DNA of 62,317 nt, the filler included, from Circinaria calcarea (Eukaryota), in assembly GCA_051942165.1 (NCBI GenBank). It is 9 parts of 9 records of this genome, joined end to end, with 100 filler letters (N's around TTAATTAATTAA, not from the genome) between each part and the next. Parts side by side here need not be neighbours in the genome. Positions count along the whole stretch, not along the records: positions 27,773 to 34,605 come from JAVECS010001478.1; 8 more parts are not named here. One strand, given 5' to 3'. Below the pieces are notes generated by a model. That model saw only the letters and a list, made by a program, of their open reading frames with translations. It did not search any database and was not told the DNA's origin. The translations under genes and the position numbers were made by a program. This document shows, one piece after another, positions 1-62,317 of this stretch (within the stretch, counting starts at the first letter, position 1; the number at the start of each line of letters is the position of its first letter).

Positions 1-909
1 CTGTAGTGGTCTCTACTTGCTCTTGCTTTGCTAATTCGCCGACAACAGTATCTTTACTTTTGCCCTGTGGGACGTCTTTTACAGTATCTGCTTCAGAGTG
101 ATCCTTACCCACTTTTGGTAATTTAACACCATCCTTTGGCCTTGACCCTGGCCGAATGGATTCGAGTTGCTCCTCAATAAATCGACTTATCCATTCCAAA
201 TCTCTCGCGCCTGTGAATCTCTTCACCTCCTCGCCAGTTTTATACAATACAAAAGTTGGAAATGAATCGATTTTATGGTCGGTGCAGGCATCACCCCAGG
301 CCATACAATCCAGTGAAGCGAAATGAAAATCGTAGTACTGCTGAAAGGAATTGAGAGATTCTTTAGTCTCCGCGGACTTGGAGGTCGAGGGTAATGGGTT
401 TGAAGTCTATTTCAATGATTAGCCACCCTTCCTCATCGGGAGTCATGATCTTACATAGTAGAACTCGTATAGCGTCTGCCAAGTGGGTGCTATTGCGATA
501 CAGTGCGGGCAGGTGGGCGAATAGTGCTTGACGAGCCTAAAAATTGCATTAGCAATCACCCACAGGGTGCTCCGGTCGCATTATGGGAGAAGGCAACGCC
601 ATCTGGCGGTAGCATTTTATTGAGGCTCTCGTACCAGTATCCATCCTTCACTTCTTTATCAAAAGTCTCCCCCCTTAACTCTTTCATCGGTGGTACCGAA
701 ATGCCGTTAAAGACTGACGGGTTTTCTGATACATTTTCACTATTGGTGGCTCCCGCGGCAGCGTCCACTCCTACAGGTACTGAAGTTTGTTCCTGTATTC
801 CCAAAACATCTTCTTCCACATTTGCTTGTCGAGCTGTCTCCGCAGGTGAAGCGAAAGCATGGGTAGATATCGTGAGGGCAATGAGTAGCCGAGGAAGTAA
901 GGTGCGCAT
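1..909 (-). CDS. Eps1-like ER thioredoxin/protein disulfide isomerase family protein, 5' part (runs off window start)
   Basis: ATG at 909 with signal-peptide-like N-terminus (MRTLLPRLLIALTISTHAFA). Spliced exons give ...KDGYW / LVKHYSPTCPHCIAIAPTWQTLYEFYY / ...YYDFHFASLDCMAWGDAC..., i.e. a CPHC thioredoxin motif in Eps1-like context. Confidence 0.8.
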
Positions 910-1340
910 CGCCGGCGTTATATTGATAAAGAATCGACAGCTTTCAAGTCGAATAATGTCTTCAGCCTGCGTAATCTGGAGCACCTGGTAGTGACGCTGC
1001 GCCCCCGCCGAGCTTGTGCTTAGTGGCGCCCGTTTTTCTATTTTTTTTAAGGAGAGCAAATCAGTTATCCAGTCGAATGGTGACCTAATAAGCAGAACGA
1101 AAACCTGTGTAGGGGTCAGGGGAAATGAAGAGGAGGGAGGAATGATTGACAAGGTGGGATTTGGTAACGTTGATTTCAGACAAAGCATAAGGCCAGACCC
1201 TCTCGCAGCACGGACGCCGTTCCGCCCCCTGAACCTTTGAGCCGCCAACTGGCGCTTGGGTCGTCTGCTGTATATCAAACTTTAAAGGCCACACTAGCCT
1301 TCATCAGTCCCTTATTGAAACGAACATATTGCTACTGATC

Positions 1341-3289
1341 ATGGCCGCCGAGGGTTCAGCCAAAAGGCGTAGATTAAGCTTATCAGGGGAGGTATACCTT
1401 AAACCGGATGAGTTCTCTACTGCTCCAGATGATTTTCTAGATGCCACCACACTTTACGAAGAAAATAGTTACAATACTAACAAAGTACTCACTCGGCCTA
1501 TCAGTCCACCGTCTATAAAAAGGAAATACATATCTGATGCAATTGACATAGAGCATGCTAGAAGGAATATTATCAATTTGCAAGCAGCCAACGGTGGACG
1601 AAATGTATCTGGACTCAGATCCATCTCGTCTACAATTCAGCTCAGTCATGTCGAGGGTCTATCTTCAGCCAATAACGTTGATACTGTGAGCCTGAGGGAT
1701 ATCTTGGGTGATCCTCTGATTAAAGAATGCTGGGTTTTCAATTATCTCTTTGACGTGAATTTCCTTATGTGAGGGTATCGTAAAGGAAAGCAGACCCTAA
1801 CAGCTGATAGGCTACAGGAGTCAGTTCGATAAAGATGTAAGGGATAGTGTTCAGGTCAAGATCGTACATGGCTCTTGGAAGAAAGAAGACTCGAACAAGT
1901 TACACATTGATGTATGGGCAGATGGCTAATATCTACTTCACTGAACGCTAGTTATGGGCTGACCGAATGGCTTCTGCGTCAGGAGGCTGCCACTCAACTG
2001 AAGAATGTTCAAGTCATCACGGCTTATATGCCGGAGGCATATGGCACACATCACTCTAAGATGATCATCCTCATTCGACACGATGATCAAGCTCAGTAAG
2101 CTCGGTTCACTACTCTGTGATTCTACGCGTTGCTTATCCGGACAGGGTGAATATCCTCACAGCTAATATGGTCCCTGGCGACTGGAGGATGTGTCAAGCA
2201 GCATGGCGCTCTCCGCTGCTCCCTCTACAAGGCCGTATAGACCCGAATGCTACCGCTTCTACAAGTCTTCCAACCATTGGTACTGGAAGCCGATTCAAAC
2301 ACGACTTATTGGCCTATCTTCGTAGTTATGGTCAAGCAAAGCTCGGGGCCCTGATAGCACAATTGAAGCAATATGACTTTGACACTATCCGCGCTGCCCT
2401 CGTGGCAAGTACTCCAGGTAAACAAAACCTACGGAGTACCGATCCGGACAAAGAGTCTGTTTGGGGGTGGCCAGGTCTAAAAAGTATTCTTAAATGCATA
2501 CCATCAGATTCCGCAAAGCGACCGGCTATCGTTATTCAGGTCTCCTCCGTTGCTAGCCTTGGAGGCGGGGACAAATGGTTAACAGCGACCCTACTAGACA
2601 CGCTTGCCACCGGGAGAGAGCCAAAAGTCCACGGCAAGCCGAAGCCCAAATTCTCCCTTATCTTTCCTACGGCAGACGAAATCCGGAGATCTCTCAACGG
2701 TTACAGCTCAGGAGCATCCATCCACATGAAGACCCAAAGTGCAGCCCAGGTAAAACAACTCGATTACTTACGGCCGATGTTATGTCATTGGGCTGGTGAC
2801 GGTGCTACCCAACCCACTGCATCCTCTAGTTTGACAGCCGGCGTCTGTGAAGCTGGGAGAAGAAGAGCAGCGCCCCACATCAAAACCTATATCCGCTTCT
2901 CCGACAACTCCATGACGAAGATCGATTGGGCGATGGTAACATCCGCCAATCTCTCCACTCAAGCTTGGGGCGCCGCCACGAATCCTGCAGGTGAAGTACG
3001 GATATGCAGCTACGAGATTGGGGTGGTAGTATGGCCGGCATTATGGGACGATGGGGTTGAAGGCAGTGCAGAATTGGTGCCTGTTTTCAAAAAGGATTTG
3101 CCGGATGCATTGCAAACGGATGAGTGCGATACGAGGGAAGACGGAGTCAAAACTAGGGTTGGTGTACGGATGGCGTACGATCTTCCTCTCGTTCCGTATA
3201 GGGATGATGAGATGCCTTGGTGTGCTACTGCGCCGGACTCGGAGCCGGACTGGATGGGAAGGGTTTGGCCTGGGTTTGGGATGCACTGA
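1341..3289 (+). CDS. TDP1: Tyrosyl-DNA phosphodiesterase 1 (multi-exon)
   Basis: Two HxK catalytic motifs (GTHHSKM and PHIKTY), LGDPLIKECWVFNYLFD, TSANLSTQAWG, SYEIGV. ORFs 1329-1772, 1914-2099 and 2117-3289 are joined by GT-AG introns. Confidence 0.93.
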
Positions 3290-3770
3290 AGAATCACCAT
3301 GGTAGATACTGTTTTGCTCGCCTAGCTTTAGCATGTCCATTGAAGAAAACGCTATGACAGTTACAAATACTTGGTGCGAGCAATGTGAGATTTGATTCGT
3401 ACGTGAAGATATACATTGATATGAGGGTTGCGAATACAAATCACTATTAGACTACACAATATGGAACGCAGGATAGCAGGCATTAGAGTCACAGGAGGTT
3501 TTAAACTGTACCCTTGTGGATGAAAACATGGGTGATTCCTGGCAGACGGAGAAGACTCACGCGCCTAATCGAGAAGTTGTACTTGAATCAACGTGCAATT
3601 GCAGATGTGCCTATACTGACGATGATTGACTTGAGACGAAAGCCACGTCTCTGCCTTGCCCATGTCCGTATGTATGATCTCTTCTTCTACTTCCCCGCCA
3701 GCTTTACGTTACACGAGGCATCTTAACACCAGTAGCAATGGGTTCCTTCTGTTCCGTAATTGTGCCGGAT

Positions 3771-4213
3771 TCATTCGTAGTCGCTCTTGAGTTTATTGTA
3801 CAGCTCGACGTATTTTTTCTGTGCTTCAGCGGGCGTAACCCCAGCGTCGTTAACCTTCTTCCAGGCATCGTACTTTGGTTTTGCCTATTACCATACCATC
3901 AGGAACTCGTACTAGCAGGTATTCAATGGACTCTTTTGATTGAAAGTGTACGACAGAAAGAGTAAAAGGGGACGAACGAATATTTGGTATCTGGTTGGTA
4001 TAGGCACTTTATCGATGGGCGGGTCTTGTTTTCCTTGCTTGAAGTAGGAATAGAGCTAATTGAAAATCAACTAATCAGAATATATCTAGGATGCCAGGTG
4101 TGCTAGAATTAAGCACATTGGTGGCTCACCTGAAGTTTGATATCGTTCGATGGCTCCTTCGAAAACTTTGCAACCGCAGCTGCAGCTTTCTCGAACTCGG
4201 ATGACGTAGGCAT
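3771..4213 (-). CDS. ACB1: Acyl-CoA-binding protein (3 exons, not in ORF track)
   Basis: Manual splicing: MPTSSEFEKAAAAVAKFSKEPSNDIKLQ / LYSYFKQGKQDPPIDKVPIPTRYQIF / AKPKYDAWKKVNDAGVTPAEAQKKYVELYNKLKSDYE*. Contains the ACBP motifs LYxxFKQ, KYDAW and A-x-x-x-Y-V-E-L. Confidence 0.85.
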
Positions 4214-4495
4214 AGCTGAGGCAGTATACAGTGAAGAAGTTGTTCACCTAGAAAGAAGCCGTATTCACAGGTATAGAGAGAAGTAAGAAGTAATGGAATG
4301 AGGACTTTGTTTTAAGTGTCGAAATTGGTGGGGTAAGCTTGGCGAGGCGCAGTTTCGGGAAGATGCTGCTTAGTCATGCTCTCTAAAATGACGCCACATG
4401 AAGGTACTTCGTAGTCCGGGTATCTCCCAGTTCACTATCTGAAGGGTTGATGTGATTTGCATTAGGAGTCGCCTTTCAAATTCATTATAACAGTC

Positions 4496-6697
4496 ATGGT
4501 ATTGATGGCCCGAGCATTGGCTTTGAAGCTTTTACGATGCTGTGATGCGGCTTTGTTGAAACAAAATAAGTCCAAATGCCTGTATTCTTGCTCAGCGCGA
4601 TCAAGTGCCATTGGCTTCAGAATCCCCCCCGTTCGATGCAGCAACTGGGATCGTCGACGACCTGCCGTTCGTCATGCGTCTACTTCACGAACTGATGTGC
4701 CAGATAGCAAGTCCTTGATGATGAGGTTAAAGAATCTGTTCCTTGGAACCACAATCGGTCTCTCTTTAGCCTTTGGATACCTATATATTACCGATACGAG
4801 AGCAGGTATTCATCAATGGGTAGTCGTGCCGTCTTTGAGATGGATATACCACGATGCGGAAGATGCACACGAGGCGGGCACAAAAGCACTCAAGGCTTTA
4901 CATACTTTTGGCATCCACCCTAGGGAGCGCGGGGATCCGGATAGAGCAAAGGACCTGGAGATTGAGGTGAGCACCGATGGTGTCGAGTGGTGACGGTGGT
5001 AGCTTCACAAACACTAAATGGTGATTGCCGACTAAGGTCTTCGGCCATGTTCTGAGTAATCCAATAGGTACATCAGCTGGTAAGTCTGGTTGAAATTTCT
5101 TCCTCTCCTTGGGGGTCGCTAATGCGCCCTTTCCAGGAATTGACAAGCATGCCGAGATACCTACACCACTTTTGGCCCTAGGTCCTGCTGTTGTCGAGGT
5201 TGGCGGCACGACTCCGTACCCCCAGGATGGTAACCCAAAACCCCGGGTCTGGCGCCTCCCTTCTCAAAGGGCTCTAATAAACCGCTATGGACTAAACTCG
5301 GAAGGGGCTGATGATATGGCCATGCGTCTTCGGCAACGAGTACGAGAGTACGCGTTGGCCATGGGCTTCGGTATTGACGAGATTGCCGAGCAGCGAGTAC
5401 TAGATGGCGAGGCTGGAGTACCGCCCGGCTCCCTGGTAGAAGGAAAGTTAATGGCCGTGCAAGTCGCAAAAAACAAGTTTACGCCGGACGATGACATAGA
5501 GGCAGTCAAGCGGGATTATATTTATTGTGTTGAAGCATTAGCAAAGTACGCCGACATCATTGTCGTGAACGTTTCAAGCCCTAATACTCCTGGGTTGCGG
5601 GAATTGCAAAAGGTAGAGCCACTGACGAATATTCTAAAGGGAGTAGTCGAAGCAGCCAGAAAGGCAGACCGCAGAATTAAGCCTGCAGTAATGGTTAAGG
5701 TCAGTCCCGACGAGGACTCCGAAGAGCAAGTATCTGGTATAGTCGATGCTATCTGGGATTCCGGAGTCGATGGGGTTATCGTTGGAAATACCACCAAAAG
5801 GCGACCAGACCCACTTCCAGCCGGCTTCTCACTACCTGGCAGAGAAGCTGCGATACTCTTGGAACAGGGCGGATACTCAGGTCCTCAGTTGTTTGAAAGA
5901 ACTGTCAATCTAGTGAAACGATATCGTAGGCTTCTAGACGACAGTACACGACAATTACAGCAGCAACCTGCAATCTCATCTCACTCTCAATCGTTAGCCG
6001 ATTCGTCAAATGCTACAAGCTGGCCTAACTCTACCTCAGTGCAGCCCAAACAAGACGATACACAGAAAGATCTTGCTCAGAGGATAGAAGCAACCGTACA
6101 GCGGGATTTGGCAAATTTGAAGGAGTCAACTACAGACGCAGTCTCAGGCTCAAGATCACAGCCACTGATACGACTGCCAACAAGAAATGATCCATTCTCC
6201 TCAGAACAGGCAGATCCCGAAGCCCCTGTAGCACTATCAACGTCTACGCACCTTGATCAGCTTCCCTCGACAGATAATAGTCCAAGCGCTGTGTCTCCAT
6301 CATTTGCTGAAAGGATTGAACCGAGCAGTCAAAGAGATTTGCCAAAGGGGGAGGACTCAACTGCACAGGCAGAGGCCGAGTCAAAATCACAGCCTGCAAA
6401 TACGTCCAAGGTGATATTTTGCTCTGGGGGAATTACGTCAGGCAGTCAAGCTCTCGAGGTCTTGAACGCTGGTGCAAGTGTAGCCATGGTTTATACTGCT
6501 ATGGTAACTTTATTCACTCTAATGATGATTTCTTCACGTGACGGCTAATTTCTTATTTTGTATACAGATATATGGAGGTATGGAGAATATTAGCACTCTG
6601 ATACTGAGCACTTCATAGGCTAATTCGAGTAGGTGTCGGTACAATCAGTAGAATCAAGGGAGAGATGAGGGAAGTGTTACGCACGCAGAAGAAATAG
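4496..6697 (+). CDS. URA9: Mitochondrial class-2 (quinone) dihydroorotate dehydrogenase
   Basis: Arg-rich presequence plus TM anchor, DAEDAH, GIDKHAE, PQDGNPKPRVWRL, INRYGLNSEG, catalytic loop NVSSPNTPGLR, VKVSPD, GGYSGP, SGGI. The 3' end uses a 10-nt micro-exon (6568-6577) giving YTAM-IYG-GVGTISRIK. Confidence 0.93.
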
Positions 6698-6858
6698 GTC
6701 TGTATTACTGGAACATGAATTCTGGGAGCCTTGCACATATGCATTATCATGGCAGAACTGGTATTAGATGCTGAACGAGTTGTATGGGGCTATTGACGCA
6801 ATTCCAGACTTCAGCATTTCTCTCATGCTCTCTATAAACCTTCCAACCTCTATTCGAA

Positions 6859-6958
6859 NNNNNNNNNNNNNNNNNNNNNNNNNNNNNNNNNNNNNNNNNN
6901 NNTTAATTAATTAANNNNNNNNNNNNNNNNNNNNNNNNNNNNNNNNNNNNNNNNNNNN
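6859..6958. other. Artificial contig spacer N44-TTAATTAATTAA-N44 (also at 13800-13899, 20739-20838, 27673-27772, 34606-34705, 41538-41637, 48470-48569, 55394-55493)
   Basis: Identical 100-nt linker with stops in all six frames. Contig lengths fall or stay equal along the window (6858, 6841, 6839, 6834, 6833, 6832, 6832, 6824, 6824). Confidence 0.98.
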
Positions 6959-7394
6959 CTAGAAAAGGGTTTCCTGCGCCCACGGAATAAAAGAACTGTG
7001 GGAGGGAGGGGGAGGTGGAAGCCCGTGGCATGGGGTCGGAATGGTGTTAGGGTATAAGGAGGTGAAAGGGTACGGTTGAGGGTGCAGGACTCGAGGAGAA
7101 AAAGGGAGCGGTGAAAGTGTTGGAGGGAAAACGGAGAATGGAAAAAGAAGAGAATGGAAAAAGAAGAGAAAAAGGATAATTCTGAGCTTAGAACTCAGGG
7201 CTGGCAAAAGTATAGGGAGGGTTAAAGATTTTGAAAATTCGAAAATTCCCATTCCCTCCCGCCTTTTTATTTCTTGTTTTGTCGGTATTTTATCCAATCG
7301 CCCCGCTCTTCCTCCCCTTTTTTTGGTGGTTGTTACCTATCCAATCTCCATGTCAGAAATCTAACCCCTGGAATTAGAAATAGCCCTGGCGCAG

Positions 7395-7527
7395 TGTCAC
7401 GGGAGCTCATGCATCATGGAAATAGTGAGTAGGATTGCCTCCCTCTATCCATTACACGAAAAGAAGCTTTGAAAGCCCAAAGCCCCTTGGTTAGCTAGCG
7501 AGCTCCGTTCCTTCCTTTCCCCTAACA
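7395..7527. mobile_element. Putative short solo-LTR-like insertion
   Basis: 133 bp bounded by TGTCAC... and ...CTAACA (TG..CA termini), flanked by a near-identical 5-bp duplication CGCAG / TGCAG. Confidence 0.4.
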
Positions 7528-7575
7528 TGCAGGTTATGAGTCTTTTGAACCAGGGCTCAGTTTTTCTCCAGACTA

Positions 7576-9261
7576 TCAGTCGGTCTCGGATCCCGAAGAG
7601 CTCTGGCGATACGCAATCCTCAAGTGCTTAATCGGGTACTGGCCGACGACCTGCTGGTAGTGCAGATCGGTCAGTAAGGCATACCTCTGGCGGCGAATGA
7701 TCCTGGAAAGGATGTAAGGTCCGTCCCACGTTGAGGTCATCTTTTTAAACCCCTTATCGTCGGCGACTTTGAGGCGTTTGACGAATACAGTGTCCCTCTC
7801 TTTTGGATTAATTAGCTTGGGGCCTTTGCGAAAGATCGTGCTGCTTGGTTGACGGTTCTGATCCCTGACTGCGGTTACGTTCTGTTTGAGGCCGGGAGAA
7901 GGAATGTCGACAGTTAAGCTTGGTTGCGGTTGAGTTTGAGGGTTAGAGGCGGACTGGGCAGCATAAAGCACAGCCTCTGAAGATTCTTTCTGTGGGGTTA
8001 TTTGCATATCCGATTCGTCACTCATAGAAGGATCGCTTGATAGCTGCGCCTTGGAATGCCACTCAGAGAGCCCGACGGTGGGAGCTCCAGTCAAGGGGGC
8101 TAGTAACTCCTGCCTTTCTCGAACTTGCTGTTTAATCTGCATGAATCGATTAATCGCGGCGATCATTCCTTGAGAACCCTGGCGCAGGCCACCCCAGCGG
8201 ATGGTTTGAGCTTTTGGTAAATGATGTCTCATGAATCTACTCCAGTTTTCTGCAAGCAAAATGATATCATCTTCATTCGGAGTGCAATCAAATAAAACAC
8301 GCAGTTCAAGTGAGACATGATTAGTCGCCGGCCAATGGGGAACTTGTTGCTCCTTAGCAGCTTGGCTTCCATTCTTGGGCAGCGGTGCAAGAAAGATTCT
8401 TGCAACCGATAGCCCATAGGGCTCATATAACAATGGGCTCTGGCTTTTGGGCCACTTTGGTGCTTGAATAATCCTGGTGCGGAGTTGCTGCGTATTAAAG
8501 CCATTCTTGCACTCCTTAGCCAATTTCCTAAGTGCCCAAATCAGGCATGAGGTAAAGGAGCTCGGCCCTGGAATCGAAGTTAGAGGTCCTAGATGATTGG
8601 GTGATAAGAATTCATACGATCGCGTCGAAAGATGCGGGTTCCGAGCGAGGTGACTAGCGAAGCAGCAGTCAAAGATAACAAATACGTCGGAACGAGCGCT
8701 TTGGAGTTGGCCCTCCATCAGGTTCCAAGTGACTTCAATATCTTCAAGCCTTTGGTCATCTGGGTCCCTTTTCCTGAAACCTTAGAATTAGCTTGATATC
8801 TCAGCTTCAGAAGCTCTTGCAGTTTTACCCAATTAGTTTAAGTTGACCGGGTGTATTCCCTGGCATTCCATGTCCCGCATAATAAACTATAAGCAGACTG
8901 CTTTGTCCATCCTGGTCCAATAGAAACTGCGCCATCTTGAAGTTGACCTGATGCTGGGGAGCCTTTTCTCTGCCGATGACCAATCTCGAGACCGTGTAGT
9001 TGTATTTTCGTTGGAATACCTTTTGTAACTTCTTCACCTATGAGACTTTAGTCTTTGCTTGAAAGCCACGAGCGAGGAGCCCACCTCCTCATCGCATTGA
9101 AGATCATCGAGTTCGTCCGCCCACGAGATAAGTAGTACAGCTACATTTTGATATGGCCCTGCAAATTTGGGATCGTTCTGCATAATCTTATTCCATCTGG
9201 TTTGAAGTAAAGAGTCAGTCTGTTCTAGTGGAGAAAGAGGTACTTGAGTTGACTCTGCCAT
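7576..9261 (-). CDS. Caspase-fold (clan CD, C14-like) protease-domain protein with C-terminal integrase-CTD-like tail
   Basis: 3 exons (introns 9038-9084 and about 8774-8828). Motifs VAVLLISW, LLIVYYAGHG (His), DVFVIFDCCFAS (Cys), PGPSSFTSCLIWAL. The C-terminus contains TVFVK...KMTSTWDGPYILSRI...YALLTDL...IKHLRIAY. Confidence 0.8.
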
Positions 9262-9933
9262 AATGGCTGCTGGAGGTAGAACGCTCTTCTCGCCGGTTGA
9301 ATTAAATATTTCTCCACAGAGTTGAATATTTAGTCACCTCATGGGGTAATGGTGGCTTAGACAACATAGCCGCCTTGAAGTTCCCTTTTAAACCAAGGTG
9401 GAAGCTCTTCTCGGCAAGGCTGAAGGAAAGATAATCTCTTGCTTCAACGAAGCCCCCTTCTCTTATCACGTCAGAGAGGCGGAGTGGCCAGATGTTTTGT
9501 TAGGTGCATTGGTCCAAAAGGAATATATCCAGATTATTCCACGCAGCCAGCGTAAATGAGAACCTGAGGTTATTTTTAAGGTTGATTCGCCGGAGAACCA
9601 GAAAGATCTAGCCTTAGCATACCTTCCTAATCAGGCTTTATAGCCTGCAGATGTTGTGCAACCACACTACACCACCAAAGTCAAAAATCTCAGCCTCACA
9701 ATTGTCCGCTTAAGAAGCATTGAGGAAGCCTGAGGGCATTTACTCTGTCCTGTTGTTGCGAAGGTACAGACACCTCAACGACACACCAGTACTTTTTTGG
9801 GAGATTTGAACTCTCTGGATGTAGGGTTCAGCTCGCATCACAAGTATTTCGTCCCCTCGACTCCAATATTTCTTAACAGTCAAAGATACCTGGAATACGG
9901 CTGAGGTTGAATTCATTACCATATTCGGAGGAC

Positions 9934-10321
9934 ATGTCTTCAAATCCTTCGAACGATGTAAGACAACCAGACCCCTTAATGTTCCATCGAGTAATGTATT
10001 ACATTTAGCCGCGTCCCGACTCTCGTACGTATTACGCGGGATCATCAGCTCTCAACGTATGCAATCGTCACTAGGCAATCCTATTAAAGTCAGTGTTGTT
10101 TACTAACATTCTAATAGCTCGAGGCAAAATATGACAGGGGAGATCACGTTTGGTGGACGAAACCTGGGGTCACTGGGGTCTTTCCAGTTTCGATCGTTGA
10201 CGTCATTTGGAATGATAGCATACGGGGCTATACATACAAGATCTCGTATCATGGCGCCCTACGAAACAATGGAAACCCCGTGCCCGAAGACCAATTGGAG
10301 CCAGCAAGTGAAAGGACTTGA
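9934..10321 (+). CDS. Small 91-aa protein with predicted SH3/Tudor-like beta-barrel (3 exons, not in ORF track)
   Basis: Exons 9934-9957, 10009-10056 and 10118-10321. Introns GTAAGA..TAG and GTATGC..CTAAC..TAG are both phase 0. Product: MSSNPSNDPRPDSRTYYAGSSALNLEAKYDRGDHVWWTKPGVTGVFPVSIVDVIWNDSIRGYTYKISYHGALRNNGNPVPEDQLEPASERT*. Confidence 0.65.
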
Positions 10322-11745
10322 AGGTGAGAAAACGAAGGCAAAGTATTGGAGCCCTAGGCTGATAAAGTAAGGCGAAGTGCATACACAGCACTAATCGCTT
10401 ATTGGTCGGTTTTCTATGTAGCCGGCGTTTTCGAGGGTGGTGAACAGCTAGGTATCATAAGGAAAAGGCTTGCAATATCAAGGAGTTGGATATAAGGCCT
10501 TAAACTGCTGGGATAGCCAGGCTTGGGGACGTCCGGGTTTTGCAGCAGGTTATTCGCGATGTCCGGTCGAGGGGGTACATCTGCGATTGCGAGTGGCATC
10601 CTAAATACCTCAGGTGTAGATTCTCGACTCCAGGCAACCACTACCCTTGCAAGTGATGTAAATGTATGTACTCAAATATGAATCCCAGGCCAATAGCTAG
10701 TCCTGCCCGTTGGTAGCCTGGCTGGAGTAGCGAACGTCTCACTTATATGAACTCGGTCAATCCCTATTCTTATCCATGTTTAGCCCCACACACTGCAGTA
10801 GTACTTGAGACGGGATGGAAAAGGCGGAGCTGAGGTCCCGACATCTACTTCATAGGCTTGTGGCTGTGAGGGTTGACTGGATAATATCAGTTCTAGTCCT
10901 AGGCATGACGGTAATGGCAGAAACCTAAGGTGCTTTATGGCCAGACAGAGTTAGTGTTGTAGGCCAATCATATCTGCACCGCGATTCCTCTGCCAGCCTG
11001 ATGACCTGGTGTGATAAGATACAAACTAGTTGGGCATCCGTGCGTCAGCTAGGTTCCCAGAGAGCATATTACGATTGCCCTCGATATCTGTAATCCCTAC
11101 TTACATACTGCGCCCGATTCGTACTTACCTGTACACTATCCCATCCCTGCCAAACGCTTTTTTCCCTTACACTAACAGCGCCTATCATCATCTCCAATTC
11201 TCTGAGACTGTTGAAGCACTGGGCGTGATTTCACGTAAGGGTAAGGATCAACCCAAGACCTCAGTTGTAGCTTCGGCAAGGCTCAATGCGGAAGGGTTCC
11301 GTGTTGTTAATTGCGTGATCTGAATTCTTTTTTTTGCGACAGCCTCAAAGCCCCGGATCAAAGCGTGTCATGTAGGATAATTGTATACGCATAGAAAGAT
11401 TTACTCGTGTTCGAAAGAACATATAATGTAATCGGTGAAGTATTACCAAGCTTTGTTCAACTTATAATTTATAAAATGAACGGCCAAGAGTGAAAACCGA
11501 TATATCTGATGTTATACCGCTTGACGCGCGTACTTCAGCCGGCCACCGAGCTGGAGAAAGGCTATAAGGCAGGAAGCTGACACTTAAGTGGGCCTAAAAT
11601 ATTGCATTCCACAACAAGGCGGGCAAGACAGTACCATTGGCACAAGGCTAAGAAATGGAATAAACATAAAGGACTGGGAAAGCCACCGAGAAATACCCTG
11701 TTGCTCCTCGATTTGATAGTATTCAGATGGGAATTCAGAAATACA

Positions 11746-13112
11746 ATGGAGCCAATACTATATTCGTCAACTTGCCCAAACTCTTTTGTTGCGGATTGCA
11801 TGGAAAAAGGTCAAATTTGTCATATTGAGGGCTCTCCGGATCAGTCGCAGGTCCTACCAAATCTAATTCCACCTTCCAATGCCTCTACTGTTTCAACTTG
11901 CGGTATTTCTAAATTATGTTAGGGTTCAAATCCGATATCCGGGAAATCTGCTGATATTGGAGCTTAGGGCTGTCCAGACTGCTTCGACTTTTAAAAACAC
12001 AACGGACTGCGAAAGATATTGATTTTGGGACTATACAGAGATCAAGTTGGCAATCCCCCCTAGGTCTTCGACAGAGATGTAAGTACTGATTACATTCAGT
12101 CGATGAATGCCCCCAGGGTTTCCCAAGATTCGCCGCTTTCCAAGACAGCGACGAAAACTTCATGATGTACCGTAAATTCGGATTTCTCCGCTCACGGCTA
12201 CTACTGTACAAACAAGATGAGCTAGGAGCTTTGGAGAAGCAGCTTGATGCCATGGACCAGCATGATTCTGTACACCGACGAAAATGCCTAATGGCAAGGG
12301 ATCTAGACGACGCTCGGAAGCCGCAGCTCCGCAAGCAACTTCTCGAGTGTATCGAGCAGAAACTTTACAGTTATGGTCTCTACCACTCCCTCTCTCGGAT
12401 TTCCGTTCCTTCTTCCACTGATTTGATTCCGTGCTGACCATGAGAAGATCGACTAGTAATGAAGACTCGACAGTTCTTGGAGATGAACCGCCCCTCAACG
12501 CGAGATTACAACAGCGTTAAGAGCTACCTGTGGACCAAGAAACCCTTCTTCAAGGATGGACTCCAGTTTATTCGCCGCAAGGAAGATTTCATAACAATCC
12601 GCAAAGGGCGAGACAACGCTTGGTTCGACGGTTTCTTTGAGGATATCCTGAAACTTATTCCTTGTCGGGCAATTGACGTGCGTTTTGTATCTTGCCCCAC
12701 AAACTCAATATCACTTACATCTTGATCCAGTACCTTTTCTGCAGCAAAGAGAAACGCGCCAAGTCTACGGACCCAGATCTCAAACCCTATTCCAAAGACA
12801 GGATAGACCGCTTTATAGGTCTGGTGCACGGCATGTTAGTTCTCCTCTTGCTTCTGCTTCCGGTCTATATGCTTTACAAACTCAGTCGGAGAGGTGATAT
12901 GACATCGGTGTCTGTGGGTGTGATGTTGGTGTTCACCCTTGCCTTCGCGCTTGTGCTCTCCCTTTTCACCAGGGCCAAAAGTCACGAGATCCTGGCTGCA
13001 TGTGCAGCGTGAGTAACATCTCTATTGTATCTCTAAGAACTTAAACTAAGGGAATCTCTACAGTTACTGTGCTGTCATGGTGGTTTTTATTGGAAATCTG
13101 AAAGGCACATAG
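11746..13112 (+). CDS. DUF6594-family membrane protein (multi-exon; start tentative)
   Basis: DECPQGFPRFAAFQDSDENFMMYRKFGFLRSRLLLYKQDELGALEKQL, LEMNRPSTRDYNSV, three C-terminal hydrophobic helices and terminal HEILAACAAYCAVMVVFIG, all typical of DUF6594. Confidence 0.82.
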
Positions 13113-13540
13113 TAATTCAATTTTCCCTAAAAAAATCAACAAAAGTGTTATACGAGTATTTGCGATAGGAATTTGAATAGGGAAAACGTGGATTTACGGA
13201 CCTAGAATACAGGAATGTGTGAAAGGGGGGAGTGAAATGGAAATTGACTCAAGGCTTAAAAACGCGTACTTGGAGAGATGAGAAATTGAAAATTTGAGCT
13301 ATCTCGGATTGGTTTTACTCTTTCCCCCTAATAGGAAACTCGGTAATGTGGAAAAGATACTATATACAATGAGAATCACGGCTGTTGGAAATTCACTCTG
13401 GAACCCGATTAGACTTAGCGGCGTATTGCCTTCCATACCATAAAAGGCGAGCACACACACATAGAAATTCAAGCAACCTTGAAATCATGCATGTCCATAA
13501 GCCCTTCGTTCAACAACCATTTCCAACAGTCATCACCTCA

Positions 13541-13702
13541 TTACATTATCTTCCGTGAACGAAGCTTCACATTCAACGCCGACTTATCCCACAGCATAAA
13601 CACCTTCTGCTCGTTCCAGTTCGCCGACTCAGGGCATAATTCCACGTCGAAATTCCAGAGCATGCGCGCGAGGATGGAGCGCATTTCGGCCCAGGCAAGG
13701 TT
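13541..13702 (-). CDS. Cytochrome P450, last exon only (rest beyond contig end)
   Basis: After a CAG acceptor: NLAWAEMRSILARMLWNFDVELCPESANWNEQKVFMLWDKSALNVKL...*, the region that follows the heme Cys in fungal CYPs. Confidence 0.8.
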   Translation of the reverse strand, partial: NLAWAEMRSILARMLWNFDVELCPESANWNEQKVFMLWDKSALNVKLRSRKIM

Positions 13703-14629
13703 CTGTGATGTGATGAAAGGCGAGAGTGTCAGTCAAAGATGGTGGGTATGGTTTTTGTTGAGGGTATTTGGTGGGGTGGAGGAAGTATGGAAGGGGAATN
13801 NNNNNNNNNNNNNNNNNNNNNNNNNNNNNNNNNNNNNNNNNNNTTAATTAATTAANNNNNNNNNNNNNNNNNNNNNNNNNNNNNNNNNNNNNNNNNNNNC
13901 TACTACACGACCTATTGGTGGAACCACTCACTTTTGTATTGAAGGTTGTCTGACTAGCTACGCTCTGCTGGCAGAGATATACTTCTGCCACTATTACGCT
14001 AAGCCCTATTGGGTGTATGCTATGACTATAGTCATAACTATTGTCATAACAGTTAGCTATTAGGAATGCACCGTATTTTAACTCTTGGCTGTTATTCCAA
14101 GATTGTTGGCTGGTAATTCGCCCACCGCTTCCCTTCCTTTTCTTTTCCTTTCCTTTCCTTTCATTCTTCAATCTTTAGTACCTTCCCCTCCCTTCCCCTC
14201 TCCTCTCCCACCCCCTGCTCGTGGTTTGTTATACGTTGTCCCTCACTGATCTGGGCTGGGCTGGTTGGTTGGTTATAGTCATGGTGATGGTGATGAGTAA
14301 TAATGGGTCATGATTGATAATGAAGAAAATGTCCTGTCTAGCTTAAAGGCACGGATTAATGAGAAAAGGAAAGGGGGAAAGGACAGAGGACAGAGGACAG
14401 TGTACTCAGGGGGATGGAGGAGATGCAGTTGAGAGTTAGAGCTAGAGCCTAGACTTTCTAGTTTTCTGAAGTTCATGTATCGAGCATGTTCCGTCATACA
14501 CCCCTCTTCCCCCTCCCTTTTTAGGACAGCCCTTCCTTCATCCGTCATCTATAAACTTTCCAGCCATGAGTAGCAAACCAACTACGCCTGCACTCCACCC
14601 CTTCCCATTCCCATCCACCACTCCTCGTC

Positions 14630-15907
14630 TTACTCCCCCCACTTCTTCGCCACCATTCCCTCAGGCGGACTCGTCTCCACCCGTCCTTTCCCCACCTCCG
14701 CCCAATTCGTACTTAGCGCCGTCCCGTTGCTCTCCTGGTAACTTTTCATCATCGCGCGCTGCGTATCCGGGTCCGCGCCTGCAAAGAGCTTCTTGAAGAA
14801 CCCATTCACCGGGTCGCCTTCTTCAATGTATTCGTCTTCTTCTTCTTCTTCCTCCTCGGCGGGAACTGAGGGGTCAGAGGAAGAGGCGGCAGGTTTCTTG
14901 GGTTTCTTCTTCGGGGCGGTAAGATCGGTGGCTAATTTGTCCCAGTTTTTGGGACCGGTTTTGGAGGATGTGGGATAAATGGGTGCGGAGGTGAGGGGTT
15001 TGTTGGTACTGGTAGGACTGAGGATAGCGCGTTTGACGGCGTCATCGGGGCCGATGTCTGAAGGGGTATCTGAACTTGGGAGGGGTGACGCGCTTTCGAT
15101 TGATGACCACTTCTGGCCTGGGGTCGCCTTTTGGAGGATGAATTCGACTTTTGTGGACATGATTTTATGGCTTGATGATTTGGGGTCAATGGCGGCGAAG
15201 AGGGGATCGAGGGAGAAATCAAAGTCCGAGCCTGCGGGGAGGGGAAAAGAGATTGCCATTGATTGGGATTGGATGTCGATTGTTGATTTGTCTTTTGGTA
15301 CACCTTTGGCGAAGAGAGTAACAACGACAGTATCATTGGTCTGGTACCATTCATGGCGGATCTTGTTCGCCGGGGTTTGTACACCTTCGACCTTCGGCTC
15401 TTTGACCGCCGCTGGTTTCTCAACCTTCTCACCCTCCTCCTCGACCTTCTTTACCTCCTTGCCAAGTGCATCTGTGTTGACATCCGGCATCTCCTTGACA
15501 CTTGCAGCTCCCCTCTCATCACCTAATTCCAAAGCGTCCAGTTTCCCTTTGACCTTCATTTCCCAAATCGGAAGGCTCCCTTCCTTGGGGGTCAACTTCT
15601 TGGCCCAGCCGAAGCAAGCCCCAGCATCCGCCCATCTTTCCAGCCCGAACAAGGCAATTCCCCGCCGTAGTTGTGCCTGAGCTATCAACTCCCGTTTTCC
15701 ACGCTTGTGAGCGAGTACAACAGCAGTTTCAGCATCGGAGAGAGCGAGGGTGTGATCGGGAGGAGAGGTGCGTGTATAGGCAGTAGACCTTTTGATATAG
15801 TAATCTACACCTTGAGGATGAGAGGAGATGGCGCGTGTATAGTGGGAGATTGCAGAGGTAAAGTCCTTGGATGCAAGGGCGGCAGCGCCTTGAGCGGCAG
15901 CGTCCAT
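14630..15907 (-). CDS. SGT1: Hsp90 co-chaperone Sgt1 (TPR-CS-SGS)
   Basis: N-terminal TPR-like helices, CS domain (KIRHEWYQTNDTVVVTLFAKG), SGS domain (YPTSSKTGPKNWDKL...FFKKLFAGADPDTQRAMMKSYQESNGTALSTNW). Single ORF. Confidence 0.95.
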   Translation of the reverse strand: MDAAAQGAAALASKDFTSAISHYTRAISSHPQGVDYYIKRSTAYTRTSPPDHTLALSDAETAVVLAHKRGKRELIAQAQLRRGIALFGLERWADAGACFGWAKKLTPKEGSLPIWEMKVKGKLDALELGDERGAASVKEMPDVNTDALGKEVKKVEEEGEKVEKPAAVKEPKVEGVQTPANKIRHEWYQTNDTVVVTLFAKGVPKDKSTIDIQSQSMAISFPLPAGSDFDFSLDPLFAAIDPKSSSHKIMSTKVEFILQKATPGQKWSSIESASPLPSSDTPSDIGPDDAVKRAILSPTSTNKPLTSAPIYPTSSKTGPKNWDKLATDLTAPKKKPKKPAASSSDPSVPAEEEEEEEDEYIEEGDPVNGFFKKLFAGADPDTQRAMMKSYQESNGTALSTNWAEVGKGRVETSPPEGMVAKKWGE

Positions 15908-16729
15908 GTTGGGGGAAAATACAGAGCAGGAGAAATCTTTCGTGCTCAAATAATATGGTACTCCCTTGGTTCCATTTGAATGTCGTCTGTGAAAGAGTGT
16001 GAGAGGCGGTCAGTATCCGCATGTCTCAAAATGCCCAGGCAGCATCCGATCAATGGAAATCCGGGGAAGCTTCACGAGTTGATCGACGGCGCTAGCGATT
16101 AGCGCAGCTGCCAGCTACGAGCTAAAAACTCTCAACGTTAGTCGTTTTAGCTTAGTTAAGCTTTATTGGAGCCATGCAGTAATACCGGGGTTAATAATAT
16201 AATTCCTAAACATCATTGCTTCATGTACCTGGTCACGAGTAGCATCGGATGGGCATTAATCGTTAGCGCGGCATCAAAATCATTAAGATTCTAATTAAAC
16301 GATAATAATATTACAGAGTTCTTTTTAACTTCAGTGTTATTGTTTATTACTAGTATTATGAATTTACTTCCACTACTTCCTTTACCCACCCTTTTATCTT
16401 CATCACCACCTCCACGATGCTAGGCACCGAAATTTAGATGTTAAGAACAGAGGGTTATGCACTACGTGGATGTTATGGCGCCAGCACCATGATATGTACT
16501 AAACCCAGAATAGGCTAACCCCGGAACGGAGGAACCATGGGACCGGTTGCTCAGTGTGCTCATGGAGATGATATATAAGCAGGCTATTCCCGCTCTTTAG
16601 AATAGTATGCTTATAGAACCATAACGAGTTCAATATACTCCTTTTATATTGAGCCTAGGGCAACAGTTCAACTACACCCTATATAATCGTGCTACTACCA
16701 ATCGGGACCTATCATATTCCTCAATAGGC

Positions 16730-16905
16730 CCCAAGGATTGCAGCGCCCTTACAGTGGAACCAGGCGACGGAGCGGGTGAACTACCATAATCCCCGCAATA
16801 CACACATAGCATAGCTTTGCTATGCAATTCCATTAGTGAAGTCCATACACATAGACTGGTAGTTACCATAGCTAATACAGCCTATTCCACCTCCATTAAT
16901 TCACA
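16730..16905 (-). mobile_element. Degenerate solo LTR, same family as 29450-29620
   Basis: Reverse complement begins TGTGAATTAATGGAGGTGGAATAGGCTGTATTAGCTATGGTAACTACC..., matching 29450 onward over about 130 bp. The left boundary is approximate. Confidence 0.7.
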
Positions 16906-17859
16906 TTAGACAAGCCTTTTTAGTATCTAATCTACATTAGACATCGATTTACTAGCGCCGCTCCCACGACTAATACCCTTCCGACCAAAGTATGTCCAGG
17001 CTGTGTAGCTTACCATTGCAGCGAGAAACGACCTACGAGAGTAGGCGGGATCATACTGTGGTCGGATGCGTATTAGCTGTTAACTCAGCACTAGTACTTC
17101 AATGCGCAATGCAGCTAGTGCCTCGTCATCTGCCAGTAAGATCAGCCAAAAATTTTAATGGCTTTATAGCTGATGCCCATCCGACCACAGTATATTCGGC
17201 AATTGTCTTGGCCAAGCTGTGTTATTGGTTTCTTTCACGGACGCAGAGCTTATCAGTATCCGCCTACATGTTCGAGTTGATCATGACAGAGCTCGCTAGA
17301 GATTTTAAGTCTTATATTTGGGGAGGTATAAACGTTCATGGATATGCAGCGAGTCTACTCCAGGTGATACCTAATGATACTGTAGGACGACAAGGTAACC
17401 GTGCCGTCGATTTCATACCTATGAACCTTTTCAGGAACCAGCACTGTCCGGGCTGTTTAAAAGAAGCGGTGCTTCGCAAGGTAATGCTAGGATCTGGAAG
17501 AGGTACCTTGGGCACTAACGCCGCATTATACTACACGACTCATTTAAATTAAAATTATTGGCATACCCCCCCCTGCCGTTGGAAACTCGGTCCTCATCCC
17601 AAGCTGTCGTCTCATCTTGTCTGAACTTAACCTATTTTATTAGTTTTTAACCCCCATCACAAACGCAGAGTACCCCTCTAATTGGACTCATAAGAGCGGC
17701 GTTTTCGAATAGGCCGGAGGTACACCGAAGTGAATTCTTTCAAGAACAATCCGTCTGCCAGTCTTGGACTCGTTGGCCTTATTAATATCTCTCAAAACAT
17801 TCTTTATCCGTTTACGACATAGTTGATCATGTGACCTAGAGTTGCTCCATATGGCGCCG

Positions 17860-19724
17860 TCCATGAAAGTTCACCATGGCACCCGGGGATTTGGGAACGC
17901 TTCCCATACCTTGGTATAGGTTCTCTTCTCGGAGCCGCTTTAAGTATCTGCGCGGCGGTCATTTTTTATCGTTACCTCCGATCAGAAGCCGGTATCAAAT
18001 TCTCAAATTAGCATTACCGCGGTGATACACTTCATATTCAGCCCTGTACACTGCTGGCTACTTAATCCGCTCTTACAAATGTGCTCCTAGGTCTTGATTT
18101 CTCCCAGGCCGTGACTATAGCCTGGTGGTTGCGAGCACTTCAAGGAACCACGGTTAAAAAGCTACATCGATCATGGAGCTACGGCCAAGCCTTTGGGCGG
18201 CACTATCATCTGGAACTAACTTCAATCTAATCGCCTTGGCAGCTGTTCTGACTAATGTTGCTATCATTAATGGCCCACTACTACAACGAGCATCAAGTAC
18301 CGGCTTACTTTCTGCGACAACCCTCGGGATGCTAACTGTCCCAGTATCGCTAGAACCTTTTGTGACAAACGGAACAGGTTTCACTACTCAGGGTGCCTGG
18401 GTTACTAGGAGCGTCCGTGATACTTTATCATTCTCAACTTTGTTCGCAGGCGTTCTCCGGGCTTTCAATTGTAGAACCAACATAATAATCCCCAATTCGG
18501 GCTGCGAAGGCGACTGCGAGTTTACAATTCTAGTCGCTGGCTTCGATGTGTCTTGCAATGCTGTTCCGGTATCTGGGACTCTTCCGGACTACACAATATC
18601 AGGTAGAAGTGCTGCGATATTCTCCATAAACATAGACCATGGATACGACGATCATCAAAATTCCTCCGGATATTATCCGTCCCATGGGGTGAACCAAATC
18701 CAAGTTAAGACCTTCTTCAAGAGCCAGCCTGGCTTCGACGGGGGCTTTATCAGTCATACATGCTCACTCCGCGAAAACATCGGTAAATACACACTTCATC
18801 TTTACCAATGACACAGTTACCTCCATTCCACTTCCATCTTCAAACGTTACGGAACAGCTCATTACTCGGGGAAAAGTGTCCCTCGGAGTGGGAAGTTTTG
18901 AATCTACTATTGGAGGAATTTGGCTCGCTCTCTCAAACCGGTTCAGATGTAGCGCCGAAATCACATCGGCTGATCAATTTTATAGGTTGGGCTGGAATGT
19001 AACTTTAGGTGGCTCAGTGTACACGGAATATGTCGATAGCAGCAATGATGCTCTCGCCACTGAAAATATGACATGGACAGATCCTATGGCAGATATTCTA
19101 GCCATGGCACATGAGCTCTCATTTCGATATGCCCTTGCGAGTACTGTCGAGAAGGCACCGACTTATACTCCTAATCATTATTCTTCAATTTATATTTGGA
19201 ATCTTGGCTTCCCAACAGCATTCCCTTTTAATCAAACTGTACAAGCCAGCCAAGTGTCAAAAATCAACGTCTATATCTCTCACCGGAACTACCTGGCAGG
19301 TGCTGTGGTCTTGATCCTGTTCAGCTACTTCAGCATAATCTATTACGGGTGGTGGAGGCTGGGCCGGTTGTTTTCGTAATCGCCAATCGAAATTGCCAAA
19401 GCGTTTAACGCACCCCTACTCGCCGATGTAAACAGCAACGACGAGGCTACTATCATAGTCCGTGCGGTTGGGGGAAAGGAAGTCCGATATGGCACAACGG
19501 ATGTCTTGGGATCAGGGGGTCGCCGGGACCAGATTATTGGAATGGAAAGCAGTGCTACCGAATTGGAGTGGATGAACGATGCAAGGAAGTCTGGAAGGGC
19601 GAAGAAGATGACTTATGAGCCGGTGCTAAACGAGCGAGAAATCCAAGCGCCGCAGCAGCGACTAGAAATCATCGGCTCTCTACAATCTGTCCGTCCTCCT
19701 CTCCCCGCCGACGAGTTTATTTAA
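17860..19724 (+). pseudogene. Disabled DUF3176-like fungal membrane protein gene
   Basis: Recognisable blocks PWHPGIWERFPYLG, IQPCTLLA, TIAWWLRALQGTTVKKLHRSW, GPLLQRAS and GWWRLGRLFS*SPIEIAKAFNAPLL. They are broken by frameshifts near 17965, 18188 and 18802 and by in-frame TAA stops near 18063 and 19377. Confidence 0.7.
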
Positions 19725-20838
19725 CGATACCTGAAATACGAGTCATTGCTGTGTTTGGTTTTCTTCTTTAGGCGGTATTACTTGTACGAACTTATGCTTA
19801 TCTTCTAAGTTCTACTTTTTACCAAGATGGGGTTTTATTTCGCGACCTGCTTTGAACACTAGCATCTTAATCACACAAAACTTCTTTCTTTCTACTTGCC
19901 TCGTGTCTAGCTAAGGAGGGCTCCACTGTTAGTATATATTCGGATATTCACACCGTCCACGCACCCATCCTCTCTCTCGCTACGTCACTTCCTCCAACCC
20001 TTTCCCAAAAATACCCTTTCAAGTACCTTCTTTCACCATCCCCCAACCCAATGAGGGGTAACCTTCGCACCAACCAGCCTCGAACGACTATTACCACATT
20101 TCCCTGTCCGATTTTTCCTTTTTCCGTCAAGAGCAACACTCCTTCCCCTTCCACTCGCCTTCAATCTCCCATCCCTATTCCCATCCCTTTCCGTTTTCCC
20201 CAAACCTCAACACCACCCTCTTCCCCCTCTTCCCCAATTCCACATAACATAAGTCCTCGCAAATTCGAAGTCCCCTCCCGGGCCCCAGTATTCCAAGCCC
20301 ATTCCCACAATAGACAACAGACAAGGTTCCATCCACCACTTTGATTTTGAAATCCCGTTCCCTTCCCTTCCCTTCCTTCCCCCCCTCCTTGCCGGTTCCC
20401 AATTCCATCGCAACTCTAAAACCATAAACATGCACGCACGCACGCACACAGCCCAACCTAACTGAGTCGACCGGGAACGAAAACGGAACGCATCAAACCA
20501 GACTCCCCCCCAGTCCCGTCCCCAAAAAATAACAAGAACCGTCAGAATCGTCAGATCAGAGTCTTGCAAGCGATATTAAGATCATATCTTAAGCGCTGGC
20601 TTCGTAAAATTCGTAAACTCGTAATTTTTTTTGGGCTCGTTACTTCTTACTTCTTACTTCTTAGCTCTTACTCCGAGCCCCTCGAGATAGGGGGGGGGGA
20701 AAGAAAAGATGAACAAAAAAGATGACGCCGGGGGGAGGNNNNNNNNNNNNNNNNNNNNNNNNNNNNNNNNNNNNNNNNNNNNTTAATTAATTAANNNNNN
20801 NNNNNNNNNNNNNNNNNNNNNNNNNNNNNNNNNNNNNN

Positions 20839-21155
20839 CCTTCCTCCTCCTCCTCCTCTCCCTGCAAACCCTCCTCCTCGTCACCGCCGGGCCCGCCATG
20901 CTCGCCCTGCGCGTCGGTTCCGCCATCGGCAGCGTCGTCTCCTCCTCCTCCTCCTCCAAGAATAACAAAAACCCGAAAAAACAACGGAGCCTGTTGCAAG
21001 GGCTTTCGCCGGTCGAGAAAAGGATCGTCGCGAGCTTGGTGGCGGATGAGGGCTTTGTGAGGGCGGTAAGGGATGTGAGGGAGAGGGAAAGGGAAAGGGG
21101 TGTTTGGGAGAGGGAGGCCAGGGAGAGGGAAGTGGAAGGTTTATACTATATTTGA
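20839..21155 (+). CDS. 3' end of an unidentified gene (partial at contig start)
   Basis: Frame is open from the contig edge (FLLLLLSLQTLLLVTAGPAMLALRVG...SPVEKRIVASLVADEGFVRAVRDVRE...*), with a hydrophobic stretch followed by a charged tail. Confidence 0.4.
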
Positions 21156-21631
21156 GAGGGAGACGGAACCGGAGACTGGTTAGGATTTGAGTGAGGGACG
21201 CAGACGCGGAGGCGGATGCGGACACGGGAGCGGACATCTCCCGGTGAAGCAAAGCGCGGTGAATAGGGACGAGACTGGAGTGGGGACGGAGGGGAAGTTT
21301 GTTTACCTGCGCTGGTCGTTTGGCAAGGACCCCGAGGTCGAGGAGTTATAAAATAGGCATTTCGCACCGGTTCTCAGGCCGAGGCCTTCCTTTCACGTCC
21401 CGCGCCAGCTCATCACTGCTACCATCTACAGGTACGTTTTACGGGAAAGAGTCCAGTGATTTGAAAAGATCTAGTCACGCCCGTTTGTGGTTTGTTGGAT
21501 ATGAATAGCTATCTTGTGGCCAAAAGCTCCCGTAGCATTATGATCCATCCCTTTTTTCCCCGTAATCAATATCTCGAGGGATAGAATAAATGTCATGGTG
21601 GTGTGATCATTACTCGACAGCTTCGTGTTTT

Positions 21632-22925
21632 CTACACAAAGGATTCGCACGAAGGTCCATTTTGCAAGTTCGCAGTCGACCTCGACCCATCCTCGCTTAT
21701 CGAACCCACACCGCAAGATGGCACTGGCAACGACAATCCACCCGACCCAAAAGAGCCATGTATCGTCCTTCCATTCTCACGTATCATGGTCCTCATACCT
21801 GCCACTGGAGCCCCACCTGCCACACAACTGGGACTTAGCGGTATACCCGGCGCATCCTTTTCCCGTTCTTGCCCACTGGATTGCCACGGCGAGAGCCGCT
21901 TGAGACTCCTCCGAGTCTTGTTGTCGACCATGACGATTCGGAATGCGTTGATGGAGATCATGATGACACCCACGCACGCTTCCACTTCCAACCAGAAAAC
22001 CCACCAGAGGGTATACCTTGGGGCGCCATAGGTTCGCACGACCGAGACGCGGACAATGGCGATGATGATCATGAAGACGCTGAGGCAAAGGACACTTCCG
22101 AGGCCAAACTTCAAACGGAGATTGAGCTTGGATTGCCAGAGAAGCCAGACTGGGATGGAAATCACTAACGGTGAAACTTTTTAGCCATTATCCAGGTTGA
22201 TGGTCGTAGGAGTTTAAGAGAAGCTTACGCATGGCGTCAGCAATAATGTCGCTTATGAAGGTGAAGTATATGAGCACATGTTGCCTGCGCCGAGCTTGTG
22301 GATCAGGACATTCTACATAATATCAGTCTAAGCAACTTCACGCTCGGGAGGGCCTCCGGGACTCTCAAAACTCACGTATCAAGGCAGAGCCCCCATTCGG
22401 ACAGTGGACCAGATTCGCCGCGATATCCGCGAGTCCAATCAAGATGATGGAAGCTAAGATGCACCACCACCAGATGGTCAAGTAGCGCAAACGTCGGATC
22501 AGGCTCCGGAAGAAGAAGAGAAAAGAGAATTTGACTGCGAAAATGGACACCCAAGCGAGTACCTGGCCGACAAAGTACATCGTCACGGTAGTCGGCCTTT
22601 GCTTCCCAAATTCCCACGGCGATACTCCTTCTCCCGCTGCAATGCCAAGCTCCACGTATAGTGTCGGAATGGTCAGATAAAGGAGAGCGGTCCCTGCAAT
22701 CAGACTGGCTACTCCGAGGAAGAGGAAGTAATCGTCGACGTAGATTTGGCGGAATTTCTGGAGCCGAATTACTGTTCTAGCACCGGCGGCCAGAAGTGCA
22801 AGGGCAAACACCGTGCCGACAGTTCCCTGAATATGGGTTGTTAGAAGCATACAAACGAGAAATATATAGTATCACTGCCATACATGATATGCTGCTAAGC
22901 TTATATGGCTTCCCGATACCGACAT
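21632..22925 (-). CDS. Pth11-like (fungal rhodopsin-domain) 7TM protein, no CFEM
   Basis: MSVSGSHISLAAYH / GTVGTVFALAL..ARTVIRL..YVDDYFL..SIFAVKFSFLFFFRSL / ..ISIPVWLLWQSKLNLRLKFGLGSVLCLSVFMIIIAIVR..WLEVEACVGVI. Confidence 0.85.
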
Positions 22926-24109
22926 GATGAGTCCACCGACCGTACTGCAGGAGAGATTCGGTTAAGTGTAATATAAAGAGATATTGCAAGCTCAAAGTGA
23001 GGATTAGAGCAGCAGCTCGAGTTAGCAGCGTGTCCTGCTGAGCGACTTCATACAAGGCAACAAAGGCCGGTCATATCAGATTACCACCGCGCATCTTTAT
23101 TAAACAAGGCATAGTAGTATTCTCGGTGGAACCTGTAAGAGAGCGAGCGCATAACGCTGAATGCTAGAGGACGAAACCAAATACCCTTTGACTGCCGAGC
23201 AACTGCGAGACCATGGCAAAATTGAAAAGCCTGTGGCCTATCGTTGAACTCGCTCGCAATTTACCGGAAAGCTGATATGCTGTATGACATTGTGACAGGT
23301 TGGCGATACGGAGCTTCGATGGCTCTGATTGGTTGTATGCACGCAAAATGCCTTGCATGATGCATATTGCCAAGAGAGATGCCCCTCGAAAAGGCCTGCC
23401 TGTTTTTGCGCAGCGTCATTGATCACCCATAACTTATAAGCCAATGTAACAGTCCCAAAGGCAGATGCAGTTCGCTAAGGTAGGCGGTGCTGATGGATGG
23501 TAAATCTGCAATTCAAAAGATCAGCTTTGGCAAATCCCACCCTCGCGCAAATAGATACCCAGCGCCATACCTAAGGGAATATGCCGTTGTCGACTTTATA
23601 TTCCCTCGATTACATCCAACAGTTCTTGTATTTCTAGCCCGTTCGCTCAACACATTCTCCAGTTCTTCATCTGACTCTCGTTATTTACTTACTTGCAGTG
23701 AGATGGATCCACTCTGCCGGGGAGCGAGTGGAAGAGTGGGAGTAGAACCGCCAGCGGCAAGGGAGAAAGAGAGAAAACGACTGAGATTTTATAAGCAAGG
23801 CCTTTAGTCCTGCAGCCCGATCATGGGTCTTGGTCCTCCGTGATGCACTATCAATTACAGTCCAAGGGACCTAAACTCCAAGAACAATTCATAGTACATC
23901 AACAGTCCGGCCGACATCACCGCAACAAGCTTATTCTCATGAAGAGCCTTCCTCACAAGGCTATTAAGGCTGACTATAAGAAGGTGGGGGGAGGTCAAAA
24001 AGGGGCTTGGGGAAACGGTCGACGTAATGATGAGATTAGATGTTGCAAAGTTCGGATTAGGAATAGGATTGAACTGCTGTACGAGAGCAACGCCCGCGAA
24101 GTCTTTAAA

Positions 24110-25721
24110 TTATGCCTCTTGTGACCGCTGCAGGACTTCTGTACCCGGGGCCCTCTGCTCTTTTTTTGCATCCGGATTTCCAAACTCTTCGCCGCTCGGG
24201 CAAGTCACCTGTCTCAGGTCGTATCGTAGATGGATGCCATCCCCATCATCTGCATATCCGCTACCACCACCATAGTAGATATAAGTGTTCGAGGGCTGCA
24301 CGAAGCCGAGCTCGTGGTCGGAAAGACTCTCCTTGAAGTTATCGGCCCCCATCAAGGTGTCTGGTTTGCCTTCGTTGTTGTAACTACTCTCGTTGCTACC
24401 CTTGGAACGAGATCGGGAAGAGGGACCGAAGTTGGTGATTCGCGAACGGAGCTCTTCGAAGGCTGGAAGAGCGTGGCGGAGCATACGTGAGAATGCAGGC
24501 ATGCAGCTAATAGACACCCCCAGTGACATTTCAACAATCCTAACTGGCCGTGAGCCTTGAACCCCCACCATTGTGGCTCGGGGAACTTACGATGTAAGGA
24601 GGACTGGCATCTGGATGTACGTCAAGTCGTTAAAGGGATCCCTGTAGATCGCCACGCGGTATACAAGGCTGAGGACAGAAGCAATAACGGCTCTGGGACT
24701 TTCTTTTAGAGAGATACCCGAGGGAAAAAGACAAGCTTTCCGCTTGTCAATGGAGGTTCTTACATGATTCCGGTGAAGAATATCAGCCCTGCTCCCACTT
24801 TCTTGCGTGTTGGCAGTTGTAAACGGGAGATTCCGATGAGAGGAAGGATTAAAATGTACAGATCAATGGCAATGCCGACCGTCGGTATCGGTATTGCCAG
24901 GTTCACCTCAATTCTTATTATGGGGTTGTTGAACACGTGCTGGTACCAGCTTTCTCCTGGTTGGCGTGTAGCTGACACAAATCCAAGGATCTCAACAACA
25001 GTGTAGAATACAACAGTAATCATGAGTCCAACGTTGATAGCTAGCCTTAAGCCGCGAACCGGTCGGAAAAGTTGATAGAAGAGAAGAAAGAAGGTGACTT
25101 TCACAAATAACAACGTTATCGGCGCCAATATAATAATTAGATATGTAACCTGAATCTCCTCCCAAGCCATTAGTATGTGCACGGACAACTTCCAGTCCAG
25201 ATGTAGTAAATGCGTCACGTACAATGAAGAAGGTTTCTGTAATGTATTGCCCCAGCGTAAGGTCCCACTGATGGGTTCCAAAATGGCATTCTTTTACCGC
25301 TTCGATATAATCTTAGCGTGGCTTCAGGAAAGGGTGGAGGTTCCCATACCAATTACAGAAATGGCAAAGTATGCCGTGGTAAGGAGCTATAGGTAGCTTC
25401 AGTCAGAATCACCGACTACCCACCAATTCTGTTGGTACGGCATACGGCACCAATAATGCAGGTCACTATCTGCGGTCAGCGCAATTTTGCCACTGGAAAA
25501 ACCCATTCCAAGGACTTACAATCATCCCATGTAAACCTTCGGATGATGAATGCCTTGGTGTACAATCGAATCGCGACGAATGCTATCATCAAAGCCTGCA
25601 AAATGGAACCGACAATGATCAAGATCGGACCTGTGCTGTCGGGATTGACAAAGTTAGGCGTGACGCCTGGAGGCGGTAATTGCGCTGGAGCGTTGAGCTG
25701 AGCGGCGGGTATAGAATCCAT
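24110..25721 (-). CDS. Pth11-like (fungal rhodopsin-domain) 7TM protein
   Basis: PPPGVTPNFVNP, FVAIRLYTK..FTWDD, FVKVTFFLLFYQLF, IDLYILILPL..ISRLQLPTRKKVG, IVEMSLGVSISCMPA. Confidence 0.87.
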
Positions 25722-26595
25722 CAGAGCAGCACAAAGCGCTTGCTTTGAAGATTGACTGTTGAGGAGATTTCAAGACATGCAAGAGGATGGCCGAGATGCT
25801 TATTTTTCGAACGGCACGCAAGGCGGAGGGAGACTTGGAAAGCATAGCAGGTAGAATAAAGCTTCCTAATGCCTTGTATGGGTGTGTGACATGCTCCGCC
25901 AGCAGTTGCACGGGTGACAATTACTTACGCCTCATCTATGCATTGCATGTCTCCTGCATCGCTCCGATGGAGATTGGAGTTGGTGGTGTGGTACTACGCC
26001 GTCCTTGTACTCGGACAATATTGTAAGCTGACATGGAACGTCGCGAAAATCCAGACTAATTTAAGCCCATGTTGATGTTGTAGCGCCAGTCTTCTATGAT
26101 ACTACATACTACACCACCTCCAAGTCTAGGGATCAGACTAGCATCCCTATGGAAAACAACAGACCACTGGCAAGTCTTCCCTCACACCACCGGAATCGGA
26201 GAATGCCACGTAGATAAGGTATGAGCGGCACAGACTATTTACCATCACGCAAAGACAGATCCAAAGGTGTGTTTGGTTTCCCTTTGGCGTCAGCCTTGTT
26301 TCCCCGATACTCCATTCCACTCTCTTTCAATCGCATCTTTCCGAACGCATTGCATTCCCTCATAATCCATTGACACTTTTGCCTTTGCCCTGCATCTCTG
26401 CCTACCGGTCCCTGTCCCTCATTCTACAATTCCCCTTACCGCCCAAGCTCCCGTCATGTCTAACTCTCTGGAGCCTCACCCTGCTCAATTCCCTGCAGAT
26501 CGATATCCAGCAAAACGTCGTGAGCAGCTATATCTGCTGCGTCAACGTCTCATTGCTCCCACACGAACGTGAAAACCACCTCGAACTGGACTGCC

Positions 26596-27672
26596 ATGGT
26601 CTCTCCATCTCCATCTCCATCTCCCTCTCCCCTCTTGGGTACCGTCCTCGTGACCGGAGGCTGTGGCTTCCTGGGGTACCATATCATCAAAGCCCTCCTC
26701 CAGGATCCCAACTGCGGCTCCATTGTCTCCGTCAGTCGGAATCCCACCGTCAACCTCCAGGATGGCGTCACCTATCGCGCCGGCAACATCACCGACTTCG
26801 ACTTCGTTCGCTCCCTCTTTCAAGAAGTCCAGCCGCGAGTCATCTTCCACGTCGCCTCGCCTCGCCCCATCGATTACACCTTGAACACCGCCGAGTTCCG
26901 CGATACCAACATCGAAGGCACCGTCATCCTCCTCAAATGTGCAGCCGCGTTCCCCTCCGTCACGGCCTTTGTCTACTCCTCCTCCGTCAACGTCTTGGCC
27001 GGCTCTCCCCATATCCGGGTGGACGAAAACGGCCCGATGTGGCAGCCCAACTCCAAGGCGATTCCATATTGGAGATCCAAAGCCGCCGCCGAGCGTCTCG
27101 TGCTCGGCGCCAACAGTCTTAAACTCCGTACCGTGTCTCTCCGGCTCTGCCTCATCGTCGGCGAGCGTGAACACGCGCTGATCCCCGCCCAGCTCGACGC
27201 CTACGACGCCAAGAAGACGAGCATCCAGCTGGGCGACAACAGCAACCTCGTCGACACCGTCTCAGCCGAGAATGCGGCCACCGCCCATCTCCTTGCCGCC
27301 ACAGCCCTCGTCGACCCTTCCCGTGCCTCGGGAAAAGTCGACGGGGAAGCCTTCCAGATCACCGACGGGAATCCCCTACCCTTCTGGGACCTTGCCCGCA
27401 TGATCTGGCGCGCCGCCGGCGACACCACCCAACTCCAGGACGTCACCGTCATCCCGACCTGGGCGGCCATGGCCTTGGCCAGCGCCGTCGAATGGCTCTT
27501 CGCCATCTTCACCCTGGGCACGAGGAAGCCCGAGATGCTCAACACGCACGTCGTCGACTTTTGCACGCGCGAATACACGTACGACATCGGCAAGGCCCGG
27601 AAGGTGCTAGGCTACGATCCGGTGTTTCGCATGGAGGCTGTGGTCAAGCAGGCCGTCGAGTGGGAGCTACAG
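26596..27672 (+). CDS. ERG26-like 3-beta-hydroxysteroid dehydrogenase / extended SDR (3' end at contig edge)
   Basis: VLVTGGCGFLG Rossmann motif, IFHVASP, TNIEGT, FVYSSS, YWRSK (YxxxK), NAATAHLLAA, VDGEAFQITDG. Confidence 0.85.
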
Positions 27673-27795
27673 NNNNNNNNNNNNNNNNNNNNNNNNNNNN
27701 NNNNNNNNNNNNNNNNTTAATTAATTAANNNNNNNNNNNNNNNNNNNNNNNNNNNNNNNNNNNNNNNNNNNNAGAGAAGAGTAAAATAACGCCGA

Positions 27796-28960
27796 TTAGA
27801 AAAGGCCCAAGCAAATGTAGGCTAAGTCATTTCTCATCACCGCCCTGCTGACTTCCTTTCCGGATAGGGCCAGAACTGTCTTCACCCAAAGGAATCTGTC
27901 TGGAGATGTGATGATCTGCTCAAAATTATTTCTTAGAAATAGGTAGATTTCAACTCTCAGGAGGTGGACAAGGTATCGATGTCTCGCTGGATAGCTTATT
28001 TGCCTGTCCTGGAGGAAGTCTATGGCCTTATCGATTGGTAGCAAATACCAAGAGCTGACCCCTCAGAGGTACGAGGTCTATGCACCTAATCAGCATTGTA
28101 CATTGACTTTCTGGTAATTATACCGTAACATACCGTGGTGTGCAAATTTACCATAGCCTCATATTGTTTAGAGCCACCAGATAGATGATGTTGCATACTG
28201 GACCATCCATCGGGCATGTGACAAGGAGTAACCTGCGTCTCGAGGCACGAGAATAGGAAGTTGGCCGTGAAGACAGAGCGAGGCAGCAGCTGTGAGCAAT
28301 GAAGAGATGGCACGCATTGCAACGCCGTCTTCATACCCGCGCCCTGAATAGCCTCGTGTGGGTAAGGGTAGCACTACTTTTCAACTAAGGACAATTATGT
28401 TCCAAGGCTGGCTCGGCATATGCATGGGCTCTGACCACAAGATCATCAGGATCGAATGATTCTAAGCCTGCCATATAAGAACAAAAGATGAGCAGTCAAG
28501 TAATTTGAATTCGGATATAAAGGAAGGGAGGAAGATAGTTCTTGCTGAATCTTCGCATTAGAATCTATACTATTTGGATATGGCCGAATCCAGCCTTACC
28601 TCAGGCATTGTATGAGATGATCTCTTGTCGCAGGATCTCGGATCCGACGCTCGTACTCTCTTCCTTGGCTACTAAACAGATCAGCGCGATAGCGGCAGAA
28701 GATGTTCAGGGGCATACATACGCACTACACTGATGAAACTCTGAATGGGCTAGGTCAACCTCAAATGCTGGCGCGTGCTTCGGAAATCGAGATGGGATTG
28801 TTCGGCTTGACCGATGTCCTGTTAGCAATAGTAACAAGCGCGCAGGACTTAGCGCTTGAAGTAGGCACGTTCGATGTCTTATGCTTGATTTCTGTAGAAG
28901 AGGGATCATAGTTATGCGAAGCGAGAAAAATTCCTGATGTTTTTGGGTGGACGCTGATAC
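27796..28960 (-). pseudogene. Possible degenerate multi-exon gene relic, family not recognised
   Basis: Several canonical intron-like segments on the minus strand (GTATGT..CTGAT..TAG, GTAAGG..CTAAT..CAG, ..CTAACAG), but I could not assemble a stop-free frame. Confidence 0.3.
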
Positions 28961-29449
28961 CATATGCTTGGGATATTCTTGTGACCGCGGAAAAGATTAT
29001 GGGTGTGGCTCATGCGGACATGTGATTGACGGAGCAATCCACCCTGCTAAGTTTCAATCAAAAATCAACACACCATCCGAACTTTACGCAAGTCTGAATA
29101 ATGGGAAGCTTGTTATTTCCACAATAGGAATCAGAAATTTTCAGGCAATCGGAGTTCCTGCCCTACCGGTCAACAGACCTTAGTAGGCTAAATATCCGAT
29201 TCAGAGAGAATTCCGCGGAGAAACTTCTGGAGAATAGTGCTTTCTCTGCAGACACTTTCATTCTTAAGAATTTCTTCTTAGATCACGTTACTTCCTGAGA
29301 GCTTTCTCTGAAGCTCGGTAATATCTTGGGATCCTTTTCTTAAAAGTCGTAAAATCCTACGCGCTGTATGTCCCCAAGACCTTTTTCTTAGGTCCCGTGG
29401 TTTCTCAAGAGCGTGCTTCTACTCGTATGTTTCTCATGATATTTCTACC

Positions 29450-29620
29450 TGTGAAATAATGGAGGTGGAATAGGCTGTATTGGCTATGGTAACTACCACT
29501 CTATGTGTATGGACTTCACTATGGAACTACATAGCAGAATACCTCTGCTATGTGTGGGCTCGGTAGTTAGTTCAACCGCTCCGAATACTAGCTCCTAGTG
29601 TAGAACCCCTATTCTTGACA
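29450..29620 (+). mobile_element. Solo LTR (171 bp)
   Basis: TGTGAA...TTGACA termini, 5-bp flanks CTACC / GTACC (4/5 match, TSD-like), and a second copy at about 16730-16905 on another contig. Confidence 0.75.
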
Positions 29621-29712
29621 GTACCTGTATATCTCTGTCTGCCGGGTTGTCCTATATCGTGGCAATCGCTTGCTCAAACCGCCGCTAAACCCTTATGGTA
29701 GTCTTTGGGTTA

Positions 29713-29888
29713 CACGCGCTTGACAAAAAATATTGCAACCCGGATAGTAATTACTCGCTAAATTAACCCCTCTGGATTTGTGGGACCCCTCCCATGTTGG
29801 TGATTCTATACCCGAATCCTAGGCTGGAAGGGTCAGTAACTACGGCTGGGGGTAGCTCAAGGTTGCAATGTCTTTTGTCAAGCGCGTG
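29713..29888. mobile_element. MITE-like element with 28-bp terminal inverted repeats
   Basis: CACGCGCTTGACAAAAAATATTGCAACC (29713-29740) and GGTTGCAATGTCTTTTGTCAAGCGCGTG (29861-29888) are 26/28 complementary. TA flanks the left side only. Confidence 0.7.
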
Positions 29889-30105
29889 GGAGCCTTCTGG
29901 CTCCAGAGTCTCTTATGATTTTACAAAGCTCTCACGATCGGAACTTAAGCCAAAATCTACGCGGCACAGTTGAGCTGAGGGACATGCCAAAAATCTGCGT
30001 AGGCTACACTTAGCTTAAGCCAGATCAGCGCAAGCCACAACTCGCTTGAGTTAGATTCCAACCCTTATACGAGGGCCAAAATCGCCTCGACTTGTTGGCG
30101 GAAAC

Positions 30106-30960
30106 ATGTCAGATGAGATCAATCAGCAGCGATAATGCCAGACTTGTTCAGTCTGCTTTCTGATGAACGATGCGTTACGTGACCATCTTGATAGATACCG
30201 AGTTAGTACTTCACAGCCGTTTACTCCTGTCCTAATCCGTTTGTCCGGTCTCAGGAACGCCTCCTGTCTGCGAATCTTGAGCGATGTCGTGCACACTCAA
30301 AGCCAACTCACTGGCGAACGTGATATGCCTTACGATGACCATGCGGTCGGTGACGTCCGCAGCCCTGCATTTCTAAAGGGGAATGATAAACCCACCGACC
30401 AGCTTTGCCGGAGAGTGCGACCGAAGCATACCATTCGCCAAACAACAAAGGCTTGTACGGCACTTCGCAAAACGTAAATTACCATCGGTCGCTGGATACA
30501 CAAATTGCTAATAATGCCTTGAGCGCAGATGCGAGATGCAAAGAAGTATGTGTGTATTGTTTTGAGGTTTTCACGCTGGCAAGCCAATACCTTGCACACG
30601 CCGACACCCACAGAAACATGAATAAGACGAGGAATTCCTATACACGCCAGATATGCGATCAGCTAAGGAAAACTGTCGCCGGAAGGCTAAACAATTATCA
30701 ATTAAAAAGCGTTGAGACTAAGAAAAGAACAAGGGAACTAGCAGGGACACCAGGCGTTCGAAGGGTCAAGACGAAGCTGGATGGTGTTGATGACGCGACC
30801 ACAAACTCATCGCCATCACATTTCCCGGTTGCATTGGTGTTAACTCTCTCCCATCTGATGGAGCTTCTATACAGCCAGTGACAGCGTCGACGCCGCTCTT
30901 TGGCGTTGCTGTACCTGTGGCTTCCGATGGGAGTTTTGTGGGGATTCCACCGTAGTCGCT
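30106..30960 (+). pseudogene. Degenerate multi-C2H2 zinc-finger gene (3' end approximate)
   Basis: MSDEINQQR*CQTCSVCFLMNDALRDHLDRY (in-frame TAA), ECDRSIPFAKQQRLVRHFAK(H) and VCVYCFEVFTLASQYLAHADTH are three finger-like units in discontinuous frames. Confidence 0.55.
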
Positions 30961-31196
30961 GCACCAAAATTCCATAGAAGCATCAGCCAGAGTTCCGATC
31001 CAATATTCTGGCTCCTACGTATCCCTTAAACCATGTGGCAGAGCAATTTTGTGGAGAAATGGGTGACATTCATACAAGTATTATGAACCCATCTTCCGAT
31101 CTGGGAGTCGGTGAGTACAGTATAATACCCCAAGGGATACGAGAAGGCTACGTGTTCGGACATCCGCAGAATGTAGCAGAATAATATCATGGGCAG

Positions 31197-31970
31197 TCAT
31201 GACTTCCTAGTTGGTTCTTGTGCCTCAAATGCGAAGTTCACCCCGATCTTTGTGTTTGTGCTCTCCATTTCAGCGACCTTTTCTGCCAACTCCGGCGATC
31301 TTGGAATGATCATCTTAGCCCAAGTCTTAAGTCCGTCCTCTGTCGTAAATGCAAATGTGATTGTAAACCCGTCCATTATTTCGAAAGCGAGTCTGGCATC
31401 GAGAATGGCTCCGAAGATTTGTTAGAGGATGTGACTGAAATATAGATCGTAGCTTACAGGCCTGCTTGTTCAAACTTAGCTGTCTCCTTACAGCCGACAC
31501 GTTTGAAGGCAGCGAAAGGGACTTCCCACAAGCCATTTGCTGCGCTGACAGCTGGCAACGAGTGTAGGTGCGAACCGCCGTAAGACACAGCTCGCGATCC
31601 AACGCTCCACAACTGAACAATTAGAACGCGCAAACCAGCATTCGCACCACCCTTCCTGAAAGAGAAGATGTGGCCTGGATCGTTGTTGTATTTTAGACAA
31701 AGTCCAAGACCGGACCATTCGTACAAGGACTCAAAGTATGGATCGGATACGCTGCAACCATTAGTAACCGTAAACACATATTCCCCTTTACTAACCGTAT
31801 CGTCAAGGACTTTGAGCTTGCACAATTCCACAGGCCATATTCAGATGCGAAGGGAAAGACCTTCTGCTGCATCTCCAAGACCTGTTCTCCTAACCCCGAG
31901 TCATCCATACAGAAAGCCCATCATCTAGAATCGACTTCCTTGCATCAAGCGCGAACGTGGCTGACGCCAT
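31197..31970 (-). pseudogene. Frameshifted conserved-hypothetical gene divergent from the SPOK-like gene
   Basis: Reconstructable as MASATFALDARKSILDDG / MDDSGLGEQVLEMQQKVFPFASEYGL / ELCKLKVLDDT-intron-RIRSIL / ESLYEWSGLG...GSHLHSLPAVSAANGLWEVP..-intron-ILDARLAFEIMDGFTITFAF...WAKMIIP...IGVNFAFE..*. This needs three frameshifts (near 31914, 31831 and 31733). Confidence 0.55.
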
Positions 31971-32448
31971 GTACAGGATGTTGAATTTGTCGTTGATGAA
32001 TTAAAGCGATGACGGAAAATAAGGGCGAAATGGCTGCCTCTCAACAAGATCGACTATGTCCGCAGAGGCTAATGGCGAAGGTGAGTCTTCAGAGTCAGAG
32101 GCACTCTCGCGCCTTTGACAGAATATGCTAAGCGCGGGTGAGAGAAGGAGGTAAGGTAACAATGCACGGTGAGGGAAGAAATTGAATTTGATGAAGTAAA
32201 TTGCGGAGTGGATTGCTGGTGCATCAGCTGCCCCGCAGCATAGGTGGAATGAAGTCTATTAGCATATTATTCAAAGGGAGGACTTTGCAAAGTGGTGGGG
32301 CTTAAAGTGCCATGTGATTCGCCCCAGCAATCCGATACTTCAATGAATTCAGAATGCGCTAAGCGTAGTACGACAGATGTCCGCCCCAATTGATGATGGG
32401 TCTTCCAACCATCATCACATTTTCGCTCAACAACACTACTCCTTCATA

Positions 32449-34605
32449 ATGTCCTCTAGGCTGGAGTTGGATTTTGCGCGTCTTCAGCAGCTGCTAGAAC
32501 AGGAGCGGCGAAGTCGAAAAGAAGCCGACGAGAGGGCTGAACATGAGCGAAGGCGTGCAGAGGAAGCCGAGTCTCGAGCTCAGATCGAGGAACAGAAGAC
32601 AAGACCGACAACATTCGAACAATACATACGTGCCTGCCATACCCACCTCTCGAAACCGATTCGAATCCAGACGGACAAGAGTCTCAGTACACAGGGCTCC
32701 GTCACCAACCCCAAGAACAAGCCCTACCCGACCCTGTTAAAACCTTGGACAGACTTTCCGGTACTGCAGCAGCAGCGTTTCGAAAGAATTTACGAATACA
32801 TACCGCGAGACGTAGGACTTTTCAGCACCACCCAATACCTCATGGAGCTCGGGCAAGACCTTTGCGACAGGCCACTGGCGAGCGAGAAGGATTTGGAGAC
32901 ATATCAGCGCTTAGCAGTTGAGCGACCGACAACGCACATCATCTCCCACCTTCAGCAAATAGAAGAGGCTCGCCATGAACTCAACTTGAGCGGCGGCATT
33001 ATATTCGAGAATCACGCCAACACCCTTAGTGATAGCAACGAAGACGTCCAACAAAGTCTACAAGATCTCCGTATCTCAAGCAAAAGACAACCCTCAAGCT
33101 CGAACCTAAAACCGCGAAACGCCGATCAGATTTGTGTATATAAGGAGGCAGATGGCACACGGAGCTTGTGTATGATTGTGGAATACAAACCGGCTCACAA
33201 GCTGTCGGTCTTCAATCTGCGGGCCGGACTTTTGCGAGCTGATGAAGGGTCTATAAATATTCTAGAAGAAGTTATTCATCGGATCACGATACCAACTGAT
33301 CCAGGGGACAAGTTTGTGTACCACTCTGAATGGCTGACGGCAGCAGCTCTCACGCAAACGTATGCTTATATGATTGAAAACGGCCTCGAGTACAGCAAAT
33401 TGGCTACAGGAGAAGCTGATGTTTTCCTTCAAGTCACGGAAAATGAACCACATACACTTTATTATCACCTCGCAGAACCCAACATCGAAGCCGAAGCACA
33501 GAGCGATGTCGACATCTTACTGTGTCGCACTGCAGTAAGCCAGACCCTGACCTTCTGCTTAATGGCACTGGACTCGAAGCCTCGCAGCCAAAAATGGCGA
33601 AATCACGCGCTAGAGACTGCCGATAGGGCTGTGATCGATCAGGATGCAATCCTACGACAGATACCTGCTCAAGAGAAGACCTTGACTCCTCCGCCTTCGG
33701 TATTTCATGCGCGAATCCATCCTTTCAAGCGGTCGCCGATCAGGTTGAGGCCCAGAAAGTCACAAAAGGCAAGGAATAGCTGTCGCTTTACAGATAGAAT
33801 TGTGCACGAAGATCCACAGAGTCCGTCTGCCTCATCAGATGAGACCTCAGATACTGAAACGCCAAGCAAGCTAAGGGCTCGTACGCGCCAGTCTGATACC
33901 GGACAGATACATGCGGTCAAATCATCACAAGCGCCTGAAGAGAGCGATGTCCTCCACCGACAATACTGCACACAAGCCTGCTTGTTGGGGCTTGTACGAA
34001 AACATCCCTTGGACGATACTTGTCCAAATATCAACACACATCGTGCTCATGGAACCGGCAACCACCATGCTTTGGAGCCGAAATCCCTTGCCAAACTTAT
34101 GTCACGTCAACTCGCCGAGAACCCCGACAATCGATGTGAGCCACTTGGAAAGCAAGGCACCCGTGGTGCTCTGTTTAGATTGACTTTAGAATGGTATGGG
34201 TATACTTTCGTTGCTAAAGGCACTGTGACGGCATTCGAGGCCAAGTTAAAGCATGAAGGGTTAGTCTACCAACACCTAGACAAAGTCCAAGGGGAGCTTA
34301 TACCAGTCTACCTTGGGAATATCTCTCTTGTCCGTCCATACTTCCTTGACGTTGGGGTCAAGATAGTTCATATGTTATTACTGTCATGGGCAGGCGAGCA
34401 AGCACGTCAGGATTTGATGTTGGCCATGGGTCGGGATTTAGATGCGGAAACGAGCGGGGCAGTTACAAAGCTGTTGAATTGCGGAGTGGAGCATCGTGAT
34501 GTACGGCCACCGAATGTGCTATGGAATCCCGAGATCAGAAATGTGGTGTTGGTGGACTTTGAGCGTTCAGAGATCTCGAAGCAGGTGCAAGTTCTCCAAG
34601 AGATA
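32449..34605 (+). CDS. SPOK-family (spore-killer-like) nuclease-kinase protein, intronless, extreme 3' end cut by contig edge
   Basis: N-terminal coiled coil (EQERRSRKEADERAEHERRRAEEAE), then TTFEQYIRACH, a PD-(D/E)xK-type core (ADQICVY...IVEYKPAHKL), a C-x3-C-x13-C-x5-H-x7-H cluster (CTQACLLGLVRKHPLDDTCPNINTHRAHGTGNH) and a kinase domain (GKQGTRG, FVAKG, HRDVRPPNVLW, VDFERS). Confidence 0.85.
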
Positions 34606-34705
34606 NNNNNNNNNNNNNNNNNNNNNNNNNNNNNNNNNNNNNNNNNNNNTTAATTAATTAANNNNNNNNNNNNNNNNNNNNNNNNNNNNNNNNNNNNNNN
34701 NNNNN

Positions 34706-34738
<33 letters not shown>
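34706..34738 (+). repeat. (AG)n microsatellite at contig start
   Basis: About 16 perfect AG units. Confidence 0.95.
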
Positions 34739-34742
<4 letters not shown>

Positions 34743-35066
34743 GGCGCGGGTGATTGGCAAGGGTGATTGGCGAGAAACGTGTCAAGCAAGGTGTCAAGCA
34801 AGGTGGGAAGACGAGACGAAAGGAAGACGACTCAGGAGGCATGGAATTGTTCTCCCACTCGGGTAACAAGAACCATGAATCGTAAGGGGTGGGGAGGGGG
34901 GTTTAGTTGGTATATACTTGGACTCCTCTCCTCAACCCCGCTGAATCTCGGGATATTAATGATATCTTCATTCGTTGCACCCTGTCCCAAAAGCCCCTGC
35001 CTGTAGACACAATGCATTCACGGACCAAAACTCACTCTGTGAACCATGAGCCCCCTCCCCGCCCCC

Positions 35067-37459
35067 TCACTGCGCCTTCTTCGCCTCCTCCGTCGGCGCC
35101 ATCCTGTCAATCAAATGCAAGCCCACCTTGACAGACTCCTCCCATCCCCTCTGCCTCGACCAAAAGTGATCCTGCGGTCCCCGATTATGCAAGCTTCCCA
35201 ACCTCGCATCCTCCTCGAGCGACGTCCTCGTAATCTTCTCATCTGCATGACTAGGGGGCAACTCCAACGCATCCTCACCGAGAGACTCCTGGAGGTACCG
35301 TTTTCGCACCATAAAACGCTCCGCTCGTTCCTTTTGCATGCCTGGGGAATCCAACTTGGAAATGGCAAGGCGTACGGCCATGCGGACAAGGAAATATGCA
35401 TGCTCGGAGAAGAAGATGGTGAGGAGGAGAGCCCAGCCTTTGATGGTCGTGGGGGTACCGTCGGGGCCGAGGCCGTCGTTGCTGAAGAGGTAAACTAGTG
35501 CTGCAGTGGTGACGCTGCCCAACCAGGTGAGAAAGCCCAAGCTATCGAGCCACGGCCCAATACTATCGACACGCTGTGGTGTTGGACGCTGCATCCCGAC
35601 ACAGATCTTAACAGCATCAGAACGTAGCTCGATCCAATTGTTGATGATGAACGAGACGGGGGTCAGAGGCCAGACGACTGAGAACAGGGCCATGTAGCCA
35701 AATTGTACGACCATCTCCCTCAAATCACTGGTAACGTCATACACGTCAAGCTCGCCTTCGCTCCTTACTCTCGCAAGGAATTCGGCTTCTTCGGGAGGAT
35801 CGTTGACCGCAGCACCTGGGGCAGCCCCTCCTTTCTTAGCAGCGCGCTCAGTCTTCATCGCCTGGTACTTGATGAAGCCTTGCCTTTTCACGTAGGGCAT
35901 AATGGTCTCCAAAGCCAAGTTTACTATCTGAGCGGTCACAGTAAAGTAGATTACCTGTTTCCTTAGCCGAGAAGGGTTAATCTGGAAACCAACCTTTGGG
36001 GCCGTAAGCTGCTTCTCATTCTCGGCGAACGGTCTTGCAGTCAAGCTGAAGATGTCGAGGTACGGGACAATCATGCTGCCAAATGGTACATAGACAAATG
36101 CTGTCAGGAAGATGGGAAGGTAAGAAGTAATAAAGTTTAGGATAAAAATCTTTTGCGTCATAGCGGACTCGTAACTCTCGGTCGTCTCCCAATTCTCAAA
36201 ATCATTGAGGCGTGTTGCGATGCCAGTCAAAAATGTCGTCAACATGGGTACAAATGCGGTCAAGAGCCCGGTAGGAAGGAACACCTAAGAAAGTTAGCAA
36301 TTTGGATCTGTTGATACATTCTAGTTCCCATACCAAGACACTCTTAAGCGGTCCGTTATAAACCTCGGACAGAAATATCTCAATCCCAAAGCAAACAGCG
36401 ATCAAGGAACCTAAAGCTAAAGATGCCAAGATCGCAAATGGGACTGTCAGAGCTTGTCGAGCGAGTCGTTTTGTCGCTGGAAACACTTGCACCGTCTCCC
36501 CAGTGATGGGGTCTTTCATTTCCTTCTCATGCTGGAACTCTCTCCTCTTTTGGTGGATTGCCGACACACCTTTAACACCCCAACGTACTCCAAGATCGAC
36601 TTCTTGTCGTTTCCAATATTCAACAAAGGTAACGCACCACAAGCCATTAACTATGGCGTAGATGGGAGAAAAGTGCCCAAGGATTACCCATGAAGAAAAC
36701 CCGAATGCGGCCGGAAACACCAGGAACGCAAAGTACGATTGCGTAAATGCAAAGTAGAAGGCGATCTAAGAGAAGGGGGGGTTTAGAAGAAATCTTCCTC
36801 TGATACTCGGCGTAACTTACCTTCTCACCCAAGCGATCCCTGATCTCATCTAGATCCTCAATCTTGAGGAACGTTGTAGTGCTCCACTTCTGAATCCACT
36901 CTTTATTGAAAGCCTTATCGTGTAGGGGAAATATGGATTCCACATGCTTCCATTCTCCTTGCTTTGGTGTTATGCCAGCACCACCCTCCTCTCGAGGACC
37001 GGTGATCATATGGTGAATTATACGATATCGTTCGGCCTCCGTCATGGGTTGACTCGTGATTGAGCTGTGAGCCTCTCTGTCAGGTTGGGCGAATCGGACC
37101 CCATATAGCCAGTCCTTGACTCTGCAGGTGGATCAACCACTATTCTCCATTGAAATGGTTTCATTCTCTGTCATACCTGGATCTGTAGACCTCATTGTTG
37201 AAACGCCTATCGTTGTTTGCTTTGACGAGTACGAGTACGCAACAGTTATCCCCACTGCGAACCTCGATGGTCAAGCCCAGCCGGGCCAAAGCCTGAATGA
37301 GCTTTTCAAAGCCGGCCTGTGCTTCGGTCTTGCCTAATTGAACCTCAGTACTCGTAGAGAAATGTTAGATCTTAGAGTTGCTTTACTCGTGTCCGTAAAG
37401 CGGTATGTAATCACATAGTCAACGTCCATATTGGAGTGCAGGGTGTTGTGGTGAGCCAT
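35067..37459 (-). CDS. IST2: Anoctamin/TMEM16-family lipid scramblase/channel (Ist2-like)
   Basis: MAHHNTLHSNMDVDYVITYRF, TEAERYRIIH, SIFPLHD, IRDRLGEK, EYWKRQE, NFITSYLP, DLREMVVQFGY, NNWIELRSDA, RVDSIGPW. Confidence 0.92.
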
Positions 37460-37844
37460 TTTAGCTCGCTCGTTGGTGAGCCTGGTTTGTCTATAACAAT
37501 GCCGCTTTAGGCCCGAGAAATGTATCTGATATCAATTCAACATCACCCAGACCCCTGATGATGTTTATGTATCCTATCTCTTGCGCTAAGCTGCCCTCGG
37601 AGAACTTGGAAGCGTGTAGCCAAAACGTCATATCAGGCGTGGAAAACAAGGATTCACGTCCGCCAAGCCGAGCCCTAATGCGGAGCCAATCCTTACGCGT
37701 AAGGCTTATCTTATCGATACGGGAAACATTGGGATTTAAATTATTCTTCACCCATAGGATGACCAACTTCGCAATTGACCACTCAATTGTGATTATTGAG
37801 GGATGATCACGCACTGTCTTTGCGACATTGGTAATCCTTCCGCG

Positions 37845-38819
37845 ATGCTCTCCATTTTTTCCCCAGCCCCGCCCTCCTCTCTCTTCGAACCACCTTCTCT
37901 ACATTACCAACTTCTCAATTCCCCTCTTACCTTCCTGGTCCGCCATATCCATGCCTTCCTTGTCTCCCTCCGCGGCGCACCCTTCAGATCCCCAGCGTCA
38001 GCACCCCTCATCCATCTCGTCTGTATCTCCGACACTCACACCCATAAACCCGATTCGCTCCCTTCAGGCGATGTACTCATCCATGCCGGAGACCTCACCA
38101 ATTCAGGTAATGCCGCCGACATACAAGAACAGATAAATTGGATCAATTCCCTCCCCCACAAGCATAAGGCTGTCATCGCGGGGAATCATGACAGCTACCT
38201 GGATCCTCGGTCTCGCCATGAGCCCGACAGATCTAAATCCCTAGACTGGGGCAAGATCCACTACCTCCAGCACTCAAGCCTTACCCTAAGATTTCCAGAT
38301 CGGGGCGATCGCCAATTGATCATCTATGGGGCGCCCCAAATCCCAGCTTGTGGAGGGCCAGAGTTCGCTTTTCAGTACCTGAGGGAAAAGGATGCGTGGT
38401 CAGGTACCATCCCATTAGATACAGATATTCTAGTTACACATACACCCCCCAGATTTCATCTGGATCTACCCTGGGGAATGGGTTGTGGTTATTTGCTGAG
38501 AGAGGTGTGGAGGGTAAGACCCAAGGTACACGTGTTCGGACATGTGCACGCTGGATATGGAATAGAAAATGTCTTCTGGGATAAGGGTCAAATAGCCTAC
38601 GAGAGGCTTTGTAACAAGGGGGCCCGTGGCCTAATCAGAAGTTTTCTAGGAGTGCGGATGTGGGTAGACGCGGCAAGAGTAATATGGTACGGAGTTCTCG
38701 GCATACTGTGGGTAAGGGTTTGGGGAGCTGAAAGTGAGGGGACTGTGATGGTCAACGCCGCACTATCCTACAGAAGCACCGGAGAACTTGGAAACCTCCC
38801 TCAAATGATTGGCATATAA
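37845..38819 (+). CDS. Calcineurin-like metallophosphoesterase (MPPED/239FB-like)
   Basis: VCISDTH, IHAGDLT, IAGNHD, THTPP and HVFGHVH metal-binding motifs. Confidence 0.9.
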   Translation: MLSIFSPAPPSSLFEPPSLHYQLLNSPLTFLVRHIHAFLVSLRGAPFRSPASAPLIHLVCISDTHTHKPDSLPSGDVLIHAGDLTNSGNAADIQEQINWINSLPHKHKAVIAGNHDSYLDPRSRHEPDRSKSLDWGKIHYLQHSSLTLRFPDRGDRQLIIYGAPQIPACGGPEFAFQYLREKDAWSGTIPLDTDILVTHTPPRFHLDLPWGMGCGYLLREVWRVRPKVHVFGHVHAGYGIENVFWDKGQIAYERLCNKGARGLIRSFLGVRMWVDAARVIWYGVLGILWVRVWGAESEGTVMVNAALSYRSTGELGNLPQMIGI

Positions 38820-38925
38820 TCATCGGTAAAGTATGGAGATGAATACATTCCATGTACAATCGTCAAACGCTGCCAGATACAAGTCCAAAAAGAAAAACTC
38901 GTTACCACTTTGGCGGATGTTATAT

Positions 38926-40554
38926 TTACAGTTTCGCCTTCTCAGCCGGTGATACGAGAGGGTCATAAATCCCCAATCCCAATGTATCCATCGGTACAGA
39001 TGTCGAATGTAGACTCAGACCTCGAGTATTTACAAGAGTGGGGTTGAGCTGACTTACATTCGAGCATCCGATCAGCCGCATGTTCATCTCCATCTCGTCC
39101 TTCAGCAGTTGCATGGCACGATCCACACCGGGTAGACCATACGCACTCATAGCGTACAGGAAAGGTCGGCCAATACCCACACCTTTGGCCCCCAAGCAAA
39201 GTGCTTTGATGATATCGGTAGCTCGTCGAATCCCACCGTCGATATATATCTCAATTCGGTCCTCCCATCCGCGCTCGCGCAAGACGGGCATAACCTCTGC
39301 CAGTACTTCGATGCCAGATCTTGCGAAGTCAAGCTGGCGACCCCCATGGTTGGACAAGACCACACCATGGACTCCAACTTCGATGGCTCTGATGACATCC
39401 TCAACTCTTTGAACACCTTTAAGAAGTATGGGCATCTTGGTAATGCTCAAGAACCAAGGAATGTCCTTCCAGCTCAGCGATGGGTCAATGAAAGATGAAA
39501 TTGCACGCGCCGCGCCTTGCGATCGGTCGACGTTGTCACCGCCGGCTTTTTGGACGTTTGATCCAACGTCGGAGAATTTACTTCGCATGTCCTTTTCGCG
39601 GCGACCAAGTTGAGGAGCGTCAACGGTTATGAAAAGACCTTTGCAACCTCGCTTCTCGGCATGTTCTACAATGCGCTTGGTAATCGCGCGATCTTTGTTA
39701 ATGTAAAGCTGAAGCCATTGGGTTTGGTCTCCCGCCCTCGCGTCCACTATCTCATCGAACGAGCAACTGGCGAGTGTGGGAATCATCTGTATGACATTGT
39801 GCTTCTTTGCACCTCTAGTCAAGATCACTTCGCCTTCCGGGTTACCCAATTTACCAAGTGCGGTAGCAGTAACGTAGAATGGTATATCGACCTTAGTCCC
39901 GAGCATTTTCGTTGATAGGTCAATCTTTTCAACGTCCACTAGTATCCTCGGTCGAAACCAGATTTTGTGAAAGGCGGAGTGGTTCTCTCGCATTGTCTGT
40001 AAGCTGCATATTAGCTTGATCTACAGTGTATCACCAGGGTGATAGATTAACGTACTATCTCGTCATCTGCGCCACTTGAGTAATACGCCCATGCTGTCCT
40101 CTTCATCACACGTCTAGCCACGGCCTCAAAGTCCATTAGGTTGTAGCATTGTTCCAGTATCGGCATTCTCTTTATTCGTTCTTGCCTTTCCTCTTCATCC
40201 GGATCCTCCTCTTGCTGCTCCTTTTTGATAGTATCCATGTTGACCTCGCCAAGATGCTTAGACCTGTCAAGGAACTTGTCGAGGGTGTCAGGAGGATGTA
40301 TTGGGTCATATGTTTCTGTCGCGTCTTTCCCAGCGTATTTGAGAATGATGTTGGGTCCACCTTTGGAAAGAGTAAGCGGTCTTATTGACAAAGCAGTTTC
40401 GGCTCTACCTACCGGGATGTTCTGGCATGAAATCCGTGACATCGTAAGCTTTTCCGTGTATTATAACCCAGCAATCGTCCCTGCTGTTGTGTTTCGCCAC
40501 TTCCTCGCCATGGAGCTTTTGCTCCTTAGGACGCTTCTGAGGTTCATGGTTCAT
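38926..40554 (-). CDS. CYB2: Flavocytochrome b2 (L-lactate/alpha-hydroxy acid dehydrogenase) with C-terminal PTS1
   Basis: Cytochrome b5 domain ([26 protein letters not shown]), FMN domain ([39 protein letters not shown]). Ends in -AKL*. Confidence 0.92.
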
Positions 40555-41322
40555 CTTGGTACGATGTTTATCTAGCAGTGCCACCGAACGCCCTTGTATT
40601 GTAAATTCAAGCCCTGGGTCAATAGGTTCGAGGGGCGATAAGTATGTTGAAATTGATAGACTACCACCCTTTTCTAGGTATCAATAATGAAACTAAGATT
40701 ACTAGACAAAAAGGTATATACTAAACGACAATTTAAATAAACAAGGAAATATTTCCCATCAGACCGGACAAGAGGAAACAATGACAACGATAAGGGATAT
40801 GACTATCCACGGTACAGAAGCTAAAGCGGATGGTGAACCTTAGGGTGTGCGGAGAGAAAAATTGTGGGGTTGGGGGAATCGGGCGGGGGCAGCACATGCA
40901 GCACGCATGGAAAACCTGCAGGCCGGGTCTAGAATCGCCCGTTCGCAGCTCCAATGAATATAAACCGTGTTTTGAGTGTTGGTGTTCTTATCCGTCCTCA
41001 ATCGTCCTCAATCGACCACGTTGGAGTAGATTAAGTCAACGGTCTCTTCCACAAAAGGGCCGAGCTTGATCCCGGACAAAACAATGACGAAATTCAGAAA
41101 CGCGGCGAATTGCCTCACAAGGCGCGAAACTTACTGCCGGGCCATGCCTCATTAACAAGAAACAACGGAGCTACAAGAAGTCGTTACAGTCGTGTTTTGG
41201 CAAGGGCCGAGATCATCTGTGTATTTTCACCTATTAAAAGGGCGTATTGTGTCTTTGTCGTGATGCAGGTCTAAATCGCTTGCATATTCCCAACCTCCAG
41301 ACACCCTTGATCACTCCTGACA

Positions 41323-41537
41323 ATGTCCAATAATCTTGAAGCCAAGATTTGCGTTCTTGGCGCGCAAGGTATTATCTGCCTGTTCCAGATTCACAGGAAA
41401 TGGGTGTGGGCTAATGCGCTCTGCTTCACAGGTGTGGGCAAAACCTCTCTTGTTCAGCGCTACGTCAAAGGGTCGTTCAGCCCGGCGACAACTACATCAA
41501 CTATTGGAGCATCATTTTTGACGAAGCGTGTCCTGGA
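41323..41537 (+). CDS. Rab-family small GTPase (Rab5/Rab21-like), 5' fragment
   Basis: LEAKICVLGAQG / VGKTSLVQRY...STIGASFLTKRV (P-loop and Rab5-type switch I). Confidence 0.85.
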
Positions 41538-41637
41538 NNNNNNNNNNNNNNNNNNNNNNNNNNNNNNNNNNNNNNNNNNNNTTAATTAATTAANNNNNNN
41601 NNNNNNNNNNNNNNNNNNNNNNNNNNNNNNNNNNNNN

Positions 41638-41748
41638 ATCACGTTCGTAGAGGATGGTGTGAATAGCAACCGTGAGGAACTCGCTGAAGGTTGACACGAG
41701 AGCTTGGTACGTGTCTAGAACTGGCTTGCCGTGGCTGTAGCTTGACAT
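41638..41748 (-). CDS. REV7: Rev7 (HORMA, DNA polymerase zeta subunit), 5' fragment
   Basis: MSSYSHGKPVLDTYQALVSTFSEFLTVAIHTILYERD matches the Rev7 N-terminal helix motif FLTVAIHTILYER. Confidence 0.75.
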
Positions 41749-42096
41749 TGTGAAACGGGGCTCTTCTTCTCTAACTGAAGCCTTTGAATCTCACAGATAT
41801 CCATCATCCCCGGATATTGTAGGCAGGGCTTTTGCCAACGGCTATTCGCGGCTCCTGGACACGTGTATGTAAGTGTGGCCTACTGCTGCGGTAAAGCTTA
41901 AAGATAGAAGCGCGTCTTCCAACGCCCCGTCCGATAAGGGTACCCAGCCACACGTCAACACACACACCCACACAAGAGCTTCGTCGGTTCCGTGTAACTC
42001 CAACTCTTCCCTACTGAGGAACTATCCTCTTAACCCACCACCACATCTCTTCTCGGACTTTCTAGCCACTTCAAAACCCCTCCCTCGGCCGCCAAC

Positions 42097-45000
42097 ATGG
42101 AGGAACATGTCTTGGCTCTCTTGTCTGCCACCCAATTGCCAGAAGCCAGCCCCCGGAAGGATGCAGAGTCCCAGTTAGAGCAGCTTCACACTAACGAGCA
42201 GTTCCCCTGCGCCCTAGTCTCCATCGCTTCACACCACTTAGTGGCGACTAACAACCGTCAAGCCGCCTTGAATCTTTTGAAGATCTTCGTCCAAAGGTCG
42301 TGGTCCGAGTCGCTTCTGGGATTCCATGGCCAGGTCCGGGTCAACGACACCATCAAGGACGAGATTCGACGCAAAGTCTATGCCATTGTCATTGATGAAG
42401 ACGCCGATCCCAAGGTCACTGCGGCTGCCAGCGCCGTCGTCAGCAAGATTGCCAGTGTCGACTACCCCGACGCGTGGCCCGATCTACTCTCCAATCTTTT
42501 ATCACAAGCACCTCGTTCCAATGATGGCCAGCTCCATGGCATTCTCACCGTTCTCGTCGAACTACTTCAAGATGCGCTGGATGAGACTGCCTATGCTGCC
42601 AATTCCAAGGAGTTGCTGACCTGCTTGCACAACATCGCCGTCGATGATGCAAGGAAACCCACTCTCCGGGCCTTGGCTGTGCTAGTCTTTCGATCATGCT
42701 TTGATACCATCGAGATGATCAAGCAGGGGGACAAGTCGACGGCCCGTCAGCTGACCCAGGACGCACTCGACATGTGGCTGCCGTTCCTCGTCGGATATCT
42801 GAAGCTCGAAATGCCTGCAACACCAAGCAAAGCGGATGAAGATGAGGGTACCCCAGTAGCGTCAACATGGCGCGGGGTGATCATGCTAAAGATTCGGGTC
42901 ATCTCGGTAAGCCCTCTACTGAGAGAGTAGTGAACGCAGTGAATGTGGAGCTAACAAGCTGTAGGTATTGGCGAGAATCCAGAATCTGTTTCCGTCTCTG
43001 CTAGGCTCTTATGCATGGGATCTGTTCATCACAGCGTGGGAATGCTTGCGGGCCCATGCTCAAACATATCGTGCTCTGTATACAGAAGCCGATGACAGGC
43101 AAGGTAAACTGACCGACTCGAATAACTTGCAGTATACCTTTGACTTCCTGACGCTCGAGGAGCTCGACTACCTACATGGCTTGCTGAATGCCCCTCAGGT
43201 AAAGAAAGGGTTGAGCTCGCAGTGGGAATCACTCGGAGAGGCCAATCAGTACACCGAAGCAAGCTGGATTGTGCAAGTCCTCAGTAATCTCGTCGACTAT
43301 GCGTGCATCACGGCAGAAGATGAGGTCATGTGGGAGATGGACATCAACATCTTTCTTGTAGAAGAAACGTCAGCCACTGAGAATTACACCCATCGGGCTG
43401 CTTGTACGAGCTTTGCAAGACGCTTGTGCGGTTGGCTGCCACAGCAAACCTTGGGCAGTTTGCTGTTCTGCATGAAGACAGTCTTCGACAATGGAAACTC
43501 TGAGTATGACTTTCCGGTGAACTTTAATCGTAACAAGATGCTAATGACCCGAGTTTCAGCTGGAGAGTCAAGGAATCGGTCATGTTCCTGTTGCAGCAAG
43601 TCTTCGAAGAGATTTATTACGATCCTCTAGCTGAGGCGTCTAATCCGGACTTTGACAATGCTTGTCTTGATGTGTTTCGTGGAGTCTTCTCTGACGGTAA
43701 GTCTCTTGCGAGCCTATGGCACAGCTATCTATATCATACAGCTAATCTACATCTCCCAAGGTAACGATCTACTACGTGGCCGCGGTCATATTCTGGCTGG
43801 AACAATTATCACGTCGGCCGGGGGAGCTTTGCTAGGTACTGCCATCGAATCTGCTAAGCATTCTCTCAGCACATGTCAAAGCGATTCGAGCGAGATCGTC
43901 AAGCTTTGCTGTCTCCGAGCCATGCAAGACTACGTAAAGACTATACCCGTGCCAGAAGTCCTTGGGATTCAAAGAGAAACCATCAATGCCATCTCGACCG
44001 TTCTGCAGTCACAAGATCTCAACGATCTAGATAACTACGAGGAACTCACGGCAACGCTGGTAGAAACCCTCCGTGATGCGATCATCGCCGATGCAAAGTC
44101 AAGCTTGCAGCACCATGCTCTCACCGTGCTATTCACCATCATTCAATATAGCGCTAGCAGCCTACTCACGTCCGAGCTAGCAGAAGAGGCATTCAAAGCT
44201 ATTGTTGAGGTGATGTCCGACGAAGGCGAAGTCGCATATGCAGAGCTATGCACAAACGTACTACCAACCCTAATGGGGGCACTGGACGTCGCAGGAATGA
44301 CGTCGAAAGAAGACCTTGGTCTAATTGCTATGAGTATGCTTGTTCTGCTCACCGAACATAATCATGATCGGCTGCCTGAGGGCTTCGTGTCCGTTGTCAT
44401 GCCAAAGATTTGTCGGATCCTGTTCACCGATACCGCTTCAGAACTACACGAGAAAGCAACAGTCATCATTCAGCTCATGTTATTTCATGATGCACAGCAG
44501 GTATTCTCATGGCAAGATCCTCAGATTGGGAAAGGCGGGCTAGAGATGATTCTGCTCATAATCGAGCGTCTCCTTGGCCCTCAAGTCGACGATGCGTCAG
44601 CAGCAGAGGTTGGGAGTTTGGCTGTTGAGCTTGTCGAAAAGGCGGATCCCGAGAGCCTCCGTCCACTGATGCCTAGTCTGCTCAACGTCACGGCATTTCG
44701 CCTCACGACTGCCACCCACGAGCCTTTGATACAGAGTCTGACACTCATTTTTGCGCATCTGGCTGTAGTGGATGCGCAACAGTTGCTCGACTTTCTCTCA
44801 ATCACTCAAATCCAGGGTCACGACCAAGGTAGCGGCTTGGAGGCTGTGATGCGCCGATGGCTTGAAAGCTCGATTTACTTTGTTGGTGCGAAAAACATTC
44901 GACAGAACATCCTAGCGTTGGCAAACATCTACAAGCTTCACGATGCTAGACTATCAAACATCTACGTCCAAGGTGATTTGATTGTCGAGAATACCTCCCG

Positions 45001-45524
45001 CATCAAGACTCGTTCGATGGCCAAGAAAGAACCGGACCAATACCAGATGATTACCGTACAGATGAAGATCCTAAAGGTCCTGGTCTCAGAAATTCCGCCA
45101 GATCCGTCCCCTGGTTCAGGCTCGCTGAAGCACACCAAGTTCCGCGATTCTTACAAGGGACAGGAAAACGATAGCGACGAGGAAGATGGTGACGAGGATT
45201 GGGAGGATGACAACGACTTTCTGGATCTTGCTTCGGCATCTGTTCGCGAAGGCAAGTCGCGCTGGATCCCTTTTTCCCAGCTTCCCCCAAGCTGACTCGG
45301 TGATGACAGAACTCATGAACGGGAGCGTTACGCACTTCTCACGTGACTACAATAAAGAGACGCAGTCCCTTTTACTCGAGTTCTTCCGCCTGATTGCGCA
45401 GCAGCCGGAATTCCAGGCTCAATATCCCTTTCTCACTGAACAGGAGAAGCAGAAGCTCGAGGGACTGGAACGTACCTCGCAGGCAATGAATGGGTTCCAG
45501 CTTGATGCGGTTCACAGTACCTAA
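42097..45524 (+). CDS. KAP114: Importin-9/Kap114-like karyopherin beta
   Basis: Importin N-terminal domain (RKDAESQL..RQAAL..), KIASVDYPDAWPDLL, WEMDINIFLVEET, IERLLGP..DASAAEVG, VQGDLIVENTSRIKTRS and an acidic loop. Multi-exon. Confidence 0.85.
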
Positions 45525-46329
45525 GGGAAATGACCGCTATGATTCACGACGTTAACTCCTCATGATTTCAACGACGTAACGGGGCTGCATAGATGATACC
45601 TCCTCTACTTTGCGCAACATGAGATGCGTTGATTACCAGATTGTAATCCATACCTGCGCAAGCTCGGGAAGACAGGGGAGCAAAAGTGCAGATGGGCGTT
45701 TGCTTTGCTAGCGGTGCTTGATTGCCTCTGTGATACCCGTTTGCTACGGCGATATTGGATTCCAGGCGGCTCTCGTTGATGCACCATGTTCATGTGGTGT
45801 ACGTAGGGTGGTCATTGGCTCTTTCAGCAGATGTAAATAGAGGAGACTCGTTGCTCAAACTGGCAGATAGGTTAAAGCTGACGCATGGACCGTGCTTCAA
45901 TCAGGTGTGATGGTGATTCTGGTATATTGTGTACTTTGGGACGCTGTACGAAGCGAGTCGGGAAGATATGCCTGAGGTAAGGGACAACACTCGTGAAACG
46001 AAGGGGTGAGGCAGTTTTAGAATCCCGGGCCTTGGCGCATGGGCTATGCTGAATTGCGTACTCTAAATACATTGAGGGGTCCTGGTTCAGCTGTGATGGG
46101 TCTACAAGCATCATCGTGGCCACGAGGCATTCACGTATCAGTGATTGAGTCCGGTGATGGCGACCTTAGCGCTGATATGATAAAGCATGACCCTCCTCAA
46201 TACCAGGAATTCTACAATCATCTCACTTGGAGGGAATTGTTCACCTACCCTTCTAGCTGAACCCACCCCGCTCCGAGCAAGACTTCAGGACAAGGACCAT
46301 CAAGAGGTCGAGTAGAATACTTGTTCAAG

Positions 46330-48469
46330 ATGGGAACAGCTACCAAACTTCCCATATCTGGGCTATGCCTCGTTATACTAGGCTTGCTGATTCTGCACGC
46401 TTCCCCTGCCGCTGCGTTCGGCGCGGGGAACATAGGTGAGGGATGCTGAGCCTCGATGGAATACCGACCATTGACAGAAATCAGCATCGATCTCCAAGAT
46501 CGAAGGGCGTAACTGGCGTCATGGTGATATTGAGGATATGCTCAAGACCGTCGCCTTCCTCAAGGGTCATAAATGGACGTCCATGATGGTGAAGAGGGTA
46601 TACTTTGGCAATTGGCTACGGGACTACAGCCAGGCGGTGGATGTCGGGACATTAAAAGGTGTACAATCGGGAACAATTAGGATCCTGGTCTGGGTGCTCT
46701 CCTTCCTGAGCTTTGGGTATGCGACGGGAGAATTCGAGGTTACGGAAGAACGCTTGGGGGTTTATAGGCCAGAGGAGCACATTGACAATCCACGCGATTA
46801 CGCAGATAATGCCGACGCAAGGCAGTATGATCCAAGGCTACGACCGCCGGTGCAGCCTATTGAGCTTGAAATCGACCCTGAGACGGGCATGAAAAACTAT
46901 ATTGCCAATGAGAAGCTGGGCATCGCAACAAGCACTGGATATGTAAAGCATAGCTTTGCGAGGAGTATCCATTTCGGGCGGGTCTACACCAACGGTTCTG
47001 GAGGAACAAAGGGCAGAGATGCGGACCTCTGTGAAGCGTTGAGGTGTCTGGGACAAGCCTTGCATTGCATGGAGGACTTTGGGGCTCATTCAAACTATAC
47101 GGAACTTGCACTCCGGGAGCTGGGTTACAAGAGCGTATTTCCTCACACCGGGACTGCAACCGAGATCAATCTTCGCGGTCATCGGGTTTTCCCGCTTGTA
47201 ACGGGGACCTTTGGCGCGGTGGATTTTTTACATTCAGGTGAGTCGTTGGATATTCGGAATATGTTCAATATACAAGCGGATGTCCCTAATTGAGATTGCA
47301 GTACTGGGAGAGGCGACCGATCACTTTGCGCAGACAGAAATTGACGAATTAGATATTGCTCTGGGGGATTCCCAGGCGCAAACGAAGCGAACAGAGGACA
47401 GCGGTGCAAGATCATTTGGAGCACCAGGTGAGCAAGCATCTTACTTCACCGGGCTACTTTCCCAAGTACCAGGGGCCGGTCTACTGTGCAAACAAGCGGA
47501 ACAGCTTCAGGCACAGTCACTAGCACAGCAGCAAGCCGTGTCGTCAGGCAAAGACATGAATGACCCATATTATGGAAACACCCGCTCGTCCAAACCAGGG
47601 CCTGGCCTTCAGGCGTCACAGGGATTCCAAGCACCGCCAGGATCCATGGGCGGTCCTCCCGGCCCGGGAATACCAGGCATGAGTCCTACTTTCGACCCGG
47701 TGGAGACTGCCAAAAAGATTTATCCAATTCTCGAATTTCGTGACAAGGTGGTAAGGATAATCTCTGCCACAATTGAGAAAATCCCTGGTCTAGAGGCCTT
47801 GGTCGAAAAGATTACAGAGACCCTAACTCTGTTTATACTTTCCCTCCTAGCGCCATATATCCGGCCGATTATTAATGCAGTATCAAAGCAGCTCAAAGCA
47901 GGTAGCTCTTCTGTTGTTGATGCTAGTGGCAAGCATCAATACGAGCCTTGGACGGATCCCCATTGCACCGACCCGACACATTCTCTTCTTTCAAAAGATC
48001 ATTTTTCAAACGTGCTCAATGAGCCTGCTGGTCAGATCGCAGCAGCTATTCTTCAATACGTTGCACCTCGCGTCATATACGCCTGGCAGCACCCAGGTGT
48101 TCCGATTGACGAGGTCATGAACGACGTCACTCGTGCCTTTCACCATCCCGCCATTCGAGATTCACGCTGCGAAATTCATCGCAACATGTTTAGTGTCGTG
48201 GAGCGTTGGGCCCATGCTCAACCCAATCGCGGGGCCGATTTGAACAACATCCTTGGTTCTGAAGGTGTTCGTAAGGGCAAGAACCATACGGGGGGCACCG
48301 ATCAGGAAGCTCAAGGTCATGGAAGCCATAATCATGGAAGTCTCCCACCCATGGGAAATATCTTTGGTTCGGGTAGCCACAGCAAAGTCAGCGGTGCACC
48401 GTGGGATAAGTTGATGAAGCTAAGTCAGTCGACCGGTCTTACTTCGACCGGTCGTACTCGAGATACCAT
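46330..48469 (+). CDS. Het-C domain protein (3' truncated)
   Basis: Signal peptide, then AFGAGNI-ASISKIEGRNWRHGDIED, KRVYFGNWLRDYSQAVDVG, YRPEEHIDNP, LHCMEDFGAHSNY, LVTGTFG, DPTHSLLSKDHF. Confidence 0.93.
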
Positions 48470-48569
48470 NNNNNNNNNNNNNNNNNNNNNNNNNNNNNNN
48501 NNNNNNNNNNNNNTTAATTAATTAANNNNNNNNNNNNNNNNNNNNNNNNNNNNNNNNNNNNNNNNNNNN

Positions 48570-49568
48570 GAATGTTTGTGGTACGCTCGCGATCAAGCCC
48601 AAAAATATCATCAAAGTTCTGCTGTTTCAAGGTCGCATCACTTGGAAAAGCCTTGTGGCGGAGGTTGGATTTATGGACACCACGTGATACGTCTTGCCCA
48701 AAGTCGCAAACTTTGATTGACGAGTATCCCGCCGTCGAGCTCAGGGTATTCAGAACTGTTACCAAGCTGTTTTCACGGCTAATGCCTGACAAGCCCTCTT
48801 TCAAGTCTACCGCTGCCTCATGCACTTCCACCGCAACCGCAACCGCTTCAGTATCGCTGTTTCCAGAGTCGTCACTCCACCAAATGCCCTTTTCGGAGTT
48901 CGTTCTCTGATTGAGATGAGTGCTAAGCCAGTTTTGGGTAAACCCGTATCGAGGTTTCCGACTGATTGGTTCAGGTGTCCTCCGGTTCAGCAATTCAGCT
49001 AGTCTTCCCGACAGATGACCGCCAGAATCACGCCCTTCCTCACTGGAAGTATGTGTGTTTACCAAGGGAGCTACCCGCTTTTTAATTGGTTTCCCCTTGA
49101 AAGAATTGAGAGGCGATCCGTCGATAGTGATCGTACTACTTCTCCTGCGATGATTATCTGTGCCGAAACAAGGACGTGAGCTGGATGGAAGCTCGTAAGG
49201 AGATCCCCATGCGGCCGTATAATAGGCACTGCTATCACTCCTCTGTCGAGAAGGGGACTGGAATGCTTGCGAAGTCAGATCACTCCTCGGTAATCTTGGT
49301 AGTGGGGGAAGAGTGGGAGACCGAATCCTTTGGATTTGGCTAGGAGAGGGTGCGGTCCATAGACTGGAGGACCTCGAGCGAGATGAGGATTGTGCGGAGC
49401 TAACCGGCTCTGCTCGTCTGCCTTTAGGAGTTGTTGCCAAAGTCGTTGACAGTGCAAAGGTTGGAGAAGATGAGATTAATCGACAGCTTGACGAAGTAGC
49501 AAGTATTAGTAGATTAGCTTAGAGGAAGATGGACCCCGAAGCTACCTTGCATTGTGGTAATCATTCAT
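48570..49568 (-). CDS. Hypothetical protein, Ser/Arg-rich N-terminal part (runs off contig; start tentative)
   Basis: About 300-codon open frame with a conserved-looking motif SDSSAYYTAAWGSPY. Confidence 0.5.
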
Positions 49569-50613
49569 GGGCGACTGGACACCCGAAACTGGGAGACTTG
49601 ACGAGCTATCTGCGTCCCGGGCATTCGAGTGTTTACCGAGCGACGGGGAGGTTGGCTGAGCGGAGGAATGAAAGGGCACCAAGAGAGATTGGTTCGCGTG
49701 CCTAGCAACCCTCAACCGATTTTGAGTTCAAGGGAGGTACGAAATGCTTTCCGCCAGATAATATTGAATTGGCGTTATCACAGCTTGGACGTGGTCAGAC
49801 AGCGTAAAAGGCAGCTAAGACCTAAGGCGCATGCTTGGGTATTTTGCATCGAGTCGGACCGCGGTTACTTCTGGTCCGTCCGGAGCATTTCAAGCCTCTT
49901 GTGTGTCAGCCACGCGATGGCGGCGAACATGCAGGCACGCTAGCTAGCTGCACTGGACCCGATAGGCCTGAATTGACCATAAAGGAGGAGGATCACAGCA
50001 AACTTGGTGCTAACTATCTAATAGATATGCTAACTCGAAACTTTCTAAATGACTGTACCAGAGTTGAGTGTCTCTTGTACCTCTCGCACCAGTGAATTGA
50101 GACTGATATGTTTACTGCATTCAATCGAGTAGGCCTAGGAAAGATATCGAGTGTTTCATTCCCTTCCCAAGTCCTTTCCATGTCCTAAATTCCTCTCATG
50201 TCCCAAGTCCCGGAAGAAATCAGCGAGGCTAAAGTCTTTTTCCTGTAGCCATCCGTGAAGTGGATACTCTGAATACTGCTCCGCCAGAAAAGACAAATTT
50301 AGCGACACCTGCGTGAAATAAACCCAAAAAAATAAGCCATCGCACCTAGTCCTAGCCAAACCAATGCCCCAAAAGATACCCGCTGAATTTCAGATCCAAC
50401 ACCTTCTTTGACCTTTCATGCTACTTAGCACTGTTGGCGAACATTCCAATCCTTGTCGGTCAGTACCCCAACAGCCGCCTTCGCGTGTATTTTCCTCCGG
50501 ATCTTTTGTCACTGGCGGTCTCCGGCAACGAGGATAGTGTGTAATCGGGGTGTACAGAGATTGCTTAGCTCGAACAAACGTCCATATCTATCGAGTTTGG
50601 TCACTCATCGCGG

Positions 50614-51327
50614 CTATTTGTTGGACGTTGCTTTTGTCAATGTAAAGGTTGGCACTGCCCTCCGAGGTGCCGGGATAACGCCCATGTACTCTATTAAGGG
50701 CCTGAGCAAAAGGACATGCTCCTCCAAGTCATCAGCTGCTGCTGGCCTGTCCCGATAGTAGCTATTTAAGAAAACGCGATTGTCCTCCACAAGGTCATCC
50801 GCATTCTCTAAGATTTGGTGTATGGGGTCCAGGTCGCTGGATAAGCAATCATGTTCATTGATGGACGGCGTAGGCTCCATAAGTTTTGCGTTATGATAGA
50901 ATTCCGGGCATGAACTTGGCACTAGAGTCGGTTCAGCGACTTGGAGAGAGGATCCAGGGACGTTCGACGTAGCTGATAGCAAGACGGCACTTGCGGCTTG
51001 GAAGGATTGATTTCCTGCTCTCGGGAGATACTCGCTAAAGTAGCCGGTTGATAAGGAGGATATATTAGTGCCTCTTGCAAGGTGCTTCCTCTGTAGTAGT
51101 GGAAGGAACGGCGTGATAGGCACATCTTTCTTTGGGCCAAGAGCGGAATATGATGCTTGTAACTCGGAGTGAAATGAATTCACCCTGTATTCGGTGTTGC
51201 GAAATATATACCATTCATCCATCGGCTCGTTCATGAATCTTCGTAAACTAGAATGATGAATGATCCTCCGTGAGCCAAAATTCCTGCGTAAATGCTCCTT
51301 CCCACAGCTGAGATGGGCCTCATGCAT
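50614..51327 (-). CDS. Hypothetical protein or gene relic
   Basis: 237-codon ATG-started ORF with no motif recognised. Confidence 0.3.
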   Translation of the reverse strand: MHEAHLSCGKEHLRRNFGSRRIIHHSSLRRFMNEPMDEWYIFRNTEYRVNSFHSELQASYSALGPKKDVPITPFLPLLQRKHLARGTNISSLSTGYFSEYLPRAGNQSFQAASAVLLSATSNVPGSSLQVAEPTLVPSSCPEFYHNAKLMEPTPSINEHDCLSSDLDPIHQILENADDLVEDNRVFLNSYYRDRPAAADDLEEHVLLLRPLIEYMGVIPAPRRAVPTFTLTKATSNK

Positions 51328-51534
51328 CTAGTCATGGACCTGGACATAGATTCATCCTTGTCATACACAGGTCCAGCTTCCTGAGGTACCTAGTCAGGCA
51401 CGATACCACAACCACATAAGTATCTTACTTCAGCCAAGGTCATAAAGAGCCATTAGTAACAACCCTTCGGTGGTGGTCAGCACGTATGCTTATTTGATAA
51501 TATAGACAGACCCTCGAGGGACTCCTGGAACATT

Positions 51535-53585
51535 TTACTGCCCTGGTTCTCCAGTGGCAGATCGAAACCATCGATGGGTCAACAAATCGCGTGCAGTCTG
51601 ACGCTCCGCTGGCTCAAATACCAGCATCTTCTGGAGCAGGTCTACCAGATCCTCAGGTGAACCAGCAATTTGGGGATTCGAGCGCTCAAACCGATTGTGG
51701 ACTTTTTGCCAGAGAGTCAGGTCCGGGTCGTCAGGGGGATCGATAAAAATCCCTACACACATCAGACGCAGATCGAGATGATTTTGAAGTGAAGAAAGAC
51801 ACAAACTGGGTGACTAACCATTTGGCGTAAAGCGAAGACTTCTTGTATCGTAGTAAGGTGACCAACGTGCAGGTAGAGGTCCTAAAGCCCACGCCCAGTC
51901 GGTAATAAGCTCCTCTTCTGATTCAAAATATTGTGGGAAAAGAGTGTCGTTTGTCACAAGCTTATATATCTGCATCGGACGAGATGTGAGCGTTGAACGC
52001 ATAAAAAGTACTAAAGATGTCACCACATAGTGAAAAAATGCTGAAGATGTTGCTTAAACGCACCAAGCAGCCGAGAGACCAAATGTCAACACGGTGATCC
52101 CAATTGCTATCCGTTTGACCAGATGAACGTGAGTGAAAAAGGGCTTCAGGAGCTCGATAGACTAGCGGTGTCGCGATTTCCCGTACTTGATCACTGGCAG
52201 AATGCGCTGCGTTGATAGACAAAGGTCCGTTAACGGAATGGAGATTGAGTAGTAGAAGGAGAGGTAACCCACCACTACCAAAATCAATTAGCTTAACGTT
52301 CCATTTGAAACTTTTGTCTTTGATCATTTCTTTGATCCATTCCTCAAAGGAAGTGGGTTGAACCACGTAATGAGGCAGAGAGCGACTTGGAGGTAATGCG
52401 CCTTTGGTAATTACTGGACTGCAGATGGGACTTCCCAGCCGCGCCAGTATAACTTCTTCTGGTTGACCATCTAGGTTTGGCATTTCTAGGACCACGTTCC
52501 CTGGGTGGAGATCTAACATGCTGAGTTAACACACGCCCTTGTATTTTGGCACATGATTCCGTGATGCAGTAGAAGAACGTTGCATCTATGCTCATCACAT
52601 TTTACACCAAGTAAAGATAGGTTGAAAGCGTTGGCCGAAATGGGTGCTGCTTACCGCCATGCGTAATTCCAAGCTGGTGCAGGTAATCTACTGCTTCCAC
52701 AAGCTGACGGCAGAGTTCTCGAACAACAGCACTTGGCTTCGGTATACTTGAGACTGTTGGACCTGTGATTTCCGTTGCGAGCACATGATGCGCTCCGTTA
52801 GGTCCCAAGATGATAAAATGGTCTATGATTGATAATACATGCGCGCTTCCAGAGTAGGAAAAGGCTGATGAAGGATCTGATAGGCGTTGAAGAATACGTA
52901 TTTCGTTGATCATGATCGCGTTGACGTCCCCGTTGTGGTCCGCAGCTGGTGCATTATGATCATGACAATTGATAGACTTCGATGGTGGTCCGGCTATAAG
53001 TATCTTAAGGGCGATATACCGGCTTCTAGAGATCGTAAATGACTTAGCTATCAGAACAGCGTCGAACACTCCTTTGCCCTAGAGAACACTGCCGTTCCTT
53101 TCTCCAATTGGCATTCCAGCTTTCACTTACTTGGTCGCAGCCAGATCTTCCGCTAGCCATACCGTGGAATACGTCCCGTTGCCTAATTTATGCAACATTT
53201 TATAGCGGCCTCCATCGCCGTAACGTTCACCAAGATGAACAGGATGATATCCGCTGGCATGATAGCCCGAAAACGGCTCAGCGTTTTCAACAAAACCCAG
53301 AAAGTCTTCGTCGTTGAGGAGTGCGACGGCACCAGTATGAGCCGAGATCGAGGCTTCATCAACATGGGATTGAACAGTATCATCGGAGCCCGCAGGATGC
53401 TGCTGGGTGATGGGTGGAAGAAGCGGACTACCAGACGCGGGTGCCATGCAATGAAGATATGCAGAAGGTCGTGGTCGCAGCTTTAATTGGAAGCCCGCAC
53501 GATGCTGTAGGAAGGGAAGCTGTACAACCCTGATTCGGAGAACAGAACGATACATGCACAATTGCCTTATTGATCGATAGGACAT
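51535..53585 (-). CDS. SRPK/Sky1-like fungal Ser/Thr protein kinase (multi-exon)
   Basis: GYHPVHLGE..RYKMLHKLGNGTYSTVWLA, YIALKIL, HG/DLHPGN, LIDFGS, YRAPE, DIWSLGCL, LLQKMLVFEPAERQTARDLLTHRWF. Confidence 0.88.
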
Positions 53586-54236
53586 GTATCAGTAATTGTT
53601 CATAATAGCTACCTTATTACGCTAAGCCACCAGGACCAGGGATAAAAATAAGTGATAAATTGGTTACTTAGTCCATTCAGTATATAGAGAGTAGGGATTT
53701 CCCGTAGCAGTATTCCGCAATCAACTTCAGCTTGGAATACTACACAATTTTCATGGCTTCTAAAGCTCCAACCCGCTTTTGGACCACTCTCAGACGCAGT
53801 GGTGCTAAATGCTACGTCCTAGAACCTATGGGTAAGGCCAAGCTTAAACAGCAATGGAGCGTTCTAGACCTCATCGATCAGTGGGCTCTTCAAAACAAAG
53901 CCAAGTCGATCATTCTTTCAAAGTAACGCCCATTCTTAATCGCCCTGCTATTTCTTTATCTAACGATGAGTCTACTCTCCTGGAGGCGGCATACATGATT
54001 CTACACAGACTCCGGGGAGATGGGGCATACCTCGAGCCGCGGACAAAGACCATATCGGTATTTTAGCCAGTTCTCATGCAGAGTTCGTTGGACTCAAAGC
54101 GACGCCCTTTCACCTGTTTGTGGCCGATTCGAAAGCGCCAGCCCTTGTACTCAAGTCCAGTATCCTAGTGGGGGTCCGCGAAGTCTTCGCGAGGACGAAG
54201 TCAAGGCAGTGGAGGAAGCGGAGGTGAATTTCAGCC

Positions 54237-54292
54237 CTTTCCCTGAGCCAGACAAAGGGGATGGGAAGGGCGCTTTCCCTGAGCCAGACAAA
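54237..54292 (+). repeat. Perfect 20-bp direct repeat CTTTCCCTGAGCCAGACAAA x2
   Basis: Copies at 54237-54256 and 54273-54292, about 30 bp upstream of a TATA-like TATAAG. Confidence 0.9.
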
Positions 54293-54376
54293 TAGACAAG
54301 CCAGAAGGGCAAGAAATGAAGCTATAAGTACTGGGTTTTCCTCGTTGTGCTATTGCAAATCAAAAATATTGCGCGA

Positions 54377-54606
54377 ATGGACGTCGAATTTAGCTACACC
54401 TGGATCCTCTACATAGCCCTCGCCGTCCTCGGCGCCTGCCTTCTCGCCTGGATAGCCGGTCATTTCTACCGCAAAGTCAAGGGTACCTCCAAGGTACGTA
54501 CGTGTTTCCCAGCATCCCGCAATACCTCTCGCTCCTTCTCTCTGTTAAAGCCACGATGCAGAAAGCCGCTGACTGTTTCCAGAAAACCTCGGTGGAGAGT
54601 TTCTAA
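54377..54606 (+). CDS. Putative 46-aa single-pass membrane microprotein (2 exons)
   Basis: Exon 54377-54493 MDVEFSYTWILYIALAVLGACLLAWIAGHFYRKVKGTSK, intron GTACGT..GCTGAC..CAG (54494-54582), exon KTSVESF*. TATAAG at 54323. Confidence 0.5.
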
Positions 54607-55493
54607 AACTGAAAATGCTACCAAGCCGCCATGGACAGAGAACGTACTTGCTGACGTAGGGCGATTCTCAATTGAGGAGATGCATATCAGAGAAGGCGAT
54701 GGAGGCAACATTTGACAGGTATAGCTAAGGCATAGCCGGAGGCCGCATGAGGTTTACAGAGATTGCAGGCGCTTTACGTAGAGAAATGAATTATATAACT
54801 GTTCATTGTGCTTTGGACAACTAGGTCTAGATTCATGACAAGATAGTAAAGCACGCAGCCCACAATCGTTATTTTTTTAAACCTACTATGCACGAAGTGA
54901 GCATTCAAATTGTATGATAGCGGGTGGACGAATCATACAGGTGCAAAGTCAGCCGGTACGTTGGGATAGAACACCGATCAATGAGCAGGAAGAAATAACA
55001 AGATACTAATGAGTAAGTAAAGTTTGCAAAGAGAAACTGGCTGGCGGTCTAGTGTTTGTGAAAAGCTAAAGCTAATTACAAGGCTGTGGTGCCTGTTCAC
55101 TAAACTGTACACCCTTGGGCAGAAACCTATGTAAAACACCCCACCTTCGGTCGGCTGCGAAGAGTGAGAACACACGATAAGAAGTAATCGACTAGAAGCT
55201 CATGGCTAGACCCTTTGAAACCCAATGCACCATCTCTTCCCCTGTCTAATGCAGCCATCGCTTACCTATGAACAAGAATCCCACTTCCAGCAAGCCAATA
55301 TATGCAGAGGCAATGCAGATGACCGACGTCGATTGTATCTAACAAGTTAGAGGGAACTTTTGTTTTCGGTCCGCAGTGAATACGCCCCAATGGNNNNNNN
55401 NNNNNNNNNNNNNNNNNNNNNNNNNNNNNNNNNNNNNTTAATTAATTAANNNNNNNNNNNNNNNNNNNNNNNNNNNNNNNNNNNNNNNNNNNN

Positions 55494-57958
55494 TTCGAGA
55501 GTTCCCCGCCGATTTCTGCTCCGATCTAGAACTGTCAAGTTCAAGATCCTCAAGGAATTTTGCTGCCCTTCTTGCTGCTTTCACGTCAATAATTGGATCT
55601 TTCGCCTTGATTATCTGGTCATCTTCAACTGAGCCTCCTTGTGGAGCTGCAACAATTTTGGGCTCAGATACCGATGGCCGCCACTTTATGTAACCCTTTG
55701 AGTCACGGATTAGATCTTGGTCGTTGGAGGTGTCATCTTGTATCCCTTGGAGTTGGGCTGCGCTCTTTGGTATGGATGCAAAAGATCCGGAGGTTTCCCC
55801 GCGTACAGATCTCCTCCCTTCAAAAGCGGGTATGAATATCATATCCTCAGCTGTTTTACTTGGCCTGGAAATGTGCCTTATTGGCAAAGTAGATGCTCCT
55901 TTCTCTGCCTCAGAAGGGTAAGTAACTTGGGACTCCGATATTGGAGGCTTCCATAATGTAAACAAAGGTGATGCCGGTCGTTCCGAAGTCCAAGCTTTTT
56001 TCCGTGACTCTACGTGGTCTTGTCCGTCTTCAGGTTGGTCTTCCTTTATCGCGGGCCATAAGCCTGGAGTTTCAAGCTGCGATAGAGTTGATTCCTCTAT
56101 TTTCGCCACTGGGGAACTCCATACAGTCCATGCACCTGATAGTCCTCTCGTACCTGCACCTTCGGGGGATTTTTTCTCAGCTCCGCTTTCGTTATGGTTA
56201 GGCTCCTTGTCCAAGACTAGGTCATTCTTTTTCACTGCCTCTTCCTCTGTGAATTCGATCGGAGCCGTTGATGTATCCCTAGATGAGCTGTGCGTTTCAT
56301 CCATTGGGGGTTTCGATCTTGTCCAGGCAGTGGGAGATGGCATTGGTTGAACGGAGTCTATAGGGATTGTGAACTTAACTTGACGACCATCTTGAGCTAG
56401 TGCCGGTACCAAAGTCTTCATAGGATTGTAGGCTTTGGGATCTTTGCTTCCCTCCGCTCTGTGGTAGGTTCGAGAATTATCGTTTGGCACCGTCGTCTCA
56501 GGGATTTTCACCTCATCACTCGCCAGGTTCTTTGATATATGCTTACTTGTTCCCCGGAAACCTACGAACCTTCCCTTGCTCGCCGCTCGAAGTCGTTCCA
56601 AGCGTTGGTTTTCAATCTCTTCCAACCGTGGATCTCTTGTCTTTACCTGAGCGCCTTGTCCCTTGGGCACTGGTTCTTCGATATCAGAGTCTTGATTACC
56701 AGAGCCCTGACGTTTTCTCAAGTGCTTCCAATGTTGAGTGGGGTTGTCATCCAAAGCGCTTGGGGTATCTATTTCCACAGGTCGGACGAGTTGTGAATTA
56801 TCAAATGTCGGGAAAAGACGCATCGTCAAGGAGCGCCGATTACTACAGCGACAGCAGGTTGATGTTTTGTCATCATTCCTCTGTCCGCATTTCGCGCAAT
56901 CCCATTCGTACCGCTCGAGCGGCCTTGGCCTTTTTCCAGCGGTCATTTCCTGGATGGGTGACGACCGCATGGAGGAGATGTGCTCATCTAAAATCTTGTC
57001 TCGGGGCCGAGTCTGGGCTGTTCGAGTCGATTCCGATGCGTACCTACTACTCGGCTGGGCATTATCTTGACTTGCCTCAACACCCAAGGTACTGGCTGCA
57101 CCTTCCATCGGCTGATGGCCGAGTCGCGGGATCCCATTTGCATCTGTCCAGGGGAGGAGAACAGCAATGCTATCTGAATCATCTTGACTCGACCAAGGTA
57201 GAAGGGCTCCCCTATTGCCTGAGGCATTCGTATCAACCGCATGCGGCTGTGGACCAGATTTGAGAACAACTTCTTTTTCGGCCGGTGAACCTACTTCAGA
57301 TACTCCAGATTTACTCCTTGCCTGCCGCCAACGAATATCTTGCCGAGGACTAACACCAGCAAAGCAGAAGTTTCCACACGTGCGACATCTCGAACCCAAT
57401 TTGTTCCTTGTGGTACCGCAGCTGGTGCAGGTAGTTTCACTCTGCCTATTGCCTCTGGCCTTAGTAACGTTGGCGTCACGCGATTGTGCTTGGACTTCTT
57501 GTGGAGTTGCTGCTGGCCTCAGTGCAGAATCTCGAGCCAAGCGGACCTTCCTTGTAGGAGGTTGAGGAGCAGTTTGAGCTATGCGTAAATTCCGGCAAAG
57601 GCCTTCCCTCTCTCGTTCCTCCTCGGGAGTTAGTTGTACCTCAACCTCGTGTCTAGCCCATCCTCCTCTCGAATTTATCGCTGGAATATCCGTCCAACTA
57701 TTATTGGAATGATTGAACGACTCTTGTCCCTCCTCATGCTGGGCAGCAGCGGCGGTAGCTGGTCTATAGGTAGAGGGAGAACATTGAAAGGGCCGCCGCT
57801 GCAACGTCCTTAGATGGTATGGAGAGGTAGTTCGTTGGATTCGAAGGGTGCAGAAGATGCAAATATCTTGGGCGTTAGGGTGCTAGATATAAGGGTCAGT
57901 AAGACGCATGGCGACGGCCGTAGCACTTTACCTTTACCTTCAAGAAGTGCTGTCGCAT
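55494..57958 (-). CDS. Predicted mitochondrially targeted protein with RanBP2-type zinc finger, copy A (3' part beyond contig)
   Basis: MRQHFLK / HPNAQDICIFCTLRIQR..RRPFQ presequence-like start; CTSC..CRTC and WDCAKCGQRNDDKTSTCCRC. Open to the contig edge. Confidence 0.7.
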
Positions 57959-58581
57959 GACGAGCTCAATAAAGATCTCAAAATAATCTCAACGGGGCGC
58001 TACAGAAATTCTTGAGGCACTGGACATCAACTTACAGGGATTAGATCCGGGGGTCAAATGCTGCCGAAGTCCGATGCTCGATTAGCCTCATGAACCTTGA
58101 CGTTCTTTTTCCGGCGTATACTCTCTACTGGTCTTCCGAAGTAAAAGGATCTTTCACGTAACGGTCCTATGCTCCCCGACCAGGCCCTCTTATAAGAGGG
58201 CTAGATGCGGGAAAAAGCCTATTAATAATGTTTGCGTGCTATTTTGCTCCCCTTTGTCGTTATCGTCATCGTCTTGACTGCTGCACTATCTGACTGAAAT
58301 TCTGCGAGCATAAGCTTTGATAACAGCACCTTGTCTCGAAACTCAGCATCTGCGATAGCCTACCCTCCCTGCACGGAGAAGAACTGGTCTGCTAGTAGTG
58401 CCTTCTTGCAGTCGCGGCCCTTTGTTTTTTTACCTATTACGCACATTCTCGGGGAAGTAGTGTTTTTATTCGGTCAGGCACAAGTTGGAGGGGGAGCGCG
58501 TTTCTTGCGGCGTTGGAGCTTTTAATGCTTTGAGGCCGCTTAATCTGGGCGAGAAGGAAGGGATATTCATTTCAATATATA

Positions 58582-58884
58582 TGTCACGCTCTAATGGCTG
58601 TCCGACTGGTAATGCCTGGCATCCGCTCAAGTTCGAGGCAGTCCTGGGACGAAACGGCAATATGGATGATGATGGCGAACGAGGACAGCTCTTATCCACA
58701 GAACATTTCGATCAATACTGTCTAGCCGTCTTCTACCTTTACTCTTTCTGTATAAGCTCAGTCCTACCTCCCCACGACGCCATCCACGGATGGATTCACT
58801 CCTGCTAGGCCGTAACCCTTCGCCAGTCTTTCTCTCTCAAAGCACATCCCATCAACTGCATTCACTAACCCCCTCCATGTCACA
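58582..58884 (+). mobile_element. LTR-like sequence at the centre of the inverted duplication (partial inverted copy about 58927-59015)
   Basis: Begins TGTCACG, has an internal TATAAG and ends TGTCACA. Its first ~90 bp recur inverted, ending ...TGTGACA at 59015. No TSD seen. Confidence 0.45.
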
Positions 58885-59657
58885 TACTGAATATCAACTC
58901 GACGCCTCCCTCCCAGAATATCCCAGCCATCCAAACTGCCGTTTCGCCCCAGGACTGCCTCCAGCTCGTGCGGAGGTCAGGTATTACGAGTCTGGACAGC
59001 CATCAGAGTGTGACATATATATTTAAATGAGTATCCCTTCCCCCTCGCCCAGGTTAAGCGGCCTCAAAGCATTAAAGGCTCCAACGACGCAAGAAAAGCG
59101 CTCCCCCTCCAACTTGTGCCTGACCGAATAAAAACACTACTTCCCCGAGAATGTGCGTAATAGGTAAAAAAGAAAGGGCCGTAACTGTAAAGAAGGCACT
59201 GCCAGCAGACCAGTTCTTCTCCGTGCAGGGAGAGTAGGCTATCGCAGATGCCGAGTTTCGAGACAAGGTGCTGTTATCAAAGCTTATGCTCGCAGAAGTT
59301 CAGTCAGATATTGCAGGAGTTAAGACGATGACGATAACGACGAAGGGGAGCAACAATAGCCCGCAAACATTATGAATAAGCTTTTCCCGGCATCTAGCCA
59401 TCTTATAAGAAGGCCTGGTCGGGGAGCATAGAACCGCTACGTGAAAGATCCTTTTACTTCGGAAGACCAGCAGAAAGTATACGCCGGAAAAAGAACGTCA
59501 AGGTCCATAAGGCTGAGTTAGCTCGTAAGGGTAATCGAGGATCGGACTTCGGCAGAATTTGACCCCCGGATCTAATCCCTGTAAGTTGATGTCCAGTGCC
59601 TCAAGAATTTCTGTAGCGCCCCGTTGAGTACATTTTGAAGTCTTTATTAAGCTCGTC

Positions 59658-62317
59658 ATGCGACAGCACTTCTTGAAGGTAAGGGTAAAATGCTACGGCC
59701 GTCGCCATGCGTCTTACTGACCCTTATGTCTAGCACCCTAATGCCCAAGATATTTGCATCTTCTGCACCCTTCGAATCCAACGAACTACCTCTCCATACC
59801 ATCTAAGGACGTCGCAGCGGCGGCCCTTTCAATCTTCTCCCTCTACCTATAGACCAGCTACCGCCGCTGCTGCCCAGCATGAGGAGGGACAAGAGTCGTT
59901 CAATCATTCCAATAATAGTTGGACGGATATTCCAGCGATAAATTCGAGAGGAGGATGGGCTAGACACGAGGTTGCGGTACAACTGACTCCCGACGAGGAA
60001 CGAGAGAGGGAAGGCCTTTGCCGGAATTTACGCATAGCTCAAACTGCTCCTCGGCCTCCTCCCAGCAAGGTCCGCTTGGCTCGAGATTCTGCACTGAGGC
60101 CAGCAGCAACTCCACAAGAAGTCCAAGCACAATCGCGTGACGCCAACGTTACTAAGGCCAGAGGCAACAGGTGGGGTGAAACTACCTGCACCAGTTGCGG
60201 TACCACAAGGAACAGATTGGGTTCGAAATGTCGTACGTGTGGAAACTTCTGCTTTGCTGGTGTTAGTCCTCGGCAAGATATTCGTTGGCGGCAGGCAAGG
60301 GGTAAATCTGGGGTATCTGAAGTAGGTTCACCGGCCGAAAAAGAAGTTGTTCTCAAATCAGAAGGAGGAGGGAGCTCTCAAAAGGATATGGAGAACTCTT
60401 TCGATACGCTTCACAATGTCTCCATACCAGCTAGAGACTCAACTGCCGGTGCTCCAATGTTTAACCTTACGGGCTCAAGTTTACACTGTGTGGAGACATC
60501 GAATCAAAATGTCTCAACCTCGCGGCAATCCTTCGGTCGAAAACCTGGTCCACAGCCTTTCACAGCGCATGCGGTTGATACGAATGCCTCGGGCAATAGG
60601 GGAGCCCTTCTACCTTGGTCGAGTCAAGATGATTCAGATAGCATTGCTGTTCTCCTCCCCCGGACAGATGCAAATGAGATCCCACGACTCGGCCATCAGC
60701 CGATGGAAGATGCAGCCAGTACCTTGGGTGTTGAGGCAAGCCAAGATAATGCCCGGCCGAGTAGTAGATACGTATCGGAATCGACTCCAACATCCCAGAC
60801 TCGGCCCCGAGACGATATTTTAGATGAGCACATCTCATCCATGCGGTCGTCACCCATCCACGTAAAGACTGCTGGAAAAAGGCCAAGGCCGCTCGAGCGG
60901 TACGAATGGGATTGCGCGAAATGCGGACAGAGGAATGATGACAAAACATCAACCTGCCGTCGCTGTAGTAATCGGCGCTCCTTGACGATGCGTCTTCTCC
61001 CAACATTTGATAATCCACAACTCGTCCGACCTGTGGAAATAGATACCCCAAGCGCTTTTGATGACAAACCCAGTCAACATTGGAAGCACTTGAGAAAACG
61101 TCAGGGCTCTGGTAATCAAGACCCTGATATTAGAGAACCGGTGCCCAAGGGACAAGGCGCTCAGGTAAAGACAAGAGATCCAGGGTTGGAAGAGATCGAA
61201 AACCAACGCTTGGAACGACTTCGAGCGGCGAGCAAGGGAAGATTCGTAGGTTTCCGGGGAACAAGTAAGCATATATCAAAGAACCTGGCGAGTAATGAGG
61301 TGAAAATCCCTGAGACAACGGTGCCAAACGATAATTCTCGAACCTACCACAGAGCGGAGGGAAGCAAAGATCCCAAAGCCTACAATCCTATAGAGACTTT
61401 GGTACCTGCACTAGCTCAAGATGGTCGTCAAGTTAAGTCCACAACCCCTATAGACTCCGTTCAACCAACGCCATCTCCCACTGCCTGGACAAGATCGAAA
61501 CCTCCAATGGATGAAGCGCCTAGCTCATCTAGGGATACGTCTACGGCTCCGATCGAATCTACAGAGGGAGAGGCAGTGAAAAAGAATGACCTAGCCTTGG
61601 ATAAGGGGCCTAACTATAATAAAAGCGGAGCTGAGAAAAAATCCCCCGAAGGTGCAGGTACGAGAGGACTGTCAGGTGCATGGGCTGTATGGAGTTCCCC
61701 AGTGGCGAAAATAGAGGAATCAACTCCATCGCAACTTGAAACTCCAGGCTTGGGGCCCGCGATGAAGGAAAACCAACCCGAAGACGGACAAAACCACGTA
61801 GAATCACTGAAAAAAGCTTGGACTCCGGAACAACCGGTATTACCTCTGTTTACATTATGGAAACCTCCAATATCGGAGTTCCAAGTTACTCACCCTTCTG
61901 AGGCAGAGAAAGGAGCATCTACTTTGCCAATAAGGCACATTTCCAGGCTAAGTAAAACAGCTGAGGATAGGATATTCGTACCTGCTTTTGAAGGGAGGAG
62001 ACCTGTACGCAAGGAAACCTCCGGATCTTTTGCATCCATGCCAAAGAGCGCAGTCCAACTCCAAGGGATACAAGATGACACCTCCAACGACCAAGATCTA
62101 ATCCGTGACTCAAAGGGTTACATAAAGTGGCGGCCATCGGTATCTGAGCCCGAAACTGTTGCAGCTCCACAAGGAAGCTCAGTTGAAGATGACCAGATAA
62201 TCAAGGCGAAAGATCCAATTATTGACGTGAAAGCAGCAAGAAGGGCAGCAAAATTCCTTGAGGATCTTGAACTTGACAGTTCTAGATCGGAGCAGAAATC
62301 GGCGGGGAACTCTCGAA
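59658..62317 (+). CDS. Predicted mitochondrially targeted protein with RanBP2-type zinc finger, copy B (runs off window; absent from ORF track)
   Basis: Exon 59658-59678, intron 59679-59733, then a frame I read as stop-free from 59734 to 62317. It carries in-frame extra segments (60361-60546, plus 9 nt) relative to copy A. Confidence 0.72.

What the first reader, a model, noticed from the sequence alone, without database searches (positions are those of the whole stretch)
7576..13112. Candidate protease-adaptor-membrane-effector module: caspase-fold protease <- -> small SH3/Tudor-like protein -> DUF6594 TM protein
Seen: within one contig, a clan-CD protease gene with an intact His/Cys dyad (YYAGHG, IFDCC) is transcribed divergently from a hidden 91-aa beta-barrel-like gene, followed by a DUF6594 gene (soluble helical N-part plus 3 C-terminal TM helices). 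No housekeeping gene lies between them. Established: fungal gasdermins such as HET-Q1 are clustered with the protease that activates them, and bacterial gasdermins sit beside caspase-like proteases. Inference: this could be an analogous regulated-cell-death or innate-immunity module in which the protease cleaves the DUF6594 protein and the small protein acts as adaptor or inhibitor. I am not aware of a described function for DUF6594 or for this gene trio.
Basis: partly seen in the sequence, partly recalled or inferred. Interest (0 to 1): 0.78.

Follow-up and report, generated by a model that had tools for sequence, protein, structure and literature searches.

The report
Conserved fungal caspase-like three-gene module
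In this lichen fungus a caspase-like protease gene, a tiny unannotated beta-barrel gene and a membrane-protein gene of unknown function lie side by side, and the same trio recurs in many other fungi, so it looks like an undescribed working unit, possibly a protease-controlled membrane switch.

Summary
The 6,841-nt contig (window 6959-13799; NCBI MAG of Circinaria calcarea) carries three genes. P is a 527-aa Peptidase_C14 protease with YYAGHG and FDCC motifs. s is a spliced, unannotated gene of about 75 aa. D is a DUF6594 gene. A protease-centred scan of metagenome contigs gave 69 loci in 46 dereplicated clusters. D lies beside P in 27 clusters and s in 27. Among the 20 clusters with at least 3.7 kb on both sides, D is present in 19 and s in 18. 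Five gene orders occur, s is always next to D, and the outer flanks are unrelated. D is 20 times denser within 4.5 kb of P than farther out. s was never seen farther out. s folds with high confidence (pLDDT 94) into an SH3-like chromo-barrel/Tudor barrel and has no Pfam family. D is all-helical with three C-terminal TM helices and has no known structural relative. Cleavage, binding and toxicity were not tested, and the gasdermin-like cell-death reading remains an analogy. No paper in the searched library mentions DUF6594. In the window itself the 5' end of D is unresolved.

The parts
6959..13799 (.). The single 6,841-nt contig that holds the trio, bounded by N spacers
   Evidence: N runs located. 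The length equals the 'longest contig 6841' recorded for P0001.
7576..9261 (-). P: clan-CD (Peptidase_C14) protease gene. CDS exons 9261-9085, 9037-8829, 8773-7576 (527 aa plus stop).
   Evidence: The splice model reproduces P0001 letter for letter. Pfam Peptidase_C14 26.1 bits against a cut-off of 21.4. His motif YYAGHG is in exon 2 and Cys motif IFDCC in exon 3.
7579..7830 (-). C-terminal ~84-aa tail of P, conserved only in the closest homologue P0002
   Evidence: 37% identity over the tail with 30 invariant columns. No Pfam, PDB-sequence or s-family relation.
9934..10321 (+). s: small unannotated gene. Exon 1 9934-9957, intron 9958-10117, exon 2 10118-10321 (stop 10319-10321). About 75 aa.
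   Evidence: Reading, with splice candidates ranked. Homologues found in 39 of 69 loci. AF2 pLDDT 94.3. Chromo-barrel/Tudor fold.
12100..13112 (+). D: DUF6594 gene, conserved coding part. Exons 12100-12375, 12445-12677, 12731-13008, 13064-13112 (stop 13110-13112). The last three helices are predicted TM.
   Evidence: Pfam PF20237 on the three large exons. tblastn of six homologues. TM helices in the model of homologue P0028.
11727..12099 (+). Unresolved 5' end of D. Candidate ATG exons at 11727/11746/11800/11879, a putative branch site TACTGAT at 12083-12089 and an acceptor AG at 12098-12099. An in-frame TGA lies at 12087-12089.
   Evidence: 42 single-intron models enumerated, none with a strong donor. 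Homologue N-termini give no detectable match upstream of 12090.

Best explanation
The finding is one copy of a conserved three-gene module of filamentous ascomycetes.

SHOWN. P is a metacaspase-like clan-CD protease with its His/Cys dyad intact. s is a 65-95-aa single-domain SH3-like (chromo-barrel/Tudor-fold) protein. D is a DUF6594 protein with a helical N-terminal part and three C-terminal TM helices. The three genes stay within about 4 kb of each other through at least five rearrangements of order and strand, in unrelated genomic surroundings. Their sequence distances co-vary.

INFERRED (most likely mechanism). The N-domain of D and both soluble proteins face the cytosol, because I saw no N-terminal hydrophobic signal in any of them by eye. 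P processes the exposed inter-helix linker of D. The candidate site is the conserved Arg of an L-x-x-R motif, ...MAR|DLDD in the window. s acts as a regulatory or specificity subunit. It is always encoded next to D. Cleavage would switch the activity of the membrane protein.

By analogy with fungal and bacterial gasdermin/protease clusters, the output may be membrane damage or regulated cell death. That last step is the least supported.

My odds are about 0.9 that this is a functional module, about 0.45 that P acts proteolytically on D or s, and about 0.3 that the output is cell death or immunity.
For: Linkage. Of 46 dereplicated protease loci, D is adjacent in 27, s in 27 and both in 24. Of the 20 clusters with at least 3.7 kb on both sides, D is present in 19 and s in 18. 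Within 4.5 kb of P against farther out, D counts 26 against 1 (9.8 against 0.48 per 100 kb, binomial p 4e-6) and s counts 27 against 0 (p 2e-7). The other 8 contigs of the window have no P, s or D hit.

Gene orders. I counted 9 P>s>D>, 8 D<s<P>, 3 s>D>P>, 3 D<s>P> and 1 P>D<s<. s is always next to D, and P is never in the middle.

Outer flanks differ from locus to locus (Brr2-like, GCN1, PEX6, SHMT, TAF6, PKS and others), and there is no fourth recurrent family.

Distance matrices co-vary: Mantel r 0.62-0.76, p 5e-4, 24 trios.

Catalytic motifs. A simple motif scan found YYAGHG-type and FDCC-type motifs in most loci. Several of the misses are short matches or have an intron inside the Cys motif.

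s is a real protein. The fold is confident (pLDDT 94.3, pTM 0.79). Many loci share a CAG or TAG acceptor directly before the domain, and candidate ATG first exons precede it. The reading frames end within 0-10 codons after the domain. dN/dS was 0.2-0.55 in 5 informative close pairs.

D linker. The L-x-x-R motif is present in 21 of 24 linked D genes. It lies in a lower-confidence stretch between two long helices. It is absent from the one unlinked D copy seen (L002 3522-4313).

Some P homologues end in a hydrophobic tail. This fits action at a membrane.

Recalled, not tested: metacaspases carry an Asp two residues before the catalytic Cys and cut after Arg/Lys. P has Asp at that position.
Against: There is no evidence here of cleavage, binding, toxicity or expression. 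P has no repeat, NLR or other sensor domain in Pfam, unlike most gasdermin-linked proteases (PMC8851545 passages). D matches no known pore-former or death effector by Pfam. Chromo-barrel/Tudor folds are typical of chromatin readers, which points elsewhere. Most outer flanks are housekeeping genes and not immune-type islands. I saw only single HET, NB-ARC and ANK neighbours. Two protease lineages with long flanks lack s and D (the L011 group and L057), and one locus has a truncated D and no s (L026). In the window itself D may be damaged at its 5' end (in-frame TGA). The L-x-x-R comparison rests on one unlinked copy. The Mantel correlation is also expected from shared descent alone.
Confidence: 0.45

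Rival explanations
1. Membrane-anchored protease complex acting on other substrates. D is the membrane receptor or scaffold, s is a substrate- or partner-binding adaptor, and P cleaves third-party proteins, for example in membrane-protein quality control or processing. D itself is not the target.
For: The conserved trio is the same. Some P homologues have their own hydrophobic C-terminal tail, so membrane location may be the point. Small SH3-like barrels include a protease specificity factor among the fold matches (5ycq, Z 6.7). Housekeeping-type flanks fit a cellular maintenance role.
Against: Maintenance machinery is usually single-copy and well conserved. Here mean identity is only 33% for P and 25% for s. 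Several distinct trios also carry the same assembly prefix in their contig names (JAABUS01: L032, L053, L061).
Confidence: 0.2
2. Membrane-to-nucleus signalling. D tethers a factor at a membrane, P releases the cytosolic N-domain of D and/or s on a signal, and the chromo-barrel protein s then acts on chromatin.
For: The best fold matches of s are chromatin readers: MRG15 chromo-barrel (TM 0.73, Z 8.4), PWWP and 53BP1/LBR Tudor domains. The topology fits, with a cytosolic N-domain followed by TM helices.
Against: s has no sequence-family match to Chromo, Tudor or MRG domains in Pfam. An aromatic cage was not examined. I saw no DNA-binding or transcription-factor domain in D. The SH3-like barrel is a very common fold with many other uses (ribosomal, KOW and R67 DHFR matches).
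Confidence: 0.12
3. The genes are linked without direct biochemical interplay. They may be co-regulated genes of one stress or developmental response, or cargo that travels together on a mobile or selfish element.
For: Different surroundings in different loci could reflect movement as a block. One retroelement-type ORF was seen near a protease paralogue (L057, Integrase_H2C2).
Against: I found no repeats in the window's contig, and no transposase or recurrent fourth gene in the flanks. The persistence of s-D adjacency through five arrangements and the co-varying distances suggest selection on the set.
Confidence: 0.1
4. Chance adjacency of three unrelated genes on a short contig, with the small ORF being spurious.
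For: The contig is only 6.8 kb. s has no annotated homologue in protein databases.
Against: The trio recurs in 24 independent clusters. There is a 20-fold near/far enrichment of D, and 27 against 0 for s. s has a confident fold and a conserved intron position.
Confidence: 0.02

Closest known systems
Fungal gasdermin (HET-Q1-like) / HET-Q2-like protease gene clusters (Clave et al. 2022, PMC8851545, passages read; reviews PMC12881547 and PMC10197012, passages read)
   Same: A gene for a membrane-targeting protein is kept next to a protease gene across many fungi. About a fifth of those proteases are caspase-related. Two- or three-gene cluster logic applies.
   Different: The partner here is an all-helical DUF6594 protein with three TM helices, not a gasdermin. 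The protease is a plain Peptidase_C14 type with no CHAT hit and no WD40/TPR/ANK or NLR part. A third, small barrel gene is part of the set. Cleavage and toxicity are untested.
Metacaspases / Peptidase_C14 (clan CD)
   Same: Pfam match above the cut-off. The His-Gly and Cys motifs occur in the canonical order. An Asp lies two residues before the catalytic Cys (its meaning is recalled, not tested).
   Different: The Pfam score is low (26 bits). Extra conserved sequence of roughly 70 aa follows the catalytic domain. The tails vary (hydrophobic, or the 84-aa tail of the window's protein). The fold and specificity were not examined.
Royal-family chromo-barrel / Tudor domains (e.g. MRG15 2f5k, 53BP1 3lgf)
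   Same: Same small five-stranded barrel. Foldseek TM 0.73 over 62 columns. VIA Z 8.4 with rmsd 2.3 over 62 residues.
   Different: There is no sequence-family match. s is a stand-alone 65-95-aa protein encoded beside a protease and a membrane protein. Its ligand is unknown and the aromatic cage was not checked.
NLR/amyloid effector clusters such as nwd2/het-S (as described in PMC12881547, passage read)
   Same: A compact fungal cluster that includes a membrane-acting partner.
   Different: There is no NLR in the conserved set. Amyloid motifs were not looked for.

Membership tests
Peptidase_C14 (caspase domain, clan CD) | Pfam PF00656 score at or above the curated cut-off | tested here: met
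   P0001 26.1 bits, P0003 36.2 bits and P0014 25.8 bits against a cut-off of 21.4. P0002 scores only 13 bits and P0009 has no hit.
Peptidase_C14 (caspase domain, clan CD) | Catalytic His (in a His-Gly motif) followed by the catalytic Cys, both conserved | tested here: met
   YYAGHG and IFDCC are present in P0001. Columns I162 F163 D164 C165 C166 are invariant in 14 of 14 sequences. The motifs are found in most of the 69 loci.
Peptidase_C14 (caspase domain, clan CD) | Caspase/hemoglobinase alpha-beta fold and proteolytic activity | not tested
CHAT domain proteases (the caspase-related type linked to fungal gasdermins) | Pfam CHAT match | tested here: not met
   No CHAT hit at E up to 1 for P0001, P0002, P0003, P0009 or P0014.
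DUF6594 (PF20237) | Pfam match above the cut-off over the whole profile | tested here: met
   Three exons cover profile positions 1-85, 88-154 and 156-232 of 238, with 73.5, 32.4 and 64.3 bits against a cut-off of 30.
Gasdermin | Gasdermin sequence family match | tested here: not met
   The three D exons hit no gasdermin family at E up to 1. The model of homologue P0028 is entirely helical.
Royal family (chromo-barrel / Tudor / PWWP) | Five-stranded SH3-like barrel of that type | tested here: met
   Foldseek best match MRG15 2f5k, TM 0.73, E 2e-3. VIA Z 8.4 (rmsd 2.3, 62 aligned), 8.3 for PWWP and 8.2 for 53BP1 Tudor. Z near 8 is only at the level where a common arrangement is possible.
Royal family (chromo-barrel / Tudor / PWWP) | Sequence-family membership (Pfam Chromo, Tudor, MRG and similar) | tested here: not met
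   None of these families was hit at E up to 10 for six s proteins.
Royal family (chromo-barrel / Tudor / PWWP) | Aromatic cage that binds methyl-lysine or methyl-arginine | not tested
   Conserved aromatic columns exist, but their positions in the model were not examined.
Fungal protease/effector cell-death cluster (as a kind) | Conserved genomic clustering of protease and membrane partner | tested here: met
Fungal protease/effector cell-death cluster (as a kind) | Protease carries a sensor part (repeats or NLR) | tested here: not met
   No repeat or NOD family was hit in P0001 or four homologues.
Fungal protease/effector cell-death cluster (as a kind) | Partner is cleaved by the protease and then kills the cell | not testable with these tools
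   This needs co-expression and viability assays.

The most novel reading that the evidence does not exclude
DUF6594 proteins are a new class of membrane executioner in fungi. The trio would then be a three-component, protease-gated death or immune switch that works without gasdermin, NLR or amyloid. The metacaspase-like protease cuts the cytosolic linker of the DUF6594 protein. The small chromo-barrel protein is the sensor or the safety catch. This would give the first function to a large fungal gene family and a second, independent caspase-type death pathway in fungi.
Probability: 0.25. Interest if true: 0.9.

Novelty: new variant of a known kind. Interest (0 to 1): 0.78.

Why it matters
DUF6594 is found mainly in Ascomycota in the Atlas clusters seen here. 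Full-text searches for DUF6594, PF20237 and IPR046529 returned 0 papers. The trio gives the family its first genomic partners: an apparently active caspase-type protease and a small protein family that annotation pipelines seem to miss. It also adds a new kind of caspase-linked gene cluster to fungi. So far only gasdermin/protease and NLR/amyloid clusters are described in the papers I read. The hypothesis is directly testable with three short genes.

Tried and rejected
Homologues of s in protein databases. The word-index search found none. The exhaustive HMMER search gave 11 hits, all long repetitive proteins, two of them SH3-repeat proteins, that score by summed weak repeats. I rejected them as relatives. 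The Atlas gave only small phage and bacterial barrel clusters at 0.91-0.92 with below-threshold recognition, which is no lead.

RNA or DNA runs. None was listed. No whole genome is held.

Complex prediction on s plus the soluble part of D from locus L025 gave no verdict (score 0.00, alignments not used).

Fold of D. Foldseek against PDB gave a best E of 0.37. VIA wide gave only generic helical matches with Z up to 9.2. The Atlas returned only DUF6594 clusters.

PADLOC gave only marginal hits, the best being a caspase model at E 1e-3 for P0003. PDB sequence searches with the protease profile and with the P tail found nothing relevant.

Is the P tail an s-like domain? hhalign gave probability 0.13, so I rejected this. 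The tail also reminded me of the C-terminal module of Ty3/gypsy integrases. That is recall only, with no Pfam, PDB or tblastn support.

D 5' end. A GTAAGT...CAG 'intron' of 21 nt that would remove the TGA is too short to accept. My first enumeration script used an exon end that was off by one and returned 0 models. The corrected run gave 42 models, none convincing.

A fourth conserved gene: none among 100 and 28 flank ORFs. Repeats in the contig: none.


Full report
WHAT IS IN THE WINDOW. The 62,317-base window is not one stretch of genome. It is about nine contigs of roughly 6.8 kb joined by paired 44-N spacers. The finding lies on the contig at 6959-13799, which is 6,841 nt. That length equals the contig length recorded for protein P0001. 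P0001 is a 527-aa hypothetical protein of an NCBI metagenome-assembled genome of Circinaria calcarea and is 100% identical to the large protease exon. Circinaria calcarea is a lichen-forming Lecanoromycete. No whole genome is held for the window.

THE THREE GENES. P lies on the minus strand. Exons 9261-9085, 9037-8829 and 8773-7576, read, give exactly P0001. The full protein passes the Pfam Peptidase_C14 cut-off (26.1 bits against 21.4) and has no other domain hit above threshold. The His motif YYAGHG and the Cys motif IFDCC are present.

s lies on the plus strand, divergent from P. An ATG at 9934 opens an 8-codon exon that ends at a GTAAGA donor. A TACTAAC branch site and an AG acceptor precede a 67-codon exon at 10118-10321. 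This gives about 75 aa.

D lies on the plus strand. Exons ...12100-12375, 12445-12677, 12731-13008 and 13064-13112 together cover the DUF6594 profile (PF20237; 73.5, 32.4 and 64.3 bits). They align along their length with six homologues.

The start of D is unresolved. An in-frame TGA at 12087-12089 sits just before the first conserved residues. It may lie inside a lineage-specific 5' intron, with a TACTGAT branch site at 12083-12089 and an acceptor at 12098-12099. Of the 42 single-intron models with an upstream ATG, none has a strong donor. Homologue N-termini give no match upstream. A damaged 5' end cannot be excluded.

No protein identical to s or D appeared in the protein searches. Both therefore seem to be unannotated in the source record.

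IS THE NEIGHBOURHOOD MORE THAN CHANCE? I aligned P0001 with 13 homologues (A1) and used the alignment to scan metagenome contigs with 10-kb flanks. This gave 69 loci totalling 702 kb.

A profile built from six DUF6594 proteins, run over all six-frame ORFs, found D in 38 of the 69 loci.

A tblastn search with the 67-aa exon of s found matches in L002 (E 7e-7) and L022 (E 4e-5), plus three weaker ones. All five lie directly beside D. Four rounds of profile search then found s in 39 of the 69 loci.

After collapsing loci whose protease DNA is at least 90% identical, 46 clusters remain. D is present in 27, s in 27, both in 24 and neither in 16. Of the 16 with neither, 11 have less than about 3.1 kb of flank on each side.

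Among the 20 clusters that have at least 3.7 kb on both sides in one locus, D is present in 19 and s in 18. The misses are L057 (both absent) and L026 (a truncated D and no s). A further lineage, the L011 group, lacks both when the flanks of its members are combined.

As an internal control I compared density near and far from P in one representative per cluster. Within 4.5 kb of P (266 kb) against farther out (207 kb), D counts 26 against 1 and s counts 27 against 0. The binomial p values are 4e-6 and 2e-7. The other eight contigs of the window contain none of the three families.

GENE ORDER AND SURROUNDINGS. Five complete arrangements occur:
- 9 P>s>D>
- 8 D<s<P>, which is the window's type
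- 3 s>D>P>
- 3 D<s>P>
- 1 P>D<s<

s is always next to D, usually just upstream on the same strand. P is never in the middle.

I scanned 100 of the 153 ORFs of at least 200 aa from 26 representative loci against Pfam. I left out those overlapping P or D, those of L057, and some of L061. The outer flanks are heterogeneous: spliceosomal helicase, GCN1, PEX6, SHMT, TAF6, RPN6, a PKS, one HET, one NB-ARC, some ankyrin genes and others. No fourth family recurs. The same holds for 28 of 45 ORFs from eight loci without D. The trio is thus the conserved unit.

Pairwise distances of P, s and D across 24 trios are correlated (Mantel r 0.62-0.76, p 5e-4). Mean identities are 33% for P, 25% for s and 47% for D. 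This shows joint descent. It does not by itself show co-adaptation.

Contigs with one assembly prefix carry several distinct trios. I cannot tell whether they come from one genome.

THE SMALL PROTEIN. With an alignment of 27 of the 33 distinct s sequences (A2), AlphaFold2 gives pLDDT 94.3 and pTM 0.79. I dropped near-duplicates and fragments from that alignment. Foldseek's best PDB matches are chromo-barrel and Tudor domains, led by MRG15 2f5k (TM 0.73, E 2e-3). VIA-align gives Z 8.4 for MRG15 (rmsd 2.3, 62 aligned), 8.3 for a PWWP domain and 8.2 for the 53BP1 Tudor domain. Ribosomal, KOW and other SH3-like barrels follow at Z 6-7. Z near 8, however, only shows a common small barrel.

s matches no Chromo, Tudor or MRG family in Pfam. 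Many loci show CAG read as Gln directly before the domain, and the window has TAG there. This suggests a conserved intron position. Plausible ATG first exons with canonical donors precede it in most loci, and one clade shares a conserved first-exon peptide. All reading frames stop within 0-10 codons after the domain. dN/dS was 0.2-0.55 in five close pairs with enough changes (small numbers).

THE MEMBRANE PROTEIN. I modelled homologue P0028, which is 55% identical to the window's first D exon, with a 77-row alignment. The model is all-helical (pLDDT 73.9). It has two long N-terminal helices, a lower-confidence linker between them, and three C-terminal helices at 242-333 that fit TM segments. 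Foldseek, VIA-align and the ESM Atlas found no relative outside DUF6594. The linker carries an L-x-x-R motif in 21 of 24 linked D genes. The one unlinked D copy seen lacks it (L002 3522-4313).

THE PROTEASE FAMILY. A simple motif scan finds the His and Cys motifs in most of the 69 loci. Several apparent losses are short matches or have an intron inside the Cys motif. Some homologues end in a hydrophobic segment. The window's protein and its closest relative P0002 instead share an 84-aa tail of unknown kind.

HOW IT MOST LIKELY WORKS. It is shown that the trio is a selected unit containing an apparently active clan-CD protease, a small binding-type barrel and a membrane protein. The following is inferred: P cuts the exposed linker of D, or possibly s. 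s is the regulatory or specificity subunit that goes with D. The cut switches the membrane protein's activity. The cell-death output is an analogy with gasdermin/protease clusters. Three points speak against a close analogy: P has no sensor domain, D resembles no known pore-former, and the flanks are ordinary.

Rivals are a membrane-anchored protease complex acting on other substrates, a membrane-to-nucleus relay that uses the chromo-barrel protein, and linkage without direct interplay. Chance adjacency is excluded.

NOVELTY. Full-text searches for DUF6594, PF20237 and IPR046529 returned 0 papers. The two reviews and the primary paper I read in passages describe only gasdermin/S8-or-CHAT and NLR/amyloid clusters. 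Supplements were not consulted. Subscription journals are not covered. I rate the finding as a new variant of the known kind 'fungal protease plus membrane partner cluster', with two uncharacterised components.

Noticed in passing
window 6859-6958, 13800-13899 and every ~6.9 kb onward: The window is about nine short contigs joined by paired 44-N spacers around a 12-base tag. Gene context therefore never extends beyond about 6.8 kb.
   Followed up: yes
window 7579-7830 (-): The protease ends in an 84-aa tail shared only with its closest homologue P0002 (37% identity). From memory it resembles the C-terminal module of Ty3/gypsy integrases. No tool supported that, and it is unrelated to the s family by hhalign.
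   Followed up: partly
window 10322-12099: The spacer between s and D is about 1.8 kb here, against roughly 0.15-1.0 kb in the other loci. It holds no repeat and no convincing ORF. It may hide the missing 5' exon of D or decayed sequence.
   Followed up: partly
L057:9613-12316: This region holds two protease-like Cys motifs in tandem beside a DNA polymerase epsilon gene, without s or D. TPR and HET genes lie downstream, and a GNAT/Integrase_H2C2 ORF is nearby.
   Followed up: partly
L011, L012, L015, L016: This protease lineage has no s or D within the available flanks. It is always preceded by an ORF of 816-889 aa with no Pfam family, and in L015 by a PNP_UDP-domain ORF.
   Followed up: partly
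L002:3522-4677: A second DUF6594 copy lies 5.3 kb from the protease. It has no s gene and lacks the linker L-x-x-R motif. It is the only unlinked copy seen in 702 kb.
   Followed up: partly
L026:8081-9117: This looks like a decayed cluster. D matches only profile positions 160-310, and no s gene is found despite 10-kb flanks.
   Followed up: no
P0006-P0011, P0014; L001, L002, L014, L028, L031, L041: Several protease homologues end in a hydrophobic stretch that could be a tail anchor. Only L028 and L031 exceed a Kyte-Doolittle mean of 1.6 over 19 residues.
   Followed up: partly
L025:8883-8948, L042:2288-2356, L051:7022-7096: In the clade where s sits upstream of the protease, the candidate first exon of s encodes a conserved peptide that contains GRADYVP.
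   Followed up: no

What the first reader, a model, noticed from the sequence alone, without database searches (positions are those of the whole stretch)
32449..34605. Uninterrupted SPOK-type toxin-antidote (meiotic-driver-like) gene
Seen: an intronless frame of at least 719 codons with domain order coiled coil, PD-(D/E)xK-like motif (D at about 33124, EYK at 33181-33189), an exact C-x3-C-x13-C-x5-H-x7-H cluster (from 33967) and a kinase with HRD (34492) and DFE (34555). Established: Podospora SPOK proteins have this architecture, with the nuclease needed for killing and the kinase for resistance, and SPOK homologs recur as Starship cargo. Inference: all key residues appear intact, so it may be an active single-gene killer/resistance element in this fungus.
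Basis: partly seen in the sequence, partly recalled or inferred. Interest (0 to 1): 0.75.

Follow-up and report, generated by a model that had tools for sequence, protein, structure and literature searches.

The report
Borrowed spore-killer gene in lichen fungus
This is an intact-looking member of a known family of selfish fungal poison-and-antidote genes, and its one unusual feature is that a lichen fungus seems to have picked it up from a distantly related group of fungi.

Summary
In detail: an intronless frame at 32449-34605 with coiled coil, PD-(D/E)xK nuclease, Cys/His cluster and kinase, all motifs where stated. It stops at a contig end, not a stop codon. Two overlapping contigs finish it at 755 and 756 aa. 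It is a Spok-family gene (SPOK2_N domain, restriction-nuclease and kinase folds), but the family is large (2,809 hits among 50%-identity cluster representatives), and the gene is only 31% identical to the nearest Fusarium oxysporum Spok-like protein I retrieved. No Podospora sequence was retrieved. The host is a Lecanoromycete lichen fungus, yet the gene nests in a Leotiomycete clade (many named members about 80% identical; dS about 0.4 to unnamed relatives). It sits at the end of a 4.5-kb block shared with those relatives and is linked to host repeats and a host kinesin fragment, so cross-class horizontal transfer is likely (about 85%). Its neighbours have decayed while the gene kept its frame (pN/pS 0.19). 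It most likely works as a one-gene toxin-antidote; activity is untested. Present-day meiotic drive is unlikely to be visible: both assembly paths carry it. A conserved C-terminal basic motif is altered. Known kind, modest interest.

The parts
32449..34605 (+). Spok-family ORF, first 719 codons; cut by the contig end, completed on G000:C3793 (756 aa) or G000:C629 (755 aa)
   Evidence: relatives start at the same Met-Ser-Ser position
32455..32601 (+). N-terminal long helix / coiled coil, aa 3-51, length variable among relatives
   Evidence: AlphaFold2 helix H3-51; alignment
32599..33678 (+). N-terminal domain plus PD-(D/E)xK nuclease (D226, E245, K247, QxxxY 303-307): predicted killing module
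   Evidence: model pLDDT 90; best fold match restriction endonuclease BpuSI Z 10.1, rmsd 3.9, 153 aligned; Vibrio HsdR 3h1t Z 6.7
33727..33948 (+). disordered linker, aa 427-500
   Evidence: pLDDT under 50; highest dN/dS, 0.38-0.68
33967..34065 (+). C-x3-C-x13-C-x5-H-x7-H cluster, aa 507-539
   Evidence: motif as defined in PMC6660238
34090..34590 (+). kinase-like domain (K590, E603, HRD 682-684, N689, DFE 703-705): predicted resistance module
   Evidence: fold matches to kinases, best Z 12.5, Rio2 Z 11.2; Foldseek top hit Rio2, E 5e-6
34465..34605 (+). 141-bp end overlap with two contigs (C3793, C629), which stay 98.2% alike over 734 bp and then diverge
30080..32260 (.). passenger DNA shared with relatives (two decayed gene-like frames, one on each strand); left edge of the shared block near 30080
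   Evidence: 80-81% nt to locus L018; run X1 contigs cover 30080-34605 and nothing before 30053; stops and frameshifts
29713..29888 (.). MITE-like element with 28-bp inverted ends; multicopy host repeat
   Evidence: copies at 82-90% on many G000 contigs
29450..29621 (.). second multicopy host repeat, also on the SGT1 contig
   Evidence: 84% over 141 bp to window 16768-16905; many copies
27773..27913 (+). 141-bp start overlap with two contigs (C3958, C1755), both carrying a broken P-type cation ATPase gene upstream

Best explanation
A Spok-family single-gene toxin-antidote, acquired by a Lecanoromycete lichen fungus from a Leotiomycete (Helotiales-type) donor on a block of accessory DNA. Shown here: the domain anatomy, intact catalytic residues, nesting in a Leotiomycete clade, physical linkage to host DNA, and a frame kept under purifying selection while the neighbouring DNA decayed. 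Inferred from tested homologs: the nuclease damages chromosomal DNA; the Cys cluster and kinase of the same protein neutralise it in any nucleus that carries the gene; nuclei or spores sharing cytoplasm but lacking the gene die. That makes the locus hard to lose (addiction) and lets it win in meiosis or after hyphal fusion against a naive partner. Speculative: the full-length model has pTM 0.82 across a disordered linker, which would fit the kinase module docking on the nuclease and inhibiting it in cis. Odds by step: family 0.97, horizontal origin 0.85, working toxin and antidote 0.55.
For: Family: PF27653/SPOK2_N on the protein's own record and on 115 of 120 listed hits; D-to-K spacing of 21 equals SPOK3 D219-K240. 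Host: SGT1 has 21 organism-named hits among its best 120, all lichen fungi. The kinesin on C629 has 11 named of 120, all Lecanoromycetes; the 100% hit is labelled Circinaria calcarea. Donor side: 36 of 120 Spok hits name an organism; 34 are Leotiomycetes, 2 Dothideomycetes, 0 Lecanoromycetes (class checked for four genera or species, the rest from my own knowledge). The gene lies in a 28-row clade, SH-aLRT 98, with 25 named Leotiomycetes; grouping with the genome's C39 paralog is rejected, p 1.6e-65. DNA is 86-88% identical to three relatives, dS 0.39-0.50, dN/dS 0.16-0.19. Linkage: C629 holds the Spok tail and a kinesin fragment 90% identical to the full-length gene on C132. Selection: against L018, 0 indels in 2,007 aligned coding bases versus 24 (16 frame-breaking) in 1,837 upstream bases at similar identity; lineage pN/pS 0.19.
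Against: No activity or expression data. The clade is untested and about 31% identical to F. oxysporum Spok-like proteins. 4 of 6 motif-intact Fusarium homologs did nothing in yeast. A C-terminal S-P-N-x-K-x-K motif present in 45 of 55 close relatives is altered in both tails. The protein departs from 21 of 412 columns conserved in the close clade, joint 45th-46th of 56. 84 of 120 hits name no organism, so other lichen members cannot be excluded, and the exact sister is unresolved. The purifying selection measured includes time spent in the donor lineage. C1478 may be a merged consensus of two sequences. The AU group was chosen after seeing a first tree.
Confidence: 0.5

Rival explanations
1. 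Attenuated or antidote-only copy: the gene was transferred and kept, but killing is weak or lost, for example through poor nuclear import; it now mainly gives resistance or is starting to drift.
For: Altered C-terminal basic motif in both tails versus 45 of 55 relatives; above-median departures from conserved columns; the two tails differ by 4 amino-acid changes and one 3-bp indel in 37 codons; killing-less resistant alleles occur in Podospora.
Against: Nuclease region dN/dS 0.13-0.19; all catalytic residues intact; 10 of 55 relatives also fail the strict motif; another basic stretch lies in the linker (aa 432-441). That the motif is a nuclear signal is my inference.
Confidence: 0.2
2. Currently segregating meiotic driver in the lichen fungus.
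For: Intact anatomy; accessory, repeat-rich surroundings; Spoks drive in Podospora.
Against: Both assembly paths carry the gene behind the same broken ATPase gene, and the assembly holds second versions of single-copy genes on 3 of 7 other window contigs searched. The simplest reading is two genotypes that both carry the locus, leaving nothing to drive against. Many homologs act in vegetative growth.
Confidence: 0.15
3. Domesticated nuclease-kinase with a host role (non-self cell death or DNA defence), not a selfish element.
For: Very wide family (2,809 hits); three divergent members in this genome with long open frames; the Fusarium paper itself raises a non-selfish native role.
Against: Star-like tree that ignores host taxonomy; relatives sit among accessory genes with no shared synteny.
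Confidence: 0.1
4. Assembly or binning artefact: DNA of a lichen-dwelling Helotiales fungus binned or fused with the lichen fungus.
For: Fragmented assembly of 5,512 contigs with mixed genotypes; Helotiales-like sequence.
Against: C1478 itself carries two host repeat families, one shared with the SGT1 contig; C629 carries the Spok tail and a host-type kinesin fragment in one contig; two separate paths join on each side.
Confidence: 0.05

Closest known systems
Podospora SPOK1-4 (Vogan et al. 2019, PMC6660238; Urquhart and Gardiner, PMC9972908)
   Same: Domain order, intronless frame, D-x21-K nuclease spacing, QxxxY, exact Cys/His cluster, catalytic Asp 177 residues after the first Cys (174 in SPOK3); the Vibrio HsdR that was SPOK3's best HHpred hit is rank 5 in my fold search.
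   Different: No Podospora sequence was retrieved, so direct identity is unmeasured. E-x-K here, D238-x-K240 in SPOK3. Different class of host; no shown killing, drive or Enterprise element.
Fusarium FuSpoks (PMC12693581; 10.64898/2026.10.04.756499)
   Same: Full-length homology to F. oxysporum P0255, 31% over 701 aa, E 1e-90; accessory, repeat-rich setting that breaks short-read assemblies.
   Different: A distant branch in my tree; P0255 is unannotated, and whether it is one of the tested FuSpoks was not checked.
Uncharacterised Leotiomycete Spok-like clade (Phialocephala, Hymenoscyphus, Cadophora, Hyaloscypha, Rhynchosporium and others)
   Same: Many members about 80% identical over the full length; P0390 82% over 753 columns; shared upstream block with unnamed L018.
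   Different: This copy is in a Lecanoromycete; altered C-terminal basic motif; passengers decayed.
Tangerine Starship cargo transfer in Xanthoria (PMC13486527)
   Same: Cross-class gene transfer into a lichen fungus, on accessory DNA.
   Different: There the donors are Chaetothyriales or Sordariomycetes and the genes an NLR and a methyltransferase; 'Spok' and 'Leotiomycetes' occur 0 times in its main text. Here no captain or element ends were found.

Membership tests
Spok family (broad) | SPOK2_N domain (PF27653) | tested here: met
   Precomputed on the protein's own record P0002; atlas top clusters 95-99% SPOK2_N, score 0.97-0.99. The session's older Pfam copy gave 0 families for this protein.
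Spok family (broad) | N-terminal coiled coil of variable length | tested here: met
   Helix 3-51; length variation.
Spok family (broad) | PD-(D/E)xK nuclease with QxxxY | tested here: met
   D226, E245, K247, Q303-Y307; BpuSI Z 10.1, rmsd 3.9, 153 aligned. Foldseek alone found nothing at E 0.001.
Spok family (broad) | C-x3-C-x13-C-x5-H-x7-H cluster | tested here: met
   Exact match at 507-539.
Spok family (broad) | Kinase-like domain with catalytic Asp | tested here: met
   K590, E603, D684, N689, D703; kinase fold Z up to 12.5.
Spok family (broad) | Complete intronless ORF | tested here: met
   719 codons on C1478 plus in-frame tails on two overlapping contigs; C1478 may be a merged consensus.
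Podospora/Fusarium clade II Spoks (tested killers) | Phylogenetic placement with Podospora SPOKs | tested here: inconclusive
   No Podospora sequence retrieved; the gene is far from F. oxysporum P0255 (31%), which points to a different clade.
Active toxin-antidote / meiotic driver | Killing of non-carriers, self-resistance, segregation distortion | not testable with these tools
   Needs expression or crosses; only indirect selection evidence.
Starship cargo | DUF3435 captain at the element's 5' end, with direct or inverted repeats at the ends | tested here: inconclusive
   21 DUF3435 matches on 13 G000 contigs, none on C1478, C629, C3793, C1755 or C3958; none among 58 ORFs scanned from 16 of 41 related loci. 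Contigs are too short to exclude an element.

The most novel reading that the evidence does not exclude
A working Spok toxin-antidote crossed from a Helotiales fungus into a lichen-forming Lecanoromycete, swept the lineage or was copied between its genotypes, and now polices nuclei in mixed-genotype thalli or asci. It would be the first selfish killer gene shown in a lichen and the first activity from a large, mobile Leotiomycete Spok clade.
Probability: 0.25. Interest if true: 0.7.

Novelty: new member of a known kind. Interest (0 to 1): 0.4.

Why it matters
The gene itself is one of thousands of Spok homologs. What adds value is the setting: a selfish-gene family crossing between fungal classes into a lichen symbiont, with synonymous sites still unsaturated, and staying intact while its passengers decay. 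Five literature searches and passage checks in three lichen papers turned up no report of a Spok in a lichen or of this Leotiomycete clade; the library lacks most subscription journals. It gives a ready test of whether Spoks outside the Podospora/Fusarium group are toxin-antidote genes, which is open.

Tried and rejected
Pfam (2025 copy) gave 0 families for the protein. PDB sequence search gave only weak kinase hits, best E 0.045. Rfam: 0 matches in the window, so the 170-bp repeats are not 5S rRNA by Rfam. Viral contigs: 12 pattern hits, none confirmed. Sequencing runs: one DNA run at share 0.05 and no RNA holder listed, so the two paths could not be phased, depth could not separate two copies from two genotypes, and expression is unknown. 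Podospora SPOKs were not among the 30 proteins looked up by cluster, so the direct alignment was not done. The eLife supplements were listed but not read; bioRxiv supplements were closed. Het-C, anoctamin and other window genes were rejected as neighbours because they lie on other contigs. Vertical inheritance was rejected: dS of 0.4-0.5 is far too low for a split between classes (my knowledge), and grouping with the C39 paralog is rejected. RIP was not seen on C1478 (indices 0.74 and 1.28, like other contigs; substitution spectrum like relatives). No long terminal repeats bound the block. Earlier scan findings: none.

Full report
Observation. The window is nine contigs joined by N spacers; the gene lies on G000:C1478 (window 27773-34605) and runs off its end. 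The last 141 bases overlap two contigs, C3793 and C629, which are 98.2% alike over 734 bp and then diverge. Each finishes the frame, at 756 and 755 aa, with a stop near where some relatives stop.

Family. The public record of this protein and 115 of the 120 listed homologs carry PF27653, named SPOK2_N by the atlas. In SPOK3 the tested residues are D219, D238, K240, C493, C497, C511 and D667 (PMC6660238, passages; 10.64898/2026.10.04.756499, passages); the spacings here match (21 from D to K; 177 against 174 from the first Cys to the catalytic Asp). An AlphaFold2 model (pLDDT 86, pTM 0.82) gives a kinase fold at the C-terminus (best Z 12.5; Rio2 Z 11.2). Residues 51-410 folded alone match restriction endonucleases: BpuSI Z 10.1, DrdV 7.8 and the Vibrio HsdR fragment 6.7; rank 2 is a mitoribosomal protein at Z 8.7. 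Foldseek found nothing significant for that part. The family is common: 2,809 hits at E 0.001 and 839 at 1e-30 among 50% representatives. I retrieved no Podospora sequence; the nearest F. oxysporum homolog is 31% identical over 701 aa.

Host and origin. SGT1 from the window has 21 organism-named hits among its best 120, all lichen fungi, the best 66-68% identical. The kinesin on C629 has 11 named of 120, all Lecanoromycetes; the identical protein is labelled Circinaria calcarea, Pertusariales. The Spok gene shows the opposite: 36 of 120 hits name an organism, 34 Leotiomycetes, 2 Dothideomycetes, no Lecanoromycete (classes checked for four names, the rest my own knowledge); 84 name none. In a 51-row tree it falls in a 28-row clade (SH-aLRT 98) with 25 named Leotiomycetes, sister unresolved; that tree kept named rows, the genome's paralogs and nine unnamed rows from the 120-row tree, which agrees. 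Holding it with the C39 paralog is rejected (p 1.6e-65; group chosen). At DNA level it is 86-88% identical to L017, L018 and L023, dS 0.39-0.50. Those loci are unnamed, but they sit inside the same clade. Unsaturated dS between classes is not compatible with descent (my knowledge), so transfer from the Leotiomycete side is the best reading.

Is it really in the lichen genome? C1478 carries two multicopy repeats at 29450-29621 and 29713-29888, one shared with the SGT1 contig. C629 carries the Spok tail and, in the same contig, a kinesin fragment 90% identical to the full-length gene on C132. A stray contig is unlikely.

The transferred block. L018, 1 of 41 related loci, shares 2.2 kb upstream at about 80% from window 30080. 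Contigs of an independent soil run cover 30080-34605 and nothing before 30053, with loose ends at 30080. Against L018 the upstream part has 24 indels, 16 frame-breaking, in 1,837 aligned bases, and the window's frames there contain stops; the Spok frame from codon 51 has none in 2,007 bases at similar identity. Seven upstream indels are shared by L018 and run X1 against the window, most simply changes on this lineage, though not strictly polarised. Lineage pN/pS for the gene is 0.19, within the 0.15-0.22 of four relatives. No captain is on the linked contigs or among 58 ORFs scanned from 16 of the 41 loci, whose neighbours are DUF7025-AAA, APH-type kinase and ankyrin genes. Starship carriage is plausible but not shown.

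Two paths. C1478 also forks at its start, into C3958 and C1755, both with the same broken P-type ATPase gene at 95% identity. Three of seven other window contigs searched have a second version at 93-95%; one contig was not searched and one only in part. The simplest reading is two genotypes that both carry the locus; a duplication is possible. The 141-bp overlaps suggest an assembler that merges near-identical bubbles (my knowledge), so C1478 may be a consensus.

Mechanism. In Podospora the nuclease lysine is needed for killing and the Cys cluster and kinase for resistance; SPOK1 kills by DNA damage and the resistance mechanism is unknown (PMC9972908, abstract and Discussion). I infer the same here. 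Against it: 4 of 6 Fusarium homologs had no effect in yeast despite conserved sites (PMC12693581, outline and Results parts 1-2), though one was later active in its host; the C-terminal S-P-N-x-K-x-K motif of 45 of 55 close relatives is altered in both tails; and the protein departs from 21 of 412 conserved columns, more than most. I put working toxin-antidote at 0.55 and present drive at 0.15.

Novelty. Patchy, taxonomy-breaking Spok distributions are known (PMC6660238 section 19), as are Spoks on Starships (PMC9156397, passages; PMC11162782, passages) and transfers into lichen fungi (PMC13486527, passages). Searches showed no report of a lichen Spok; 'Spok' in PMC13535494 was 'Spokane', and it is absent from the Peltigera preprint's main text. 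Supplements of these papers were not read and may list such homologs. Verdict: a real, ordinary-architecture Spok-family gene, a new member of a known kind, with a likely cross-class transfer as its one notable feature. Interest 0.4.

Noticed in passing
window 55494-62317 (G000:C1482): The whole contig is a large inverted repeat: arms of about 3.2 kb at 93-94% identity, and both ends overlap the same 141 bases of C2169. It may be a palindromic element or a haplotype fold-back artefact.
   Followed up: no
whole assembly; window 1-3332, 14256-15911, 39839-41060: Second versions of single-copy regions at 93-95% identity (C1193, C2778 with an open 425-aa SGT1 frame, C3683): the assembly probably mixes two genotypes.
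   Followed up: partly
G000:C39:5048-7423 (L008) and G000:C20:1474-3483 (L010): Two more Spok-family genes, 45% and 36% identical, with long open frames and far from this gene in the tree. A kinase-like fragment lies beside the C39 copy, ankyrin genes beside the C20 copy.
   Followed up: partly
G000:C629:10-1383, C3695:1-1275, C132:10144-11361: Three KAR3-type kinesin sequences; C132 looks full-length, C629 and C3695 look like 3' fragments 88-92% alike.
   Followed up: partly
G000:C1755 and C3958: Broken P-type cation ATPase gene upstream of the Spok contig in two versions; C3958 lacks 4.35 kb. C1755 holds an 826-bp insert 88% like DNA near the C20 paralog.
   Followed up: partly
G000:C363:948-2339: Best Starship-captain candidate in the genome (DUF3435, 617-aa open frame), one of 21 matches on 13 contigs.
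   Followed up: no
window 46538-48469: het-C heterokaryon incompatibility gene on another contig, not linked to the finding.
   Followed up: no
P0074: A Phaeosphaeriaceae (Dothideomycete) protein also nests in the Leotiomycete Spok clade, 74% identical: a second apparent cross-class transfer.
   Followed up: partly
L006:7897-8882 (C629) and L007:1092-1496 (C3793): Beyond the point where the two 3' paths diverge, one holds a relic 67% like a BCS1-type ATPase gene near relative L033's Spok, the other a stop-ridden kinase relic like the one downstream of L036's Spok.
   Followed up: partly
P0002: The public protein record for this gene stops at residue 684, at HRD, so it lacks the rest of the kinase.
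   Followed up: yes
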